This document shows, one piece after another, positions 1-64,000 of a DNA stretch of 64,000 nt (the first letter of the stretch is position 1; each line of letters begins with the position of its first letter). A program made the position numbers and the translations under genes. The stretch covers positions 5,056,001 to 5,120,000 of the forward strand of contig OZ252299.1 of NCBI GenBank assembly GCA_965250285.1, written 5' to 3'. A model generated the notes under the pieces. That model did no database searches and was not told the origin of the DNA. It was given only the letters and a program-made list of their open reading frames with translations. This DNA is from Myxococcota bacterium (GTDB taxonomy: Bacteria; Myxococcota_A; UBA9160; UBA4427).

Positions 1-1
1 T

Positions 2-631
2 CTACGCTGCGGCGTCGTGCATCGGCTCGACGTCTGGACGAGCGGTGCCCTCGTCGTGGCGACGCGTGAAGCCGTCTGGCAGCGGCTGCGCCGCGCGTTC
101 GCCGAGCACCGGGTGTCGAAGCGCTACGTCGCGCTCGTCGAGGGTGAGTTCGAAGCCGGGGCAGGCGGCGAGCTCGAGATGAACCTCGGGCTCGTCATGG
201 CGCGGCATCGACCCGCGAAGGTGCGCGTGGTGCGGCCGAGTGAGCCGGACAGTCCGGCCGTGCGGCCGGTGTCGCAGACGGTGCGCCGGATCGACTCGTA
301 TGGCGGTGAAGCTTCGATGGTCGAGATTCGGCCGCGCACGGGCTTCCTGCACCAGATTCGGGTCACCCTCGCACATCTCGGTCATCCGCTGATCGGCGAT
401 CGCACGTACGGATCGCGCGCGCGGGGCGACCGAGCCGACTGGGCCGAGATCTGCGGGGCGCGTCGGCACATGCTGCACGCGGCCGAGGTCGAGATCGATG
501 AAGTGCACGCGGTGTCGCCGATCGCCGCCGACTTCGATGCGTGTCGGCGCAAGCTCGCTGAGATCGGCCGGGCGCTGACGCTCGAGCTCGAAGACGAAGC
601 CAGCGAGGAAACAGGAGACTCGACCGAATGA
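2..631 (+). CDS. RluA-family RNA pseudouridine synthase (5' truncated by window edge)
   Basis: VHRLD catalytic motif, KRYVALV, TGFLHQIRV, GHPLIGDRTYG, MLHA; frame is open to the window start. Confidence 0.9.
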   Translation, partial: LRCGVVHRLDVWTSGALVVATREAVWQRLRRAFAEHRVSKRYVALVEGEFEAGAGGELEMNLGLVMARHRPAKVRVVRPSEPDSPAVRPVSQTVRRIDSYGGEASMVEIRPRTGFLHQIRVTLAHLGHPLIGDRTYGSRARGDRADWAEICGARRHMLHAAEVEIDEVHAVSPIAADFDACRRKLAEIGRALTLELEDEASEETGDSTE

Positions 632-1161
632 AGATCGTGGTCGTCGTGGCCTCGGCCACCGGGCGCACGCGTCGCATGGCCGAAGCGTTCGTCGAGGGCG
701 CCGAATCGGAGGGTGCTGACGTCGAGCTGCTCGATGCGGCCGACGCCGATGGTCACGCCCTCGTCGATGCGGCTGCGGTCGTGCTCGGGTGTGGCGTCCA
801 CATGTCGGGTGTCCCGACGGCGATGCGCTCGTTCCTCGAGCGGCTCGCGCCGCAGTGGATGGCCGGCGTCTTCACGGGCAAGCTGGCGGCAGGGTTCGTG
901 ACCTCGGGTGCCGGCGCCCGCGGCGGCGGCGAGATGGCGCTCGTCGAGCTGCTCTCGGCGCTCGCCCAGCACGGCATGCTGCTCGTCTCGATGCCGAACC
1001 GCACCGAGGGCTTCTCGGCGGCTGGCTCGCATTGGGGACCGATCGCCTGGACGAACCCCCGGCAGGGCGAGGCCGGTCCCACCGCGGCGCACCTGAAGGC
1101 CGCCCGCGGGCACGGCGCCCACGTTGCGCGCTGTGCGGCGCGCTGGGGCGCCGAGGCGTAG
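628..1161 (+). CDS. WrbA/flavodoxin-like NAD(P)H:quinone oxidoreductase
   Basis: [14 protein letters not shown] loop, [17 protein letters not shown] overlap with upstream gene. Confidence 0.8.
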
Positions 1162-1238
1162 CGCCCGCGCGATCCGCCTGGATTTCGCCGCCCCAGCGTC
1201 GCCCACGAAGCGTCGATCGAGTCGTGCCGCTCCCCGTC

Positions 1239-1267
1239 TGGATACCCCACCCGGGTATAGGTATCCT
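1239..1267 (+). promoter_or_regulatory. CsoR-type operator within putative copA promoter
   Basis: ATACCC-CACCC-GGGTAT inverted repeat at 1242-1258, between TGGATA and TATCCT (17-bp spacing); csoR in same operon. Confidence 0.75.
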
Positions 1268-1303
1268 CCCGACGCCGAGCCCGTCGGCGCCGAGGAGCCC
1301 ACG

Positions 1304-3610
1304 ATGTCCGAAGCCCCGTCCGAGTCGACGGTCGTCGATCCCGTCTGCGGCATGAACGTGACGCCGGGTGGGGCGCATCACCGCACGGTCGACGGCGAGC
1401 CCTTCGACTTCTGCTCGGCCCGCTGTGCCGAACGCTTCGTCGCCGATCCCGCGTCGTTCCTTTCGGGCGATGCCCAGGCGAAGCCCGCTGGGCCGGGGCC
1501 GTTCACGTGTCCGATGCATCCCGAGATCGTCTCGGACGAGCCCGGCTCGTGTCCGATCTGCGGCATGGCGCTCGAGCCCATGGCGCCCAGCCTCGACGAC
1601 GCCGGCAACCCCGAGCTCGACGACATGACGCGCCGCTTCAAGATCGCGCTGGCGTTGGCGCTGCCCGTCTTCGTCGTTGCCATGGGCGAGATGACGCCGC
1701 TGCACGCCGCCTTCGCGTCGCTGCCGAAAGGGCTGGTCGAGTGGGGCCAGCTGCTGCTCGCGACGCCCGTCGTGCTGTGGTGTGGCTGGCCCTTCCTCGA
1801 GCGTGGTGCCGCCTCGCTGCGCACCGGCCACCTCAACATGTTCACGCTCGTGGCGGTCGGCACGCTGGCCGCGTGGGGCTACAGCGTCGTCGCGGTCGTC
1901 GCGCCGGGCGTGTTCCCCGACTCGTTCCGCGGCCCCGACGGATCGGTCGCCGTCTACTTCGAGGCGGCGGCGGTCATCGTGACGCTCGTGCTGCTCGGTC
2001 AGGTGCTCGAGCTGCGGGCGCGCGACCAGACCGGAGCCGCGATCAAGTCGCTCCTCGGGCTCGCACCGAAGGAGGCTCGACGCATCGACGCCGACGGCAG
2101 CGAGAACGACGTCGCCCTCGACGCAGTTCGCGTCGGAGACTTGCTGCGCGTGCGGCCGGGTGAGAAGGTGCCGGTCGACGGCGTGGTCGTGAGTGGAGCG
2201 AGCGCGGTCGACGAGTCGATGCTCACCGGCGAGCCGATCCCGGCCTCGAAGGCCGAGGGCGACGATGTGACGGGGGCGACCATCAACCAGACCGGGGCGC
2301 TCGTGATCCGTGCCGGACGGGTCGGCAGCGACACCTTGCTGTCTCAGATCGTGCAGCTCGTCGCCGAGGCGCAGCGTACGCGCGCGCCGATCCAGGGCCT
2401 GGCCGATCTCGTCGCGGGTTGGTTCGTGCCGGCGGTCATCGCGGCCTCGGTGCTCACGTTCATCGTGTGGGCGGTGATCGGGCCCGACCCGCGCATGGCG
2501 CACGCGCTCGTCAACGCGGTCGCCGTACTCATCATCGCGTGCCCGTGTGCGCTGGGTCTCGCCACGCCGATGTCGATCATGGTGGCGAGCGGCAAGGGCG
2601 CCGGGCTGGGCGTGCTCTTTCGCAACGCCGAGTCGATCGAGCTGTTGCGCGACGTCGACACGGTGGTCGTCGACAAGACGGGCACGCTCACCGAAGGGCG
2701 CCCGAAGCTGGTCGACGTCGTCGCCGATGCAGCGATCGCGTCGGACGAGCTCTTGGCGCTGGCTGCTTCGCTCGAGCAGAGCAGCGAACACCCGCTGGCT
2801 CGGGCGATCGAAGCGGGCGCCGCCTCGCGCGGGCTCGCGCTCCGTGCGGTGAGCGGCTTCGAATCGCGCACCGGTACAGGGATCCTCGGCGACGTCGAAG
2901 GCCGCCAAGTGGCCGTCGGCAACGCAAGTCTCATGGAGCAGGTCGCGGGAGACGCCGCAATCTTCTGGAACCGCGCCGAGGCGATGCGGGCCGAAGGCCA
3001 GACCGTGATGTTCGTCGCCGTCGATGGGCGTGTCGCTGGCCTGCTCGCGGTCGCCGACCCGATCAAGGGGTCGACCCCCGATGCGATCTCGGCGCTGCAT
3101 GCCGAGGGGATGCGCATCATCATGCTGACCGGGGACGAACGCGCGACCGCCGAGGCCGTGGCCGCACGGCTCGGCCTCGACGAAGTGCACGCCGGGGTGT
3201 TGCCCGCAGAGAAGGCCGAGGTCGTGAAGGCGCTGCAGGCCGAAGGGCGCACCGTCGCGATGTGCGGCGACGGCGTCAACGATGCCCCGGCGCTCGCCCA
3301 GGCCCACGTCGGGATCGCCATGGGGACCGGCGCCGACGTCGCCATGCAGAGCGCCGGCGTGACGTTGGTGAAGGGCGATCTGCGCGGCGTCGTGCGCGCG
3401 ATTCGGCTGAGCCGTCGCACGATGGCGAACATCCGCGAGAACCTCTTCTTTGCATTCGTCTACAACGCGGTCGGCGTGCCCGTGGCCGCGGGCGTGTTGT
3501 ACCCCGTGGCCGGCATCCTGCTGAGCCCGATGATCGCCGCGGCTGCGATGAGCCTCAGCTCGTTCTCGGTGATCGCCAACTCGCTGCGTCTGCGGCGCGC
3601 CGAGGTGTGA
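1304..3610 (+). CDS. copA: Cu(I)-translocating P1B-type ATPase with N-terminal YHS and CPMHP metal-binding domains
   Basis: DPVCGM..FCS..C (YHS), CPMHP..CPICGM, TGEP, CPCALG, DKTGT, HP, GDGVND, YN, MSLSS; GAGGAG RBS before ATG 1304. Confidence 0.95.
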
Positions 3611-3641
3611 TGCGCACGCGGAAACGAAAGGGAGAAGACGC

Positions 3642-3926
3642 GTGAAGGACGATGCACGCAAGAAGCTGATGGCCCGGCTGCGCCGGATCGAGGGCCAGGT
3701 CGCGGGGATTCAGCGCATGGTCGAAGAGGACCGCTACTGCGTCGACATCCTGCACCAGGTGGCCGCGGTCGAGAGCGCCCTCGACCGCGTTGGGCACCTG
3801 CTGCTCGCCGGGCACGTCGAGACATGCGTCGCGAGCGCCCTCGAGAGCGGTCGGCCGAAGGAGCGGCGTGAGAAGATCGACGAGCTGATGCAGGTGTTCT
3901 CGCGCTTCGGTCGAGTTCGACCCTGA
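3642..3926 (+). CDS. csoR: CsoR/RcnR-family metal-sensing repressor
   Basis: RLRRIEGQV, YCVDIL, HVETC Cu-ligand pattern; follows copA. Confidence 0.9.
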   Translation: MKDDARKKLMARLRRIEGQVAGIQRMVEEDRYCVDILHQVAAVESALDRVGHLLLAGHVETCVASALESGRPKERREKIDELMQVFSRFGRVRP

Positions 3927-3979
3927 TCGAGGCCTGCGGGCTCGCGCTCGGGTCGGGTGTGCGCCCGACACCCGCTCGC

Positions 3980-4657
3980 TCAGCCGCGAACGCGCAAGAA
4001 GGTCAGGCCGTCCGAGATCGATGCCATGACGCAGTCGACCCGGTCGTCGGCTGCGACCTTGTCGTTGAAGGCGCGAATCGCCCGCGTGTCATCCTTCTGA
4101 TTCGAATCGTCGATGACCGAACCGCCCCACAGCACGTTGTCGACGAGGATCAGTCCGCCCGGTCGGATCAGACCGAGCAGCGCCTCGTAGTACGCGTCAT
4201 AGCCGGTCTTGTCGGCGTCGACGAAAGCGAGGTCGTAGGGCCGCGCGTCGCCGGCTTCGTGCTTCAACGCGGCGAGGGTCTCGGTCGCGGGCGCGATGCG
4301 CAGGTCGATGCGTTCGGCGACGCCGGCCGACGCCCAGTGCGGCTTGCCCACCGAGGTCCATTCGTCCGAGACGTCGCAGCACACGAGCCGGCCGCCCTCG
4401 GCGAGGCCCCGCGCGATGCAGAGGGCCGAGTAGCCGGTGAACGTGCCGATCTCGATCGCCTGCTTCGCACCGATCAGGCGTGCGAGCAGCGTCAGCAGCG
4501 CGCCCTGCTCGGGCGCGACCTGCATCACCGAGATGCCGCCGAGCTCGCTCGTTGCGGCGATGAGATCGTTCTGCGCTGCATCGGGGGGCGTGCCATGCGT
4601 GACGAGGTAGCCGTGGATTTCGGGGGAGAGATGAAACGCCTTGGGTTCATCAGCCAT
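3980..4657 (-). CDS. SAM-dependent O-methyltransferase (caffeoyl-CoA OMT family)
   Basis: EIGTFTGYSAL, FVDADK, LVDNVLWGG; GAGGAG RBS before ATG 4657. Confidence 0.9.
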   Translation of the reverse strand: MADEPKAFHLSPEIHGYLVTHGTPPDAAQNDLIAATSELGGISVMQVAPEQGALLTLLARLIGAKQAIEIGTFTGYSALCIARGLAEGGRLVCCDVSDEWTSVGKPHWASAGVAERIDLRIAPATETLAALKHEAGDARPYDLAFVDADKTGYDAYYEALLGLIRPGGLILVDNVLWGGSVIDDSNQKDDTRAIRAFNDKVAADDRVDCVMASISDGLTFLRVRG

Positions 4658-4781
4658 GGGGGCTCCTCGCTGCCGGGACGGGTTCGGCCAGGGCGACGAG
4701 CATACCATCGGCCCCGTGCGACCGGCCGACGCGCGCCCCACCCTCTTCCCAACGTCGAGGCGATCGCCCAATCTCTTCGCC

Positions 4782-6455
4782 ATGTCGCCGGAGCCCGCAG
4801 CCGAGACCGGACCCGAGCCCGCAGCGAGCGCGGCGACGGCTGACGTCGAAGGTCGACCGCGGCGCATCCAGCCGCAGTTCGTCGCGCTCGCGGCCTGCAC
4901 CGGTCTGCTCTTCGGGTTCGGCGCGCCGCCGGGCGGCTGGTGGTGGCTCTACTGGTTCGCGTTCGCCCCGTTGCTGATCGTCGCGCGTCATCCGCTCACG
5001 CGGACACCGACACAAGCAGCGCTCTACGGCGGGGTCGCGGGGCTCGGCATCGGGCTGGTCGGCTTTCCGTGGATCGGCACGATGCTCGTGAAGTTCGTGG
5101 GCGTTCCCGTCTTCGTCGGGCAGATCGGCCTGGTCCTCTTCTCGATCTGGCTGGCCGTGCCATACGCGATCTGGGCCGTGCTGCTGCACGTCGGACCGCG
5201 ACGGGGCGTGCTCGCCTATGTGTGGGCACCGGTGACGTGGGTGCCGGTGGCGTTCTACTGGCCGGTGCTGTTCAAGTACACGCCCGTGCTCGGTCTCGCC
5301 GAAGTCCCCGAGATGCTCCAGCTGGCCGAATTCGGCGGTGCGCCGCTGCTCGAGCTGGTGATGATGTCGACGGCGCTGCTCGTCGTGGGCGCTGCCCGTC
5401 AGCCGTTCCAGTGGCAGCGAGGCGCGTTCGCCGCGTTGGCGGCGACGATCCCGATCATGACGTTCACCCACGGCGCCGAGCGCATGCTGCAGCTCGAAGA
5501 GCGCGCAAAGGATGCGCCGCGTTGGCGGGTCGGGATCGTGCAGCCGAACGTCCCCGTCGGCGACGTGCCGCTCGCCGAGAACTTCCGGCGTCTGCGCGAG
5601 CCATCGAAGCGGGCCGAGGCCCAGGGGGCCGAGGTCGTCGTTTGGCCCGAAGCCGGTACGTACCCCTACCGGCTGCCGCGACCGGTGCCCGACGAGCACC
5701 AGCTGGGCCGGGCTGGCGTGCTCATCGGCATCGATGGGCCGGTGCTCTTCGGTGTCGGCACGCGCAACCGCGACATCCCCTACGGCTTCAACACATTCGC
5801 GCACATGAGCCGCGACGGGCGGATCGAGGGGACGTACGACAAGGTGCGGCTCGTCTTTCTCGGCGAGAGCATCCCCCTCGTCGACCCGGCGTGGGCGCGT
5901 GAGCAGATCCCGTGGATCTCACAGCTGACCGCGGGCGAGGCACCGGCGGTCTTCGTCGTCGAACGCGAAGACGCACCGCCGGTGCGCGTGGGGCCACTGA
6001 TCTGCCTCGAGGACATCATCGCCGACTACGCCCGCGAAGTGGCCGCGCAGGAGGGCGGCGTCGAGGTGTTCGTCAACTCGACGATCGATGCGTGGTACGG
6101 CTACAGCGCCGAGCCCTGGGAACACCTGGCGCTGGCGCAGATTCGGTCGGTCGAGCACCGCGTGCCGATGGTGCGCAGCGTGTCGACGGGGGTTTCGGCG
6201 GCGATCGATCATCTCGGTCGCCTGCAGGCGCACATTCCCGCCCGCCCCGTCGGGCTCGACAACCTCGACGAGTGGCCGGCCGAAGAGCTGGTCGTCGATC
6301 TGGCGCTGCCGACGAATACGGCCGAGAACCCGACGATCTATGCGCGGGGCGGTCACGCCCTGCCCTGGGTATGCGCAATCGTTGCGGTCGCCGTCGCAGC
6401 GACGCGGCGCGACGAGATCATCGCGCGCGTTCGGGTCGCCGACCGCGAAGAGTGA
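4782..6455 (+). CDS. lnt: Apolipoprotein N-acyltransferase
   Basis: Multi-TM N-terminus, VQPNV, VVWPEA (Glu), YDKVRLVFLGE (Lys), ICLE (Cys) nitrilase triad. Confidence 0.9.
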   Translation: MSPEPAAETGPEPAASAATADVEGRPRRIQPQFVALAACTGLLFGFGAPPGGWWWLYWFAFAPLLIVARHPLTRTPTQAALYGGVAGLGIGLVGFPWIGTMLVKFVGVPVFVGQIGLVLFSIWLAVPYAIWAVLLHVGPRRGVLAYVWAPVTWVPVAFYWPVLFKYTPVLGLAEVPEMLQLAEFGGAPLLELVMMSTALLVVGAARQPFQWQRGAFAALAATIPIMTFTHGAERMLQLEERAKDAPRWRVGIVQPNVPVGDVPLAENFRRLREPSKRAEAQGAEVVVWPEAGTYPYRLPRPVPDEHQLGRAGVLIGIDGPVLFGVGTRNRDIPYGFNTFAHMSRDGRIEGTYDKVRLVFLGESIPLVDPAWAREQIPWISQLTAGEAPAVFVVEREDAPPVRVGPLICLEDIIADYAREVAAQEGGVEVFVNSTIDAWYGYSAEPWEHLALAQIRSVEHRVPMVRSVSTGVSAAIDHLGRLQAHIPARPVGLDNLDEWPAEELVVDLALPTNTAENPTIYARGGHALPWVCAIVAVAVAATRRDEIIARVRVADREE

Positions 6456-6471
6456 AGGCGCTCGGGCCGGT

Positions 6472-6840
6472 TCAGCCGCCGCCTTCCTGCTTCATCTGAG
6501 CCTGCATCGCGCGGGCCCGGGCGTCTTCGGCCTCGGGGATGAGGCCCTTCTGCATCAGGATCCGCGACAGATTCGTGTGGCTCAGCGGGTCGTCGGGCTC
6601 GAGCTCGACGAGCTTCTGGGCGCACTCGATCGCCTCTTCGAGGTCGCCCTCAGCGCCGCGCTTGGCCAGCGCCATCGAGAGGCCGTTCCAGGCGATCGGG
6701 AGCGTCGCGTCGCCCGCGATGGCTTCGCGATAGCGTGCTACGGCGGCGTCGAGCTCGCCCTTCGCGAAGAGGCCGAAGGCCTCCTTCGCGATCGCCTTGG
6801 CATCGGGGTTCGTGTCTTGGGGGGAGGAGTCATCGGGCAT
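6472..6840 (-). CDS. Small tetratricopeptide-repeat protein
   Basis: TPR-like repeats (AWNGLSMAL, ELEPDDPLSHTNLS). Confidence 0.8.
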   Translation of the reverse strand: MPDDSSPQDTNPDAKAIAKEAFGLFAKGELDAAVARYREAIAGDATLPIAWNGLSMALAKRGAEGDLEEAIECAQKLVELEPDDPLSHTNLSRILMQKGLIPEAEDARARAMQAQMKQEGGG

Positions 6841-6863
6841 CGCGCGAGTATACTCGGGTCCAC

Positions 6864-7919
6864 ATGGAGATCCGCACCCTCCACACCGACGAGCACCCGA
6901 CCCTGCTCACCCTGCTCGAAGGCCATCCGCCGGTGGATGGACAACCGGCGCGAACCCTGCTCGAGCGTCGCATCGAGCACGATCCGACCTTCGGCCCCGA
7001 CCAGGTGATCGTCGCGGTCGATCACGGTCGCCTGCTCGGGTGCATCGTGATCGTGCCCCGGCCCCTGCTCGTGCTCGGCCATCGCATACCTTCGGGCGGC
7101 CTAGCGTTGCTCTACGTCGAGCCCGAGTCGCGTGGACAGGGGTTCGCGCGCGCGCTGGTCGAGCATGCGGCGACGGCCATGCGCGAGCGCGGCGTCGAGC
7201 TCTCGATCGTGTTCCCGCCCGTCCCCGAGCTGTTCGAGGCACAGGGCTGGCGGGTCTGGACCGGGCAGCGCGCGATCCTGCGCCGCGGTGAGAAGGCCGT
7301 CGCGCCGAGCGGCGCGATCGAGCGCACCAATGAAATCGAGCTCGACCGTTTCGACGCCGACAGCGAGCGGGGCCTGTCGGCGATCCAGGCCATCCACTCG
7401 GCCTACGCTGCGAATCGCCACGGCTCGGTGATTCGCGACGACGAACTCTGGAAGGCGAGCCTGCGGCTCGCGGGCAACCCCGAAGAAGAGATCTGGATCG
7501 CTCGACGGGGAGGGCTCGCCGTCGCGTATGCGCGCGCCGCCGTGCTCGACGAGGTGTTGACCGTGACCGAGATGGGTCGCTTCGAAGATGGCGCCGGCGC
7601 GTTGGCCAAGCTGATCCGCAGCCTGCTCGAGCCCCGCGAAGACGACCTGCTCGCGACGAACGGTCGATCGAGTGAAGCGGTGCGCGACTTTCTCGTGCTG
7701 CCGACGTTCGACGACATCGGTCTGACGGTCGGGCTCGAGCACGAGGGCACCACCTCACACCCGATGGATGATCGCGCCGGGCTCGTGCGCTGCCTCAATC
7801 TGGGTGCGCTCGCCGCGCGACTCGATGTCGAGCTCTTCGACGACGAGACGCCCGAGGCTTTTCTCGAGCGGATCCTGCCACCCGACGGCTTCGTGTTCTG
7901 GCCGGCCGATCGTTTCTAG
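6864..7919 (+). CDS. GNAT acetyltransferase (Eis-like, tandem GNAT)
   Basis: VEPESRGQGFARALV acetyl-CoA motif; second GNAT-like segment; C-terminal FWPADRF. Confidence 0.8.
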   Translation: MEIRTLHTDEHPTLLTLLEGHPPVDGQPARTLLERRIEHDPTFGPDQVIVAVDHGRLLGCIVIVPRPLLVLGHRIPSGGLALLYVEPESRGQGFARALVEHAATAMRERGVELSIVFPPVPELFEAQGWRVWTGQRAILRRGEKAVAPSGAIERTNEIELDRFDADSERGLSAIQAIHSAYAANRHGSVIRDDELWKASLRLAGNPEEEIWIARRGGLAVAYARAAVLDEVLTVTEMGRFEDGAGALAKLIRSLLEPREDDLLATNGRSSEAVRDFLVLPTFDDIGLTVGLEHEGTTSHPMDDRAGLVRCLNLGALAARLDVELFDDETPEAFLERILPPDGFVFWPADRF

Positions 7920-8009
7920 CGGAGTCCTTCATGTCGACGTTCGAAACCCGGCTGCACGCGCAGTCATTCGCGCCGCTGCAGGGTGGCTTCGCGCTGCCAC
8001 GGAGAACCG

Positions 8010-8333
8010 ATGTCGCTTCGTGAGCGGGTCATCGCGCGTCGGAGCCCCGTGCACGGCAAGGGCGTCTTTGCGCGCCGACGGATTCGCACCGGGCAGTACA
8101 TCGGTACGTTCGAGGGCCGCGAGACGCACGAAGACGGCACCTATGTGCTCTGGCTGGTCGAAGCAGACGGCACAGAGGTCGGGATCGAGGGCCGCAACGA
8201 TCTGCGATTCCTGAATCACTCCCGCGAGCCCAACGCGGAGCTGCGCGAGCTCGACCTCTATGCGATTCGCAACATCCAACCGGGGGCCGAGATCTACATC
8301 CACTATGGGGAGGCCTGGAATGACATCGATTGA
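8010..8333 (+). CDS. Minimal SET-domain protein-lysine methyltransferase
   Basis: SPVHGKGVFA, RFLNHSREPN, EIYIHYG SET motifs; GGAG RBS. Confidence 0.9.
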   Translation: MSLRERVIARRSPVHGKGVFARRRIRTGQYIGTFEGRETHEDGTYVLWLVEADGTEVGIEGRNDLRFLNHSREPNAELRELDLYAIRNIQPGAEIYIHYGEAWNDID

Positions 8334-8736
8334 TGCTTCGCTTCGGATGCGACTCGCACTGCTGGTCGCACTGGTCCTCGCGCTCGCATGCAACGACCAG
8401 AGACCGCCCCGCGTCGACGTCTCTGTGAGCAAAGCGTACGCCGAGTGGAAGTCGGAGGATCCGCCGATCTTTCTCGACACCCGCAGCGCGACCGAGTATC
8501 GCCAGGGCCATATCGAGGGCTCGGTCCACATTCCGCACACCGAGGTCGCGAGCCGCATCGACGAGCTTCGGGCGATCGGCGAAGAGCGCGTCATCGTGTA
8601 CTGCGAGCGCGGCGGCCGAGCGCGCGCTGCGGAGGAGGCGCTCGCCGAAGCCGGCGGCTTCGACGTGCGTCACATGGAGGGTGACATGCGGACGTGGCGA
8701 CGCAGCGATCTACCGGTGGTGCGTGGCGACGACTGA
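8320..8736 (+). CDS. Rhodanese-domain protein, probable lipoprotein
   Basis: Lipobox LALAC, DTRS..EY..GHIEG, active-site YCERGGRA; start may be 8348. Confidence 0.8.
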   Translation: MTSIDASLRMRLALLVALVLALACNDQRPPRVDVSVSKAYAEWKSEDPPIFLDTRSATEYRQGHIEGSVHIPHTEVASRIDELRAIGEERVIVYCERGGRARAAEEALAEAGGFDVRHMEGDMRTWRRSDLPVVRGDD

Positions 8737-8811
8737 GTCGCGGGTTTCTCGCGCCGGCTTCGGCCCGGACGGCGCGCTGGCCTCGTGGGGCACTGGGCCG
8801 CTGACCGCGAT

Positions 8812-9414
8812 CTACACCCGAACGGGGTCGTTGCGGCGATGACCGACGGGCAGAGGCGCATACGCGGCCCGGCCCGGGCGGCGCCGCAGCGCCAGCGCGC
8901 CGAGGCCCACCGCGACGAGCAGCGCAGACTTCGGCTCGGGGATCGGCACCACGGCGGCTCGCCAACGTGAGCGCATGGCGAGCACCGCAGGCATGCTGTC
9001 GACCGGCCATGCCCAGCCGGCTTCGGCGTGCAGCTGCAGCGAGTCGATGCGATTCGACTCGAACGCGAGCAGCAGCCCCAGGATCTCGCTGTCGTCGGCC
9101 TCGCGGAGGCCGGGCGCCGGCGCCAGCGCACCCAGCCAGAGTGAAGCGGCGAGCAGCGATCCCGTGCGTCGAATCTCTCGGGCCGCTTCGAGCGCGAACT
9201 CGATCCCGAGGATGTGGGTGGCCGCTCGCTCGTCGGTGGAAGCGGCCGCGTCGCTCGCCGCCATCCGCGCCGCATCGCTCGCGCGCCCGGGCCAGTCGAG
9301 GACGAACGCAGCCGACGGCACCCCCGCCGAGATCGACAGGATCAACACGGCGGCCAGCGCGCCGCTGGTGCGGCACGTTGCAATGAAGCCTCGACTCGCC
9401 ACGGTTCGCAGCAC
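8812..9414 (-). CDS. PEP-CTERM-type exported protein (start uncertain)
   Basis: C-terminal VPIPEP + hydrophobic TM + RRR; signal-like hydrophobic N-terminal segment. Confidence 0.55.
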   Translation of the reverse strand: MLRTVASRGFIATCRTSGALAAVLILSISAGVPSAAFVLDWPGRASDAARMAASDAAASTDERAATHILGIEFALEAAREIRRTGSLLAASLWLGALAPAPGLREADDSEILGLLLAFESNRIDSLQLHAEAGWAWPVDSMPAVLAMRSRWRAAVVPIPEPKSALLVAVGLGALALRRRPGRAAYAPLPVGHRRNDPVRV

Positions 9415-9543
9415 GGTTCGCTCCCTCGAGCACGGGCCGAGGCGCAGCGGCCCGATGAAGGGAGGTGGTGTACGACGCCGCGTTGTGTCACGAATGGATG
9501 GCCGATTCCCAGGGGTCGGGGCGTTCTGGCCTCATTTGAGCGC

Positions 9544-10893
9544 TCAGGCGCGCAGCACGGCGTCCAGAATCGCGTCGGGGTCGTCGAGGCCGGTCTCGTC
9601 CTGCAAGGCGAGGCAGCGTTCGAGGATCTGTCCATATTCGGGCCCGGGCGAGTAGCCCCGCGCCACCAGGTGTCGGCCCTGGACGACCGCGGTCTTCGGA
9701 CCGTCCGCGATCCCGAGCGCGGCGACCCGTTCGAGGAACCGATCGCCCGCCTCGAAGCGCCCCGCGCGCGCGTCGTCGGTCGTGCGGCCCAGATGATCCG
9801 CGCGGGCGACGTCGGCGAGCAGCTTCGGTGAAACCCGCGCCGCGTCCAACCGGCGGACGAGTTTGCGAAACGCCTTGTCGCCCGAGCCCTGTCCGACGAG
9901 CTGCACGGGTGCCAGGTGTCGATCGACGAGCACCTCGATCTGACGGATCAAGCGATGGGACGCCTCGAGGCGCCGCAGAAAGCGGCGGGTCGGGTCTCGG
10001 CCAGCGCGTTCGTGCGCGATCGAGCGGATGCGCCCGTCCGGTTCTTCGCTCGTCGTGTCGGGCTTGCCGAAGTCGTGGCAGAGCGTCGCGAGCATCAGAG
10101 TCAGCGGTGCGTCGCTGGCCTCGCGCAGCGTCGCTGCGGCGTCGAGACACATCGCCGTGTGCACGAACACGTCGCCTTCGGGGTGCCACTTCGGGTCCTG
10201 AGGAACCCCGCGCAGCGCATCGATCTCGGGAAACGCGCGCAGCTGATCCATGCGTTGCAGCCACTCGAGGGTGAGCGACGGGCGCCGCGCGCGCGTGAGC
10301 GCCCGGGTCCACTCGAGCATGAGTCGCTCGCCGGGGACAGGGCCGAGATCCTGCTCGGCGCAGAGCGCGACGAGTGCATCGTCGGGCGTCATCTCGAGCC
10401 GCGCGGCCAGGCCCGCCGTGCGCAGCGCGCGCACGGGGTCGTCGCCGAAGCGATCCGGGCTCGTCGCGCGCAGGCGCGCGCGCTCGAGATCTTCGAGCCC
10501 GCCATGCGGATCGAGGACCCGCCCGCTGAGCGGATCGAAGGCCATCGCGTTGATCGTGAGGTCGCGGCGCAGCGCTGCCTCTGAGAATGAATCGTCGAGA
10601 CCTCGGCGTGTCGGCGCGACCCACGAGACGTCCGCGTCGAGCCCTGCCACGAGGCGAATCGCGAAGGCCTTGCCGACGGTCTGCACGGGCCCGATCTCGG
10701 CGAGGGCCGCGTCGAGTTCGGCCTCCTCGAGCCCGTGGACTTCGAGGTCGAGGTCGACCGGCGCTTCGCCGCGCAGCCGATCTCGCACCCAGCCCCCGAC
10801 GACGAGCGCGCGCCCGCCCCGCGCATCGACGCGCCGCGCGACATCGCGAATGCGCGCGGGCACGGCCGCGGGGTCGATCGCGTGCGCGCTCAT
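9544..10893 (-). CDS. tRNA nucleotidyltransferase (class II) with HD domain
   Basis: VGGWVRD, DLD, RRDLTINA, DDPVR, WHPEGDVFVHT, HDFGK. Confidence 0.9.
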   Translation of the reverse strand: MSAHAIDPAAVPARIRDVARRVDARGGRALVVGGWVRDRLRGEAPVDLDLEVHGLEEAELDAALAEIGPVQTVGKAFAIRLVAGLDADVSWVAPTRRGLDDSFSEAALRRDLTINAMAFDPLSGRVLDPHGGLEDLERARLRATSPDRFGDDPVRALRTAGLAARLEMTPDDALVALCAEQDLGPVPGERLMLEWTRALTRARRPSLTLEWLQRMDQLRAFPEIDALRGVPQDPKWHPEGDVFVHTAMCLDAAATLREASDAPLTLMLATLCHDFGKPDTTSEEPDGRIRSIAHERAGRDPTRRFLRRLEASHRLIRQIEVLVDRHLAPVQLVGQGSGDKAFRKLVRRLDAARVSPKLLADVARADHLGRTTDDARAGRFEAGDRFLERVAALGIADGPKTAVVQGRHLVARGYSPGPEYGQILERCLALQDETGLDDPDAILDAVLRA

Positions 10894-11435
10894 CGGTCGG
10901 ACCTCTTTGCGCGGAGGAGGACATAGGTGGCGCCTTCACCGCCATCGCGCGGCTGCGCCGGTGCGAAGCCTCGCACCCAGGCATCGAGCGGAGGCGTGCG
11001 CAGCCAGCGCGGGAGCGCGCTCTTCAGCGTCGCCTCGCCGGTGGCGGTACTGCGGCCCCGTCCGTGGATCACGAGTACGCAACGATGTCGGGCCGCGGTC
11101 GCGACGCCGAACGCCTTCTGCAGCGTGCGCTGCGCCCCCACTCGGTCGAAGCCGTGCAGGTCGATGCGCTGGGTCGGAGGGGTTCGGCCCATGCGCAGCG
11201 CGGTGAACTCCTTCGGCGGGACATCGCCGCGAAACGCGTCATCGTCGAGCGCCTCGTCGTCGCCGTCTGCGGCATGGGCGGGGTCGGGTGCGCGGCGCCG
11301 CCCGGCTCGCCGGGGCACCGGCGAGCGCTGCTTCGACGTGATGCGCTGAGTCGTCTCGTCTTGACCGAACAGATCGGCGAAGTCGCGGCCGTCGTCCGCA
11401 TCGTCATCGCCGCGCCTCGCGGCTTCGTCGTTCAA
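10890..11435 (-). CDS. Smr-domain endonuclease
   Basis: IDLHG, VIHGRG, DGGEGATYVLL; TTG start overlaps mutY stop. Confidence 0.85.
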   Translation of the reverse strand: MNDEAARRGDDDADDGRDFADLFGQDETTQRITSKQRSPVPRRAGRRRAPDPAHAADGDDEALDDDAFRGDVPPKEFTALRMGRTPPTQRIDLHGFDRVGAQRTLQKAFGVATAARHRCVLVIHGRGRSTATGEATLKSALPRWLRTPPLDAWVRGFAPAQPRDGGEGATYVLLRAKRSDR

Positions 11436-12604
11436 GGGGCTGCGCCCCGATGCGTGGCTCGGGCACGCTTCCGCGGCGACTCTTCGGGGCCTTCGCCCAG
11501 CAGCGCCAGCGCCTTTCGCATCGGCCCGGCCTGGGGCAGCGTCGCGAGCGTCGAAGGTGCCAGCCAGCGCGAAGCCTGGGGCCCGAGAAGGCGTACGCGC
11601 CCCTGTACGGCGCCAGCGCGATACACGTGCAGGGTCAGGCGCCGATGCGTGAACAGGTGCTCGACCGCGCCGATGCGATCGAGGCCATCGACCGTGAGGC
11701 CGGTCGAGTCGGCGACGTGCTCGGCGACGCGGGCCGCATCGGGGGCGGTCGACTCTTCGAGCTCGCCGCCGGGCAGCTCCCAGAGGTTGGCCATCAAGCC
11801 GGTCTCGGGACGCTGCACGACGAGCACCTTGCCCCGGCGTTCGATCCAGACGGCGACGCCCCCGATGGCCTTCGCCTTCTTGCGGCTCGGCTTCTTCGGC
11901 AGCGACTCAGCGTCGCCCGCCGCGGCCGCGTCGCACTGCGCGCGCACCGGACACGTGAGGCAGAGGGGCGCTTTCGGTAGACACGTGGTCGCGCCGAGCT
12001 CCATCATCGCCTGGTTGAAGTCGCCCGCGCGGCGGCCGGCCGCGACCAGCTGAGCGCTCCAATGCCATAGCCGATCGATCACCTTCTTCTGCGTCACGTC
12101 CTCGCGCAGCCCGCGCAGACGGGCCAGCACGCGGACGACGTTGCCATCGACGATGGCGGCCGGGCGATCGAATGCGATCGAAGCGACGGCACCGGCCGTG
12201 TAGGGGCCGATCCCCTTGAGCGCTCGCAGCGCGTCGGCCGAGTCGGGCAAGCGGCCGCCGTGCTCGCCGACGATCTGCCTGGCCGCCGCCTGCAGGTTGC
12301 GGGCGCGCGAGTAGTAGCCGAGGCCGGTCCAGGTTTCGTAGACGGCCTCCTGGTCGGCGTCGGCGAGTGCATGCACGTCGGGGAACCGCTCGAGGAAGCG
12401 GTGCCAGTAGGGGATCACGGTCTCGACGCGCGTCTGCTGCAGCATCGTTTCGCTGATCCAGATCGCGTACGGATCGCGGGTGTGTCGCCAGGGCAGATCG
12501 CGCTTGTGCCGGTCGTACCACGCAAGCAGTGCCTGGCGCGTCTCGCGCACCCAGACCTCGGGGATCGCGTCGCCGGGCGGGTCGGGTCGTCGTCGAGCGG
12601 CCAT
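11432..12604 (-). CDS. mutY: A/G-specific adenine DNA glycosylase
   Basis: RDLPWR, SETMLQQT, GLGYYSRARNL, HhH GIGPYTAGA, VDGNV, CLPKAPLCLTCPVRAQC Fe-S motif, NUDIX-like C-terminus. Confidence 0.95.
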   Translation of the reverse strand: MAARRRPDPPGDAIPEVWVRETRQALLAWYDRHKRDLPWRHTRDPYAIWISETMLQQTRVETVIPYWHRFLERFPDVHALADADQEAVYETWTGLGYYSRARNLQAAARQIVGEHGGRLPDSADALRALKGIGPYTAGAVASIAFDRPAAIVDGNVVRVLARLRGLREDVTQKKVIDRLWHWSAQLVAAGRRAGDFNQAMMELGATTCLPKAPLCLTCPVRAQCDAAAAGDAESLPKKPSRKKAKAIGGVAVWIERRGKVLVVQRPETGLMANLWELPGGELEESTAPDAARVAEHVADSTGLTVDGLDRIGAVEHLFTHRRLTLHVYRAGAVQGRVRLLGPQASRWLAPSTLATLPQAGPMRKALALLGEGPEESPRKRARATHRGAAP

Positions 12605-12691
12605 GCCCCGTTCATAGCAGCCGGGACCGGGAGAACCGAGTGTTCGGCCCGGCGCAGCGGTCCCCGGCGCGCGTCGCAAGGGGCGCGGCCC

Positions 12692-13432
12692 CTAGAGCCG
12701 TACCGGCAGGGTGCCTTCGAGGCGGATGGCGCGCGCCGTCACCCGGGCGCGGATCGCGACGATCTCGACGCCCTCTTTCGCGACTGCGCGAAGGGTCTCG
12801 CCGTACGCGGGGTCGATCTCGTCGGCCGGCGAGACGCTCGAGCAGTCGCCCCGCTGCACGCAGAAGAGCAGCACCGCCCGGTGCCCGGTCGCGCGCAGGC
12901 CTGCGAGCACTTCGAGGTGTTTGCGGCCGCGCTCGGTGACGGCGTCTGGGAAGAGCGCGCGCGCACTGTTCGCCATCGTCACGCTCTTGACCTCGACGTA
13001 GGCGTCTTCGTCGCGACGCCGATGTCGCGAGAGCCGGAAGTCGAGGCGACTGTTCGTCGAGATCTCGGCCGGCACGCTGGCCTCGGCGCGGATCTCGCGG
13101 TAGCCCGCGAGCCCGCTGATCGCGCCCGAGGCGAGTGCGCGCGAGGCCAGCTGGTTGGCACGCAGCGTGTGCAGCCCGACCCAGACTCGCCCGACGCGAA
13201 TCATTTCGAGGGTGTGCGCGAGCTTGCGTTTCGGGTTGTCGCTGGTCGAGCAGCGCACACGTGAGCCGGGCCGATCCGTGCCCCGCATGCTGCCGGGGTT
13301 GGGACAGTGCACGGTCACGACATCGCCGGAGGCCAGCTCGACGTCGGCGAGGAACCGCTTGTAGCGCCGCAGCAGACGGCCCTCGAGGTGGGCTTCGGGA
13401 TCGATCGAGACGGTCGGTTGACGCGGCGGCAT
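12692..13432 (-). CDS. sfsA: DNA/RNA nuclease SfsA
   Basis: RRYKRFLADV, HCPNPGSM, YVEVKSVT, FPDAVTERGRKHL. Confidence 0.95.
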   Translation of the reverse strand: MPPRQPTVSIDPEAHLEGRLLRRYKRFLADVELASGDVVTVHCPNPGSMRGTDRPGSRVRCSTSDNPKRKLAHTLEMIRVGRVWVGLHTLRANQLASRALASGAISGLAGYREIRAEASVPAEISTNSRLDFRLSRHRRRDEDAYVEVKSVTMANSARALFPDAVTERGRKHLEVLAGLRATGHRAVLLFCVQRGDCSSVSPADEIDPAYGETLRAVAKEGVEIVAIRARVTARAIRLEGTLPVRL

Positions 13433-13501
13433 CGCAATCGCGAGGCTAGCAGCGATCGCGATCCCCCCGTTCGAATGACCTGGGGAACCTCTGCACGGTC
13501 C

Positions 13502-13770
13502 GCTGTGCCAGGGCCGGGGCAGGCGGGGGCACCGTGCTCAGACATTCTCGGCGCGATCCGCCAGGGAAGCTCGTTTGCCGCGCACGTCGCGCCTGCGAAC
13601 TGCGCGCGGTACCCCCGCCTGCCCCGGCCTCGAGAGGCTGTGCCAGGGCCGGGGCAGGCGGGGGCACCGTGCTCAGACATTCTCGGCGCGACCTGCCTGG
13701 GAAGCTCGTTTGTTGCGCACGTCGCGCCTGCGAACTGCGCGCGGTACCCCCGCCTGCCCCGGCCTCGGGA
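13502..13770. repeat. Two tandem copies of a ~135-bp element with long terminal inverted repeats (REP/MITE-like)
   Basis: Copies start at 13502 and 13637; each has GGCCGGGGCAGGCGGGGGCACCG ... CGGTACCCCCGCCTGCCCCGGCC. Confidence 0.9.
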
Positions 13771-13847
13771 CGTTTTGGTCGCAGCGCAGCGCGCTCCCCC
13801 AGGAAGCGCTCGCGGCGGGTGCGTGGGGCGAGTTCTGCAGGGCATCC

Positions 13848-14696
13848 CTAGCCGAGCACGTGGTAGCCCCCGTCGACGTGTCGAATCTCGCCGGTGATGC
13901 CGACGCCGCGTCGCAGCAGATGGCAGACCTCGTAGGCCAGCGCGTCGGGGCTGGCGTTGCCGAGCGGCGACTGCGCGTTGGCGCGTGCCTCCGCGTCGGA
14001 GAGGCCGGGGATCGCCCCGCCCGCGCGCGAGGCACTGTAGGGCGAGAATCGGATCGCGTTGACGCGCGTCTGCCGGTCGCGTCCGAGCTCGACGGCGAGC
14101 TCGGTCACGATGCGCTCGAGCGCGGCCTTCGCCACGCCGACGTTCCGATACGGGTGCGTCACTGAGCGTTCGGCCCCGATGTAGCTGAGCGCGACGAGCG
14201 AGGCGCCTCCACTCAGACGGCCCGTCTCGAGGAGCGCTCGCGTGAGCGCGATCATCGAGTAGGCCGACACGTTCATACACTCGAGGAACGCATCGCGGGG
14301 CGTGTCGATGAGGCGCGGGCTCTGGTCGCCTCGAATCGTGCGATCGAACGCCACGGCGTGGACGACGCCGTCGACGCACACGTCGAGATCAACGAGCGCC
14401 GCGCCGAGCGAAGCGAGGCTCTCGTCATTCGAGACGTTGCAGTCGAGCGTGGGCACATCCGCGCCGAGCTCGGCCTCGACCGTCTTGCGGAAGCCTTCGA
14501 AGCTCGATCGCAGGTGATCGAGGGCGCGCTCCGACGTCTCGGGCGGCGCGTGCTGCGGCCCGAGGCCTGTGCACAACAGGCGCGCACCCTGACGACGGAT
14601 CTCCCGCGCGATCGGAAGGGCAAGCGAGGCTTCGTCGGTGATCCCCGTGACGAGCACGCATCGGTCGGAGAGGGGGCCGGGTGATTCGACGTGCAT
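13848..14696 (-). CDS. Enoyl-ACP reductase (FabI-like SDR)
   Basis: VTGITDEASLA, VSAYS, YRNVGVAKAALE, TGEIRHVDGGYH. Confidence 0.8.
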   Translation of the reverse strand: MHVESPGPLSDRCVLVTGITDEASLALPIAREIRRQGARLLCTGLGPQHAPPETSERALDHLRSSFEGFRKTVEAELGADVPTLDCNVSNDESLASLGAALVDLDVCVDGVVHAVAFDRTIRGDQSPRLIDTPRDAFLECMNVSAYSMIALTRALLETGRLSGGASLVALSYIGAERSVTHPYRNVGVAKAALERIVTELAVELGRDRQTRVNAIRFSPYSASRAGGAIPGLSDAEARANAQSPLGNASPDALAYEVCHLLRRGVGITGEIRHVDGGYHVLG

Positions 14697-14777
14697 GGGA
14701 AGCTCCTGGCAGATTCGATTGTGCCTTGCCCGGGCAAGCGCCCCATGGCTCGGCGTAAGGTGGGAGAGCGAGGTCGT

Positions 14778-17276
14778 TCAGGCCTCGACCCAGACGCCGG
14801 GTTCGGCGGTGCGGCGAAGCAGGGGGGCTTCTGCGCTCGTCCAGGCCATCAGGTGGATCCAGCCATTCTCGACGAGCTCGCGGACGTGCTCGTGCCGGGC
14901 GAGCACTGCATCGAGATCATCGGGTGCCGCAGCGATGATCGCCGTCAGCTTGAGTGGCTCGTGCAGGTAGCGCTCGCCGTCGTGCACCGACTGCCAGGGC
15001 AACCCGACCTGCAGGTCGCTTGCGTTGCCGAGCTGCACCCCGTGTCGTCCGACCACGTTGTGGAGCGCCTTGTGGCCGCTGCCGAACGTGACGTTGTCGG
15101 TCGTCGACGCGAAGTACTGCAGGTTGATCCAGCTCGCGACGACGAGCGGCGCGGTCATGATCAGCTCGAGCACACTGCCTTCGGCATCGTCGCTCGCCTG
15201 GTAGTCGTGCAGGAACGTGCGCCCTCCGAGGTCGGTGCCCGTGGTCCAGGCCCGCGGCGCCGCGATGAATGCCGCGTTGCCGGCGAGGCCCCACTCGGGG
15301 CGTACTTCGGACCAGTCGCGCGATCGGCCCTGGATGCGCTTCGCGAGGTTGCCCTGCGCCCGCTCTCCGAGGTCGGGGGCGCGCTCGCATCGCGTGGCCG
15401 CCGTGGCGTCGTCGATCCACTGCTGGATGCGCGCACTCAGCTTGGGGTCGATCGAAGGCGCATCGAAGAACTCGACCGTGTCGCAGGTCGTGTCGTGCAG
15501 ACCGGCGATGAACACCGTGTCGTCGGGGATGTCGATGCCGCGTTCGGCGAGCCCGGCGCGGACATCGGGCGACTGGAGCGCCGCCGCCGCGACGCGCGCA
15601 TTCACATCGCCTCGGTGGCCGCCGCATGCGCCGCAGTCCAGGCCGGACGCGTAGGGGTTGTTCGTCGAGGTGCTGCCATGCCCGCAGATCAGCACGACTC
15701 GAGCGAAGTCTCGCACGAGACCCATGTTGCGCAGCGCTCCCTCGGCGAGGTCGATCTGCATGTCGAGTGTCAGACCGCTCTCGTGGTCGTGCGACGCATC
15801 GAGGCGCGGCGCGAAGCTCGAGTCGACCTCGCGCGCCCCCGGCCGGGTCCAGCCCAGCGAATCCGAGATCAGCCGACCGGCGAACCCCAGGCCGAGCGTC
15901 TCGACGAAGGGATACGCGAGGACCGAGAGCTTTCGAAGCGAACTCAGCCAAGCGGCGCTGTCTCGCTCGCCGACGAGGCGCTTCTCGTCGTTGTGAGAGC
16001 CTTCGCTGCAGACTCGGGCCGCCGGAGACAGGAGCACCGGGCACCGTGCGGAGCCGCTCGTCTGACCGACACCGACGTGTTCGAGTGCGAAGCCGAAGAA
16101 GCCGGCGAAGCCGATCGTGCGAATGCCCGGCGACTGCGCTTCGAGGTGTCGTCTCAGGACCTCCGAGCGCACGTCGATGCAGAACACGGCCTGGAGGTCG
16201 GGGCGCTCGGTTGTCGTCTCGCGGCCCGGCCCGGCCGTCAGGCGGCCGAGGAGCGCGTGCTGATACCCGAGCTCGTAGGCGTGCTGCCAGACGATTCGGC
16301 GCCCGGCGTCGCTCAAGAGTCCGCTCGGCGCGTCGCTCGCGGTCAAGTGACCCGCGCGCCGCAGCCTCAGCTGGTCGGGGGCCATCCGGTCGATCGCCCC
16401 GTCGAAGGCGATGCGCATGGCGAGCAGGTGCACGATGGTGTCGTCGACGTGGCCCACGAGTCGCGCCTCGTGATCGAGCCGTCGTGCGTAGCCCGCCCAG
16501 CCGGCGATCGTCGCGAGGGCCCGTGTCATGAACGGCACCCGCTGCTCGTGCGGAACGCCGATCTGTAGCAGCACCTTGGCGATCACCTCGACCGGGTCGT
16601 GGGGCAGGTCGCGTACGTAGTCGCGAAAGCCCGAGAGTCCGAGCAGCTCGGGGCTGGGGTCGATCGTGGCGTGGCTGCGCCAGGCTTCGAAGAGCGGCCG
16701 ATCGCGGTCGGGCTGAGCCCACGCGCTCTCGCCGAGATCGAACCGGCCCGAGCACCACCGGGCAATCTCGCGCTCGGCGAGGGTCGCGAACTCGGTGTTG
16801 CCGACCCGATCGACGGCCTCGGCCACCGTCTCGACGCGGAGACTCGCCCCTCCGGCGGCTTGGCCGTCGGCGAGCAGGGCCTCGAGCAGGTCGTCGGTGG
16901 CGATCTCCGCGAGTTCGGTTCGCTCGAGCATGCGCGGGGCGTCGCCGAGGGCGGCCAGCACGTTCGGGTGCGCGATGCGCCCCTGCTCGTACTGCGCGCG
17001 GTAGAAGGCGCTCGACATCGTGACTTCGCCGTGCAGCAGCTGATCGATCTGGTGCACTGCGTTGGCGTAGGTCGAGTCGGAGAAGCCCATGAAGGGGTTC
17101 ACCGCGACGAAGTTGCGCAGGCTCCAGAGCGGCGCGATGCGCGACGCGGCCTGCTCGATCTCGCTGCGGATCGAGTCGTCGCGGGGTGCTTCGACCGGGT
17201 CGTGCAGCTCGACGACCTGAGCGTGTGCCTCGTCGGCCGAGGCCGATTCGATCGGAGATTCGAGCTGGAAACTCAT
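14778..17276 (-). CDS. dabA: DabA inorganic carbon transporter subunit (DUF2309/UPF0753, beta-CA-like)
   Basis: IAPLW..FVAVNPF, FCIDVRSE, GFAGFFG, CGHGS, LDCGACGG, DWSEVRPEWGL, FLHDY, INLQY. Confidence 0.93.
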   Translation of the reverse strand: MSFQLESPIESASADEAHAQVVELHDPVEAPRDDSIRSEIEQAASRIAPLWSLRNFVAVNPFMGFSDSTYANAVHQIDQLLHGEVTMSSAFYRAQYEQGRIAHPNVLAALGDAPRMLERTELAEIATDDLLEALLADGQAAGGASLRVETVAEAVDRVGNTEFATLAEREIARWCSGRFDLGESAWAQPDRDRPLFEAWRSHATIDPSPELLGLSGFRDYVRDLPHDPVEVIAKVLLQIGVPHEQRVPFMTRALATIAGWAGYARRLDHEARLVGHVDDTIVHLLAMRIAFDGAIDRMAPDQLRLRRAGHLTASDAPSGLLSDAGRRIVWQHAYELGYQHALLGRLTAGPGRETTTERPDLQAVFCIDVRSEVLRRHLEAQSPGIRTIGFAGFFGFALEHVGVGQTSGSARCPVLLSPAARVCSEGSHNDEKRLVGERDSAAWLSSLRKLSVLAYPFVETLGLGFAGRLISDSLGWTRPGAREVDSSFAPRLDASHDHESGLTLDMQIDLAEGALRNMGLVRDFARVVLICGHGSTSTNNPYASGLDCGACGGHRGDVNARVAAAALQSPDVRAGLAERGIDIPDDTVFIAGLHDTTCDTVEFFDAPSIDPKLSARIQQWIDDATAATRCERAPDLGERAQGNLAKRIQGRSRDWSEVRPEWGLAGNAAFIAAPRAWTTGTDLGGRTFLHDYQASDDAEGSVLELIMTAPLVVASWINLQYFASTTDNVTFGSGHKALHNVVGRHGVQLGNASDLQVGLPWQSVHDGERYLHEPLKLTAIIAAAPDDLDAVLARHEHVRELVENGWIHLMAWTSAEAPLLRRTAEPGVWVEA

Positions 17277-18910
17277 CGGATGACTCCTTCAGCGGGATGG
17301 GTCGACCGCGAGGCGATCGGAGAGACGGGCCACAGCCGCGAGACCAGTCGATTCTGCAGCGTGCCGATGTGGAAGCCGCGCGAGGCGTGCACCCAGGCGG
17401 CGCGCCCCAGTCGGGTCGTGCGCGCCCAGGCGCCTGCATACTGCGCGGCGAACGCGATCGCGAAGAGCGTCACGATGGCGGCCGTGAGCGGCATCGGTGT
17501 GGTCGGGATCGCGGCGGCGCTCGGGATCGCGCTCGCGATCGCGGCTTCGAAGAGACCGACGCCGGCGAAGTAGAGCAGCGCGATGACGGCGCCGACGGCG
17601 GCTCCGCTCACGATCCGCATCAGGGGGTGGCCGACCCGGACAGGAGGCGCGAGCACGAGCTGCGCCGTCGCCAGGGCGAGAATCGAACCCAACACCGTCA
17701 ATCCAGGCTTGGAGGCGAGTTCGATCCCGAGCGCCCACACAGTGCTCGTGACGACGAAGGTCCCGCTCGCGAGCGCGAGCACGACCAGCCAGGGGCCGGG
17801 CGTGGTGCGTGCATCGAGCGCCTTCCGGGGCGTGGGATCCGGATCGACCACCGATCCTGATGCGAGGAATGCGTGGGCCTTGTAGAAGGCGTGGCCCACC
17901 ATGTGAAGCGTGGCTGCGGCGAATGCGCCGACGCCGCACTGGAGCATCATGAAGCCCATCTGCGCGACGGTCGAGTAGGCGTACTTCCGCTTGACGTCGG
18001 TCTGAGGGAGCATCGCGAGCGCACCGACCAGCGCCGTCACGGCGCCCCCGGCCGCCAGCCAGGGCATCACGGCCGGCGCTTCGACGAGCAGCGGGCTCAT
18101 GCGGATGAGCAGCAGCCCCCCCATGTTGATGATCCCGGCGTGCATGAGCGCCGACACCGGCGTCGGCGTCTCGAGCGAATCGGGCAGCCAGGTGTGGAAG
18201 GGGAACTGTGCCGACTTGGTCATCGCGCCGAGCACCAGGAGCACTGCGATCGGCACGGTGGTCGACGGGGCTGCCCCGGGCAGCAGCGCGAACAGCTCGT
18301 CGTACTGGAGCGTCCCGAAGTCGACGGCGACCATCGTGAATGCGGCGAGCAGGAACAGGTCGCCGAGCCGGCTGGTCACGAACTTCTTGCGCGCCGCCAG
18401 CTGTGCCGCGGGTCGATCCGCGAAATGGGTCAGGAGCCGATGGAGACCGTGGCTCGTGGCGATCCAGCCGACGAGCACCTGGAAGAGGTCGGCGGCGACG
18501 ACCAGCAGCAGGACCGCACTGAGGGTGTAGGCGATCCACTGGCTGAAGCCGGCCTGGTTCGGGTCGCCGTCCATGTAGCGGATCGAGAAGCGAGCGACGA
18601 CCGCACCGACCATCGTCACGGTCATGAGCAGGAGCGCCGTGAGGCCGTCGTAGCGAGCGCCGAGGCCGAGCTCGAGCTCGCCGACGACCGGCACCTGGAA
18701 GACGTAGGCCGTGGTCGGCGCGGCACCACTCGCGAGCGCCACCGCTCCGAGGCCGAGCGCGGCAGCGAAGGAGAGGGCCGCGCTGAGCGCGGTGGCCTGA
18801 CGTGCGCGCGCTGCGTCGAAGCGCGCCGCTCGCGAGACCGCGAAACCGACGGTGCCGGGGAGGAGCGCCGCGCAGAGCGCCAGCAGGGCCGTTTCGGATG
18901 AGATCCACAT
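17273..18910 (-). CDS. dabB: DabB proton-pumping subunit (NuoL/ND5-like)
   Basis: SRLGD, KSAQFPFHTWLP, PTPVSALMHAG, YSTVAQMG, HAFYKAHAFL; ATGA overlap with dabA; GAGGAG RBS. Confidence 0.92.
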   Translation of the reverse strand: MWISSETALLALCAALLPGTVGFAVSRAARFDAARARQATALSAALSFAAALGLGAVALASGAAPTTAYVFQVPVVGELELGLGARYDGLTALLLMTVTMVGAVVARFSIRYMDGDPNQAGFSQWIAYTLSAVLLLVVAADLFQVLVGWIATSHGLHRLLTHFADRPAAQLAARKKFVTSRLGDLFLLAAFTMVAVDFGTLQYDELFALLPGAAPSTTVPIAVLLVLGAMTKSAQFPFHTWLPDSLETPTPVSALMHAGIINMGGLLLIRMSPLLVEAPAVMPWLAAGGAVTALVGALAMLPQTDVKRKYAYSTVAQMGFMMLQCGVGAFAAATLHMVGHAFYKAHAFLASGSVVDPDPTPRKALDARTTPGPWLVVLALASGTFVVTSTVWALGIELASKPGLTVLGSILALATAQLVLAPPVRVGHPLMRIVSGAAVGAVIALLYFAGVGLFEAAIASAIPSAAAIPTTPMPLTAAIVTLFAIAFAAQYAGAWARTTRLGRAAWVHASRGFHIGTLQNRLVSRLWPVSPIASRSTHPAEGVIR

Positions 18911-19032
18911 GGTGCCTGTCTCCTCGCCTCTCGATTCCGGGGCTCGAGCAAGCGGCCTGTGTGGTCCCGCTTCTTCGTTCTGCCCGTGCTGCGAGAGGCA
19001 CACCCACGTCGGCAACCCCTCGGCGCCGCTGC

Positions 19033-19158
19033 ATCGAACAACACGACATAGATTTCGTCAAGTGAGATTCGCAAAATAAATTTCTGCGCGTCCTGAGATC
19101 CATCTCGCGAAAAAAAAGCCATGAACTGATTGACACGAAATTTGTATCGGGTAATTGA
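19033..19158. promoter_or_regulatory. Divergent promoter region with two CACGA-N8-TCG(T/G) palindromic sites
   Basis: AT-rich island; sites at 19042-19059 and 19134-19151, each overlapping a TTGAC -35 hexamer (minus 19056-19061; plus 19130-19135). Confidence 0.55.
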
Positions 19159-19188
19159 AGTCGCGTTTGCAAAGGAGGCCACCGAGCC

Positions 19189-19431
19189 ATGAGCAGCCCG
19201 ACCCATCCCCAGTTCCAACCCCTGCGGGGCGTCGATCGTTCCGAGAGCGGCGTCACCGCCCCCAGCTGGCCCCAGTGGATCCGCCGGCTCTTCCGAAGTC
19301 GGCCCCAGGCGATGCACGCGGTGGCCGAAGCCGAGACCCAGAGCGGCCAGGCGGGGACCCGCCCGGCCGAGCGCTCCCTGCTCGGCCCCGTGCGCACGGT
19401 GGTCGACCCGAAAGACATCTATCTGGCCTGA
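19189..19431 (+). CDS. Hypothetical small protein (80 aa)
   Basis: AAAGGAGG RBS, downstream of TTGACA, first ORF of the unit with the CA-like gene; no recognisable motif. Confidence 0.5.
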   Translation: MSSPTHPQFQPLRGVDRSESGVTAPSWPQWIRRLFRSRPQAMHAVAEAETQSGQAGTRPAERSLLGPVRTVVDPKDIYLA

Positions 19432-19489
19432 GCCTCGGCTCGCGTCCGGGCTCGGGCCGATGCTCGAGCCACCCCGAAAGGAGAACATC

Positions 19490-20029
19490 ATGTCCAGCGC
19501 CATGCCCATCTCGCTGCAGCGGCACCAGCACCTCTCGAACCTCAGTGAGCAGGCCGGCCAGCTCGCATCCGAGAGCGCCGATTGCCTCGTGCTCTTCAGC
19601 GCCGCGGCCGGGACGAACGCCAAGCCCGGATGGGCTCGGGCTCTTCCGAACGCCCTGCAGCTTCAGGCCCCCGGTGCCGAGGTCGACGACGGCGACCTGC
19701 GCGACGCGGTCCGCCACGCCGTGCACGAGCTCGGCGTCAGTGAAGTCCTCGTGATCCTGCACACCGGCTGCCCGACGCTAAAGCCGAACGACGAGTCGCC
19801 GATGACCCGACCCGAGCCGAACGATCTGATGGGTCGGATCCAGGTCAACCGCCAGCGCACCGAGGCGTCCCACGAGGCGGCAAAGCAGCGCGTGCGCGTG
19901 GCCGTTGGCTCGCTGTCGGCGGATGCATCGCTCGGCGACGTATCGGTGGGGGGCCTCGTCCACATCGATGAGAGCGGCGTGATGTTGAGCTACGACGCGA
20001 GCCGCGATGCCTTCGAGGCGCTGTTGTAG
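19490..20029 (+). CDS. Degenerate beta-carbonic-anhydrase-like protein
   Basis: AVHELGVSEVLVILHTGC matches the beta-CA HxxC region; CxDxR absent; AAGGAG RBS. Confidence 0.6.
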   Translation: MSSAMPISLQRHQHLSNLSEQAGQLASESADCLVLFSAAAGTNAKPGWARALPNALQLQAPGAEVDDGDLRDAVRHAVHELGVSEVLVILHTGCPTLKPNDESPMTRPEPNDLMGRIQVNRQRTEASHEAAKQRVRVAVGSLSADASLGDVSVGGLVHIDESGVMLSYDASRDAFEALL

Positions 20030-20212
20030 ACAGCGCCGAGCGCGATCGCGGCACACCGCGCCATGCGGTGACGTCGCGATGCGGGCGGGGTCGATGGGGG
20101 CACCGCTCGGTCCGGCCCGCGAGGTGCCGGCCGATGTGTCTCGTGTTCGTCGGCGTCGAGCGCGGGCGCCGCTGGATGCCGGTGGCGCCCGCTCAGGTCG
20201 CCGACGCTCGAA

Positions 20213-20566
20213 TCAGGGCGCGTCCTGCTCGATCATGTCGACGAGGTCGGCGATGCGACGATGCGCTTCGATCGGGTGGCGGAGCGGCGCCGACAGCGCG
20301 AACCGATAGTGGTTGCGCAGACCCTTGCGTTCGCGGATCACATAGCCGGCCTCTTCGAGCTCGCCGAGGATGCGCTGCACCGATCGCTCGGTGATCCCGA
20401 CGAGGTTGGCCACCTCGCGGAGCGTCAGATCGGGATCGCGGTGAAGTGAGATCAGCACGTGCGTGTGGTTCGACAAGAAGGTCCACTTGGGTCCTTCGCC
20501 GTCGGGCTCGGAGCGGCGCGCCGACTTGGCGGCTGCCTTCTTCGCCTTCTTCGCTCGTGCTGCCAT
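20213..20566 (-). CDS. Winged helix-turn-helix transcriptional regulator
   Basis: WTFLSNHTHVL, LREVANLVGITERSVQRIL HTH, GLRNHY wing. Confidence 0.85.
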   Translation of the reverse strand: MAARAKKAKKAAAKSARRSEPDGEGPKWTFLSNHTHVLISLHRDPDLTLREVANLVGITERSVQRILGELEEAGYVIRERKGLRNHYRFALSAPLRHPIEAHRRIADLVDMIEQDAP

Positions 20567-20774
20567 TCATCAACCCCAAGCTTTCGGTCGGCCGCAGCCG
20601 CGAACGCCGCGTTGGGCAGGTGCGAATGCCCGTCGACGTCGCCCCGCGAAAGATAGACGGCCCGCAGCGACTCGTCTGCCCGGCCAACCGAGGCGTATTG
20701 CGGGTCTCGGTTCGATCCTGTTTCCTCCTGCGAGGCGACTGCTCTGGTCGCCGCAGGCAGGAGATCCCATTCGC

Positions 20775-21383
20775 ATGGACGAGCTCATCGACGGCGTTCG
20801 CCGCTTCCAGTCGGACGTGTTTCCGTCTCGGCAACCGCTGTTCGAGTCGCTGGGTGCCGGGCAGCAGCCGCGGGCGCTGCTCGTGACCTGCTCCGATTCG
20901 CGCATCGATCCGTCGCTCTTCACCCAGACCGAGCCGGGTGAGCTCTTCGTCGTCCGGAACGCCGGCAACATCGTCCCGCCGGCCTCGGCGGGCACCGGCG
21001 GCGAGTCGGCCACGATCGAGTACGCCGTGCGCGTGCTCGGCGTCCAGTACGCGATCGTGTGCGGCCACAGCAAGTGTGGGGCGATGGCTGCAGCCGCCGA
21101 TCCAGAGAGCGCCGCGGAGCTGCCCCAGGTGAGTGAGTGGATCCGGTTCGCCGAAGAGGCGGTTCCGGCCGCGTCGGCCTTCTCGTCCGAGCCCGATGAA
21201 GCGCTCAGGGTGGTGGCGGCCAACGTGCTGCTGCAGCTCGACCATTTGCGCTCGCATCCCGCCGTCGCCGAGGCCGAGGCCGACGGCCGTCTCGAGCTGC
21301 ATGGCTGGATCTACCGCTTCGAGACCGGTGAGGTGTTGGTCGTCGACCCCAGCGGTGTGCTCCACGGCCTGAGCGAAGTCTGA
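20775..21383 (+). CDS. Beta-class carbonic anhydrase
   Basis: TCSDSRI, FVVRNAGN, IEYAV, CGHSKCGAM; AGGAG RBS. Confidence 0.95.
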   Translation: MDELIDGVRRFQSDVFPSRQPLFESLGAGQQPRALLVTCSDSRIDPSLFTQTEPGELFVVRNAGNIVPPASAGTGGESATIEYAVRVLGVQYAIVCGHSKCGAMAAAADPESAAELPQVSEWIRFAEEAVPAASAFSSEPDEALRVVAANVLLQLDHLRSHPAVAEAEADGRLELHGWIYRFETGEVLVVDPSGVLHGLSEV

Positions 21384-21410
21384 CCCGCACGACCCCGATC
21401 GAGTGAGCTG

Positions 21411-22019
21411 ATGGTCCGAGACGACGGGGCGCTGCGACTCTCGAGCCGGCTCGAGGTCGTCGTGCTCGTACGGCACGGCGAGACGACCGGTGAGTCGAGC
21501 ATTCGCTACCACGGCGCGAACGACGTCCCGCTGAATCACGTCGGGCGCGCCCATGCTCGGACCGCGGCCGAGACGATCGGTGGACTCGCCTTCGATGCAC
21601 ATGTCTCGAGCTCGCTCAGCCGTGCCGTCGAGAGCGCCGAGATCATCCGGCCCGACGCCGAGATCGTGCGCGACGACGACCTGCGCGAGATCGACTTCGG
21701 TCGGTGGGAGGGGCTGACGCGGGAGGAGATCCGCGCGCTCGACCCCGAGCTCGATGCGGAGTGGACCCGGCTGGGCCTCGACTTCGACTTTCCCGATGGC
21801 GAGCGCCGGGCCGACTTCACGGCGCGCGTCGACCGCGGTCTCGCTCGGGCGTTCGCCCTCGACGTCGAGCGTCTGCTGGTGGTCGCGCACAAAGGCGTCG
21901 TCCGACGCGGCGTCGAGCTCCTGACACGCGAAGCCCCGCCGGCGCCGCATCCCGAGCTGGGCGAGGTGTTTTATCTGGTGCGCCGAGGCGAACGCTTCGT
22001 GCGGCGCTCCCGATCATGA
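21411..22019 (+). CDS. Histidine phosphatase family protein
   Basis: LVRHGET, SSLSRA, LREIDFGRWEG, VAHKG. Confidence 0.9.
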   Translation: MVRDDGALRLSSRLEVVVLVRHGETTGESSIRYHGANDVPLNHVGRAHARTAAETIGGLAFDAHVSSSLSRAVESAEIIRPDAEIVRDDDLREIDFGRWEGLTREEIRALDPELDAEWTRLGLDFDFPDGERRADFTARVDRGLARAFALDVERLLVVAHKGVVRRGVELLTREAPPAPHPELGEVFYLVRRGERFVRRSRS

Positions 22020-22402
22020 AGCTGCGAAGGCAGTACCACTTCTGGCCCGGGGCCGCGGGTCTCGAAGCCTGGGACGTGCACCGCTTGATCGAGCTCGCGA
22101 GAGGCCTGCCCGTCTCGAGCGTGCCGCTGTCGCAGATCGACGAGGTCGACACCGTCTACTGGTACGACGGCGATCTGCACCGGCCCACGGTCCGGAGCGT
22201 GATCGAGCACGCGAAGCTGATGCAGGCCGCCGACCTCGACTACCCGATCATCCTGGCGAGCGACGGCCGCGTCATGGATGGCATGCATCGCGTGGCCAAG
22301 GCGCTGCTCGAGGGCCGCGAGACGATCGACGCGGTGCGATTCGAGACCGACCCGCCGCCCGACTACGTCGGCGTGTCGCCTCGCGATCTTCCCTACGACT
22401 AG
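22016..22402 (+). CDS. Small ParB/sulfiredoxin-like domain protein
   Basis: YPIIL..DGRVMDGMHRVAKA motif; ATGA overlap with phosphatase. Confidence 0.65.
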   Translation: MKLRRQYHFWPGAAGLEAWDVHRLIELARGLPVSSVPLSQIDEVDTVYWYDGDLHRPTVRSVIEHAKLMQAADLDYPIILASDGRVMDGMHRVAKALLEGRETIDAVRFETDPPPDYVGVSPRDLPYD

Positions 22403-22423
22403 ACGCCGATCCGCGCGCTCGGC

Positions 22424-24379
<1,956 letters not shown>

Positions 24380-24464
24380 GATTGCTGCTCCTGGTGGGGT
24401 TGCGTGTGCGGGTGGGGCCGCGGAATCCCGCGCTGATCGGTGCGATCGGCGCCGACCTTGAGCC

Positions 24465-25754
24465 TCAGGCCATCCAGCGCTCGACTTCTTCGGGCGCCTT
24501 GGGGATGGCCGTGTTGAGGTTCTCGTGCCCACTCGCGGTGACGACCACATCGTCTTCGATGCGCACGCCGATGCCGCGCAGCCGCTCGGGAGCGTTGTCG
24601 TCATCGACCGGCACGTAGATCCCGGGCTCGACGGTGAACGCCATGCCGGGCTCGAGCGGGCGCGGCTCGTGGTCGCGCCGGTAGAGGCCGACGTCGTGGA
24701 CGTCGAGCCCGAGCCAATGGCTCGTGCCGTGCATGTAGTAGTCGCGATACGACTCGGTCTCGATGATGCCGTCGAGCTCGCCCTCGATCAGCCCGAGCGT
24801 CTTCATGTGCTCGCAGAGTCGGCGCACCGTCGCGTCGTGGATCGCGGGCAGGGTCGAGCCCGGCTTGCACAGGTCGAGCGCGAGCAGCTGGGCGTCGAGG
24901 ACGGCTTCGTACACGTCCCGCGCCGCGCCTTCATAGCGGCCGCCCACGGGATAGGTGCGGGTCACGTCGCTCGCGTAGCCCTGATACTCGACGCCGGCAT
25001 CGATCAGCACGAGGTCGCCGGCCGACAGTGCAGCGTCGTTGCTCACGTAGTGCAGGATCGTCGCGTTCTCGCCGCCGGCCACGATGCTGCCGTACGCGGG
25101 CCCCGACCCTCCAGCGCCGCGAAAGTGCCTGAAGAGCTCGGCCTCGAGCTCGTACTCGAAGCGCCCGGGCTTCGCGATGTGGGCCGCCGCGCGATGCGCC
25201 TTTTCGCTGATCTCGGCCGCGCGTCGCATGAGCTTCAGCTCGTCATCGGCCTTGAAGAGGCGCATCTCATGCAACAGGCCGCGCGGGTCGACCATCTCTT
25301 CGACCGGCGGTGGCGCGCTGCGCGACTGACGTCGTGCGTCGGCCTGGATCTGTACCAGTCGCTCGTCGATGTCGGTGCGTCGACCGAGGCTGTGATAGAG
25401 GCGGTCGACGCCGCGCACGATCTCGGGCAGGCGCTCGATGAAGAGCGCCACGTCGTGCGCCTCGTCGGCGCCATACCGCTCGACGGCGCCTTCGACGCCC
25501 GGGCGGCGTCCCGTCCATGTCTCGGCGGCCTTGTCGCGCGGCTGCACGAAGAGCGTGTACTTCGGCCCGCCGTCGGTGCGAAGCACGGCGATCGCGTCGG
25601 GGTGCTCGAACCCCGTCAGGTACCAGAAGTCGCTGTCCTGTCGGAACGGGAACTCGGTGTCGTTCGAGCGGGTCACGAGCCCCGCGCCGATCACGATCGC
25701 GACGGCGTCGGGCCCCATCGCTTCGAGCAGCCGTGTGCGTCGTTCTTCGAACAT
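24465..25754 (-). CDS. pepP: Xaa-Pro aminopeptidase P
   Basis: [45 protein letters not shown]. Confidence 0.95.
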
Positions 25755-26236
25755 CGGCCGCCGATGGTAGCGCCCGGGATTCGCGGGCGGCGATGAGGGG
25801 TGCGCGCGAATGGCTCGCCCTCGTCGGGCGCGGCCTGCCGCGGCGAGTGCATCTCGTCGCCGCGCCCCGGTTCGCCAGCCCCTGCGACCTGGCGGCGGCG
25901 ATCTGCGGGCCGGTCTGGGGCCAGGATGTGGGCCGCCCGTGCCCTGGCCCGCGAACCCTGGGCTCGTCGGGGTGCGGTAGGCACCCGTGCTGCATTCCTC
26001 GGCGTGCCTCGGCGCGGAGATGCCGCCAGAGGCGGCAGTGCTGCCTGAAGTGGCAGGCATGGGTAAGTGTTTGAAATAATGACCGAAAGCGTCTTTGGGG
26101 TCGAATCGAGGTGGGGGTGCCAACGAATGTTGCCGCCGCAGGTGGCACGGTCCAGGGTTGCGCCGCGATCCGGCTCGTGCTCGAAAAGCGTCGGTGATCC
26201 GGGTGTTTACGAGAAAATTCGCGCACTCGAGATGGT

Positions 26237-26252
26237 TGGCACGCGCTCTGCA
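26237..26252 (+). promoter_or_regulatory. Putative sigma54 (-24/-12) promoter
   Basis: TGGCACG-CGCT-CTGCA with exact GG-N10-GC spacing (GG 26238-39, GC 26250-51). Confidence 0.6.
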
Positions 26253-26262
26253 ATACCCCAGA

Positions 26263-26581
26263 CCATAGTCAGTCTGGCCTGAGTGGCCCGGATGTTTAAC
26301 GGGCGCGTTCATCCGGGTCACTCAGTGTCCGGGCCCTGGACTCTCGAAACGAGGCGCTTTCCCCCAGATTCGCACCCCGCCGAACCAGAGCCCGGACGCC
26401 AGGCTGAGCAAGACCTCGAGCGAGCTCGAGTGGCAACGAGACAAGACAAGGCAAGACAAGGCAACGCAACAACAGACGCAACGGTCGCCGCATCCCTGAC
26501 CCGAGCGTCGGCTTCTTCTCCTGGAAGCTCCGACCCGAACGAGATGGCGCCTTCGCACTGACCCCGCGAAGGCGCCTTCTT
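26263..26581 (+). ncRNA. Candidate structured small RNA
   Basis: Downstream of sigma54 site; stems 26279-26325 and 26326-26398; CA-rich tract 26433-26482; ends in terminator-like hairpin; no credible ORF. Confidence 0.4.
26542..26581. terminator. Intrinsic terminator-like hairpin (may be bidirectional)
   Basis: GGCGCCTTCGC-ACTGACCCC-GCGAAGGCGCC followed by TTCTT. Confidence 0.7.
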
Positions 26582-26652
26582 GCATCTGGGGCTCGATCGA
26601 TCGAGCGTCGGCCTGATCCGGCCCGCAGCGAACTCAGCGGCCGGCAGCGAAC

Positions 26653-27858
26653 TCAGCGACGACGGCGTCGCGAGGCGGGCTTCTCGTCGACCGGCGGCGC
26701 GGCGGCGCGCGCTTCGACAACGAACTCAGCGACCTCGCCACCGAACTCCTTCGAGAACCAGCGCTTGAGTTCGGGGACGTCCTGAAGATCGCTCGCCTTG
26801 TCGGGGTTCGCCCAGGCGATCGCTTCGAGCGCGGCGTTCGGGCAGAGCACGCCCGGATCGAGGCCCAGGTCTTCGGCCCGACCTGCCCGCCACTCCTTCA
26901 GTTTCGTGAAGAGGCGTTCGGTGCGGCGATCCATGCGCTTGCGCCCCGTTCCGTTCGAGAGCTTGGGGATCGGCCCGTGCGGCTTCTTCACGCCCTTCTG
27001 GACGGCGGTGAGGATGTCGCCGCCCATCCGTCGCACGATCAGCTCGGACACACCCTTGATGCGGGACAGCTCTTCGGCGGCACCGGGCTGCAGCTTTGCG
27101 AGCTCGAGGAGTGTGCGGTTGCCGAGCACCTTGAAGGGCGGCCGGTCGATGTCGCGCGCTCGCTTGTCCCGCATCAGGTAGAGCTCGCGCAAGGCGGCGA
27201 GGCTGGTGGGATCGAGGGTCTTGGCGCCCTTGATCCGCAGGTAGCCGAGCTTGTCGAACTCGCGCTCGGGCCAGCTGCGCTTGGCGAGCGTGTCGAATTC
27301 GGACTGCGCCCAGTCGCGCCGATCCTTGGTTTCGAGCTCCTTCTCCAGCTTCTCGGCGAGCTGGATCAGGTAGACGACGTCGCTGGCCGCATACCAGAGC
27401 TGCTTGTCGGTGAGCGGCCTGCGCGACCAGTCGCTGCGTTGTTCGTCCTTTGGCAGCTTCGTGCCGAAGTGGTGCTCGACGAGCGCGGCGAGGCCGATCG
27501 CGGGATAGCCGAGCAGCTGAGCCGAGATCATGGTGTCGAACACGTTCTTGAACTCGAAGCCGCAGTCGCGCTTCAGCACGAAGATGTCGTACTCGCCGGC
27601 ATGGAAGAGCACCCGCACGCTGGGCGACTTCATCATCTTGCTCAGGGGCTCGAGCTCGGCGGGGCCACCCAGAGCCAGAGGGTCGATGAGCCATGTGCCC
27701 TTGCGCGTGCCGATCTGGACGAGGCAGGTCTTGTCGAAGTAGTGATAGAAGCTGTCGGCCTCGGTATCGACCGCGACGACCTCTTCCTTCACGAGCGCCT
27801 TCGCAAGCGCTTCGAGCGCCGGCTTCTCGGTAATCAGCTCGTAATCAGGCTTGGACAC
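26653..27858 (-). CDS. rnd: Ribonuclease D (DEDDy exonuclease + HRDC domains)
   Basis: AVDTEADS, FHAGEYD, SDWSRRPLT, YAASDV, two HRDC-like segments; GTG start at 27858 assumed. Confidence 0.92.
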   Translation of the reverse strand: MSKPDYELITEKPALEALAKALVKEEVVAVDTEADSFYHYFDKTCLVQIGTRKGTWLIDPLALGGPAELEPLSKMMKSPSVRVLFHAGEYDIFVLKRDCGFEFKNVFDTMISAQLLGYPAIGLAALVEHHFGTKLPKDEQRSDWSRRPLTDKQLWYAASDVVYLIQLAEKLEKELETKDRRDWAQSEFDTLAKRSWPEREFDKLGYLRIKGAKTLDPTSLAALRELYLMRDKRARDIDRPPFKVLGNRTLLELAKLQPGAAEELSRIKGVSELIVRRMGGDILTAVQKGVKKPHGPIPKLSNGTGRKRMDRRTERLFTKLKEWRAGRAEDLGLDPGVLCPNAALEAIAWANPDKASDLQDVPELKRWFSKEFGGEVAEFVVEARAAAPPVDEKPASRRRRR

Positions 27859-28083
27859 TCGCCTCGACACCCCATGCTCGACGCTCTTCTCGACGCCGAG
27901 CTGCGAGTCCGTGGGCTTCACGCCCGGGAGGGACTCGGAACCATTGCGTGGGGGGAGGCCTTGGGAGCCCGCCGCGTCGGCGACCGGGCCCATTCAATCT
28001 AGCCGAGCGCCACCGCGGACGAAACCGCAGAACCCGCCCGACTCGCCTTGCCGCCCGTCGATCGGCTGGACGAGACTCGGGCC

Positions 28084-29277
28084 ATGGGCACCCTCGGCCT
28101 CGGCCACTCGACGCGAAACGACCCCTCGGACGCCGCCGCCGAAGCGGCCGAGCGGGCGTGCGCGGCGCTCGGAGGGGCTGCACCGGCGGCGGCCGTCGTG
28201 GTCTCGACCGGCGCATATGGCGGCGAGGCAGCTCAGCAGCGGCTGGCCGCCCGGGCGTGCGCCGCGCTGGGCACGGCTGAGATCGCGGGCGCTGCGCTCG
28301 ATGGCCTGATGGTCGGCGGCGCCGAGTGGACCGGCGAGCCGGCGGTGGCGGTCCTGGCGTGGGCCGAGCCCGCGGGCCGCCCCGAGGCGCGGTCGGCCGT
28401 GCCCGAGGTCGCGCTCTTCGACGCGGTCGGCGGCCACGAAGACGACCTCGGCACGTGGCTCGCGAGTGCCTTCGGATCACCGCTGGGCCCAGGCGACCTG
28501 GTCGTGTGCTTTGCCGAGCCCCACGCCATCGACGGCGCCCGGCTGGCACGGAGTCTCGGCGCGCTCGCGGCCGGGACGGTCGTTGGGATCGCCGCGGGTG
28601 AGACCACCGGGGAGAGCCAGCCGGTCTGGGCCGGCGATGAGATCGTTCGAGGGGGCCTGGCGGCGCTGCGCCTGCCGTCGCCGTCCGGCACGCCGCCCCG
28701 CGTCGCCCTCACGCAGGCCGGTCGTCCGATCGGCGAGCCGATGCGCATCACCCGCGCGCGGGGCCACTGGATCGCAAGCCTCGAGGATCGCCCGGCGATC
28801 GAGGTCTACCGCGATGCGGCGCCCGCGCCGCTGCGCGACGACCTCGCCCGGGCCGCGCGCAGCGTGCTCGTCGCTCTGGAAGGCGTCGATGCGCAGGGGG
28901 CGCCCCGCCGCCGCATTCGCAACGTGATCGGCTTCGACGAGGCCCGGGGTGCGTTCTCGGTGGCGGAGGCGCCCGCTCCTGGGGAGCGGCTGGCGCTGGT
29001 CGCGCTCGACGCGAGGTCGGCCCGGGACGAGCTCGGTCGACTCGGTGCGCATTTCGACGTGTCGGTGCCCGCGGCGGGTGCCCTCTATCTGAACTGTCGA
29101 GCGCGCGCCCAGGCCCTCTTCGAGCACGAGGGCTACGAGCTGGGCCGCGTCGAATCGCTCGTCGGGGGGCTGCCCGTCCTCGGCCTCATGGGCTCTCACC
29201 TCTATGCGCCCGCAGAGGCGCGCGCCCCGGTCGAGCTCCACACCTACGCCGCCCTCGCCGCCCTGATCGACGCCTGA
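28084..29277 (+). CDS. FIST signal-transduction domain protein
   Basis: TQAGRPIGEPMRITRA, LEDRPA, LYLNCRAR, ELHTY pattern of FIST_N/FIST_C. Confidence 0.75.
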   Translation: MGTLGLGHSTRNDPSDAAAEAAERACAALGGAAPAAAVVVSTGAYGGEAAQQRLAARACAALGTAEIAGAALDGLMVGGAEWTGEPAVAVLAWAEPAGRPEARSAVPEVALFDAVGGHEDDLGTWLASAFGSPLGPGDLVVCFAEPHAIDGARLARSLGALAAGTVVGIAAGETTGESQPVWAGDEIVRGGLAALRLPSPSGTPPRVALTQAGRPIGEPMRITRARGHWIASLEDRPAIEVYRDAAPAPLRDDLARAARSVLVALEGVDAQGAPRRRIRNVIGFDEARGAFSVAEAPAPGERLALVALDARSARDELGRLGAHFDVSVPAAGALYLNCRARAQALFEHEGYELGRVESLVGGLPVLGLMGSHLYAPAEARAPVELHTYAALAALIDA

Positions 29278-29348
29278 GCCCCACGCGGCTCACCAGAGCG
29301 CGCCGATGCTTCATTTTCATTGCAGTGCGCCGATCCGTCGTCTAGCGT

Positions 29349-29385
29349 GTTTCGTAATACGAGACATCGTTCCGAAATATGGAAC
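29349..29385. promoter_or_regulatory. Two tandem IclR-type palindromic operators
   Basis: GTTTCGTAATACGAGAC (29349-29365) and GTTCCGAAATATGGAAC (29369-29385) directly upstream of the IclR gene. Confidence 0.6.
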
Positions 29386-29399
29386 CACTTGAGGACCCG

Positions 29400-30200
29400 A
29401 TGCCCGCAGCTCCCGCACCGACGGCTCCGGCGACCGATGGCGCCGGCAGCATCGACAAGGCGATCGACGTGCTGTTCCACCTGCATGCGCAGCCCGAGCC
29501 CCAGGGCGTGTCGGCGGTGGGGCGCGCGCTGGGCCTACCGAAATCGAGTGTGCATCGGCTCTTGCGCGCGCTGACCCGACGCGGGCTGGTCGAGCGCGAT
29601 GACGGCGGGCAATACCGCATGGGGGTCGGGCTCGTAGCGCTCGGGCAGGCGGTGCTCGACCGGGAGCCCGTCGCCGTTGCGGCGCGGCCGGTGCTCGAGG
29701 CCAACGCCCGTGCCCATGGCGAGACGTTCTTTCTGGTGGCCGCGCGCGGTGGCCAGCTCGTGGTGCTCGACAAAGCGGAGGGCGACGGGTTTCTGCGCGC
29801 GGCGCCGCGGGTGGGCGCCAGCGTGCCGGCCTTTGCAACTGCGGCGGGCAAGCTCTACCGGGCCTTTGCCCCGAACGAGATCGATTGGCCCGCCGAACCC
29901 GAAGCCTTCACCGATCGGACGCTGACCGAGGTCGGCGTCCTCGATCGCGCCGCCGTGAGCGCGCGCCGCAAGGGCTACGCGCGCAACCAGGACGAGTGGA
30001 TCCGCGGGCTCACGGTCGTCGCAGCGCCCGTCATGCTCGCCGGGCGGCTCGCGGGCGCGGTCGCCATCGCGGGCGCCACCTCGAGCATGCGCGCGCTCGG
30101 TGACGAGCGGGGGCGTGATCTCGTTCTCGAAGCGGCCAGAGACATCCAATCGAGGCTCTCGGGCGCGGCTGCGTCCGTGCGCACGGAGACATCGAGATGA
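29400..30200 (+). CDS. IclR-family transcriptional regulator
   Basis: SIDKAIDVL, LPKSSVHRLL HTH, TAAGK, RRKGYA; GAGGA RBS before ATG 29400. Confidence 0.92.
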   Translation: MPAAPAPTAPATDGAGSIDKAIDVLFHLHAQPEPQGVSAVGRALGLPKSSVHRLLRALTRRGLVERDDGGQYRMGVGLVALGQAVLDREPVAVAARPVLEANARAHGETFFLVAARGGQLVVLDKAEGDGFLRAAPRVGASVPAFATAAGKLYRAFAPNEIDWPAEPEAFTDRTLTEVGVLDRAAVSARRKGYARNQDEWIRGLTVVAAPVMLAGRLAGAVAIAGATSSMRALGDERGRDLVLEAARDIQSRLSGAAASVRTETSR

Positions 30201-31090
30201 CGGCTTCCCAGACCCCGCGCCGAACGTACTGGCTCGACGATCGAATCGTCGACGAGCGCGATGCCGTGCTGCCTGTGCTCGACCACGGCCTGCTCTACGG
30301 CGACGGCCTCTTCGAGGGCATCCGCATCTGCGGTCGCCGCGTCTACCGACTCGCCGATCATCTGCGCAGGCTCACGGTCGGCGCCAAGGCGATCGGGCTC
30401 GCGCTGCCGGGTGGCGTGCCCGCATGCGAGAAGGCGGTGCTCGAGACGGCGCGCGCCCACGACAGCGACGACGCCTACGTGCGTCTGATCGTCACCCGCG
30501 GCGTCGGCGAGCTCGGCGTCGACCCCGCGACGTGCCACGAGCCACGCCTCATCGTGATCGTCTCCGACATCGCGATGTATCCCGAGGAAAAGCGCCGAGC
30601 CGGGCTCTCGCTCGTCACGTCGAGCCTGCGCCGCCCCCAGGCGGGTGTGCTCGACCCGGGCGTCAAGAGCCTCAACTACCTCAACAGCGTGCTGGCCAAG
30701 CGTGAAGCCCGCCTGCACGGCGCCGATGAGGCGCTGCTCCTCAACGCGCAGGGACAGGTCGCCGAGGCGAGCGGGGCCAACGTGTTCGCCGTGCGCGATG
30801 GCGTGCTCTCGACGCCACCCGCGACCGATGGTGCGCTGCCCGGCATCACCCGCCGCGGCGTGCTCGAGCTCGCCACCCAGCTCGGCTTCGAGACCCGTGA
30901 GCGCACACTCGGTCGCGTCGATCTGTGGGATGCAGACGAGGTCTTCCTCACCGGTTCGGGCGCACGCATCGTACCGGTGGCCCGCCTCGACGGGCAGGCA
31001 ATCGGCTCGGGCCACACGATTCGCCCGGTCACCGATGCGCTGCTCGCGGCCTTCCCCGACTACGCGCGCGAGCACGGCACGGCCTTCTGA
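30197..31090 (+). CDS. ilvE: Branched-chain amino acid aminotransferase (PLP class IV)
   Basis: DHGLLYGDGLFEGIR, KSLNYL, EASGANVF, LPGITR. Confidence 0.88.
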   Translation: MTASQTPRRTYWLDDRIVDERDAVLPVLDHGLLYGDGLFEGIRICGRRVYRLADHLRRLTVGAKAIGLALPGGVPACEKAVLETARAHDSDDAYVRLIVTRGVGELGVDPATCHEPRLIVIVSDIAMYPEEKRRAGLSLVTSSLRRPQAGVLDPGVKSLNYLNSVLAKREARLHGADEALLLNAQGQVAEASGANVFAVRDGVLSTPPATDGALPGITRRGVLELATQLGFETRERTLGRVDLWDADEVFLTGSGARIVPVARLDGQAIGSGHTIRPVTDALLAAFPDYAREHGTAF

Positions 31091-31163
31091 TCGAGCGCGA
31101 TCGAGCCACCCGCAGGCCCATCGACTGCTAATCTGCCGCCTCTGGCAACCAGAGGAGGCGACC

Positions 31164-32876
31164 GTGCGTTGGTCCCAGGCCCATATCCCCACTTTGCGCG
31201 ACGACCCGGCCGACGCCGAGGCGATCAGTCACAAGCTGCTCGTGCGCGCCGGGTTCATTCGTCAGCTCGTATCGGGTGTGTACTCGGTGCTGCCGCTCGG
31301 TGAGCGCGTCGTGCGCAAGATCGAGCAGATCATTCGAGACGAGATCGACGAGATCGGGGGTCAGGAGTTCAGCCTGCCGAGCCTCCAGCCGCGAGACCTG
31401 TGGGAGAAGAGCGGCCGCTGGGACGTGATGGGCCAGGAGATGTTCAAGTTCGAGGATCGTCGCGGCGCCGATACCGGCCTCGCGATGACGCACGAAGAGG
31501 TGTTCACGCACCTCGCGCTCGAGCTGCGCAGCTACAAGCAGCTGCCGCAGATCTGGTACCAGTTCGGCAAGAAGTTTCGCGACGAGGCGCGCCCCAAGAG
31601 CGGGCTGCTGCGCGTCCGCGAGTTCATCATGAAGGATTCGTACTCGTTCGACGTCGACGAAGCCGGCCTCGACCATGCGTTCGATCGCCACTTCGACGCC
31701 TATCGACGCATCTTCAGTCGCATCGGCTTCGATGCCGTCGCCGTCGAAGCCTCGTCGGGCGCCATGGGCGGCAACACCTCGATCGAGTTCATGTTGCGCA
31801 GCGACGCCGGAGAAGACTGGATCGTCGTCTGTCCTGCGTGTGGTTACGCAGCGAACACCGAGAAGGCGACCAGCCGCGTCGGCGAAGTGACGGATGATGC
31901 GCCGCCGGCGAGCCCCGAGAAGTTCCCCACGCCGGGGATCCGCACGATCGACGAGCTCGCCGCAAAGGAGTCGTTCGCATCGGCCGAGCGTCAGATCAAG
32001 ACGCTCGTGTATCGCATCGACGACAACCTGGTGCTGCTGCTGCTGCGGGGCTGCGACACGCTCGCCGAGCAGAAGGTCGTCGATCAGATCGAGGGCGAGC
32101 TGATTCGCCCGGCCGAGCCCGACGAGATCAAGGGCGCGCTCGGGGCCATGCCCGGCAGCCTGGGCGCGGTCGGTGTGAGCGACCTCTTCATCGTCGCCGA
32201 CGAGGCCCTGCGCGGACGCACCAACATGGTGACCGGCGCGAACGAGGACGACTTCCACCTGAAGGGCGTCGACATCGAGCGCGACATCGACGTGAAAGCG
32301 TGGCTCGACCTGCGCGAGGTGCAGGCGGGCGAAGGGTGCCCGATGTGCGGCGCATCGATCGACGTGCAGAAGACGATCGAGGTCGGGCACATCTTCAAGC
32401 TCGGCACGAAGTACAGCGATGCGCTCGGCGCCACGGTGCTCGACGAGAACGGCAAGGCCGTACCGGTCGTGATGGGCAGCTACGGCATCGGCCTCGAACG
32501 CAACATGGCGGCCGTGGTCGAGGCGAACCACGACGAAGCGGGCATCTGCTGGCCGATGAACGTCTCGCCCTACGAGGTCGTGATCACGGTGGTGAAGCCG
32601 AAGGACGTCGCGTGCCTCGAAGCGGCGGAGCGAATCTACGACGGCCTGAAGAAGTCGGGTGTCGACGTGATTCTCGACGATCGCGACGAGCGACCCGGTG
32701 TGAAGTTCAAGGATGCCGACCTCGTCGGTTTCCCGTATCGGGTGACGGTCGGACCGAAGGGCCTGGCCGACGGCGTCGTCGAGCTTCGCCGCCGCGCGAG
32801 CGGTGACGCGCGCGACCTGCCCCTCGACCATGCGGTCTCCGAGGTGGTCGAGGCCGTCGCCGACGAGCGCCGCTGA
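31164..32876 (+). CDS. proS: Proline--tRNA ligase with editing domain
   Basis: SHKLLVRAG, THEE, KFRDEARP, REFIMKDSYSF, EVGHIFKLG, MGSYGIG; GAGGAGG RBS + GTG. Confidence 0.97.
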   Translation: MRWSQAHIPTLRDDPADAEAISHKLLVRAGFIRQLVSGVYSVLPLGERVVRKIEQIIRDEIDEIGGQEFSLPSLQPRDLWEKSGRWDVMGQEMFKFEDRRGADTGLAMTHEEVFTHLALELRSYKQLPQIWYQFGKKFRDEARPKSGLLRVREFIMKDSYSFDVDEAGLDHAFDRHFDAYRRIFSRIGFDAVAVEASSGAMGGNTSIEFMLRSDAGEDWIVVCPACGYAANTEKATSRVGEVTDDAPPASPEKFPTPGIRTIDELAAKESFASAERQIKTLVYRIDDNLVLLLLRGCDTLAEQKVVDQIEGELIRPAEPDEIKGALGAMPGSLGAVGVSDLFIVADEALRGRTNMVTGANEDDFHLKGVDIERDIDVKAWLDLREVQAGEGCPMCGASIDVQKTIEVGHIFKLGTKYSDALGATVLDENGKAVPVVMGSYGIGLERNMAAVVEANHDEAGICWPMNVSPYEVVITVVKPKDVACLEAAERIYDGLKKSGVDVILDDRDERPGVKFKDADLVGFPYRVTVGPKGLADGVVELRRRASGDARDLPLDHAVSEVVEAVADERR

Positions 32877-33760
32877 TGCCGCCGACCGTTCATCTCTTCG
32901 ACGGTCATGTCTACATCTTTCGCGCGTACTACTCGCTGCCGTCGATGACGGCCGACGACGGCACGCCGTGCAACGCGGCCTACGGCTTTGCGAACACACT
33001 GATTCGGTTTGCGGCCGACCCCGACGTGACGCACGCCGCGATCTGTTTCGACTACTCGATGGAGAGCTTCCGCAACGAGGTGTTCCCCGAGTACAAGCAG
33101 AACCGCGGGGAGACGCCCGACGACCTCGAGCCCCAGTTCGACCTGTGTCGCGAGATCGCCGACGCGCTGGGCTACCCGGTCTTCGAAGAAGAGGGCTGGG
33201 AGGCCGATGATCTGCTCGCCACGATCTCGACGGGGGTCATCAAGAAGAAGGCCGACGCGGTCGTGATCACCAGCGACAAGGATCTCTGCCAGTTGGTGCG
33301 CGAAGACGGCCGGGTGATCTGCCACGACCTGGCCAAGGAGCACTTCTTCGACGCCGATGCCGTGCGCGCCAAGTTCGGCGTCGACCCCGCGCAGATCCCC
33401 GACTACCTCGGGCTCGTGGGCGACACGGTCGACAATCTGCCCGGTGTGCCCGGCGTCGGCGCGAAGGGCGCGGCCGCCGCCCTCGATGCCTGGTACACGA
33501 TCGACGAGATGCCCCACGAAGAAGAGGCGTGGAAGGCGCTCTCGGTGCGTGGCGCCGCCAGCCTCGGGCGCAAGATCAGCGAGCACCGCGAGCTCGCGCT
33601 TCGAACGAAGGAGCTCGCGACGGTGGTGCACGACGTGCCGGGGATCGCGCCCGGCCTACGCGACCTGCGCTATCGCGGTGCCGACCGCGACGCGGTGCGA
33701 GCCCTGTTCGATCGGCTCGGCTGGAACCGCATCTACGATCGCGTCGAACGCTGGCGCTGA
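32876..33760 (+). CDS. Standalone 5'-3' exonuclease/flap endonuclease
   Basis: FDGH..FRAYY, EYKQNR, WEADD, SDKD, GDTVDNLPGVPGVG. Confidence 0.9.
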   Translation: MPPTVHLFDGHVYIFRAYYSLPSMTADDGTPCNAAYGFANTLIRFAADPDVTHAAICFDYSMESFRNEVFPEYKQNRGETPDDLEPQFDLCREIADALGYPVFEEEGWEADDLLATISTGVIKKKADAVVITSDKDLCQLVREDGRVICHDLAKEHFFDADAVRAKFGVDPAQIPDYLGLVGDTVDNLPGVPGVGAKGAAAALDAWYTIDEMPHEEEAWKALSVRGAASLGRKISEHRELALRTKELATVVHDVPGIAPGLRDLRYRGADRDAVRALFDRLGWNRIYDRVERWR

Positions 33761-33780
33761 GCGCCGGCTCGGTCGGATCG

Positions 33781-34149
33781 TCACTCGAGCGTCTTCGCCC
33801 ACTCGTCCGCCCATCGATCGAGCGATTTGAGGGCCGGCCCGAGCTTGCGCCCGAGCGGCGTGAGGCTCGCGCCCGCTTCATCGCTTCGCGTGATCAGACC
33901 ACACGCTTCGAGCTCGGCCAGCCGGGTGCTGAGCGTATCGGGCGACATGTCACCGCATCGTGCTCGCAGATCGCGGAAGCCGGTGGGCCCCGTTCTCAGC
34001 TCCCAGAGGATGCGCAGGTTCCAGCGGCGGCCGAGCAGGTCGAGCGCCGCCATGATCGGGCGCCCACCCGCCGAGCCCCGGACGGCGCGACCCGGCAGCG
34101 GAACGTCGACGGGCTTCGGCCTGCGCGCCGTCTTCTTGCTTGCGGTCAT
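33781..34149 (-). CDS. HxlR-family winged HTH regulator
   Basis: ALDLLGRRWNLRILWEL, LSTRLAELE, LTPLG. Confidence 0.85.
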   Translation of the reverse strand: MTASKKTARRPKPVDVPLPGRAVRGSAGGRPIMAALDLLGRRWNLRILWELRTGPTGFRDLRARCGDMSPDTLSTRLAELEACGLITRSDEAGASLTPLGRKLGPALKSLDRWADEWAKTLE

Positions 34150-34724
34150 CGCGCCGGGAAGCGCGCGGCCCAGGGCTCGTGCGCGGTGCGCGTGCCGTTC
34201 GCGAAGAACGAGATCGCGTGATACCAGCCGGCGAGGATCAGCAGCTCGCCGATCTGATCCTCGTCGAAGTGCGTGCGCAGCTCGGCGAAGAGCGCGTCCT
34301 CGATTCGGCTCGTGTCGTGCAACGCATCGACCATGCGGAGGACCGCCGCATCGCGCTCGCTCCAGCATGCGTCGTCGGCGTCACCGTGCACGATCGAGTG
34401 GATCTGCGCTTCGTCGAGGCCCGCCTTCGCGCCGTACCCGGTGACGTGCACGCCCCATTCGTATTCGCAGCCGCAGCGCGCCGTCACCCGATCGATCACC
34501 AGCTCGCGCGTGCGCAGATCGAAGGATGCGCCGCCCTGCTTCGAGCCGGTCAGCATGAATCGGCCGAGCGGATGGATCGCCCGGGCCAGCGGCAGGTCGC
34601 GCGCGAAGGTGCGAAACAGGGCCAGCGGCTCGACGCCGCGCCCGCCGGGCATCATGGCTTCGAGCGCCTCGGTCACGTCGGGCTCGAAGGGGGCCTCGAG
34701 GGCGGGGATGCGGGGCTCGCTCAT
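34146..34724 (-). CDS. Carboxymuconolactone decarboxylase/AhpD-like protein
   Basis: RELVIDRV, CEYEWGVH, LAGWYH. Confidence 0.8.
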   Translation of the reverse strand: MSEPRIPALEAPFEPDVTEALEAMMPGGRGVEPLALFRTFARDLPLARAIHPLGRFMLTGSKQGGASFDLRTRELVIDRVTARCGCEYEWGVHVTGYGAKAGLDEAQIHSIVHGDADDACWSERDAAVLRMVDALHDTSRIEDALFAELRTHFDEDQIGELLILAGWYHAISFFANGTRTAHEPWAARFPAR

Positions 34725-34846
34725 CGGTGTTCTCCCGGGCGCTCGATTGATACGAAAAACGTACCACCGAAATCAGACCGAAGCAAGCGAGCGCGCAGCG
34801 CGCCGTGCGGAGCCGCGGGGGCCCCGCACGGCGCCGATGGCTCGAG

Positions 34847-35323
34847 TCAGTTGACCGAGTCGAGGTAGGCCGTGAGCGCGGTGAGCTCGTTCGCAAGATG
34901 CGGGAGCGGGATCATCACCTTCGAGGAGCGCTTGGGCGTGTAGCCCTCGGGATAGGTGCCGTGCATGACGCGGGCTTCGACCAGCGCGTAGGAAGACCCG
35001 GCCACGGCCGGGCCCAGCGCGCCGTCCTGCGCCGGGTTCTGACTGTGACACGCGATGCAGTTGGCCATGTAGACCTGGCGGCCCCGGGCGACGAGCTGCG
35101 CAGGATCCGGCTCGGCCGGCTCGGCCTTCGTCGGCTCGGGCGTCGCACTCGGCTTCGCGGGTGTGGCGGGCTTCGACGCCGTGGGCTTTGCGGGCTCGGC
35201 CTTCGAGGGGGCCGGGGCACTGCTTCCACCGTCAGAGCAGGCGGCCCACGCAAGCGCCAGCGCCGCGAGTGCGGCGACGATGCTCTTGTGCGGGCGAGAA
35301 CGGGGCTGCTTCGGATCGGTCAT
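34847..35323 (-). CDS. Monoheme cytochrome c, probable lipoprotein
   Basis: Lipobox WAAC, Pro/Ala linker, CIACH, GP motif, distal Met. Confidence 0.85.
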   Translation of the reverse strand: MTDPKQPRSRPHKSIVAALAALALAWAACSDGGSSAPAPSKAEPAKPTASKPATPAKPSATPEPTKAEPAEPDPAQLVARGRQVYMANCIACHSQNPAQDGALGPAVAGSSYALVEARVMHGTYPEGYTPKRSSKVMIPLPHLANELTALTAYLDSVN

Positions 35324-35468
35324 CTCGATTCCTTCGTTCGGCCGACACCGGCCGCCTTCGGGCCGCGAAGGCGGCGAGGGCCGGGAGAATACCCTCGAGA
35401 CTCGGATGACGCCGTGCGCCGCTCGGGTTCGCAACGCTCGGCTGCGGCAGCTGGGGTAGATTGCGCGC

Positions 35469-36059
35469 ATGTCGTCGCAGCGACCCGAGGGATCCGGACA
35501 AACGCGACCCGCAACGGCGGCGCCGCCGCTCTGGACCCTCGCCAACGCTCTGACCGCGACCCGCCTTTTGCTCGCGCCCGCGATCGCGTTCGCGATCGTG
35601 CACGAAGCTTCTCTTCTCGCGCTCGGCGTCTACCTCGTCGCCATCGCGAGCGACTTCATCGACGGCCGCGTCGCTCGTCATCGCGGCGAGGTCACCCCTT
35701 TCGGGGGCTTCTTCGATCACGTGACCGATGCGGTCTTCGTCGCGAGCGGGCTCGCCGCGCTCGCGGCTCGGGAGGCCGCGCCGGTCTGGCTCGCGCCCCT
35801 GCTGCTCGCGGCCTTCGCGCAGTACACCCTCGATTCGAGGGCGCTCCAGGGGCAGCCCCTGCGCGCGAGTCGGCTCGGTCGCTGGAACGGGATCGCGTAC
35901 TTCGTCGCGCTCGGCACGCCGGTCATTCGCGACGGCCTCGGTCTGGATTCGCCCGCCGACCCGGTGGTGCTCCTGTTCGGCTGGTTGCTCGTGGCGTCGA
36001 CGCTTCTGTCGATGGCCGATCGAGCGATCGCGCTCACCCGCGCGCGCGCCGCGCGCTGA
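35469..36059 (+). CDS. CDP-alcohol phosphatidyltransferase
   Basis: ANALT..R, DFIDGRVAR..T..G..FDHVTD motif. Confidence 0.88.
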   Translation: MSSQRPEGSGQTRPATAAPPLWTLANALTATRLLLAPAIAFAIVHEASLLALGVYLVAIASDFIDGRVARHRGEVTPFGGFFDHVTDAVFVASGLAALAAREAAPVWLAPLLLAAFAQYTLDSRALQGQPLRASRLGRWNGIAYFVALGTPVIRDGLGLDSPADPVVLLFGWLLVASTLLSMADRAIALTRARAAR

Positions 36060-36093
36060 CGCGAGGCGGGTGCTCCATTCGGTCGATCGGTTC

Positions 36094-36169
36094 GTGCCGC
36101 GCGGAGTTCACGATTCGGAGAAGGGCGGTGCCACGCGGAGTTCACGATTCGGCGAAGGGCGGTGCCGCG
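36094..36169. repeat. 34-bp tandem duplication spanning the SDR stop codon
   Basis: GTGCC(G/A)CGCGGAGTTCACGATTCGG(A/C)GAAGGGCG at 36094 and 36128 plus a partial third copy. Confidence 0.85.
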
Positions 36170-37041
36170 AGGATCGCCTTGGCGAGGTCGCCGACGTTCC
36201 ACGCTCCGGTGCTCCCGGGGTCGCGATAGGCGAGCAGCTTCTCGCCGGGCTCGCCGAACAGGCCGACATAGCCGCCCGAACCCGAGAACACCCGCCCGGT
36301 GATCCCGCGCGAGAGCGCGCTCGCGAGGAACACGTAGAGCGGCCCGAGATGCTCGGGCGGCGGTGGATCGAGTGAGGCCTGGCGAACCACGTCGTCGAGT
36401 AGTCCGCGCGCGTGCAGCGATTCGATGTGCCGCGCGTAGTCGTCGCCCGTCGAAAGCCGGGTGCGTGCGCCGGGGCAGACGGCATTCACCCGCACGCCGT
36501 GCTCGCGCAGCTCGGCCGCGATCGCGTAGGTCAGGCTGTTCGTCCCGCCCTTGCCCGCCGGGTAACCCGTGCCCCCGTAGTGCCCCATGAAGGCGTGCGA
36601 GCTCGTGTTCACGATCGCACCGCGGCCGGCCTGCTTCATGTGCGGCGTCGCGTGGCGACACGTGTTGAACGTCGCCGTGAGGTGCGCGTCGATCAGTCGC
36701 TGCCAGTCACCCGGCTCGAGGTCGAGGATCGACGAACCCGGTGGCTCGGCGATGCCCACGCAGTTCACGAGCACGTCGACCGACCCGAACGTGTCGATGC
36801 AGTGCGTGACCAGCGCGCCGGCGGCGTCGAACTCGGCGGCCGATCCGGCGTAGCCGATGGCCCGGTGCCCCGCGGCTTCGATCTCGGCGACGACGGCGTC
36901 GACTTCGGCCTGTCCCCGGCCGTTCACGACGACACGTGCCCCTGCCTCGGCGAGCGCCAGCGCGACGGCCCGGCCGATGCCGCGGCTCGAGCCCGCCACG
37001 ACGGCGCTCTGACCGTCGAGCGGCCGCGCGCCCGTCGTCAC
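36142..37041 (-). CDS. Short-chain dehydrogenase/reductase
   Basis: GSSRGIG, VLVNCVG, NTSS, YPAGK; GTG start overlaps upstream stop. Confidence 0.88.
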   Translation of the reverse strand: MTTGARPLDGQSAVVAGSSRGIGRAVALALAEAGARVVVNGRGQAEVDAVVAEIEAAGHRAIGYAGSAAEFDAAGALVTHCIDTFGSVDVLVNCVGIAEPPGSSILDLEPGDWQRLIDAHLTATFNTCRHATPHMKQAGRGAIVNTSSHAFMGHYGGTGYPAGKGGTNSLTYAIAAELREHGVRVNAVCPGARTRLSTGDDYARHIESLHARGLLDDVVRQASLDPPPPEHLGPLYVFLASALSRGITGRVFSGSGGYVGLFGEPGEKLLAYRDPGSTGAWNVGDLAKAILAAPPFAES

Positions 37042-38030
37042 GCCTCGCGGCCGGCGAAGAGCTCGCGGTTCGCGCGACGCAAGAAGAGCAGGCCGATCGC
37101 CGCGTTGAAGAAGATGAAGAAGTTGTGCTGGACGAAGCCGAACGCCGTCATCTGGCCCTCGTAGCCCGGGAACAGCACGACCCAGAGCGTGATCGCGACG
37201 GTGCGCATCGGCCCAGGTGTGGCCGCGCCGAAGAAGATCACCGGCAGCACACCGAGCATGCGTCCGAACGTCACGTCGGGGATGCCAAAGAGCTGCAGCG
37301 CCATCGTATATACGAAGACGGCCGCGATCAGCGCGGGCGATCGCAGCACGATGATCGTCGCGTACTGGCTCGCCTTCGATTCGTTGAAGGCCTTCATGAT
37401 CGGGCGTTCGGCGATCCCGAGATTCGAGAGGATGCGGCCCTGGAAGATCGCAAGCAGCAACGGGAACGCGACGTAGGCGACGCCCGCGATCACCGGGATC
37501 GCCTCGAACACCTCGGGCAGGGCGTCGCGCTGCAGGAGCCAGCCGATCAGAGCCCAGGTCAACAGGTAGTAGAACTCGCAGAACATGATGAACAGCATGC
37601 TCGAGCCGACCTCCCAGCCAGGGATGCCGTGCCTGCGGTTCAGGTAGAGGGCCATGGCCCCCTTGCCGACCTGCTCGTTGATGATCGAGAGGATGTAGCT
37701 GCTGCCGCGGATCGGCAGGATGTCTTTGTACGAGACCTTCGCGTTGAACCAGTTGATCACGCGCCACGCGATCAGTGAGTCGATGAGAAAGAAGAAGGCC
37801 GAGTACGGAATCATCAGCGCGAGCCAGGTGCCCCACGACACGCCGCCGAAGATCGAACCGAGGTACTCGAGGAGGGTCGCGTTCTCTCGCGCCGCCGCGG
37901 CTCCGAGGCGACCGTAGAGGTAGTAGAAGCAGGCGAGCGTGATCAGCCACGGGACGAGTCGCGCGACGAGGCCGGGCTTGCGCGGGCCCGCCTGCTCGTT
38001 CTCTTCTGACGCTTCGGCAGCTTCGCTCAT
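37038..38030 (-). CDS. Polytopic membrane protein (lysylphosphatidylglycerol synthase TM/flippase-like)
   Basis: About 8 TM segments, strong codon bias, operonic with SDR and epimerase. Confidence 0.6.
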   Translation of the reverse strand: MSEAAEASEENEQAGPRKPGLVARLVPWLITLACFYYLYGRLGAAAARENATLLEYLGSIFGGVSWGTWLALMIPYSAFFFLIDSLIAWRVINWFNAKVSYKDILPIRGSSYILSIINEQVGKGAMALYLNRRHGIPGWEVGSSMLFIMFCEFYYLLTWALIGWLLQRDALPEVFEAIPVIAGVAYVAFPLLLAIFQGRILSNLGIAERPIMKAFNESKASQYATIIVLRSPALIAAVFVYTMALQLFGIPDVTFGRMLGVLPVIFFGAATPGPMRTVAITLWVVLFPGYEGQMTAFGFVQHNFFIFFNAAIGLLFLRRANRELFAGREA

Positions 38031-38962
38031 GTGGGCTCCTCACTCGACCCGAGCACTCGGGCCAGCGTTTCGTCGAGTGGCGTCAGCTCGATGCCGAGCA
38101 GATCGCAGGCAACGCCGGCTTCGACGCGATCGTCGTGCTCGAGGATGTCGAGCATGTCGCGGGTCATGCCGGGGCTCGAGCTCGTCGTCTGCATCAGCGC
38201 GACCGCCGCGTTGACCAGCGGGCGAGGGATCGGCAGCACGGCGGGGCCTCGCTGGCCGAGTAGCCGCGCCGCCCGAGCGACGAGCTCGCGGTGCGACAGG
38301 TTCTCGGGGCCACCGAGATCGAGGGCGAGACCGCTGGCGCCCGATCGGTCGAAGGCCGCAAGGACGGCGTTGAGCACGTCGTCGGCGTCGATTGGCTGCT
38401 GGCGGGTTCGGCCGCCCGAGATCATGGGCGCGAAACCCGAACGCGCCTGTCGCCCGAGCGAGGCTGCCGCGTAGTCGCCCTCGCCGATCACCATCGGGAC
38501 GCGCAGCACGGTGGCCGGCGCGCTGCCTTCGAGCAGCAGCTCTTCGGCCCGCCCCTTCGAAGCCAGACAGGCGTTCGCGTGATCGGGCCGTGCGCCGATG
38601 ATGCTGAGATACGCGATGCGCTCGATGCCGCTTGCGGCGGCAGCCCGCGCGAGGCTGCGACACGTCGCTTCGTGGGCGTCTTCGTAGGTCGCGCCCGCCG
38701 ACTCCTTGATGATGCCGACGAAGTGGGCGACGAAGCGACAGCCCTGCATGGCCTCGGCGAGCCGGGCCTCGTCGGTGTAGTCGCCGACGACGACGTCGAC
38801 GCCCTTGGTCATCGGGTCGTCGCGCAGCGTCGCGGCGGCACGCTCGGACCGCACGAAAGCGCGCACTTCACGCTCGCCGCTTCGCAGCAGGCGAGCAATG
38901 AGCCGCCGGCCGAGATGGCCGTTGGCGCCGGTGACGAGTACGCGATCAGGATCGGTGGGCAT
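38027..38962 (-). CDS. NAD(P)-dependent epimerase/atypical SDR (NDUFA9-like)
   Basis: VTGANGHLG, SKGRAEE, QPIDADD, LGGPE. Confidence 0.82.
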   Translation of the reverse strand: MPTDPDRVLVTGANGHLGRRLIARLLRSGEREVRAFVRSERAAATLRDDPMTKGVDVVVGDYTDEARLAEAMQGCRFVAHFVGIIKESAGATYEDAHEATCRSLARAAAASGIERIAYLSIIGARPDHANACLASKGRAEELLLEGSAPATVLRVPMVIGEGDYAAASLGRQARSGFAPMISGGRTRQQPIDADDVLNAVLAAFDRSGASGLALDLGGPENLSHRELVARAARLLGQRGPAVLPIPRPLVNAAVALMQTTSSSPGMTRDMLDILEHDDRVEAGVACDLLGIELTPLDETLARVLGSSEEPT

Positions 38963-40127
38963 CGTGCGAAGGTAGCGGCTGGCTCGGGTCGACGGGGTGC
39001 AGAGTGCGGACGAGACTCAGCGCCGCGACGGCCGAGATGGCGCAGCCGATGGCCACGCCGAGCATGACCGCGGTGGGGCCGCGGTCGTCGCCGACGATGC
39101 CGAGGCCCCACGGCAGCAGAAACCCGCCCGCTCCGCCGAGCCCCACTACGATCGCAACCGCGGTCGCGCGGGCCTCGGGGACCGCTTGTCCAGAAAGTGC
39201 GACGAAGAGCGGGAATTGTGCGCCCATCGCGAGTCCGACGGCGCCCAGGAGCAGCTCGATCGACTCGAACCGCAGGGCGATGCCCGCGCCCAACACCAGC
39301 GTGCCCACGGTGGCCGTCCAGAACAGCGTGCGCACGCCTGCGGGGCGCGGCGCGAGCATGACCGCGACGCGCATCGCGAGCAGGCCGAGCCAGAAGGCGC
39401 TGATCGCGGTGCGGCCTCGATCGGCGCTGAGCCCCAGCACCTCGTCGGTGTAGGGGATCACGAAGAGCGTCAGGCACGTCTCGGCGCCGACGTAGAAGAA
39501 CGCCGCGACGATCAACCCGACGATCGCGGGTCGCGTGATCCACGCGCGGATCCCCGCTTCGTTTGCGGGATGAACGCTCGCGTGCGGCGAGGTCGAGAAC
39601 ACGTCGGCGCGCATGCCCCAGAGCGCAACCGCGGCGTGGGCGCCGCCGAGCACACGGAACCCGTCGACGTAGTCGCCTCCGCGATCGACCCATGCGAGGA
39701 TCGCGAGCGGTGCGAGCATGCCCCCGAGCGTGGCCGCCGAGTGCACGAAGGACAGGCGTCGCACCGAGTCTTCGGCGTAGCGCGACACCACCGTCGCGTT
39801 GACGACGGTCTCATAGAACCCGGCGCCGAGGCCGGCCACGAACAGGTGCAATGCGGCGCGCTCGAAGCCCATGCCGCGTCCGACCGTGAGCAGTGCGGTC
39901 GCCGTGAGGAGAACCGAGCCGACGAAGAGGGGACGCCCCGGTCGGCGGTCGGCCAACGGCCCGGCGCAGACCACGCCGATGCCGATACCGGCGACGATCG
40001 CGGCACCGAGCAGGCCGATCTCGCGCAGGCCCACGCCCAGCGCATCGGTCAGCTGCGGTTGGTACGCGCCCACTATGACGAGCTGGCAGCCGAAGAGGAG
40101 GAACGTTGCGAAGCCGAGGATCAGCAC
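38946..40127 (-). CDS. MFS transporter
   Basis: About 12 TM segments, GPLADRRPGR motif A. Confidence 0.85.
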   Translation of the reverse strand: MLILGFATFLLFGCQLVIVGAYQPQLTDALGVGLREIGLLGAAIVAGIGIGVVCAGPLADRRPGRPLFVGSVLLTATALLTVGRGMGFERAALHLFVAGLGAGFYETVVNATVVSRYAEDSVRRLSFVHSAATLGGMLAPLAILAWVDRGGDYVDGFRVLGGAHAAVALWGMRADVFSTSPHASVHPANEAGIRAWITRPAIVGLIVAAFFYVGAETCLTLFVIPYTDEVLGLSADRGRTAISAFWLGLLAMRVAVMLAPRPAGVRTLFWTATVGTLVLGAGIALRFESIELLLGAVGLAMGAQFPLFVALSGQAVPEARATAVAIVVGLGGAGGFLLPWGLGIVGDDRGPTAVMLGVAIGCAISAVAALSLVRTLHPVDPSQPLPSHDAHRS

Positions 40128-40164
40128 GACGAGAGCGTGCCGCTGCCGCGATCGAGTGTCGAGG

Positions 40165-40698
40165 CTAGAGGTTGAGCTCCAGACGGGCCGCTTCGGACAT
40201 CATGTCCATACTCCACGGCGGCTCCCAGACGAGCTCGAGCTGAACGTGACGCACGCCTGCGACGTCGCGCACCTTTGCTTCGACCTCGGGCGGCAGCGTC
40301 TCGGCCACGGGGCACATCGGCGTCGTCAGCGTCATCACGACCTGAACGTCGCCGGTCGGCTCGACTTCGACCTCGTAGATGAGGCCCAGCTCGTAGATGT
40401 CGACGGGGATCTCGGGGTCGTACACCGTCTTGAGCACCGCAATCACGGCGTCGCGCACGGCGGCGACGTCGACGGACTCACCCGGCATCGGCGGGCGTGC
40501 GGGCGCCGGGTCGGAAGCGGGCTCCGACGCCGCCGAGTCTGAGGGTGTGAGGGGCACCGCGGGTGCGGACGTGTGGGTCGTCTCGTCCGCCTCGGGTGCG
40601 GCTGCGTTCGCTTCGGACATCGCAGGGTTTCCTTCGGCGACCGTGGTGTCGGTGCCGGGCTCGTTGGTCTTGCGTCTGAATCGATCGAAGAAGGCCAC
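40165..40698 (-). CDS. sufT: SufT/PaaD-like DUF59 Fe-S assembly protein
   Basis: VYDPEIPVDIYELGLIY, TLTTPMCP, WEPPWS. Confidence 0.88.
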   Translation of the reverse strand: MAFFDRFRRKTNEPGTDTTVAEGNPAMSEANAAAPEADETTHTSAPAVPLTPSDSAASEPASDPAPARPPMPGESVDVAAVRDAVIAVLKTVYDPEIPVDIYELGLIYEVEVEPTGDVQVVMTLTTPMCPVAETLPPEVEAKVRDVAGVRHVQLELVWEPPWSMDMMSEAARLELNL

Positions 40699-40702
40699 GC
40701 TG

Positions 40703-41167
40703 CTACTCCGTCTTCGCGACGGTCTCGCCGCCCGTCGCCGCGGAGTGGAGCGTGTGCCAGCAGAGCGTCGCGCACTTCACGCGCATCGGAAACTCTCGGA
40801 CCCCCGAGAACACGGCGAGCTTGCCGAGACCCGGCGCGTCGACGTCCTGGTTCGGCGGCGCGGTCACGAGCTCGTGGAATCGCTCGAAGCCCTCCTCGAC
40901 CTCCTTGAGCGTTTTGCCCTTCACGAACTCGGTCATCAGCGATGCCGAGGCGGTCGAGATCGCGCACCCCGAGCCCGTGAAGCCCACGTCCACGACCTGA
41001 TCGCCCTCGACGACGAGCTCGACCGTCACCTCGTCGCCGCAGAGCGGGTTGTGCCCTTCGGCGGTCGCCGTGGGTTCATCGAGATGGCCGAAGTTCCTCG
41101 GGTTCTTGTTGTGATCGAGGATCATCGTCTGGTAGAGCTCGCGCAGCTCGTCGTCGACGCCGTCCAT
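40703..41167 (-). CDS. sufU: SufU Fe-S assembly protein
   Basis: LYQTMILDH, NPLCGD, GCAISTASAS, RVKCA. Confidence 0.93.
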   Translation of the reverse strand: MDGVDDELRELYQTMILDHNKNPRNFGHLDEPTATAEGHNPLCGDEVTVELVVEGDQVVDVGFTGSGCAISTASASLMTEFVKGKTLKEVEEGFERFHELVTAPPNQDVDAPGLGKLAVFSGVREFPMRVKCATLCWHTLHSAATGGETVAKTE

Positions 41168-42411
41168 CAGCCGAAGAGCTCCCGTGTCTTGTCGAGACCG
41201 ACGATCAGCTGATCGACGTCCTCGAACGTGTTGTAGAGGGAGAACGAGGCCCGCACCGTGGCCGGCACCCCGAAGCGCTTCATCAGCGGCTGGGTGCAGT
41301 GATGTCCCACGCGCACCGCGACGCCCTCCTGGTCGAGGATCGTGCCGACGTCGTGGGCGTGCACGCCGTCGAGGACGAACGAGATCACCGCCGCCTTGTC
41401 TTTGGTCGTGCCGAAGATCCGCACGCCGGGCATCGACTCGAGCGCCGCCGTCGCGCGCTCGAGCAGCTGGTGCTCCCACGCTGCGATCTGATCGAGCCCG
41501 ACGCCTTCGACCCAGTCGACGACGGCACCCAGCGCGATGGCCCCGGCGATGTCGGGCGTGCCGGCCTCGAACTTCTCGGGCACCGGCGCGTACGTCGTCT
41601 TCTCGAACGTCACCGTCTCGATCATGCCGCCGCCGCCCAGGAAGGGGGGCATCGCGTCGAGCAGCTCGCCGCGACCGTAGAGCACGCCGATGCCGGTGGG
41701 ACCGAAGAGCTTGTGCCCCGAGAATGCGTAGAAGTCGCAGCCGAGGGCTTCGACGTCGACCCGCATGTGCGGCACGGCCTGGGCGCCGTCGACCAGCACG
41801 CGGGCGCCGCGTGCCTTGGCCAGGGGGATCATCTCGTGCAGGGGCAGCACGGTGCCGAGGGTGTTCGAGACGTGGGCGACGGCGACGAGCTTCGTGCGGT
41901 CGTCGAGCGCCGAGGCGAAGCGCGCCACATCGATCGAGCCGTCTTCCTCGATCGGGACGACGACGAGCTCGATCCCCTTGCGATCGCGCAGCATCTGCCA
42001 GGGCACGATGTTCGCGTGATGCTCGAGCTCGGTGATGACGACGCGGTCGCCTGCTTCGAGGTTCTCTTCGGCCCAGGTGCGCGCGACGAGGTTGATCGCC
42101 TCGGTGGCGTTGCGCACGAAGATGCACTCGCGCGCTTCGTGGGCGCCGATCAGTGAGGCGACCTTGCCTCGCGCGTCCTCATAGCGGCGCGTCGCATCGG
42201 CCGAGAGCTGGTAGACGCCGCGATGGATGTTTGCGTAGCCCCGCGCGTAGACGTCTTCGATCGCGTCGATCACGGCCTGCGGCTTCTGCGCGCTCGCGGC
42301 CGAGTCGAGGAACGCAAGGCGTTTGCCGCGCACCTTCGTCTCGAGGATCGGGAACTGTGCCCGCACGGCGTCGACGTCGAAGGGGCCGTGAGCGAACTCT
42401 GAAGCGGTCAT
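41167..42411 (-). CDS. sufS: Cysteine desulfurase SufS
   Basis: LDSAASAQKP, EHHANIVPW, SGHK, RVGHHCTQP. Confidence 0.95.
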   Translation of the reverse strand: MTASEFAHGPFDVDAVRAQFPILETKVRGKRLAFLDSAASAQKPQAVIDAIEDVYARGYANIHRGVYQLSADATRRYEDARGKVASLIGAHEARECIFVRNATEAINLVARTWAEENLEAGDRVVITELEHHANIVPWQMLRDRKGIELVVVPIEEDGSIDVARFASALDDRTKLVAVAHVSNTLGTVLPLHEMIPLAKARGARVLVDGAQAVPHMRVDVEALGCDFYAFSGHKLFGPTGIGVLYGRGELLDAMPPFLGGGGMIETVTFEKTTYAPVPEKFEAGTPDIAGAIALGAVVDWVEGVGLDQIAAWEHQLLERATAALESMPGVRIFGTTKDKAAVISFVLDGVHAHDVGTILDQEGVAVRVGHHCTQPLMKRFGVPATVRASFSLYNTFEDVDQLIVGLDKTRELFG

Positions 42412-43757
42412 CGCTCGACCTCCGCGAGCGCGCCGTGCTCGGCATGCAGCTGCTCGACGAGCAGCCTGCCCGTCCACTCCTCGAGCTCGCGACCCGGCAG
42501 GCGCTCGGTGACCTCGGCCGCGAACCCCTCGGTCAAGAGCGCTCGGGCTTCGGGCTCCGAGAGGCCCCGAGCGCGCAGGAAGAAGAGCGCTTCGTCATCG
42601 AGGCGCCCCACCGTCGAGCCGTGGCTGCACTTCACGTCATCGGCCCGAATCTCGAGCTGCGGCTTCGTGTCGATCTCGGCCTGGTCGGTCACCAGCAGGT
42701 TCGGGTTCGACTGAGTGGCGTTGGTCTTCTGGGCACCGGGGCGCACGTCGACGCGCCCTCGAAACACACCGCGAGACCGGCCGCCGAGCACACCCTTGTA
42801 GAGCTCGTGGCTCTCGCAGTGCGGTGCCGCGTGCACGACCAGGGTCTGGTTCTCGAGATGCTGCTCACCGCCGCCGGTGAAGGCGCCGTCGAGCCGGGCC
42901 TCGGCGCCCGGCTCGGCGAGCTCGATCTCGAGCGCGTTTCGCACGAGGCGCCCGTCGAAGGTCAACACGTGGGAGTGGAAGAAGCTGTCGCGGGCCTGTC
43001 GTACGCGGGTGTTCGAGATGTGGAACCGCTCGCCGCCCTCGCGCTGCAAGAGCACGTGTTCGAGTCGCGCGTTCGCTTCGACCTCGATGCGGATGACCGC
43101 ATTGGTGAAGCCAGACGCCTGACCCAATCCGACGTGATCCTGGACCACGACGCACTGGCTGCCCTGCTCGGCCACGATCTCGACACGCGGGTAGCTCGCG
43201 CCGGCGGCCGCGCTCGCGACGAAGACGAGATGCAGCGGTGCGTCGACCCGGGCGTCGCGGGTGATCGTCACCAGCGCACCGTCTTCGACGAAGGCGGCGT
43301 TGAGGCACGTGAACGCGTCATCGACGTCTTCGGTATCGCCCGCCGAGAGCCAGCGCTCGAGCGCTTCATCGTCGCCGCGCACGTCGGCCAGCCGGGTGAC
43401 GCCGACGCCTTCGGGCAGCGACGCATCCGAGAGCGCCGCCTCGAAGCGACCGTCCACGAAGACCAGGCGAGGGCCGAAGGGCTGCTCGGGCAGGAACGCG
43501 GCGAGTTCGTCGCTCGAGACCTTCGAGTCGGGGGCCGCGACGCGAGAGAAGGCTTCGCCTTCGAGCGCGCGTAGGTTGGTGTAGCGCCAGTCTTCGTCCT
43601 TGCGCGTCGGAAAGCCGAGTGCGCCGAATCGCTCGATCGCTTCTCGGCGAAGCGCGCGCAGGCCATCGGCGTCGCGGCCGGCATCGCCCGTCGCGAAGGC
43701 GTCGAACTCGGCGAGATAGTGTGCCGTGATCGGCGGAGTGTCGGCGGCCGAACTCAT
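42408..43757 (-). CDS. sufD: Fe-S assembly protein SufD
   Basis: [30 protein letters not shown]. Confidence 0.93.
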
Positions 43758-44518
43758 GCGGGGGCTCCTGCGGCGGCCTCTTCCTCGACCCATCCGTAGC
43801 CGCGTTCTTCGAGCTCGAGGGCGAGATCCTTGCCGCCGGTCTTGACGATGCGGCCGTGCGCCAGCACGTGCACCTGGTCGGGCACGATGTAGTCGAGCAG
43901 GCGCTGGTAGTGCGTAATGACGAGCATCGAGCGGTCGGGCGATCGCAGCGAGTTGACGCCGTTCGCGACGATGCGCAGCGCATCGATGTCGAGCCCCGAG
44001 TCGGTTTCGTCGAGCACGCAGAGCTTGGGCTCGAGCAGCAGCATCTGGAGCACCTCGTTGCGCTTCTTCTCGCCGCCGCTGAAGCCCTCATTGATCGAGC
44101 GGCTCATCAGGTCGGACGGCATCTCGACGAGGCTCATCTTCTCCTTCGAGAGCTGCAGGAAGTCCATGGCGTCGAGCTCGGGCAGACCTCGATGGGCCCG
44201 CACCGCGTTCACGCTGGCCTTGAGGAAGTACCGGTTGTTCACGCCCGGGATCTCGACCGGGTACTGGAAGGCGAGGAAGATGCCTTCGCGTGCGCGCACC
44301 TCGGGCTCCATCTCGGTCAGGTCCTGGCCTTCGAAGGTCACCTTGCCTTCGGTGACTTCGTAGCCCGGACGGCCGGCGAGCACGTTCGAGAGCGTGCTCT
44401 TGCCCGAGCCGTTCGGGCCCATCACGGCGTGGATCTCGCCGGGCGCGATCTCGAGGTCGATGCCCTTCAGGATCTCGGTCCCGTCGGCGGTGGCGTGGAG
44501 GTTCTCGATCTTCAACAT
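43754..44518 (-). CDS. sufC: Fe-S assembly ATPase SufC
   Basis: [37 protein letters not shown]. Confidence 0.97.
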
Positions 44519-44575
44519 GGTGAATCCGTTTCGCCCTGTGCGGGGTCGGGGGGGGTGGGGGGATGCGTCAGCGGG

Positions 44576-46039
44576 TCAACCGACGCTGCCTTCGAGACTG
44601 ACCGAAAGCAGATTCTGGGCCTCGACGGCGAACTCCATCGGCAGCTCGCGCAAGACCTCCTTGCAGAAGCCGTTCACGATCATCGAGACCGCATCCTCTT
44701 CGTCGATGCCGCGCTGGCGGCAATAGAACAGCTGGTCTTCGCCGATCTTCGAGGTCGTCGCTTCGTGCTCGACCGTGGCGCTGCTGTTCTCGACTTCGAG
44801 GTAGGGGAAGGTGTGCGCGCCGCACTCGTCGCCCAGCAGGAGCGAGTCGCACTGCGAGTAGTTGCGGGCGCCCTCGGCCTTCTTGCCGATGCGCACGAGG
44901 CCGCGATAGCTCTGCTCGCCCTGCCCCGCCGAGATGCCCTTCGAGATGATCGTGCTCTTCGTGTTCTTGCCGAGGTGGATCATCTTCGTACCGGTATCGG
45001 CCTGCTGCTTGTTGTTCGTCATCGCGACCGAATAGAACTCGCCCACCGAGTCGTCGCCCTGCAGGATGCAGCTCGGGTACTTCCAGGTGATCGCCGAGCC
45101 CGTCTCGACCTGGGTCCACGAGATCTTGCTGCGGTCGCCGCGGCAGGCTCCGCGCTTGGTCACGAAGTTGTAGATGCCACCCTTGCCGTCCTTGTCGCCC
45201 GGGTACCAGTTCTGGACGGTCGAGTACTTGATCTCGGCGTCGTCGAGGGCGACGAGTTCGACCACCGCGGCATGCAGCTGGTTCTCGTCGCGCATTGGCG
45301 CGGTGCAGCCTTCGAGGTAGCTGACGTAGCTCGCCTCTTCGGCGACGAGCAGGGTGCGTTCGAACTGGCCGGTGCCGGCCGAGTTGATCCGGAAGTACGT
45401 CGACAGCTCCATCGGGCAGCGCACGCCCTTGGGAATGAACGCGAAGCTGCCGTCACTGAAGACCGCGCTGTTCAGACATGCGAAGAAGTTGTCGCTGTAG
45501 GGGACGACCGAGCCGAGGTACTTCTTCACGAGCTCGGGGTGATCCTTCACTGCCTCGCTGAACGAGCAGAAGATGATGCCCTGCTTCTCGAGCTCGTCCT
45601 TGAACGTGGTGGCGACCGACACGCTGTCGAAGACCGCATCGACGGCGACCTTGACGCCCGAGAGCCGCTTCTGCTCGAGCAGCGGGATCCCGAGCTTGTC
45701 GTAGGTCGCGAGCAGCTCGGGGTCGACCTCGTCGAGGCTCTCGAGCTCTTTCTTCGGCTTCGGCGCCGAGTAGTAGATGATGTCCTGGTAGTCGATCTTG
45801 GGATAGTCGACCGCGGCCCAGGTCGGCTCGTTCTCGGTCTCGAGCATCTCGAGGAACCGGCGCAGCGCCTTCAGTCGGAAGTCGAGCAGCCACTCGGGCT
45901 CCTCCTTCTTCGCGCTGATCAGCCGAACGACGTCTTCGTTGAGCCCGGGCGGGGCCTGGTCGGCCTCGATGTCGGTCACGAAGCCGTACTTGTATTCCTG
46001 ATTCGCGAGCTGCTCGAGCTCGGCGTTCGACTCGGACAT
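44576..46039 (-). CDS. sufB: Fe-S assembly protein SufB
   Basis: [32 protein letters not shown]. Confidence 0.97.
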
Positions 46040-46575
46040 CAGTTCATCTCCTCACCCGCGCTCGGGGCGGGGTCGTCGGCGGTGGGGACGTGGGCGCTCG
46101 AGCCCGGGATCTGGATCAGCGCGAGCGGGGCGTGCTGGGCCGAGAAGGCCGGATTCACGAGATCGGCGAGGCTGACCTCGCTGAGGGCGTTCTCGACGAC
46201 GCGGTTGATGACCTGCCACGGCGAGCGCACCGCGCAGGTGCTCTCGTGATCGCAGGCGCCCGGATCGACGGCGCACTGGGTCAGGGCGACCGGACCGTCG
46301 AGCGCCGCCACGAGCTCGGCGACGCTCAGGTCCTCGGGTCGGCGCGTCAGGGTGAAGCCGCCCTTCGCGCCCCGGTGACTCTCGAGCACGCCGCCGCGCG
46401 CGAGCTGCTTGAGCACCTTGCTGACGACGGGCAGCGGCAGGTCGACCTGGCCGGCCAGTTCACGTGCGTTCTGCGGCGGCTGCGGCTCGGCGCTCTCTCC
46501 GCGCGCGCCGCGCGCGCTCGCGAGGTGGGCGAGCAGCACGATCCCGTAGTCGGTCATGCGGCTGAGTCGGAACAT
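46039..46575 (-). CDS. Rrf2-family (IscR-like) SUF regulator
   Basis: [13 protein letters not shown], three Cys (TQC..GAC..STC); first gene of suf operon. Confidence 0.9.
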
Positions 46576-46760
46576 CGTTGCCTCGTGCGCTGCGCGTCTC
46601 GAGCGGTCACCGCCGGCGTCTCGGCGTGGCCGCTCGAGCGGTAATGGGTCCGTCTGGATCGCTCGACCAGAGGCCCGAGCCGGGCGCTCTCGATCGAAGG
46701 GGGCGTCGCCGAGACCCGGGTACCCGGCGTGGCGGGCCGGGGTCTCGTGCGGCGCAGACG

Positions 46761-46810
46761 ATATCGGACCAGATTACTCCTGTAAATATCGGACCATTGC
46801 TGTACGAATT
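46761..46810. promoter_or_regulatory. Two tandem 25-bp IscR-like boxes upstream of suf operon
   Basis: ATATCGGACCAGATTACTCCTGTAA and ATATCGGACCATTGCTGTACGAATT back to back. Confidence 0.6.
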
Positions 46811-46896
46811 ACTCAGATGCAGCAAGTCGCCGCGAGGGATCGCGATTCGCAGAATTTCCTGCGGGGAAATCGAGCGATCGGCGCCGCGTCCGACGC

Positions 46897-48198
46897 TCAG
46901 ACGACCTCGCCGACGCCGCTCCACCGCGCGAGGGGCAGCAGCACTGGCTCGCCGTCGTGGGGCCAGTCGAGCGGGGGGGCCTGCATCTGCCCGAGCGGGC
47001 AGACCCGCGTCGCGTCCAGCGCGGCGATCGCGCCGAGCGCGGGGTGGTCGCGTGCGTCGCCGTAGCCGGCGAAGCCCACGGTCGAGAGATGGCGGGCGAC
47101 CGGCTCGACCGCTTCGGCCCAGGCCTCGAGGTCGACGGCCGGATGCACGCGGACGAATCGCCCGAGCGGGGCGCCCCGGAGCCCGGCTTCGTCCTCGAGG
47201 ATCACGCTCCAGGCGGTGTCTTCGCTCGCCAGCACGCGCACCGAACGCCCGGCGGCCGCGCGCATCGCCGCCTCGTCGCGCTCCCCCCGGATGCGTGCGC
47301 CGACGTCGGGCGAGACCGGGCCGCGCGGCATGTCGATGGCCAGCGCCTGCAGCACCTCGGCGACCCCTTCCGCGAACCGCTCGGCCGCGTGTGCTTCGCC
47401 CCCGATCACGTGGACGCAGATGGGAGACAGGCAGCCGGACTGATCCCAGAGCGCCACGTCGAGCGCGAAGTCTGCGGCGGCCTCATCGAGGGCACCGTCC
47501 CGGCAGCCGTTCGCGTCGACCACGGCGAGCGACAAGCGGTGGCCGTAGCCGACGAGGCGGTTCGCGGCACCGACGCGCGCGGCGATGTCGCGCAGGGTCG
47601 CGTCCGAACCGCTCGCGACGATGCACGGCGCGTCGAGGAATGCGTCGAGCGTCGCCGTGTCGTCGCCGTCGAAGTCGATCACCTCGAGGCACGCGCCGAT
47701 CTCGGCGTCGACGTCCCGCAGACACTCCGCGACGAGCCGCGCGCTGATCCGGTCGCGCGACGCGGTCTTGGCCAGCACCGGTGAACGCACCAGCAGCGGC
47801 GTCAGGCAGCTGACCAGCGTCGGCATGGGGATGCTGCCCGCGAGCACGACGCTCGTCTGCGCGTGAGGCCGCAGCACGCGGCCCGCGCGCAAGGAGGGCC
47901 CGAGCTCGAGATCGACGAGCGCCCGGACGGCGTCGAGATCCCACCCGGCGAGCGCGAGCTCGAGCCCGGTGGCGATGGTCGGCGCCGTGAAGCCCGTCGC
48001 CTCGGGCAGGGCCTCGACGAGCCGGGCCCCCTCGTGATGCGCCGCGCTGCGAAATCGTTCGAGCACCTGCCCGACGATCCCGACCACGTCTTCGAGCGGG
48101 CGGGCGAGCAGCGCAGTGCGTGCTTCGGCGAGCCGGCCGGTCGCTTCGTGCACGCGGTCGACGCCCGCGTCGGGCCACTCGATCGTGAGATCACCCAT
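46897..48198 (-). CDS. LuxC-like acyl-thioester (acyl-CoA) reductase
   Basis: VLAGSIP, KTASRD, ASGSD, YGHRLS, WDQSGCLSP catalytic Cys, RVCPLGQMQAP..HDG. Confidence 0.85.
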   Translation of the reverse strand: MGDLTIEWPDAGVDRVHEATGRLAEARTALLARPLEDVVGIVGQVLERFRSAAHHEGARLVEALPEATGFTAPTIATGLELALAGWDLDAVRALVDLELGPSLRAGRVLRPHAQTSVVLAGSIPMPTLVSCLTPLLVRSPVLAKTASRDRISARLVAECLRDVDAEIGACLEVIDFDGDDTATLDAFLDAPCIVASGSDATLRDIAARVGAANRLVGYGHRLSLAVVDANGCRDGALDEAAADFALDVALWDQSGCLSPICVHVIGGEAHAAERFAEGVAEVLQALAIDMPRGPVSPDVGARIRGERDEAAMRAAAGRSVRVLASEDTAWSVILEDEAGLRGAPLGRFVRVHPAVDLEAWAEAVEPVARHLSTVGFAGYGDARDHPALGAIAALDATRVCPLGQMQAPPLDWPHDGEPVLLPLARWSGVGEVV

Positions 48199-48368
48199 GC
48201 GGGTTCGTCTCTGCAGCTCGTCGCATCGTGCGCTCAGCCATGCGAGTTCGTCCCTGCAGCTCGTCGCATCGTGCGCTCAGCCATGCGAGTTCGTCCCTGC
48301 AGCTCGTCGCATCGTGCGCTCACCCATGCGAGTTCGTCCCTGCAGCTCGTCGCATCGTGCGCTCACCC
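48191..48368. repeat. 4 x 43-bp tandem repeat filling the luxE-like/luxC-like junction
   Basis: Unit CATGCGAGTTCGTCCCTGCAGCTCGTCGCATCGTGCGCTCA(G/C)C starting at 48196, 48239, 48282, 48325. Confidence 0.95.
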
Positions 48369-49523
48369 AAGGCGGGGCGCCTCGCTCGGCGCGGCGTCGA
48401 GCATCAGGTCGGCGGCGATCGAGCAGCCCCGTGCTTCGGCGCCGGGCTCTCGGCCGAGCACCTCGAAGCCACGCCCGAAGCGCCCATCATCGGTCTCCGC
48501 ATCGATCCAGCGCCCGAGGTCGGCGGTCTGGATCGCCGCGACGCTGCCCGTATTGGCCAGATCGTGAATGACGACGAGCCCGGGGGCGTCGCCTTCGACG
48601 TCGCGGCCGGTCTCGGGGTCGACGAGGCGCACGCGCGCCCACGGTGGCCCGAGCTTGCGGCGGCGGCCGACGTCGTCGACCAGCACAGAGTCGTAGAACT
48701 GGCTGCCGAGCTCGGTCATGCCGTACTGGTTGACGATCTGCGTGGGGGCGATGCCGAACGTCTCGTGCAGTGCGGAGTAGAACGTGTCGCGTGAGATCTC
48801 GCGCGAGCGGCCCTTGAAGCCGCCGGTCTCCATGATGCGCGAGCCGGGTGCGCATGCGAATCGATGACCGCGTTCGGCGCACGCATCGAGCGCATGCACG
48901 AACCCGAAGGCGGTGCCGCAGAGGGCGACCGGCTTCTGCGCATCGCCCGCGCGAGCGAGGGCGGCGATCAACCCGTCGACGTCGAGCTCACCGTCCGTCA
49001 CGTCGAAGCCGCTGTGTGCGTCGCCGACGTCGTCGATCAGGCAGCCGAACATGTGAGAGAGCGACGAGTCGTCGAGCTCGTCTGGCGAGGGCGCGAGCAC
49101 GCGCAGCGTCATCCGCTCGCGCGGGTTGCGCCCCAGGTCGGGGAAGAGCAGCTGCGCGAGCGTCGGTGCGAGCGAGGCCTCGTAGAGCGCGAGCGTGTCG
49201 AGCAGCAGGGTGCCCCGGCGTGCGCCGGCCGCCGCGCTCGTTCCGCTCGTGCGAAACACGTGGCGCGTGGCGTCGCTCGGAAAGCAACGCAGCTCGAGCT
49301 CCTTGAACGCGCCCGTTGGCACCGCGGGCACGTCGCGCCACGATGTGACGCTGCCCGGCGTCGCGCCACGGGCCTCGCAGAAGCGGCCATACGGCGCGTT
49401 GGCTTCGTACTGAAACGCGAACAGGTCGAGCGACAGCGTCTCGAAGCGCGGATCGTCGGCTCGCCACTCGGGCTCGCTCATCCAGGTGAGCAGCTCGCGT
49501 TCGATCGCTTCGCGCGTGCTCAT
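48363..49523 (-). CDS. LuxE-like acyl-protein synthetase
   Basis: FAFQYE, FRTSGTS, METGGFKG, NQYGMTEL, DLAN, QTADLG, VLGR, C-terminal RGCS acyl-accepting Cys; ATGA overlap with aminotransferase. Confidence 0.88.
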   Translation of the reverse strand: MSTREAIERELLTWMSEPEWRADDPRFETLSLDLFAFQYEANAPYGRFCEARGATPGSVTSWRDVPAVPTGAFKELELRCFPSDATRHVFRTSGTSAAAGARRGTLLLDTLALYEASLAPTLAQLLFPDLGRNPRERMTLRVLAPSPDELDDSSLSHMFGCLIDDVGDAHSGFDVTDGELDVDGLIAALARAGDAQKPVALCGTAFGFVHALDACAERGHRFACAPGSRIMETGGFKGRSREISRDTFYSALHETFGIAPTQIVNQYGMTELGSQFYDSVLVDDVGRRRKLGPPWARVRLVDPETGRDVEGDAPGLVVIHDLANTGSVAAIQTADLGRWIDAETDDGRFGRGFEVLGREPGAEARGCSIAADLMLDAAPSEAPRLG

Positions 49524-50836
49524 GCCGATCCCTTCGAGGCGCTGCGAATGAGTCGCGCGAGCACGTCGACGGCGAAGTCGAGCGCCGGCTCGGTGATGCA
49601 GAGTGGGGGCGTGAGCGAGAGCACGCGCCCGCCCTCGCCCGAAGGCAGCAGGATCAAACCCTGCTCGAGGGCGCGCTGGCAGACGTCGAGGGCGAGCTCG
49701 GGCGCGCTGCATTCGATGCCGATCATCAATCCGCGTCCGCGCACCTCGTGCACGCCATCGTCGCCCGCGAGGCGCGCACCGAGCTGGGCGAGCGTCGCGG
49801 TGCCGACGCGGGCAGCGTGCTCGACGAGCCCCGACGCTTGGATCACTTGCATCGAGGCGAGCGCTGCTGCGCAGCTCGCCGGGTGGCCGAGGAACGTCTG
49901 CGTGTGCAGCGCTTCGCCGGTCGACGCGGGCCAGGCTTCCATGACGCGAGCGCGCCCGAGGCAGGCCGAGATCGGCATACCCGAGGCGAGGCCCTTGCCG
50001 ACGCAGAGCAGGTCGGGCACGACGCCCTCGTGATCGCAGCCAAACCACGTGCCGGTGCGACCGAAGCCGGTGTAGATCTCGTCGGCGATCAATAGCAGGC
50101 CGCGGTCGTCGCACATCGTGCGGAGCGTGCGAAGAAAGCCGTCCGGCGGGACGCGCTCGCCGCCGCGGCCCTGCACCGGCTCGACCAGCACGGCGCCGAT
50201 CTCGCGGTGCGCATCGAGCTTGATTCGGGCGTCTTCGGCGTCGCCGAAGCGGGCGAAGACCGTCTCATGTGGCAGGCGCGCGCGGAACGGCGCGCGAAAG
50301 TCGTCCCGGTGCGTCGCATCGAGTGCGCCGAGGGCGAGGCCGTGATAGCCGCCTTCGAATGCGAGTACGCCGACGCGACCGGTCGAGAGCGCGGCGGTCT
50401 TGAGCGCCGTTTCGACCGCGTCGCTCCCCGAGGACGACAGCACGCCGCGCGCCGACTCGCCGCCGGGATAGCGAGCGCACAGCGCTTCGAGCAGCTCGAC
50501 CTTGACGGCGGACGGATGGACGTCGCCCATGCCGTGCAGCAGCTCGGCCGACTGGCGCGTGATCGCTTCGACGACGGCCGGGTGGGCGTGCCCGACGTTC
50601 GAGACGCCGAACGCGCCGCCCAGGTCGAGGAAGCGGTTGCCGTCGACATCCCACACGTTCACGCCCGACGCGCGCTGCCAGAAGATCGGCGCCGGCGGAC
50701 CGAGATGCGTGACGTTGCGGCTCTCGACGGCAGCGAGCCGCTGCGCAAGCGCCTCTGAACGAGGGCCGGGAATGGCCGTCACGAGGTCGGGCAGCAGCGG
50801 TTCGGGCCACCGAGGGCTGGGGTCGGGGGTCGACAT
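49520..50836 (-). CDS. Class-III PLP aminotransferase (GabT/ArgD-like)
   Basis: WDVDGNRFLD, SGSDAVETALK, YHG, EPVQGRGG, ADEIYTGFGRTG, PDLLCVGKG, TFLGHP. Confidence 0.92.
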   Translation of the reverse strand: MSTPDPSPRWPEPLLPDLVTAIPGPRSEALAQRLAAVESRNVTHLGPPAPIFWQRASGVNVWDVDGNRFLDLGGAFGVSNVGHAHPAVVEAITRQSAELLHGMGDVHPSAVKVELLEALCARYPGGESARGVLSSSGSDAVETALKTAALSTGRVGVLAFEGGYHGLALGALDATHRDDFRAPFRARLPHETVFARFGDAEDARIKLDAHREIGAVLVEPVQGRGGERVPPDGFLRTLRTMCDDRGLLLIADEIYTGFGRTGTWFGCDHEGVVPDLLCVGKGLASGMPISACLGRARVMEAWPASTGEALHTQTFLGHPASCAAALASMQVIQASGLVEHAARVGTATLAQLGARLAGDDGVHEVRGRGLMIGIECSAPELALDVCQRALEQGLILLPSGEGGRVLSLTPPLCITEPALDFAVDVLARLIRSASKGSA

Positions 50837-50964
50837 GGCGTTCGAGTGTAGCCGTGGCGGCTCGCGGCCTTGGGGTGCCGCGTTCCGGCGCGCTGGCGGG
50901 CCGGGCTAGAGTGGGTTGCGTGCATCGGCCGACGCACGCGCGCCGCCATTGAGAGAAGGAAGGA

Positions 50965-51480
50965 ATGAAGGCCTGCATCGGGCTCGGGTCGAACCTCGGC
51001 GATCGCCTCGCGATGCTGCGCGCCGCGCGCGAGGCGCTCGACGGCGCCGCGCGCATGCGGGTGCTCCGAGCGTCGCGCGTGTACGAGACCGCGCCGGTCG
51101 GCCCGGGGGACCAGGGGCCCTACTTGAATGCGGCGCTGCTCATCGAGACCGAGTGGCCGCCCCGCGCGCTCCTCGGACGCCTCCTCGAGATCGAGCGCGG
51201 CCTGGGCCGCGATCGCAGCGCCGCCGCGGTGCGCTGGGGGCCGCGCACGATCGATCTCGATCTGCTCCTCGCCGGCGACCTCAGCATCGAAGAGCCGGGG
51301 CTCGAGTTGCCCCACCCGAGGCTGCACGAGCGGGCGTTCGTGCTCGTGCCCCTGGCCGAGGTCGCGCCGGAGGCACGTCATCCCGGTCTCGGGGTTCGCA
51401 TCGACGAGCTGGCCGCGCGGGCGCCCGGGCTGGATCAGATCGCGTGCCTCGAGACGGTGGGCACCGCCGACTGGCTCTGA
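50965..51480 (+). CDS. folK: 6-hydroxymethyl-7,8-dihydropterin pyrophosphokinase
   Basis: IGLGSNLG, RWGPRTIDLDLL, PHPRLHERAFVL. Confidence 0.95.
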   Translation: MKACIGLGSNLGDRLAMLRAAREALDGAARMRVLRASRVYETAPVGPGDQGPYLNAALLIETEWPPRALLGRLLEIERGLGRDRSAAAVRWGPRTIDLDLLLAGDLSIEEPGLELPHPRLHERAFVLVPLAEVAPEARHPGLGVRIDELAARAPGLDQIACLETVGTADWL

Positions 51481-51603
51481 GCGCCCGCGACGCGACCTTT
51501 GTCGAGATTCATGATCCCTCGGCGGGGTTTCTTGCATCGAACTCCGCAGCCTGGTAATCAGGAATTTCCGGGTCACCCTCCCCAGAATCCCCTGGAGCGC
51601 GCC

Positions 51604-52407
51604 ATGACAGCCGCCGAACACACGACCGGGCCAACCCCGGTGCTCACGGACGTGTCACGAGAATCCAGTCAAATCAGTGACTTGCATTCCTTCGATGCCG
51701 AGGCAATGGAGGCGTCGAGTCCCGAAGAAATCTTGACCTGGGCGATCGGAAAATATCATCCGCGGCTCACCCTGAGCGCTTCTTTCGGCGCGCCCGAAGG
51801 GATGGTGCTGCTGGACATGATGCACGAGATCGATCCCTCGACGCGCGTCTTCGTTCTCGACACGGGCCGACTCCATCAAGCGACCTTCGATCTGATCGAT
51901 CGGGTGCGCGACCGTTACGACAAGGACATCGAGGTGATCTTCCCCGACGCCGAGGCCGTGCAGGACATGGTCCGCGAGAAGGGGATGAACCACTTCTACG
52001 AGTCGCTCGAGAATCGCAAGCTCTGCTGCCGCATTCGCAAGGTCGAGCCGTTGCGCCGCCACCTGGCCCACTTCGACGCGTACGTCACGGGCCTGCGTCG
52101 CGATCAGAACGTCACGCGCCGCGACACGCCGAAGGTCGAGCTCGACGTCGGCAACGGCGGTCTGGTCAAGATCAATCCGATCGCCGACTGGACCCACGAG
52201 CAGGTGATGGACTACGTCGGCGAGCACAAGGTGCCGACCAACCGTCTGCATGCCGAGGGCTACCCGTCGGTGGGCTGCGCGCCTTGCTCGCGCGCGATCG
52301 CGCCCGGTGACGATCCGCGCGCTGGACGCTGGTGGTGGGAGAGCGAGGAGACCAAGGAGTGCGGTCTTCACGTGCCCGACGAGCAGCAGGGCGGCCTCGG
52401 CATCTGA
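51604..52407 (+). CDS. cysH: APS/PAPS reductase (Fe-S, APS-type)
   Basis: LDTG, CCRIRKVEPL, TGLRRDQ, SVGCAPC, RAGRWWWE, KECGLH. Confidence 0.93.
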   Translation: MTAAEHTTGPTPVLTDVSRESSQISDLHSFDAEAMEASSPEEILTWAIGKYHPRLTLSASFGAPEGMVLLDMMHEIDPSTRVFVLDTGRLHQATFDLIDRVRDRYDKDIEVIFPDAEAVQDMVREKGMNHFYESLENRKLCCRIRKVEPLRRHLAHFDAYVTGLRRDQNVTRRDTPKVELDVGNGGLVKINPIADWTHEQVMDYVGEHKVPTNRLHAEGYPSVGCAPCSRAIAPGDDPRAGRWWWESEETKECGLHVPDEQQGGLGI

Positions 52408-52597
52408 GGCGTCGCCCCCCGCCCGAGCGCACGCTCGGCCCCAGTGTCGCATGCGTCTCGCGTCGCCTCGCCTCGTCTCACCTCATCGCGACCGGCAGCC
52501 CGCCGGCAGCCGATGCGCAGCATGGCAGCCGATTCAAGGCGCGGCGCGACTCGGCCGATGAAGGGAGTGGCCGGGTGTGTGGCCAGGGGAGTGACGG

Positions 52598-53023
52598 ATG
52601 AGCAGCGTGCGGACAACGATCGGTCGAGGCCTGGGCTTTGCTGCGCTGGCCTGCGCGCTCGTGCTTGCGGTGGGCGGGGTGACGGCGGCGCGCGCCGACG
52701 AGGCTCCGGCCGAGTCGAGCCCGCCCGCGCCCGATGCGAGCTTCGAGGGCTTCGCCGATCACCTCGAGCGCGAAGGACGTCCCGTCGTCGAAGACGCGGG
52801 GCCCACCTGCCAACCCGGCGCGAACGATCCGGTCGCCGTCGAGATGGCCCACCGCCGCGTCGTGGCCGAGCTGCAGGCGCGCCTGCAGGCCGAGGCGCGC
52901 GCACGCGCCGCCGAGCACGGGGGCGACCCCGAGATCGTGGTGCTCAATGGCCGGGGCTACAACTACCGCGCCCCCACCCCCGGCGAACAGCCGCCGGCGC
53001 CGGTGACCCCGCCCCAGGACTGA
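52598..53023 (+). CDS. Hypothetical exported protein
   Basis: Signal peptide-like N-terminus ending ARA, GGGAG RBS, C-terminal VVLNGRGYNY. Confidence 0.6.
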   Translation: MSSVRTTIGRGLGFAALACALVLAVGGVTAARADEAPAESSPPAPDASFEGFADHLEREGRPVVEDAGPTCQPGANDPVAVEMAHRRVVAELQARLQAEARARAAEHGGDPEIVVLNGRGYNYRAPTPGEQPPAPVTPPQD

Positions 53024-53057
53024 TCTCGCCCGACGGCGGCGCCATCTCCGTGCGCGG

Positions 53058-53193
53058 CCGCGGCACCCTCTTCGCGCCGAGCTGATCTGCGTCTGCGTGC
53101 CCGCGGCACCCTCTTCGCGCCGAGCTGATCTGCGTTTGCGTGCTCGCGGCACCCTCGTCGCGCCGAGCTGATCTGCGGCTGCGTGCCCGCGGC
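53058..53193. repeat. 3 x 43-bp intergenic tandem repeat
   Basis: Unit CCGCGGCACCCTCTTCGCGCCGAGCTGATCTGCGTCTGCGTGC at 53058, 53101, 53144 plus a partial copy. Confidence 0.92.
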
Positions 53194-53359
53194 CGCCGCC
53201 TCTTTCATGTCGCCGCAGCGCGTCGAGACCGCCCGATGAGCCCGCGGGCGCTCGCTCATCGAGCGACGATCTGTGCGATCCTTCGCCGCTCTGGGGCAAA
53301 GCGCAAACGTTGGGACGCCGTCGGCACCGGGTTGAACCGACGGCGCTCGGGACCCGTTC

Positions 53360-55897
53360 ATGGATCCGGTTTCCACCCTTCGAGTCCGGCGTCTGACCGG
53401 CACGCTGGCTGCGCTGTGGGCGATCTCAGCGGTGGCCATGTCGGCCTTCGCGCTGATCCCTCGCGCCGATACGCCCTCGCTCCCCTTCAGCAGCGCCTTC
53501 GTGGCCGGCGTGGCCTTGATCCACGCCGTCGGACCCGACGCACGCGAAGCGGGCATCGAGCCCGGCGACGAGTGGATCTCGATCGACGGTGAGCCGGTCG
53601 TGCGGATGATGGATGAAGGGCGGGGCGCGCTCTTCCCGGGGCGCGTGAACGTCTACGAGGTCGAGAAGCAGGATGGCCGGGTCGTCAAGGCCGCGCTCTC
53701 GCCCCAGCCACCGGGCGCAAACGAGCGGCCCGGCGATCTGCTGCTGCACTTCGCGCTGCTGATCGTCGCGTCGCTCTACGTGACGGTCGGTCTCGCGGTG
53801 TGGTGGAGCAAACCGGGGACGGCCGAGGCGTGGGCGCTCCTGCTCTTCTGCTCGACGATGACGGTGCTGATCTCGACGACGATTCGCGCCGACGAGGTGC
53901 CGTGGTCGTTCTCGCGCGTGCTCGCGAACCTGCCCTTCATCGGTGCGACGACGTTCCACCTGTTCACGACCTATCCGATCGAGCCGCCCTGGATCGTCCG
54001 CTATCGACGCACGCGCGCGGTGCCCTATCTGCTCGCATTCGCGATCTTTCTGGGCGTGGTCGGCGTGCGCGCGGGCACCATCGACGCTCGACTGATGGCA
54101 TCGATCGCGGGCTTCTACGGCGTCGGCGTCGCGCTGGCCTCGGTGGCGGTGCTCGCGGCGCAGCGGCGGCGCGCACACGACGCGGGGATCGGCGAGCGCG
54201 TCGACCTCATGTTGCTCGCGGGCGTCGTGAGCTTCGTGCCGATGCTGCTGATGATCGGCATGGTCTACGTGCTGCAGACGCCGATCCCCTGGTACATGGC
54301 CATGCTCTGGGTGGGCTTCTTCCCGCTCGCGGTGGGCTACGGGATGCTGCGCAAGCAGCTCTTCGACTTTCGCATCGTCGCGCGCTCGTCGGCCGCCTAC
54401 GGCGCCGCGACCTTCACCATCACCGGTTTGTTCGCGTTCTCGATCACCTTCGCCGACGAGCTGATCCAGACCTACGGCGTGAACGTGCGCAGCGTGCAGG
54501 TGATCCTGCTCTTTCTCGCGATCCTCGCCTTCAATCCGCTGCGCGAACGACTGCAGGGGCTGGTCGATCGCCTCTTCGATCGCGACCGCGCGCGCTATCG
54601 CCAGGCCGTGCGAGAGATCTCGGAGGCGATGGTGTCGATGCTGTCGCTGGGTGAGATCGGCGATCGCATTCTCGTCGCCGTGACCGACACCATGGGCGTC
54701 GAACGCGCGATGGTCCTGCTCTTCGACGAGAACGACAAGGTGCTGCGGCCGGCCGCGTGGCGCGGCGATTGGGACGAGCAGGACGTCCAGGCCGAGATCC
54801 CGAGCGAGCATCCGATCTGGAAGCACCTGTGGATGCGGCGCGAAGAGCTGATGCGCGCCGATTTCGACGACGAGCCCGACGCCGAGGCCCGCGAAGAGTG
54901 CTGGGACGTGTACGACACGCTCGAGGTCGAGCTGCTCGTGCCCATCCTCTTCGGTGTCGATCTGCTGGGGGTGATCGTCGTGGGGCGGAAGCTCTCGGGC
55001 GAGCGTCTGACGCCCGACGATCGACAGCTCCTGCGCACGCTCGCGAATCAGAGCTCGATCGCCATCGAGAACGCCAAGGCGTTCGACGAGATCGCCAAGC
55101 TGAACGAATCGCTCGAGGCCCGCGTCGAGGAGCGCACCCAGGAGCTGCGCGAGACGCAGACGCAGCTGATGCAGAGCGAGAAGATGAGCTCGCTCGGTCA
55201 GCTCGTCGCCGGCGTCGCCCACGAGCTGAACAACCCGATCGGGTTCGTGCACGCCAATCTGCAGCTGCTCGACGAGTTCATCGAGAAGCTCGCGACGGCG
55301 CAGGCGTCGGGGGCCGACACCGAGCGGGTGCGCGAGGCGATCACCAAGCTGCTGACGCGCAGCCGCGAAGGCACCGAGCGCGTGAAGAAGATCGTGCAGG
55401 ATCTGCGTACGTTCTCGCGCATGGATCAGGCCGAGAGCCAGATGGCCGATCTGCACGAGGAGATCGACCGGACGCTCGCGCTGATGGAGCCGCGGCTCAA
55501 GAACAAGATCAAGATCGACCGGCACTACGGCGACATCCCCGAGGTGCGCTGCTATCCGGGGCAGCTCAACCAGGTGTTCCTCAATCTGCTCATGAATGCC
55601 TGTGACGCGCTCGACGACACGGGCGGCACGATCCGCATCTCGAGCGAGCGCAGCGACCTCGGCGTGCGGCTCGAGTTCGCCGACGACGGGCCAGGGATCC
55701 CGATGCATGTCCAAAGCCGCATCTTCGATCCATTTTTCACCACCAAGGAGGTGGGCAAGGGCACGGGCCTGGGGCTCTCGCTCTCCCACGGCATCGTGGA
55801 GCGCCACGGCGGGCGCTTCCTGGTGCACTCGGAGCCCGGCGAGGGCGCGACCTTCGTGCTCGATCTGCCGCTCGACGCGGCGCCGGCGGCCGAATAG
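53360..55897 (+). CDS. Membrane sensor histidine kinase (PDZ-like, multi-TM, GAF, HisKA, HATPase)
   Basis: AGIEPGDE..SIDG PDZ-like; TM block; GAF; AHELNNP H-box; QVFLNLLMNA, DDGPGI, FDPFFTTK, GTGLGL. Confidence 0.93.
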   Translation: MDPVSTLRVRRLTGTLAALWAISAVAMSAFALIPRADTPSLPFSSAFVAGVALIHAVGPDAREAGIEPGDEWISIDGEPVVRMMDEGRGALFPGRVNVYEVEKQDGRVVKAALSPQPPGANERPGDLLLHFALLIVASLYVTVGLAVWWSKPGTAEAWALLLFCSTMTVLISTTIRADEVPWSFSRVLANLPFIGATTFHLFTTYPIEPPWIVRYRRTRAVPYLLAFAIFLGVVGVRAGTIDARLMASIAGFYGVGVALASVAVLAAQRRRAHDAGIGERVDLMLLAGVVSFVPMLLMIGMVYVLQTPIPWYMAMLWVGFFPLAVGYGMLRKQLFDFRIVARSSAAYGAATFTITGLFAFSITFADELIQTYGVNVRSVQVILLFLAILAFNPLRERLQGLVDRLFDRDRARYRQAVREISEAMVSMLSLGEIGDRILVAVTDTMGVERAMVLLFDENDKVLRPAAWRGDWDEQDVQAEIPSEHPIWKHLWMRREELMRADFDDEPDAEAREECWDVYDTLEVELLVPILFGVDLLGVIVVGRKLSGERLTPDDRQLLRTLANQSSIAIENAKAFDEIAKLNESLEARVEERTQELRETQTQLMQSEKMSSLGQLVAGVAHELNNPIGFVHANLQLLDEFIEKLATAQASGADTERVREAITKLLTRSREGTERVKKIVQDLRTFSRMDQAESQMADLHEEIDRTLALMEPRLKNKIKIDRHYGDIPEVRCYPGQLNQVFLNLLMNACDALDDTGGTIRISSERSDLGVRLEFADDGPGIPMHVQSRIFDPFFTTKEVGKGTGLGLSLSHGIVERHGGRFLVHSEPGEGATFVLDLPLDAAPAAE

Positions 55898-55947
55898 CTC
55901 CCTATACTGAAGCGCCCGACTCACATCCTCAGGAAGGACCCCCTGCC

Positions 55948-56988
55948 ATGAAGCTCGGCATCCTCTCCGGCTATTCGCCGGCCACCATGAACATCAACAT
56001 CGACGGCATCCGGCACGCCGAAAGCCTCGGCTACGACTCGTGTTTCACCGCCGAGGCCTACGGCTCGGACGCCGTCTCGCCCGCAGCTTGGATCCTGGCG
56101 CAGACCGAGAAGATCAACGTGGGCACGGCGATCATGCAGATGCCGGCGCGCTCGCCCGCCAACACGGCGATGACCGCGATGACGCTCTACGCGCTCTCGG
56201 GCGGTCGCTTCATTCTGGGCCTCGGCCCTTCGGGCCCGCAGGTCGTCGAAGGCTGGCACGGGGTGCCCTACGGCAAGCCCCTCACGCGGACGCGCGAGTA
56301 CATCCAGATCATCCGCAAGATCCTCGAGCGCAAGGAGCCCGTGAGCTTCGAGGGCGAGATCTACCAGATGCCCAACACCGGGCCGGGCACGACCGGCCTC
56401 GGTAAGCCGCTCAAGAGCATCCTGCACGGCGACCCGGCGATGAAGATCTACACCGCGTCGATCTCGCCGAACGGCATGCGCTGCGCCGGTGAGGTGGCGG
56501 ACGGCGTCTTCCCGGTGTGGATGGATCCGACGCGCTTCGACGTGTTCGAGGAGCACCTGCAGAAGGGCTTCGACAAGGCCGGCGGCGGCAAGTCGCTCGA
56601 CGACTTCACGATCGCGCCGTTCGTGACGTGCATCATGGGCGACGACCTCGAGAAGTGCCGCATCCCGGTCAAGAACCAGCTGGCGCTCTACGTCGGCGGC
56701 ATGGGCGCACGCGACAAGAACTTCTACAACGACTACACCCAGCGGCTCGGCTTCGAAGAGGCTGCGAAGACGATCCAGGATCTCTACCTGGACGGGAAGA
56801 AGGCCGAGGCGGTCGCTGCCGTGCCCGACGAGTACGTCGATCGCGTCGCCCTGGTCGGTCCCCCCGATCGGATTCGCGATCAGCTGGGTGCCTGGAAGGA
56901 AGCGGGCGCGAAGAACCACGTCGGTACGATGCTGATCGGCGGCGGCGGCAAGAAGGCCTACGAGCTGCTCGCCGAGGAGCTGCTGTAG
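55948..56988 (+). CDS. LLM-class (probably F420-dependent) oxidoreductase
   Basis: AEAYGSDA, LGLGPSGPQVVEGWHG, LYVGGMG motifs. Confidence 0.88.
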   Translation: MKLGILSGYSPATMNINIDGIRHAESLGYDSCFTAEAYGSDAVSPAAWILAQTEKINVGTAIMQMPARSPANTAMTAMTLYALSGGRFILGLGPSGPQVVEGWHGVPYGKPLTRTREYIQIIRKILERKEPVSFEGEIYQMPNTGPGTTGLGKPLKSILHGDPAMKIYTASISPNGMRCAGEVADGVFPVWMDPTRFDVFEEHLQKGFDKAGGGKSLDDFTIAPFVTCIMGDDLEKCRIPVKNQLALYVGGMGARDKNFYNDYTQRLGFEEAAKTIQDLYLDGKKAEAVAAVPDEYVDRVALVGPPDRIRDQLGAWKEAGAKNHVGTMLIGGGGKKAYELLAEELL

Positions 56989-57068
56989 CCAGCCGCTCGG
57001 CCACGCGGGATCGATCGGGTCGCCGGCGACGCGCTGGCCTTCCGACGCGCACGTCGTTCGTTCACGGC

Positions 57069-58313
57069 TTGGCCTTCGCCTTTGTCGTCGCGCACGCTTC
57101 ACTGGCCCTCGGCGTGCCGGCTCGCTCCGACGAGCAGGCACCCGAGGCGGTGACTCCGCTCGAGACCAAAGCGCTGCCGGGCGGCTTTCCCGCCCAGGGT
57201 CTGTCCGTCGACCGCGACGCGATCCTCGCCGGCGGACCCGATCGGGACGGCATCGCGAGCGTCGACTCGCCGCGCTTCGTGTCTCCACAAGAGGCGGCTC
57301 GGTGGGTCCGAGACGAGCACGCCGTCGTCGGTGTCGAGATCGACGGCGACGCCCGCGCATACCCGATCCACCTCATCGAGCACCATCAGATCGTGAACGA
57401 TCGGTTCGGCGACGAGCGCATTGCCGTCGCCTACGACCCGCTCGTCGACGTCGCTCGGGCGTATCGGGCCGGTCGGATGACCGCCGGCGAAGACCCGCGG
57501 GCCGGCCGATTCGGCGTCAGCGGCTTGATCTACCGCTGTAACTTCCTGCTCTACGACCGGCGCGACGAATCGCTCTCGGCCCACTTCGACGGTCGCACGA
57601 TCACTGGCCCCCGTGCGGGTGACGTGCTCGAGGCAGTGCCCGTGCGGGTCGAGACGCTGCGCGCGTGGCGGGCCCGGCACCCCGATACGCGCGTGCTCAG
57701 ACCCCCCGAGCCTCGGCGGATCGACTACCGATACAGCCCCTACTCGAGCTACTGGGTATCCGACGGCGTGCCGTTCCCACTCGATCACACCGATGACCGG
57801 ATCCACCCGAAAGAGCTGGTCCTGGGCGCGCGCGTCGGCGGCCGCACGCGCGCGTAACTCGCGACGGTCATCGAGCGCCGCGGCGGGCGCATCGTCGATG
57901 AGTTCGAAGGTCGCCGGATACGCGTGCAGTGGAACCGGCGCGCGGGCACGTTCAGCTTCGAAGCGCCCGATGACGTCGAGTTCACGAGCGCGTTCTGGTT
58001 TGCCTGGAAGAACTTCTACCCCGACACCGAGCTCTGGAACGTGCGCTTCGAGCGAGACGAGGACGAGCAAGTATCGATCGACGCGCCCTCGTCAGGTGCG
58101 CGCCGAGGCGCCTCCGCCCGAGTCGAAGAAGGACTGCACCTGCCTGAGCGTGTCGTCGACGTGCTGGGTCGCGAGCTCGCGGGCCGAGAAGCGGTCGACC
58201 GAGTCGCCGACGAGCGGGATCCAGTTCGGCGTGACCAGCTTGACCGCGAGGTTCGTCTGATCGGGTCGCTGGTCGATGGGCGTGAGGCTGAACGTCTGGT
58301 CGTAGCGCAGTGA
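57069..58313 (+). pseudogene. DUF3179-family protein interrupted by an in-frame TAA (57855-57857); ends uncertain
   Basis: GGPDRDGI, ARAYP, HQIVND, FGVSGL, KELVLG..RA*; same frame resumes with FWFAWKNFYPDT. Confidence 0.7.
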
Positions 58314-58562
58314 GCCGAGCTTGATCTTGCGCTTGAGTCGTAGACCGGGCACGACCTCGAGGGGCCGGTCGTGCATCACGACCTGCACGGATCCGAGCTG
58401 GTAGCGCCAGCGCACCCCGCCCGAGAACGGGTAGTCGTCGCTCTCGTCGACCGGCGCGAGCATGCGCGCGTCCCACGCAACGATCTGCGCGGCATCGGTC
58501 AGGGCCTGCCAGACCCGCTCCGGGTCGGCCTCGATCACCCTCGACATCACGATCGTGATCAA
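58092..58562 (-). CDS. SRPBCC/START-fold protein
   Basis: IEADPERVWQALTD..W N-terminal signature; start TTG 58562 or ATG 58547. Confidence 0.7.
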   Translation of the reverse strand: MITIVMSRVIEADPERVWQALTDAAQIVAWDARMLAPVDESDDYPFSGGVRWRYQLGSVQVVMHDRPLEVVPGLRLKRKIKLGSLRYDQTFSLTPIDQRPDQTNLAVKLVTPNWIPLVGDSVDRFSARELATQHVDDTLRQVQSFFDSGGGASART

Positions 58563-58719
58563 CGGGCAAGCATCCGCGCGTTCACGGCTCGATGATGCAC
58601 GCGAAGCCGGGGGCTCGCAATCGGAGCGTTCCGGCGCTCTTGGGGGCCCCAAACGAAAGCCGCCGGATGCACGAGGCATCCGGCGGCTGGGTTCGGATCG
58701 CTGAGGTGAGTCAGCCGGA

Positions 58720-59373
58720 TCAGGCCCTGCTGCGTGCCGCGCGGCGGAGCACGACGGCGCCGACGCAGAAGAGAGCGAGGCCCGTGGGCTCCGGCACCGG
58801 CTGGGCACCGCCCGCCGAGGGGCCACCGTCGGTCTCGTACTCCCACTTCGCGAACGAGAAGTCGACGACCGAGTCACCCTTGCGGCTGACCACGGCGACC
58901 TGAAGCTCGTCGCCGGCGTTGTGGAAGAACGCGGTGACGTCGCCCTCGAAGAGCGAGAACCAGGCGCTGCCGCGCTGCCAGAACTCGTCGTTCAGGGCGA
59001 GGCTCACCTTCTCCTTGCCGTCGAAGAACTGATCGTCGCGGATGCCGACGTACAGGTGCGCGCTCGTGACCGAGAGCACCGACATCGACGGCGTGAAGCT
59101 GTGCGTGTAGACGACGTAGTCGCGGCGGCCACTCAGGTAGCCGTCGCCCAGACCCTGCCCCTGGTAGATGTCACCGTTCAGGTAGAGGTCCATGGGGTCG
59201 TCGCCGATGTAGCCGGCTTCCATCGTCGCCCGCATGTCGCCGGGGAAGAGGAGGCTCTGGTCGGACGTCAGCAGCTCGCCGTAGTACATCGTGCCGGCGA
59301 AGGCCGGGACGGCGAAGAGCACGACCATGGCGGCGGCGAGGACGTGCGCGAATCGGAGGTTCATCTTGTTCAT
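58720..59373 (-). CDS. PEP-CTERM sorting-domain exported protein
   Basis: Signal peptide ending AFA, C-terminal VPEPTG + TM + RR. Confidence 0.88.
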   Translation of the reverse strand: MNKMNLRFAHVLAAAMVVLFAVPAFAGTMYYGELLTSDQSLLFPGDMRATMEAGYIGDDPMDLYLNGDIYQGQGLGDGYLSGRRDYVVYTHSFTPSMSVLSVTSAHLYVGIRDDQFFDGKEKVSLALNDEFWQRGSAWFSLFEGDVTAFFHNAGDELQVAVVSRKGDSVVDFSFAKWEYETDGGPSAGGAQPVPEPTGLALFCVGAVVLRRAARSRA

Positions 59374-59693
59374 GTCAGCTTCCCGGTGATTCAGCTTCGT
59401 GTGCGTGTGTCGACTGAAATCAAGCCCGTCGATTCAAGTCTTGCTCTCGTGGCCTCGAGTTCGGTCCCGGTCGTCGAAGTCTCCCGAAATTTCCCGGCGA
59501 GCCGCCGGAGGTCGGGTTTCTCCCACACCCCGATCCTACTACGTATTCTGGTGTTGCCACCGAAAAAAGCGTGATTTTTCTCACGTTTCCGAACCGCTAC
59601 ACGTTCTTTATTCCGGCAGAATTGTGGGTGCCAACCCGAGGGGCAGAGGGGCCGAGACCGCCGTCGAGCAGGCTTCGTAGTGGATCCAAGGAG

Positions 59694-61130
59694 TTAGGGG
59701 GTAGACCTGCCGCCTACGGCTGCGCTGTCGGGCCAGTCGGCAAAGCAGTTGGTCTCGCGCTCGAAGATCCGGGCCGCACGAAGCACGAGGTCGTCGCGGT
59801 GCCGGGGGCCGACAATCTGCAGCCCGACCGGCAGGCCGGCGTTCGAGAGCCCGGCCCGCACCGTCGCGGCGGGATGCCACGACAGATTGAAGGGCATCGT
59901 GAAACTGCCGATGTTGGCGGCCGGCTGCCGTCGCCCCTCGATCTCGGCGGCGAATGGGCCGCGGGCGGGCGGCGCGTCGTACGGCACGGTGGGCGTCAGC
60001 AAGAAGTCGAACGTGTCGAACAGATCGCGGCACCACTCATTCAGGTCGGCCCGTCGTCGACGCATGTGGCCCCAACGCTCCGCGTTCATCGCAGCGCCTC
60101 GCTTCACGCCCTCGATGAAGCTGCGACCGAAGTCGGCTTCGTGCTCGGGCAGCATCGGCTCGAGCTCGGCGAGCATCTCCCACGCGCCCGAGAAGAGCCA
60201 ATCGGGCCCGGGCTCGGGCGGACCGCCTTCGATCTCTTCGACGACGTGCCCGTTGGTTTCGAAGACCCGGGCTGCCTCGCGGACGCACTTGGCGAAGTCG
60301 CTCTGCACGACGGCGAAGCCGAGATCGGCCGAGAAGGCGAAGCGCAGTGGACGATCGAACGGCTCTTCGATGGTGTCGCGGTAGAGCAGGCCAGGATGAG
60401 GCAGCGATGCGGGATCGTCTGGATGCGCGCCGACGACGGCATCGAGGTGAAGCGCGGCGTCGCGCACGCATCGCGTGAGTGGGCCATCGACCGACGTATC
60501 GTCCATGATCCAGAGCGGTTTCGGGCCGTGCGGAACCCGCCCGAGGCTGCCCTTCAAGCCGAAGCAGCCGGTGAGTGAGGCCGGGATGCGCACCGAGCCG
60601 CCGCCGTCGCTCGCGGTCGCGAGCGGCACGACGCCACCGGCGATGGCGGCCGATGCCCCGCCGCTCGAGCCGCCGGGTGTGCGCTCGAGATCCCATGGAT
60701 TGCGGGTCTCGCCGAAGAGCACGTTCTTCGTGATCGCCGTGTAGCCGAACTCGGGCGTATTCGTCTTGCCGACGACGATCGCGCCCGCGGCCCGCAACCG
60801 TTCGACCTGAACCGAGTCGCGTTCGGCCCTGTGATCCTTGAACGGCACCGAGCCGTGCGTCGTCACCATCCCGGCGACGTCTTCGAGATCCTTCACGCCC
60901 AGCGGCAGCCCCTCGAGCAGCCCGCCCTCTCCGCGCCGCCTTCGTTCGTCGGAGGCCTCCGCGTCTGCGATCACGGCGTCGGGGTCGCGGAGCGAGACGA
61001 AGGCATTGAGCGTGTCGTGCGTGGCATCGATGCGCTCGAGGGTCGCGCGCGCGAGCTCTGCGGCCGAGAGCGCACCGCGGTCCAAGCGGTCGAGAAGATC
61101 ACTGATCGTGCACTGGAGGAGGTCGGTCAT
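59694..61130 (-). CDS. Amidase signature family enzyme
   Basis: GVKDL, GKTNTPEFG, GGSSGG, SDGGGSVRIPA. Confidence 0.95.
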   Translation of the reverse strand: MTDLLQCTISDLLDRLDRGALSAAELARATLERIDATHDTLNAFVSLRDPDAVIADAEASDERRRRGEGGLLEGLPLGVKDLEDVAGMVTTHGSVPFKDHRAERDSVQVERLRAAGAIVVGKTNTPEFGYTAITKNVLFGETRNPWDLERTPGGSSGGASAAIAGGVVPLATASDGGGSVRIPASLTGCFGLKGSLGRVPHGPKPLWIMDDTSVDGPLTRCVRDAALHLDAVVGAHPDDPASLPHPGLLYRDTIEEPFDRPLRFAFSADLGFAVVQSDFAKCVREAARVFETNGHVVEEIEGGPPEPGPDWLFSGAWEMLAELEPMLPEHEADFGRSFIEGVKRGAAMNAERWGHMRRRRADLNEWCRDLFDTFDFLLTPTVPYDAPPARGPFAAEIEGRRQPAANIGSFTMPFNLSWHPAATVRAGLSNAGLPVGLQIVGPRHRDDLVLRAARIFERETNCFADWPDSAAVGGRSTP

Positions 61131-61308
61131 GGGGGCTCTCCTTGCGCCGCGTGCCGGACGCCGGGTGGCTGGACGGTCGCCATGTGGCCGGGTGACCTCT
61201 CGCGTCTTCCGGTCGCCGCGCTTCGCCAGGTCACCCTATCAGGGCTCGACGCCGTTGCGAAGCCGGGTGCGGCGCGTGGAACGCCCCCCCCCTGCGAGCG
61301 CGCGGCGC

Positions 61309-62142
61309 CTACGCGGGATCGCTGCGCCGGGGCAGCGCGTCGACGAAGTCGTCGATGGCCGCCGCGAGCGCCTCGGGGGTGTCGAGCAGCACGTGGTGGC
61401 CCGCGCCCGCGATCTCGCAGAGCCGGGCGCCGGGGATCTCTTCGACGAGCTTCTCGGCGCCTTCGCGTGACAGGATCCCGCTCTCCCCGCCGCGCACCAC
61501 GAGGGTCGGGCAGGCGATCTGGGCGGGGTCGGGTCGATCGCGCGGGGGCAGGGCGAACCAGGCCGGGTCGAACTTGTAGCCGTAGCGCCCGTCTTCCTCT
61601 TCGCGCACCGAGGCGGTCGCGATGGCCACGCGGAGCGCCTCGCTGCAGTGGTCGCTCGGGGGCAGGAACCGGAAGCGGTCGATCGCCTCTTCTCGCGAGC
61701 GATACGAGCGCTTGAGTCGCAGCGCCAGATGAGCCCTTCGCTTCGAACGAGGCCGGCCGCCGCGCGCGGGGTCGATCAGCACCGCTGCGCGCGTCTCGGG
61801 GTGCCGCGAGACGTGGTCGAGGGTGACGTGCGCTCCCATCGAGTGACCGACCAGAACGACGTCCCGCGCACCGATCCAGTCGAGCAGGGCCTCGAGATCG
61901 TCCTGAAACGCCCCCGCTTCGTGCTCCTCGGGATGTTCCGAGTCGCCGTGGCCACGAAAGTCGAGGGCCCAGACGCGGAATCGATCGGCGAAACGGGGCG
62001 CGAGATGATCCCACCAGTGTGCGTTTGCACCGCCCCCATGCAGCAACACCATCGGCGGAGACGCCGGGTCGCCCCAGGCACGAAGATGCAGCTCGACGCC
62101 GCCGAGCGCATCGGTGGTGAAGTGCTCGTCGATGGGTTCCAT
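61309..62142 (-). CDS. Alpha/beta hydrolase
   Basis: LHGGG, DFRGHGDS, GHSMG nucleophile elbow, AGHH. Confidence 0.92.
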   Translation of the reverse strand: MEPIDEHFTTDALGGVELHLRAWGDPASPPMVLLHGGGANAHWWDHLAPRFADRFRVWALDFRGHGDSEHPEEHEAGAFQDDLEALLDWIGARDVVLVGHSMGAHVTLDHVSRHPETRAAVLIDPARGGRPRSKRRAHLALRLKRSYRSREEAIDRFRFLPPSDHCSEALRVAIATASVREEEDGRYGYKFDPAWFALPPRDRPDPAQIACPTLVVRGGESGILSREGAEKLVEEIPGARLCEIAGAGHHVLLDTPEALAAAIDDFVDALPRRSDPA

Positions 62143-62451
62143 GCAGCCAAGGCTAGCAACGTGATCGCCGGCACCGAATCGGGACACGGGCGGCGCCGAT
62201 CAAAAAAGCGTTTTGCTGATACGAGCTTGCACCGAATCCCCGCAGTAGAGCACGAATGTCGAGATGGCCGAAATCGACCGCCTCGCGGCTTCTCGCGGCC
62301 GATCTCGACACCCTCCGAGCGTCGACGGCGCAGACGTTCGCGAACGCTGAATTCGAGATCGGCCGCGCGAGGCCCGCTAGCCCCCCGAATCCGGGGGTCT
62401 TGGGGAACGGCCGAATTCGGCACTTTCACGCCCTCTCGATGCGTTTTCCGA

Positions 62452-62479
62452 TTGACGACCCCCGCAGAACCCTTAATAT
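62452..62479 (+). promoter_or_regulatory. Putative sigma70-type promoter for histone gene
   Basis: TTGACG-N16-TAATAT. Confidence 0.45.
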
Positions 62480-62604
62480 CGGCGCGAATCGGGGTGCAGA
62501 AGGCATCTCGGTGGATTCAAACGAATTCGTCTTTTGGGGGATACGACGACCTCGGTCACTGCGACGAACGCAGGGCACGCAGGTCTTCGTTCAAGGGAGG
62601 GAAC

Positions 62605-62817
62605 ATGGCAGCCCGCAAGAAGAAGAAGGCCGCACGCCGCGGCAAGCCCGTCGAGCTCATCATCTCGAAGTCGCGCACCAAGGGTGCCGTCAAGAAGTGC
62701 AACGTCGGCGGTGACTTCTACGAAGCGCTCGACAAGGCGGTTCGCGAGCTGATCAAGGACGCCGAAGCGCGCGCCGTCGGCAACAAGCGCAAGACGCTGA
62801 AGGCCGTCGACCTCTAG
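62605..62817 (+). CDS. Bacterial histone-fold protein with basic N-terminal tail (70 aa)
   Basis: MAARKKKKAARRGKP-VELIISKSRTKGAVKKCNVGGDFYEALDKAVRELIKDAEARAVGNKRKTLKAVDL; RKTxxxxD histone-fold motif; GGGAGG RBS; own terminator. Confidence 0.85.
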   Translation: MAARKKKKAARRGKPVELIISKSRTKGAVKKCNVGGDFYEALDKAVRELIKDAEARAVGNKRKTLKAVDL

Positions 62818-62893
62818 GTCGAATCTGCCGGCACGCGGCGCTCGTCGAGCGTCCGCAGAACGTCCGAGAGAATGTGAGAACGCAAGAATGAAT

Positions 62894-62933
62894 GAAGGGC
62901 TCGCCAGCATCGCTGGCGGGCCCTTCTTCATTT
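62894..62933 (+). terminator. Intrinsic terminator after histone gene (possibly bidirectional)
   Basis: GAAGGGCTCGCCAGC-ATC-GCTGGCGGGCCCTTC followed by TTCATTT. Confidence 0.8.
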
Positions 62934-63037
62934 CGGGGCTGGCTCCGGCGCTCGAATCGTGCGGGGCGAGCGCCCAGCTTGCCTGACATCGAACGAGTCG
63001 ACGCAGGCGCCGCGGTCGTGCACCTCGGCGCCCAGAG

Positions 63038-64000
63038 TCAGTCGGGCTGCAGCTCGAGCTGACTGCCCGCGGTCAACGTCAGCTCGACCCGACTGGGTCG
63101 TTGCGCAGACGTGACCACCCATTGCTTCGAGACGACCGGCTCGTCGTCGTCGAGCGTCGGCGGCCGGGCGCGCGCGAACCGCGGGCAGTGGGCGGGCGCG
63201 ACGTGAATGCGCACGCGGTGGCCCGCGCGAAACCGCCACGTGCGGTGCCCGAGCGAGACGACGAGCTCATGTGGCTCGTCCTTCTGTGGCTCGTCCTTCG
63301 GTGTCGCGACGTCGTCGAGCCGCGCGAGGCCATCGCCAACTTCGAGGAGCGAGCCCCGCGGCGCGGCGTCGATCAGGTGCACCGCAAAGTCGGCCGGCGC
63401 TTGATCGGCGCCAACGAAGAGTCGCGCGACGACGGGGCCAGCCAGGACGACATCGCGCGCAAGGGGCGCGCTCTCGAGCACCGCGACGTCATCGCGCAGG
63501 GCGAGTCGCCCCTGATCCTTCGAACCGGCCTTCCAGCCGAAGAGCGCGCCGCCGATCGTGGGGGTCGGGTCGCTCGGGTCGTACTCGATCTCGACGCGTC
63601 CCGCGGCAGTGGCGGGCGCGGACACGAGGCGTGCCCGGTCGGTGCTCGCATCGAGATGGAGTGCGGCGGTGTGAGCGTCGGCGGGTGGCCAGGTCGGGCT
63701 GTCGCGCCACTCGCCGCGAGCACCGGGGTCGCAGACGAAGAATCGCACCGCGGGTGCGACGTTCGAGGGCGTGCGCTCGGCGAGGTGGGTGTCGAGATGC
63801 TCGACGATGCGACCGAGTGAACGTCGCTGCAGGCCGTCACGAAAGAAGCGGCGATGGGCGACCGGACCATGGCACCACGGACCGAGCAGCAGCTGCGGCG
63901 CCGCGCCGAGACCGGCGGCCGCCTGCGCGGTGAGCGCTGCGTGATCGTCGAGCTGGGGCTCGAGGAAGAAATCCCAGTAGCCGCCGATCAAGAGCGTCGG
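63038..64000 (-). CDS. CocE/NonD-family hydrolase, C-terminal part (5' truncated)
   Basis: GGYWDFF, LGPWCHG, YDPSDPTPTIGG, LAGPV, FRAGHRVR. Confidence 0.85.
   Translation of the reverse strand, partial: PTLLIGGYWDFFLEPQLDDHAALTAQAAAGLGAAPQLLLGPWCHGPVAHRRFFRDGLQRRSLGRIVEHLDTHLAERTPSNVAPAVRFFVCDPGARGEWRDSPTWPPADAHTAALHLDASTDRARLVSAPATAAGRVEIEYDPSDPTPTIGGALFGWKAGSKDQGRLALRDDVAVLESAPLARDVVLAGPVVARLFVGADQAPADFAVHLIDAAPRGSLLEVGDGLARLDDVATPKDEPQKDEPHELVVSLGHRTWRFRAGHRVRIHVAPAHCPRFARARPPTLDDDEPVVSKQWVVTSAQRPSRVELTLTAGSQLELQPD

Follow-up and report, generated by a model that had tools for sequence, protein, structure and literature searches.

What acid is handled by a locus that joins relatives of the LuxC-LuxE fatty acid reductase to a class-III aminotransferase? 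In the window, the 64,000-nt stretch analysed here from a genome that is a single contig and 95% complete, the three genes are intact, co-directional ORFs on the minus strand (Table 1), as the first-pass annotation had described them. Other features that it had read from the DNA are also present: the ATGA at which the aminotransferase and LuxE-like genes overlap, the catalytic motifs (TSGT 92-95, YGMTEL 267-272 and RGCS 365-368 in LuxE; DQSGCLSP with C256 in LuxC; the PLP lysine K281), and the lack of luxAB or luxD beside the triad. The adjoining genes are folK and the suf operon, and the luciferase-like gene at 55948-56988, 5.1 kb off, encodes an LLM oxidoreductase of the F420-dependent type (TIGR03559, scoring over cut-off). 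An Rfam scan of positions 44000-54000 gave nothing near the gathering score and no preQ1 riboswitch.

Table 1. Features of the triad locus, as positions in the 64,000-nt window.
Feature	Positions	Strand	Description
Class-III PLP aminotransferase	49520..50836	-	438 aa; PF00202 327.8 bits; candidate 7-formyl-7-deazaguanine aminotransferase
LuxE-like adenylating ligase	48363..49523	-	386 aa; PF04443 70.7 bits (cut-off 24.9); candidate CDG-activating ligase
LuxC-like thioester reductase	46897..48198	-	433 aa; PF05893 156.1 bits; candidate CDG-thioester reductase
43-bp tandem repeat	48182..48369	.	4.4 copies; duplicates the luxE-stop/luxC-start junction

LuxE adenylates an acid and forms an acyl-Cys thioester, LuxC reduces this to an aldehyde, and class-III aminotransferases aminate terminal aldehydes. 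The earlier proposal combined these activities into a path R-COOH -> acyl-AMP -> acyl-Cys -> R-CHO -> R-CH2NH2, of which the chemistry remains plausible while the substrates named for it find no support here. The LuxE-like protein, encoded by a single-copy gene, passes the PF04443 gathering score and aligns to 7XC6_E with an E-value of 6.9e-42; its catalytic K237, R358 and C367 are invariant in 48/48 aligned rows. The LuxC-like protein passes the PF05893 gathering score, keeps the H412-D413 pair and has a catalytic cysteine, C256, that is invariant in 33/33 rows. These are the two families of the Photobacterium phosphoreum reductase (7XC6; PMC9157457), in which the corresponding residues are K238/R355/C364 of LuxE and C296/H442/D443 of LuxC, and a CoA-free acyl-Cys relay is expected in the triad as well. 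Unlike the luminous pair, both triad proteins lie far under the NCBIfam equivalog cut-offs (81.3 bits against 550 for LuxE, 54.3 against 750 for LuxC), and their genes are present in single copy, are near-core in the phylum and come paired with an aminotransferase gene. The predicted structure of the LuxE-like protein has as its nearest folds the PaaK-type aryl and heteroaryl acid ligases (TM about 0.55-0.62), such as PaaK 2Y27, EhpF 3L2K, ClxA 9S45 and NatL2 6TM4. These activate ring carboxylates; their identity to it is 11-17% and, judging from the description of LuxE (PMC9157457), they would lack the C-terminal RGCS cysteine tail.

The aminotransferase belongs to an uncharacterised class-III subfamily, and no NCBIfam model scores over its cut-off among the best 25 matches. 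K281 is invariant in 37/37 rows and the DE motif (D252, E253) is likewise invariant, the other residues of note being E38, F76, G104-D105, YHG-L167, R224 (EPVQGRGG), W302 and H311. The predicted model (pLDDT 94.6) has the GabT fold, with a TM of 0.91 to 3Q8N. HGR, GEGG and R-x-x-PPL residues are the signature of ArgD, GabT and LysJ. The triad enzyme shares the fold and PLP-binding residues of GabT and ArgD, but it has other residues at the three positions by which these deal with omega-amino acids and 2-oxoglutarate (R->L167, E->R224, R->S407), YHGL standing in place of YHGR so that the carboxylate-binding arginine is missing. Across the 34 subfamily rows, L167 occurs in 32 and R224 in 34, and there is no arginine among the commonest residues at 407. 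The protein scores below the ArgD/GabT/LysJ equivalog cut-offs and lacks the three signature elements, and a separate argD of the genome scores over cut-off.

What, then, could the substrate be? QueC and QueF convert 7-carboxy-7-deazaguanine (CDG), an acid, to the aminomethyl compound preQ1. The genome has two folE genes, a queE-like gene, two tgt genes, queA and queG; queC, queF and yhhQ were not found in this single, 95% complete contig. The gap between CDG and preQ1 matches the triad, and we propose that the triad quite probably replaces QueC and QueF in queuosine synthesis. Both TGT proteins have Cys158 and lack Gly233, which according to PMC5699537 sets them apart from the queuine-salvage type. 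Other genes of the pathway speak against the queuosine reading. The only QueD-family gene of the genome is below the QueD cut-off and has the ExxHGH motif of PTPS-III, the folate type (PMC5041015), although the genome has FolB as well; the QueE candidate is below every NCBIfam QueE cut-off.

The distribution of the genes provides a broader view. The 301 genomes sampled from the phylum divide into 241 with luxE alone, 46 with queC alone, 5 with both genes and 9 without either; these genomes are kin, so Fisher P values overstate the contrast. A strong queF match accompanies luxE in one of the 246 luxE carriers. The aminotransferase is present in 240 of these carriers and in 0/42 strong-queF genomes, as counted with three luxE-negative controls with lower-scoring matches (372-414 bits) left out. 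An initial count of 196/301 was too low because five candidates were scored per genome; a profile re-search, of which G109, G210 and G064 are themselves rows, recovered the gene in 47 of the 53 luxE carriers where it had been overlooked. The GR[GA]G signature occurs in 30/30 loci returned, the other 18 lying outside the check. Within the order, luxE, the aminotransferase and queE are each found in 48/48 genomes and queC over cut-off in none of the 48. QueE also occurs in all 65 further luxE carriers tested and in 10/11 from other phyla, by a profile of which G110 is one row; a single-protein search is insensitive outside the order (88/301). All three triad genes are adjacent in 30/30 loci from the order and luxE is present in 61/61 relatives, so the arrangement is not due to chance. 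The aminotransferase is thus linked to luxE and luxC homologues elsewhere, and the functional linkage suggested by the first-pass annotation is upheld by the conserved catalytic residues, the adjacency across the phylum and the existence of LuxE-LuxC fusion proteins.

The exceptions to the exclusion between luxE and queC fit the queuosine reading. Two of the five genomes with both genes (G254, G306) have queC in folE2-queE-queC-DndB-like-TGT-like DNA-modification islands. Of the nine with neither, two have a partial queC (G134, G304), the aminotransferase is present in four, and queE too is missing from G089 and G203. Switches can be seen within families: in G205 there is no luxE and no aminotransferase, and queC lies next to a long queF, whereas nine members of its family carry the triad; G340 differs from G189 in the same manner. 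Canonical QueD (CxxxHGH) is present in all 22 luxE-positive, queC-negative genomes in which the locus was read. Several observations run against the reading. No QueD-family gene was found in 3/3 genomes of one family (f33), weak QueF-family matches (28-31 bits) pass the Pfam cut-off in ten genomes of the order, and QueF-like matches of middling score (56-70 bits) occur in 13 luxE carriers. The contrast failed in a second phylum (five genomes), where a QueC-family gene occurs in 2/3 luxE carriers and 0/2 non-carriers.

How might the triad perform the conversion? The LuxE-like ligase would adenylate CDG, the product of QueE, and move the acyl group to its own C-terminal Cys367. By analogy with the LuxC-LuxE mechanism, the acyl group would then pass to Cys256 of the LuxC-like reductase, where NAD(P)H would free 7-formyl-7-deazaguanine. 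The aminotransferase would turn this aldehyde into preQ1, with TGT, QueA and QueG following as usual. The net reaction would be the same as that of QueC and QueF, which likewise begin with an ATP-activated carboxylate and use NAD(P)H. The folds are unrelated, and the proposed intermediates are a thioester and an aldehyde in place of ADG (an amide) and preQ0 (a nitrile). An amino-acid donor would supply the nitrogen via PLP, and no preQ0 would be made.

Could the triad serve another acid? One alternative, suggested by the first-pass annotation, is an analogue of ArgBCD, LysZYJ or Lys2 that would make ornithine, lysine or polyamines without a kinase, and among solved aminotransferases the closest are indeed GabT, ArgD and putrescine aminotransferase, which share about 33-36% identity with the triad enzyme. 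The loss of the GabT/ArgD signature described above argues against it, as does the gene content: argB, argC, argD, asd, dapA, proA, hemL and speA are present over their cut-offs, together with hemA and a lysA-like gene. The standard arginine, lysine, proline and polyamine genes thus leave no such gap for the triad to fill, and we regard this analogue as hardly credible. A wider set of candidate replacements, covering arginine, lysine, proline, 5-aminolevulinate, beta-alanine and polyamine steps, was rejected on the finding of the standard genes. The annotation had also suggested fatty amines or amino-lipids. True LuxC-LuxE reduces myristate (PMC9157457), and in the tambjamine tail enzymes TabE and TabA (Streptomyces) and TamH a LuxC-like thioester reductase is followed by an omega-transaminase that gives a primary amine, dodecylamine in Streptomyces (bioRxiv 10.1101/2025.08.11.669332); the missing carboxylate-binding arginine would also suit an uncharged aldehyde. 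The tambjamine enzymes, however, belong to a secondary-metabolite cluster, take ACP-bound fatty acyl substrates and work without a self-acylating ligase of the LuxE type. In true LuxC a C-terminal oligomerisation segment, with the P460-P488 element, builds the long hydrophobic cleft for the fatty acyl chain (PMC9157457), whereas the profile of the LuxC-like protein aligns to residues 47-447 of the 477 of 7XC6_A; the triad protein stops short of this segment and lacks the cleft-forming element. This disfavours fatty amines and, like the PaaK-type fold nearest to the LuxE model, counts towards the queuosine reading. Further points tell against fatty amines: a conserved polar D-S-S-L in the LuxE-like protein lies at the V-W-F-K-Y-V site of true LuxE, Ser-Ser replacing Trp-Phe; the annotated neighbours include no recurrent family of acyl carrier proteins, thioesterases or acyltransferases; and the exclusion with queC would be left without a reason. 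A long-chain product is accordingly very unlikely.

It is also possible, though we consider it improbable, that the triad aminates some other small heteroaromatic acid, such as a thiamine-type pyrimidine carboxylate or pyridoxic acid in vitamin salvage, the queC pattern being a coincidence of lineage and preQ1 being salvaged or made by another enzyme. Plasmid-borne luxE-luxC-SDR cassettes (34-41% LuxE identity) occur with NMT1/THI5 binding proteins, NCS2 permeases and ThiW, and plasmid LuxE-LuxC pairs that are 41% identical adjoin thiamine- or nucleobase-type transporters; such associations imply that the LuxE-LuxC clade handles further substrates too, and to that extent they weigh against the queuosine reading. 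LuxE-alcohol dehydrogenase fusions account for 14/26 long matches, a Thiamine_BP gene adjoins the triad in 11/55 loci and folK is near it in 43/80 loci screened. Yet the 40 loci from other families do not have folK next to the triad, no transporter recurs next to the triad among the annotated neighbours, and the genome has thiC, thiG, thiE and folB. The retention of queE where queC and queF are absent in step with the triad would go unexplained.

Returning to queuosine, reviews (PMC5699537, PMC13740343, PMC13602947) name FolE-QueD-QueE-QueC-QueF as the sole de novo pathway and regard bacteria with TGT and without QueC/QueF as salvagers. Literature searches returned no link between LuxE/LuxC and queuosine. 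We think it likely that the triad constitutes a second de novo preQ1 route that bypasses ADG and preQ0, being the majority route in Myxococcota (about 4/5 of those sampled) and also found in Gemmatimonadota, and that non-luminous LuxC-LuxE pairs would then be largely heteroaromatic-acid reductases serving primary metabolism, of which the luciferase-feeding pair is a specialised branch. If so, a large share of myxobacteria and their relatives would be reclassed as queuosine producers, and a widespread LuxE/LuxC clade misannotated as 'long-chain fatty acid--CoA ligase' and 'acyl-CoA reductase' would gain a role in primary metabolism. A cascade free of CoA and of carriers would also become available for turning a heteroaromatic acid into an aminomethyl compound.

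It counts against the queuosine reading that no queE, queD, queC, queF, tgt or queA lies beside the triad in the bacterial loci L043-L122, L133-L161 and L172-L211, where the sole such link in the loci screened is gluQ at about 6 kb (L194). In its favour, in L287 a C-terminal QueE fragment (74 aa, E 1.8e-6, no Pfam match) is found 12 bases upstream of a member of this aminotransferase subfamily, on a contig that is probably chimeric. The folK, cysH and suf neighbours represent order-level synteny only. A LuxE search of viral contigs found no phage triads, with one weak partial match among phage records; the 56 aminotransferase loci from the phage search have no adjoining LuxE or LuxC, and metagenomes scanned with a distant LuxE yielded three loci without que genes. 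The gap between luxE and luxC in our genome is taken up by the 43-bp tandem repeat, of which there is no further copy anywhere in the genome; in a same-genus relative the two genes abut without it, and the repeat is probably incidental.

The three co-directional genes of the window, for a class-III aminotransferase, a LuxE-like ligase and a LuxC-like reductase (the triad), with the ATGA overlap of the first two that the first-pass annotation described, probably serve queuosine synthesis by converting 7-carboxy-7-deazaguanine (CDG) to preQ1. Acting on CDG, QueC and QueF achieve a net change of R-COOH to R-CH2NH2 (PMC5699537 and PMC13740343, available text). Searches of the source genome, a single 6.25-Mb contig of completeness rated 95%, returned no QueC match over cut-off and no QueF or YhhQ match; two folE, two tgt, queA and queG are present, and the best match of E. 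coli QueE is a QueE-like radical SAM protein scoring under the NCBIfam cut-offs. Both TGTs retain the Cys158 equivalent and lack Gly233, in which queuine-using enzymes differ; the paralogue adjoining queA has Leu in the Val233 position. The only QueD-family protein (COG0720) bears ExxHGH, a folate-type motif according to the accessible part of PMC5041015, in a genome that also encodes FolB. In other families an ExxHGH-type protein directly adjoins canonical QueD (loci L256, L259, L260, L262, L268, L270, L271).

Coordinates of the triad, its surroundings and related genes (window positions unless a G-number genome and C-number contig are named; G000 is the source genome)
Feature	Position	Strand	Remark
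Class-III aminotransferase	50836-49520	minus	over Pfam cut-off
LuxE-like protein	49523-48363	minus	over Pfam cut-off
LuxC-like protein	48198-46897	minus	over Pfam cut-off
Tandem repeat, 43 bp x4.4	48182-48369		fills luxE-luxC gap, duplicates luxE/luxC junction
Tandem repeat, 43 bp x3.3	53051-53193		in gene gap
Tandem repeat, 34 bp x2.4	36094-36173		in gene gap
Tandem repeat, 135 bp x2	13502-13767		in gene gap
Rrf2-sufB-sufC-sufD-sufS-sufU-sufT-like operon	40165-46575		complete; downstream of triad
folK and cysH	50965-52407	divergent	upstream of triad
Bacterial-type TGT paralogues, two	G000:C1:1705619-1707849 and 4720318-4721394
QueD-family protein (L163)	G000:C1:4282572-4283003
QueF-like T-fold protein (example)	G329:C2:952635-952862

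Though over the Pfam cut-offs, all three triad proteins fall far under the NCBIfam equivalog cut-offs of the models shown; LuxE and LuxC are each encoded once in the source genome. The 43-bp junction repeat has no other site in that genome and is absent from a same-genus relative. The suf/folK/cysH synteny recurs within the order, where 32 of 55 loci include Rrf2, and was not seen in the distant-family triad loci examined.

Linkage of the aminotransferase to luxE and luxC homologues elsewhere, on which the earlier reading depended, holds: LuxE is present in 61/61 relatives, the three genes are adjacent in 30/30 loci, and the aminotransferase adjoins luxE in 24 of 40 loci selected from distant families. 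A survey of 80 luxE neighbourhoods found it beside luxE in 55 loci from near relatives (luxC also in 53; two contigs end early) and the full triad in 2 from another lineage. In 20 loci, mostly from Gemmatimonadota, luxE-luxC has no adjoining aminotransferase, which most of these Gemmatimonadota genomes encode elsewhere. Three Sumerlaeota loci (L152-L154) carry luxE without adjacent luxC and may serve a different substrate; the related aminotransferase there retains FHGR and GEGG. Across the phylum luxE matches occur in 246/301 genomes. A single query located the aminotransferase in 196 genomes, a count that a second search with a profile raised to 244, including 240 luxE carriers. Of 26 long homologues, 11 are LuxE-LuxC fusions. 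Such conservation is typical of a housekeeping pathway.

The distribution of luxE is nearly complementary to that of queC, which exceeds its cut-off in 51 of the 301 genomes: 241 have luxE only, 46 queC only, five both and nine neither, with Fisher values of about 1e-39 that overstate the exclusion, the genomes being kin and the calculation made without a species tree. Strong QueF matches (42/301) coincide with luxE in one genome, whose luxE match is of the second-weakest kind (E 3.8e-12). In each of the 48 order genomes luxE and the aminotransferase occur together with queE, and no queC match exceeds the cut-off. The QueE profile was positive in 65/65 further luxE carriers tested, out of 198, and in 10/11 from other phyla, and found no QueE in G089 or G203, two genomes without luxE and queC. 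A QueD-family gene occurs in 67 of 70 genomes searched; among the best 30 QueD-family loci, all 22 luxE-positive, queC-negative genomes have canonical CxxxHGH. Only 1 of 26 luxE carriers, nearly all outside the phylum, had a QueC match. Five genomes (G100, G121, G162, G266, G308) have queC without a QueF or luxE match, possibly a second gap, at preQ0 reduction.

Among carriers of both genes, the triad carriers G254 (L374, G254:C41) and G306 (L375, G306:C20) have queC within 7-deazaguanine DNA-modification-like islands (folE2, as a folE2-HTH fusion, queE, queC, DndB-like, TGT-like), for whose DNA modification preQ0 is needed; in G352 and G322 it lies in unrelated contexts, and G216 also has queF and a weak luxE. 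The best evidence against pure shared ancestry of the pattern is two within-family switches: G205 is without luxE and without the aminotransferase, its queC adjoining a long queF, and nine genomes of its family carry both luxE and the aminotransferase; family f45 shows the same split.

Several results weigh against the queuosine assignment. The sole QueD-family protein of the source genome is of the ExxHGH type described above. Screening of bacterial loci showed none of queE, queD, queC, queF, tgt or queA next to the triad; the sole physical link, a 74-aa QueE C-terminal fragment 12 bases before a subfamily aminotransferase (E 1.8e-6 to the QueE profile, no Pfam match), is on contig L287, which is probably chimeric. 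No QueD-family gene was found in 3/3 genomes tested of family f33; luxE carriers without queC from families f33, f39 and f47 have intermediate-score QueF-like T-fold proteins, which, speculatively, might stand in for QueD. Weak QueF-family matches over Pfam's cut-off in ten order genomes are presumably FolE cross-hits. In a five-genome phylum a QueC-family gene occurs in 2/3 luxE carriers and 0/2 non-carriers.

In the proposed conversion of CDG to preQ1, the ligase would make CDG-AMP and then CDG-Cys367; the acyl group would pass to LuxC Cys256, from which NAD(P)H would free 7-formyl-7-deazaguanine for amination to preQ1 by the PLP enzyme. The relay from ligase to LuxC is inferred by analogy with 7XC6 (PMC12041015 and PMC9157457, available text). 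We found no paper joining LuxE or LuxC to queuosine among openly readable main texts, and the accessible part of a 2026 compendium (PMC13602947) holds canonical queuosine enzymes only.

The acid-aldehyde-amine chemistry put forward by the first-pass annotation is supported by the catalytic residues described for P. phosphoreum (PMC9157457, available text), all retained: K238, R355 and C364 of LuxE and C296, H442 and D443 of LuxC. Its proposed ornithine, lysine or polyamine routes are not supported, since the source genome carries argB, argC (argC_other), argD, asd, dapA, proA, hemA, hemL, speA and panD, besides bioA-like and lysA-like genes, leaving no gap among amino-acid or polyamine steps; an amino-acid route is scarcely credible. 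Alignment with GabT structures shows YHGL in the aminotransferase where they have YHGR, EPVQGRGG in place of GEGG and VLSLTPPL in place of VIRLLPPL, the replaced residues being those that bind omega-amino acids and 2-oxoglutarate; in the subfamily alignment L167 stands in 32 of 34 rows and R224 in all 34. Fatty amine synthesis, the other suggestion, has a parallel in the tambjamine tail, where reduction by a LuxC-like enzyme likewise precedes a transaminase (bioRxiv 10.1101/2025.08.11.669332, available text), and is very unlikely. The LuxC profile alignment ends at residue 447 of 477, immediately short of the P460-P488 element that closes the long hydrophobic cleft (PMC9157457, same text); the LuxE-like protein has D-S-S-L in place of the luminous enzyme's V-W-F-K-Y-V, and the closest structures to its predicted model (pLDDT 92) are PaaK-type ring-acid ligases. 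Despite its LuxC-LuxE-like working, the triad does not belong to the bioluminescence systems.

Synthesis of another heteroaromatic amine is unlikely, and draws on plasmid luxE-luxC-SDR cassettes (LuxE identity 34-41%) accompanied by NMT1/THI5, NCS2 or ThiW transporters, an association in favour of heteroaromatic substrates within the clade, yet not necessarily CDG. These mobile cassettes (L275-L280) lie on plasmids of Pantoea, Azospirillum, Priestia, Lactiplantibacillus, Niallia and Pseudomonas, and the transporters, found with several of them, are of the ABC type for NMT1/THI5 and permeases for NCS2. The cassettes are candidates for a salvage route that would reduce a heteroaromatic acid to the corresponding alcohol, which is perhaps a thiamine precursor, and LuxE-alcohol dehydrogenase fusions may have the same activity.

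What the first reader, a model, noticed from the sequence alone, without database searches (positions are those of the whole stretch)
62605..62817. Bacterial histone with a eukaryote-like Lys/Arg-rich N-terminal tail
Seen: a 70-aa monocistronic gene with promoter, strong RBS and terminator, present in the ORF track only as the tail of a spurious 389-aa ORF. The core has the short alpha1, long alpha2 and RKTLKAVDL end of prokaryotic histone folds, with a truncated alpha3. Established: bacterial histones (e.g. Bdellovibrio Bd0055 and face-to-face types) are abundant DNA-binding proteins and are mostly tail-less. Here a 14-residue tail MAARKKKKAARRGK with an ARK motif precedes the fold. Inference: a major nucleoid protein whose tail could add DNA affinity or be modified.
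Basis: partly seen in the sequence, partly recalled or inferred. Interest (0 to 1): 0.76.

Follow-up and report, generated by a model that had tools for sequence, protein, structure and literature searches.

The report
Tailed face-to-face bacterial histone
A small stand-alone gene encodes a bacterial histone with a short lysine/arginine-rich tail that is predicted to form a four-part ring and likely wraps DNA; tailed histones of this type are already described, so this is a new example of a known kind.

Summary
62605-62817(+) is a real 70-aa gene with its own promoter, ribosome-binding site and terminator; its only in-frame ATG/GTG/TTG lies before the tail. It is an alpha3-truncated histone of the face-to-face (FtF) class: the nearest solved structures are HLp, HTkC and HBb (1.1-1.4 A), it carries the FtF tetramer residues R56/N60, and four copies are predicted to assemble through them (0.88, best control 0.00). 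It occurs in 26 of 27 sampled genomes of its class.

The premise of novelty fails. PMC11390915 already says tails are common and mostly basic in bacterial FtF histones, and names Myxococcota. 'ARK' is not an H3-type motif: residue 4 is R in 47 and K in 32 of 83 tails, and four unrelated Lys-rich proteins of this genome start with the same MAA[RK]K. The genome also encodes a tailless HBb-type histone and two HU/IHF proteins. Closeness of a SET gene 54 kb away is explained by regional synteny. The scan noted this family twice before on other genomes. Tail function and modification remain untested. New member of a known kind; interest 0.3.

The parts
62605..62817 (+). Gene for a 70-aa face-to-face (alpha3-truncated) histone
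62605..62652 (+). Codons 1-16: basic N-terminal tail (net +8 over residues 1-14), predicted disordered
   Evidence: charge; pLDDT 50 for residues 1-10, no helix before 22; residues 1-16 not among the confident contacts
62653..62814 (+). Codons 17-70: histone fold; alpha1 22-28, alpha2 36-59, one-turn alpha3 67-69; FtF residues R56, N60, R62, T64, D69; ends at L70
   Evidence: residue spacing matches D4GZE0 R41/N45/R47/T49/D54
62452..62479 (+). Sigma70-type promoter TTGACG-16-TAATAT, with a T-tract just upstream that is conserved in relatives
62536..62540 (+). G-run (GGGGG) in the predicted 5' leader, conserved in relatives; role unknown
   Evidence: 40 of 53 leaders against 12 expected from shuffles
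62595..62600 (+). Shine-Dalgarno GGGAGG, 4 nt before the ATG
62894..62926 (+). Intrinsic terminator hairpin; A-rich on the left and T-rich on the right, so probably shared with the convergent downstream gene
   Evidence: bidirectional use is inferred
61309..62139 (-). Divergent alpha/beta-hydrolase gene (neighbour, not part of the transcript); ATG at 62139 is my choice, the ORF list starts it at GTG 62187
   Evidence: homologue within the fetched locus in 64 of 94 loci
63038..64000 (-). Convergent gene with a PepX_C domain, 5' end beyond the window (neighbour)

Best explanation
This gene encodes a face-to-face (alpha3-truncated) bacterial histone that is predicted to form a homotetramer and likely wraps about 60 bp of DNA without sequence preference, while its basic, likely disordered tail probably adds electrostatic grip on nearby DNA. 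Shown: gene, start, promoter-like and terminator-like sites, homology, FtF residues, near-universal presence in its class. Predicted: fold; dimer through alpha2; dimer-dimer contact through R56/N60/R62/D69. Inferred from HLp and HTkC: DNA contacts by K22/S23/R24/K26 and R62/K63/T64, wrapping, a role in nucleoid compaction. Inferred from composition: the tail is a lineage-typical Lys/Ala tail, of the same type as on other basic proteins of this organism, gained independently of eukaryotic tails. Four tails would add +32 to a core charge of +20 and bind linker or neighbouring DNA. The histone probably shares the nucleoid with a tailless HBb-type histone, HU/IHF and H1-like proteins.
For: Profile A2 against PDB: HTkC 9F2C E 4e-17, HLp 9QT0 5e-15, HBb 8CMP 7e-13; nucleosomal HMfA only 0.011. 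AF2 model pLDDT 80.8. Foldseek top rows HLp and HTkC, rmsd 1.2 A, E 0.004-0.006. VIA-align: HLp Z 7.1, rmsd 1.1, 54 aligned; HBb 6.9, 1.4, 53; HTkC 6.8, 1.4, 54; next 4.8. R56, N60, R62 at 90% or more and T64, D69 invariant in 85 aligned homologues; R56 and a C-terminus right after D-x in 94 of 94 close loci, which fits the R-to-C-terminal-carboxyl bridge. Four copies: score 0.88, best of 3 controls 0.00; mark reached by 20 of 30 solved pairs and 1 of 23 single chains; runs agree in at least 98% of contacts; partner pLDDT at least 82; second interface at residues 55-56, 59-60, 62, 68-69. Found in 38 of 41 genomes of the family and order, in 26 of 27 other genomes of the class and 12 of 123 in the rest of the phylum. 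No D or E in any of 94 tails; tail length 6-20. HLp wraps about 60 bp (PMC12701072).
Against: The fold searches alone do not separate FtF from the dimer class (three Z-scores tied; no Foldseek hit at E 0.001 or better). The tetramer score may come from memory of solved FtF structures, and the job was unlike the two-copy calibration; closure of the ring was not inspected. The minor-groove arginine of HTkC (R22) aligns to N33 and the alpha1-L1 region is 2-4 residues shorter than in the solved proteins, so wrapping may differ. High abundance is not shown: the codon score is only at the 85th percentile of 70-codon windows. Unlike Leptospira, this genome has HU/IHF and a second histone, so 'main' nucleoid protein is uncertain. 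The role of the tail rests on composition only.
Confidence: 0.82

Rival explanations
1. The tail is a regulatory element: its lysines or N-terminus are methylated or acetylated by a dedicated enzyme that recognises MAA[RK]K on several nucleoid proteins, tuning DNA binding much as eukaryotic histone marks do.
For: Position-specific conservation of the first residues (A2 83 of 83, A3 74, R/K4 79, K6 79 of 83 distinct tails). All 5 of 87 MAA-starting candidates that continue [RK]K are Lys-rich; 0.38 expected. A small SET-domain gene exists here and in 24 of 41 genomes. Asgard histone tails are modified (10.64898/2026.07.02.735847, passages).
Against: The SET gene was not found in 17 of 41 genomes, among them G031 (one contig, 96% complete), which has the tailed histone. 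Its 15-54 kb closeness is explained by whole-region synteny: 28 of 28, 33 of 33 and 7 of 7 aligned segments map to the same G000 region. The motif was chosen after the fact, includes the histone itself, and is partly compositional. It is kept in only 1 of 24 topoisomerase orthologues and 7 of 17 homologues of the 78-aa protein. Beyond residue 6 tail length and sequence vary freely.
Confidence: 0.1
2. It acts as a dimer that bends or coats DNA like Bdellovibrio HBb, and the tail supplies the extra affinity.
For: HBb is tied with the FtF histones in the fold search (Z 6.9, rmsd 1.4, 53 aligned). It has the RKT lysine (K63), which the FtF profile does not strongly conserve.
Against: It has R56 and N60, whose absence defines bacterial dimers. 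The genome's second histone lacks both and matches HBb at E 1e-14, so that role is filled by another gene. The predicted dimer-dimer interface uses those residues.
Confidence: 0.05
3. The tail is a near-neutral by-product: an Ala-Ala start and A-rich Lys codons favoured for translation initiation and protein stability, with little effect on DNA binding.
For: PMC10919886 (passages) argues that Lys-rich tails arise easily on prokaryotic histones and NAPs. Tailless homologues of about 56 aa keep the R/N residues (e.g. P0152, P0174). HLp's first 6-7 residues are not visible in its crystal structures.
Against: No acidic residue in 94 tails and a median tail charge of +7 in organisms of very different leader sequence point to selection for charge over 6-20 residues, well beyond the first few codons.
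Confidence: 0.03

Closest known systems
HLp, FtF histone of Leptospira perolatii (PDB 9QT0-9QT2; PMC12701072)
   Same: Model superposes at rmsd 1.1 A over 54 residues, 32% identity; R56/N60/R62/D69/L70 align with R49/N53/R55/D62/F63; predicted tetramer interface.
   Different: HLp has a short, largely non-basic N-terminus in the aligned part and no other histone or HU in its host. Here the tail is about 15 residues with +8, the alpha1-L1 region is 2 residues shorter, and HU/IHF and a second histone coexist.
HTkC, archaeal FtF histone of Thermococcus kodakarensis (PDB 9F2C; PMC11390915, 10.64898/2025.12.06.692711)
   Same: Best sequence hit (E 0.0069 single, 4e-17 profile); DNA-contact residues K7/S8/K9/K11/R51/K52/T53 align with K22/S23/R24/K26/R62/K63/T64.
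   Different: HTkC is tailless and archaeal; its minor-groove R22 aligns with N33; the alpha1-L1 region is 4 residues longer.
Tailed bacterial FtF histones as a group (PMC11390915)
   Same: Positively charged N-terminal tail on an FtF core, Myxococcota named as a main carrier.
   Different: [quoted passage not shown] Whether this exact subfamily is in its figures could not be seen (supplement file 2 is pictures).
HBb/Bd0055, bacterial dimer histone (PDB 8FVX, 8CMP)
   Same: Same alpha3-truncated fold.
   Different: HBb lacks the tetramer R and N; in this genome the HBb-like protein is a separate tailless gene.
Lys/Ala-rich tails of bacterial NAPs (HupB; HC2-type H1-like proteins)
   Same: Tail composition K 38%, A 29%, R 14%; an HC2-like protein (Pfam PF07382, E 5e-13) and a 93-aa all-basic protein of the same genome start with MAAKKK and MAARKKK. 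HupB named as a parallel in PMC10919886.
   Different: Those tails are much longer and repetitive and sit on non-histone proteins.

Membership tests
Face-to-face (FtF) alpha3 histones | Histone fold (alpha1-L1-alpha2-L2-alpha3) | tested here: met
   AF2 model; top structural matches all histones; profile hits
Face-to-face (FtF) alpha3 histones | alpha3 cut to 3-4 residues, alpha2 shortened | tested here: met
   Three helical residues 67-69, chain ends at 70; 54 of 56 HLp residues aligned at 1.1 A; on a predicted model
Face-to-face (FtF) alpha3 histones | RxTxxxxD motif | tested here: met
   R62, T64, D69; T64 and D69 invariant in 85 sequences
Face-to-face (FtF) alpha3 histones | Tetramer residues R (profile 48) and N (profile 52) | tested here: met
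   R56 and N60 with the spacing given; aligned to HLp R49/N53; R56 in 94 of 94 close loci
Face-to-face (FtF) alpha3 histones | Conserved alpha1 lysine (D4GZE0 K11, profile 16) and neighbours | tested here: met
   K22 in 94 of 94; K22/R24/K26 align with HTkC DNA contacts K7/K9/K11; which lysine equals profile position 16 was not fixed
Face-to-face (FtF) alpha3 histones | Predicted dimer-dimer contact through end of alpha2, L2 and alpha3 | tested here: met
   0.88 against best control 0.00, interface 55-56, 59-60, 62, 68-69; may reflect likeness to solved FtF tetramers
Face-to-face (FtF) alpha3 histones | Closed torus, both sides of each dimer engaged | tested here: inconclusive
   One search lists contacts of one copy only; no coordinates returned
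Face-to-face (FtF) alpha3 histones | Tetramer in solution and wrapping of about 60 bp | not testable with these tools
   Needs SEC-MALS, MNase, TPM
Bacterial dimer histones (HBb type) | Lack of the tetramer R and N | tested here: not met
   R56 and N60 present; definition
Nucleosomal (HMf/HTk) histones | Full alpha3 of about 10 residues | tested here: not met
   Chain ends one residue after D69
Eukaryotic H3-type tail | Position-conserved tail sequence with modifiable motifs such as ARKS (motif recalled, not from a call) | tested here: not met
   ARKS in 2 of 83 distinct tails; S/T 7% of tail residues; residue 4 R or K; ARKS absent from this protein
Eukaryotic H3-type tail | Post-translational modification by dedicated writers | not testable with these tools
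   Needs mass spectrometry; genomic linkage to SET rejected

The most novel reading that the evidence does not exclude
This class of free-living bacteria runs a tail-regulated chromatin: a near-invariant DNA-wrapping histone, a second tailless histone and H1-like proteins, with a shared N-terminal MAA[RK]K signal that one methyl- or acetyltransferase (for example the small SET protein) writes on to tune compaction, an independent bacterial parallel of the eukaryotic histone code.
Probability: 0.08. Interest if true: 0.85.

Novelty: new member of a known kind. Interest (0 to 1): 0.3.

Why it matters
It adds a well-defined, very conserved subfamily to the tailed bacterial FtF histones. In the papers read, the only FtF histones with functional data are HLp and HTkC, and neither has a long basic tail, so this 70-aa protein is a convenient test of what such a tail does. 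The class is also unusual in often carrying two histone types (2 or more matches in 20 of 28 genomes). If the tail proved to be modified by a dedicated enzyme, tail-based chromatin regulation would have arisen independently in bacteria. Nothing here shows that.

Tried and rejected
Pfam and NCBIfam give no histone family for the protein, so family libraries miss it. Rfam: nothing near a gathering score in 62100-63100. SET linkage: rejected by the synteny control (a first protein-level attempt timed out). Sirtuin linkage, a lead from earlier scan notes: a sirtuin-like upstream neighbour in 4 of 75 loci with an assigned neighbour (family named from recalled motifs, not scanned). Residues 1-22 against PDB sequences: no match to E 10, a weak test for a low-complexity peptide. 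Expression: contigs of 4 RNA runs (3 studies) from relatives lie on 62527-62823 and nowhere else in 61800-63500, including a 308-nt contig in X1 with 10 differences over 284 bases; the runs were found with this gene, contigs give no strand or level, flanks diverge more, and the comparison on the r-protein cluster was dominated by other organisms, so this is compatible with transcription but ranks nothing. Codon bias: weak in this genome; 85th percentile of 70-codon windows, held-out r-protein-cluster genes 5.5-99.8. My first view of a single histone in the genome was wrong; the broader profile found a second. Literature searches: 'histone + UBA9160' gave 0 papers (the class name is recalled, not from a call); four-term search with Myxococcota and tail gave 4 papers, 3 listed; bacterial histone + SET + methylation + tail gave 5, none on a bacterium's own histone by title or abstract start. 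Searches listed no test of a bacterial FtF tail. MAARK, KCNV, Deltaproteobacteria and Myxococc were not found in the 3 text supplements of PMC11390915; file 2 could not be read and may show this subfamily.

Full report
Observation. The stretch 62605-62817(+) encodes 70 residues and appears in the ORF list only as the end of a 389-codon frame. The long frame overlaps an alpha/beta-hydrolase gene on the other strand, has GC3 0.70 against 0.90 for the histone, and is open for 100 or more codons upstream in only 16 of 94 distinct loci. Codon 1 is the only in-frame ATG/GTG/TTG of the gene and follows GGGAGG. A promoter-like TTGACG-16-TAATAT (62452-62479) and a 15-pair terminator hairpin (62894-62926) flank it. 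The promoter pattern recurs in 70 of 94 distinct loci against 7.9% of shuffles; terminator-like hairpins occur in 38 of 91 against 11%. A crude neighbour pick gives a divergent upstream gene in 55 of 75 and a convergent downstream gene in 60 of 79 loci, so the gene is mostly monocistronic. The 94 loci are the distinct coding sequences among 110 fetched, include the window's own, were chosen for likeness to the query and are related, so their counts are not independent.

Identity. Pfam and NCBIfam name no histone family, but the PDB search finds HTkC and HLp weakly, and a profile of 85 homologues (31 of 119 listed hits and 53 of 150, picked by hand for being single-domain and whole, plus the query) finds HTkC, HLp and HBb at E 4e-17 to 7e-13, HMfA at 0.011. 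The AlphaFold2 model (pLDDT 80.8) has helices 22-28 and 36-59, a one-turn alpha3 and a low-confidence N-terminus. Foldseek ranks HLp and HTkC first (rmsd 1.2 A, none at E 0.001); VIA-align gives HLp Z 7.1, HBb 6.9, HTkC 6.8, tied, then 4.8. The class is decided by sequence and assembly. PMC11390915 defines FtF histones by a tetramer held by R41 and N45 ahead of R47-T49-D54, and bacterial dimers by lack of that R and N. This protein has R56, N60, R62, T64, D69 in that spacing and ends at L70. R56, K22, C32 and the C-terminal position, which my search pattern did not force, are kept in 94 of 94 loci. Four copies score 0.88 against a best control of 0.00 (mark reached by 20 of 30 solved pairs, 1 of 23 single chains; runs agree in at least 98% of contacts; pLDDT at least 82), with a second interface at 55-56, 59-60, 62, 68-69 and no confident contact before residue 17. 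Like complexes are solved, so the pass shows likeness, not binding.

Distribution. One search found 1920 proteins at E 0.001 or better. The gene is in 38 of 41 genomes of the family and order, and by profile in 26 of 27 other genomes of the class but 12 of 123 in the rest of the phylum. Of 80 named records, 57 are labelled Myxococcota or Deltaproteobacteria; 9, including the closest, are labelled Spirochaetales or Spirochaetaceae, and 14 otherwise. I take the host to be Myxococcota, without direct proof.

The tail. Residues 1-14 carry +8, the core +5. Tails in the 94 loci are 6-20 residues long with no D or E; the wider family runs from tailless to tails of about 45 residues. The start is fixed (A2 83, A3 74, R or K at 4 in 79, K6 79 of 83 distinct tails). 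In this genome four unrelated proteins start the same way: a type II topoisomerase B subunit, a 93-aa all-basic protein that begins MAARKKK, a 78-aa protein of no clear family, and an HC2-like protein. Five of 87 candidate MAA starts continue [RK]K against 0.38 expected, and 5 of 17 Lys-rich N-termini begin so; the pattern was chosen after the fact, includes the histone and is partly compositional. It is kept in 1 of 24 topoisomerase orthologues and 7 of 17 homologues of the 78-aa protein. The tail thus looks like the lineage's general Lys/Ala tail, not a piece of H3.

What is in print. [quoted passage not shown] PMC12701072 (parts 1-2 of Results, Discussion, passages) shows HLp as a tetramer wrapping about 60 bp. 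The HTkC preprint (passages) shows that R45A behaves as a bending dimer. PMC10919886 (passages) argues Lys-rich tails arise easily and independently. The Asgard preprint (passages) reports modified tails in archaea and has no mention of Myxococcota. Searches listed no experimental study of a bacterial FtF tail; subscription journals are not covered, and the picture supplement of PMC11390915 could not be read. Two earlier notes of this scan reached the FtF reading on other genomes; I had reached it before looking.

Partners. The genome has two HU/IHF genes and a second, tailless 62-aa histone without the R and N that matches HBb at E 1e-14. Its only detected SET gene lies in this window, 54 kb away, and shares a contig with the histone in three relatives at 15-43 kb. 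But every aligned segment of those regions maps to the same G000 region (28 of 28, 33 of 33, 7 of 7), and SET was found in 24 of 41 genomes against 38 for the histone, so the closeness carries no weight.

Mechanism. Most likely: homodimers through alpha2 pair face to face through R56/N60/R62/D69; the basic rim binds and wraps DNA; four flexible tails add charge on adjacent DNA. Gene, residues and distribution are shown; fold and tetramer are predicted; wrapping, abundance and tail function are inferred. Abundance has only indirect support: a conserved near-consensus promoter, a modest codon score and RNA-run contigs that cannot rank genes.

Verdict. A real and well-conserved FtF histone with a basic tail; new member of a known kind. 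Confidence 0.82 in the main reading; interest 0.3. The bold reading, a written tail signal shared by nucleoid proteins, is not excluded: probability 0.08, interest 0.85 if true.

Noticed in passing
G000:C1:5688410-5688598 (-), L222:1914-2099: Second histone gene, 62 aa, tailless, HBb/bacterial-dimer type (E 1e-14 to 8CMP), lacking the FtF R and N; similar second or third matches in 20 of 28 class genomes.
   Followed up: partly
G000:C1:1256558-1256839 (+), L142:1059-1337: 93-aa protein made almost only of K, A, R, S, G and T, starting MAARKKK like the histone; no Pfam or NCBIfam match; H1- or protamine-like by composition.
   Followed up: partly
G000:C1:5721240-5721476 (+), L141:1741-1974: 78-aa protein with a MAARK basic tail, a GRP-type hook-like stretch (label recalled) and a weak NikA-like ribbon-helix-helix match (E 0.081); found in 20 of 41 genomes.
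   Followed up: partly
G000:C1:513557-515407 (+) and 4072665-4073222 (-): A type II topoisomerase B subunit with a Lys/Ala N-terminal tail of variable presence in relatives, and an HC2-like protein starting MAAKKK.
   Followed up: partly
window 7983-8333 (+): Minimal 116-aa SET-domain protein, the only one found in the genome; in 24 of 41 genomes; substrate unknown.
   Followed up: partly
window 62536-62540 and leaders of relatives: A G5-G7 run, apparently between hairpins (by eye), in the 5' leader of 40 of 53 loci (12 expected), with no start codon behind it in the window; could be an SD-like stabilising or standby site (idea only). No Rfam match.
   Followed up: partly
window 62445-62486: The promoter keeps a fixed 16-nt spacer with a GAAA-like motif, an upstream T-tract and a G+C-rich stretch after the -10 box across 53 loci; recalls growth-rate-controlled promoters (recalled, untested).
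   Followed up: no
window 62698-62700 (codon 32): Cys32 in loop L1 is kept in 94 of 94 close loci but not in distant homologues; possible redox or packing role.
   Followed up: no
P0147, P0155, P0157, P0162, P0163, P0183 and others: Tandem double-fold proteins of about 120 aa made of two FtF-like units among the distant hits.
   Followed up: no
window 58720-59373 (-): 217-aa protein with a weak PEP-CTERM match (E 0.017).
   Followed up: no
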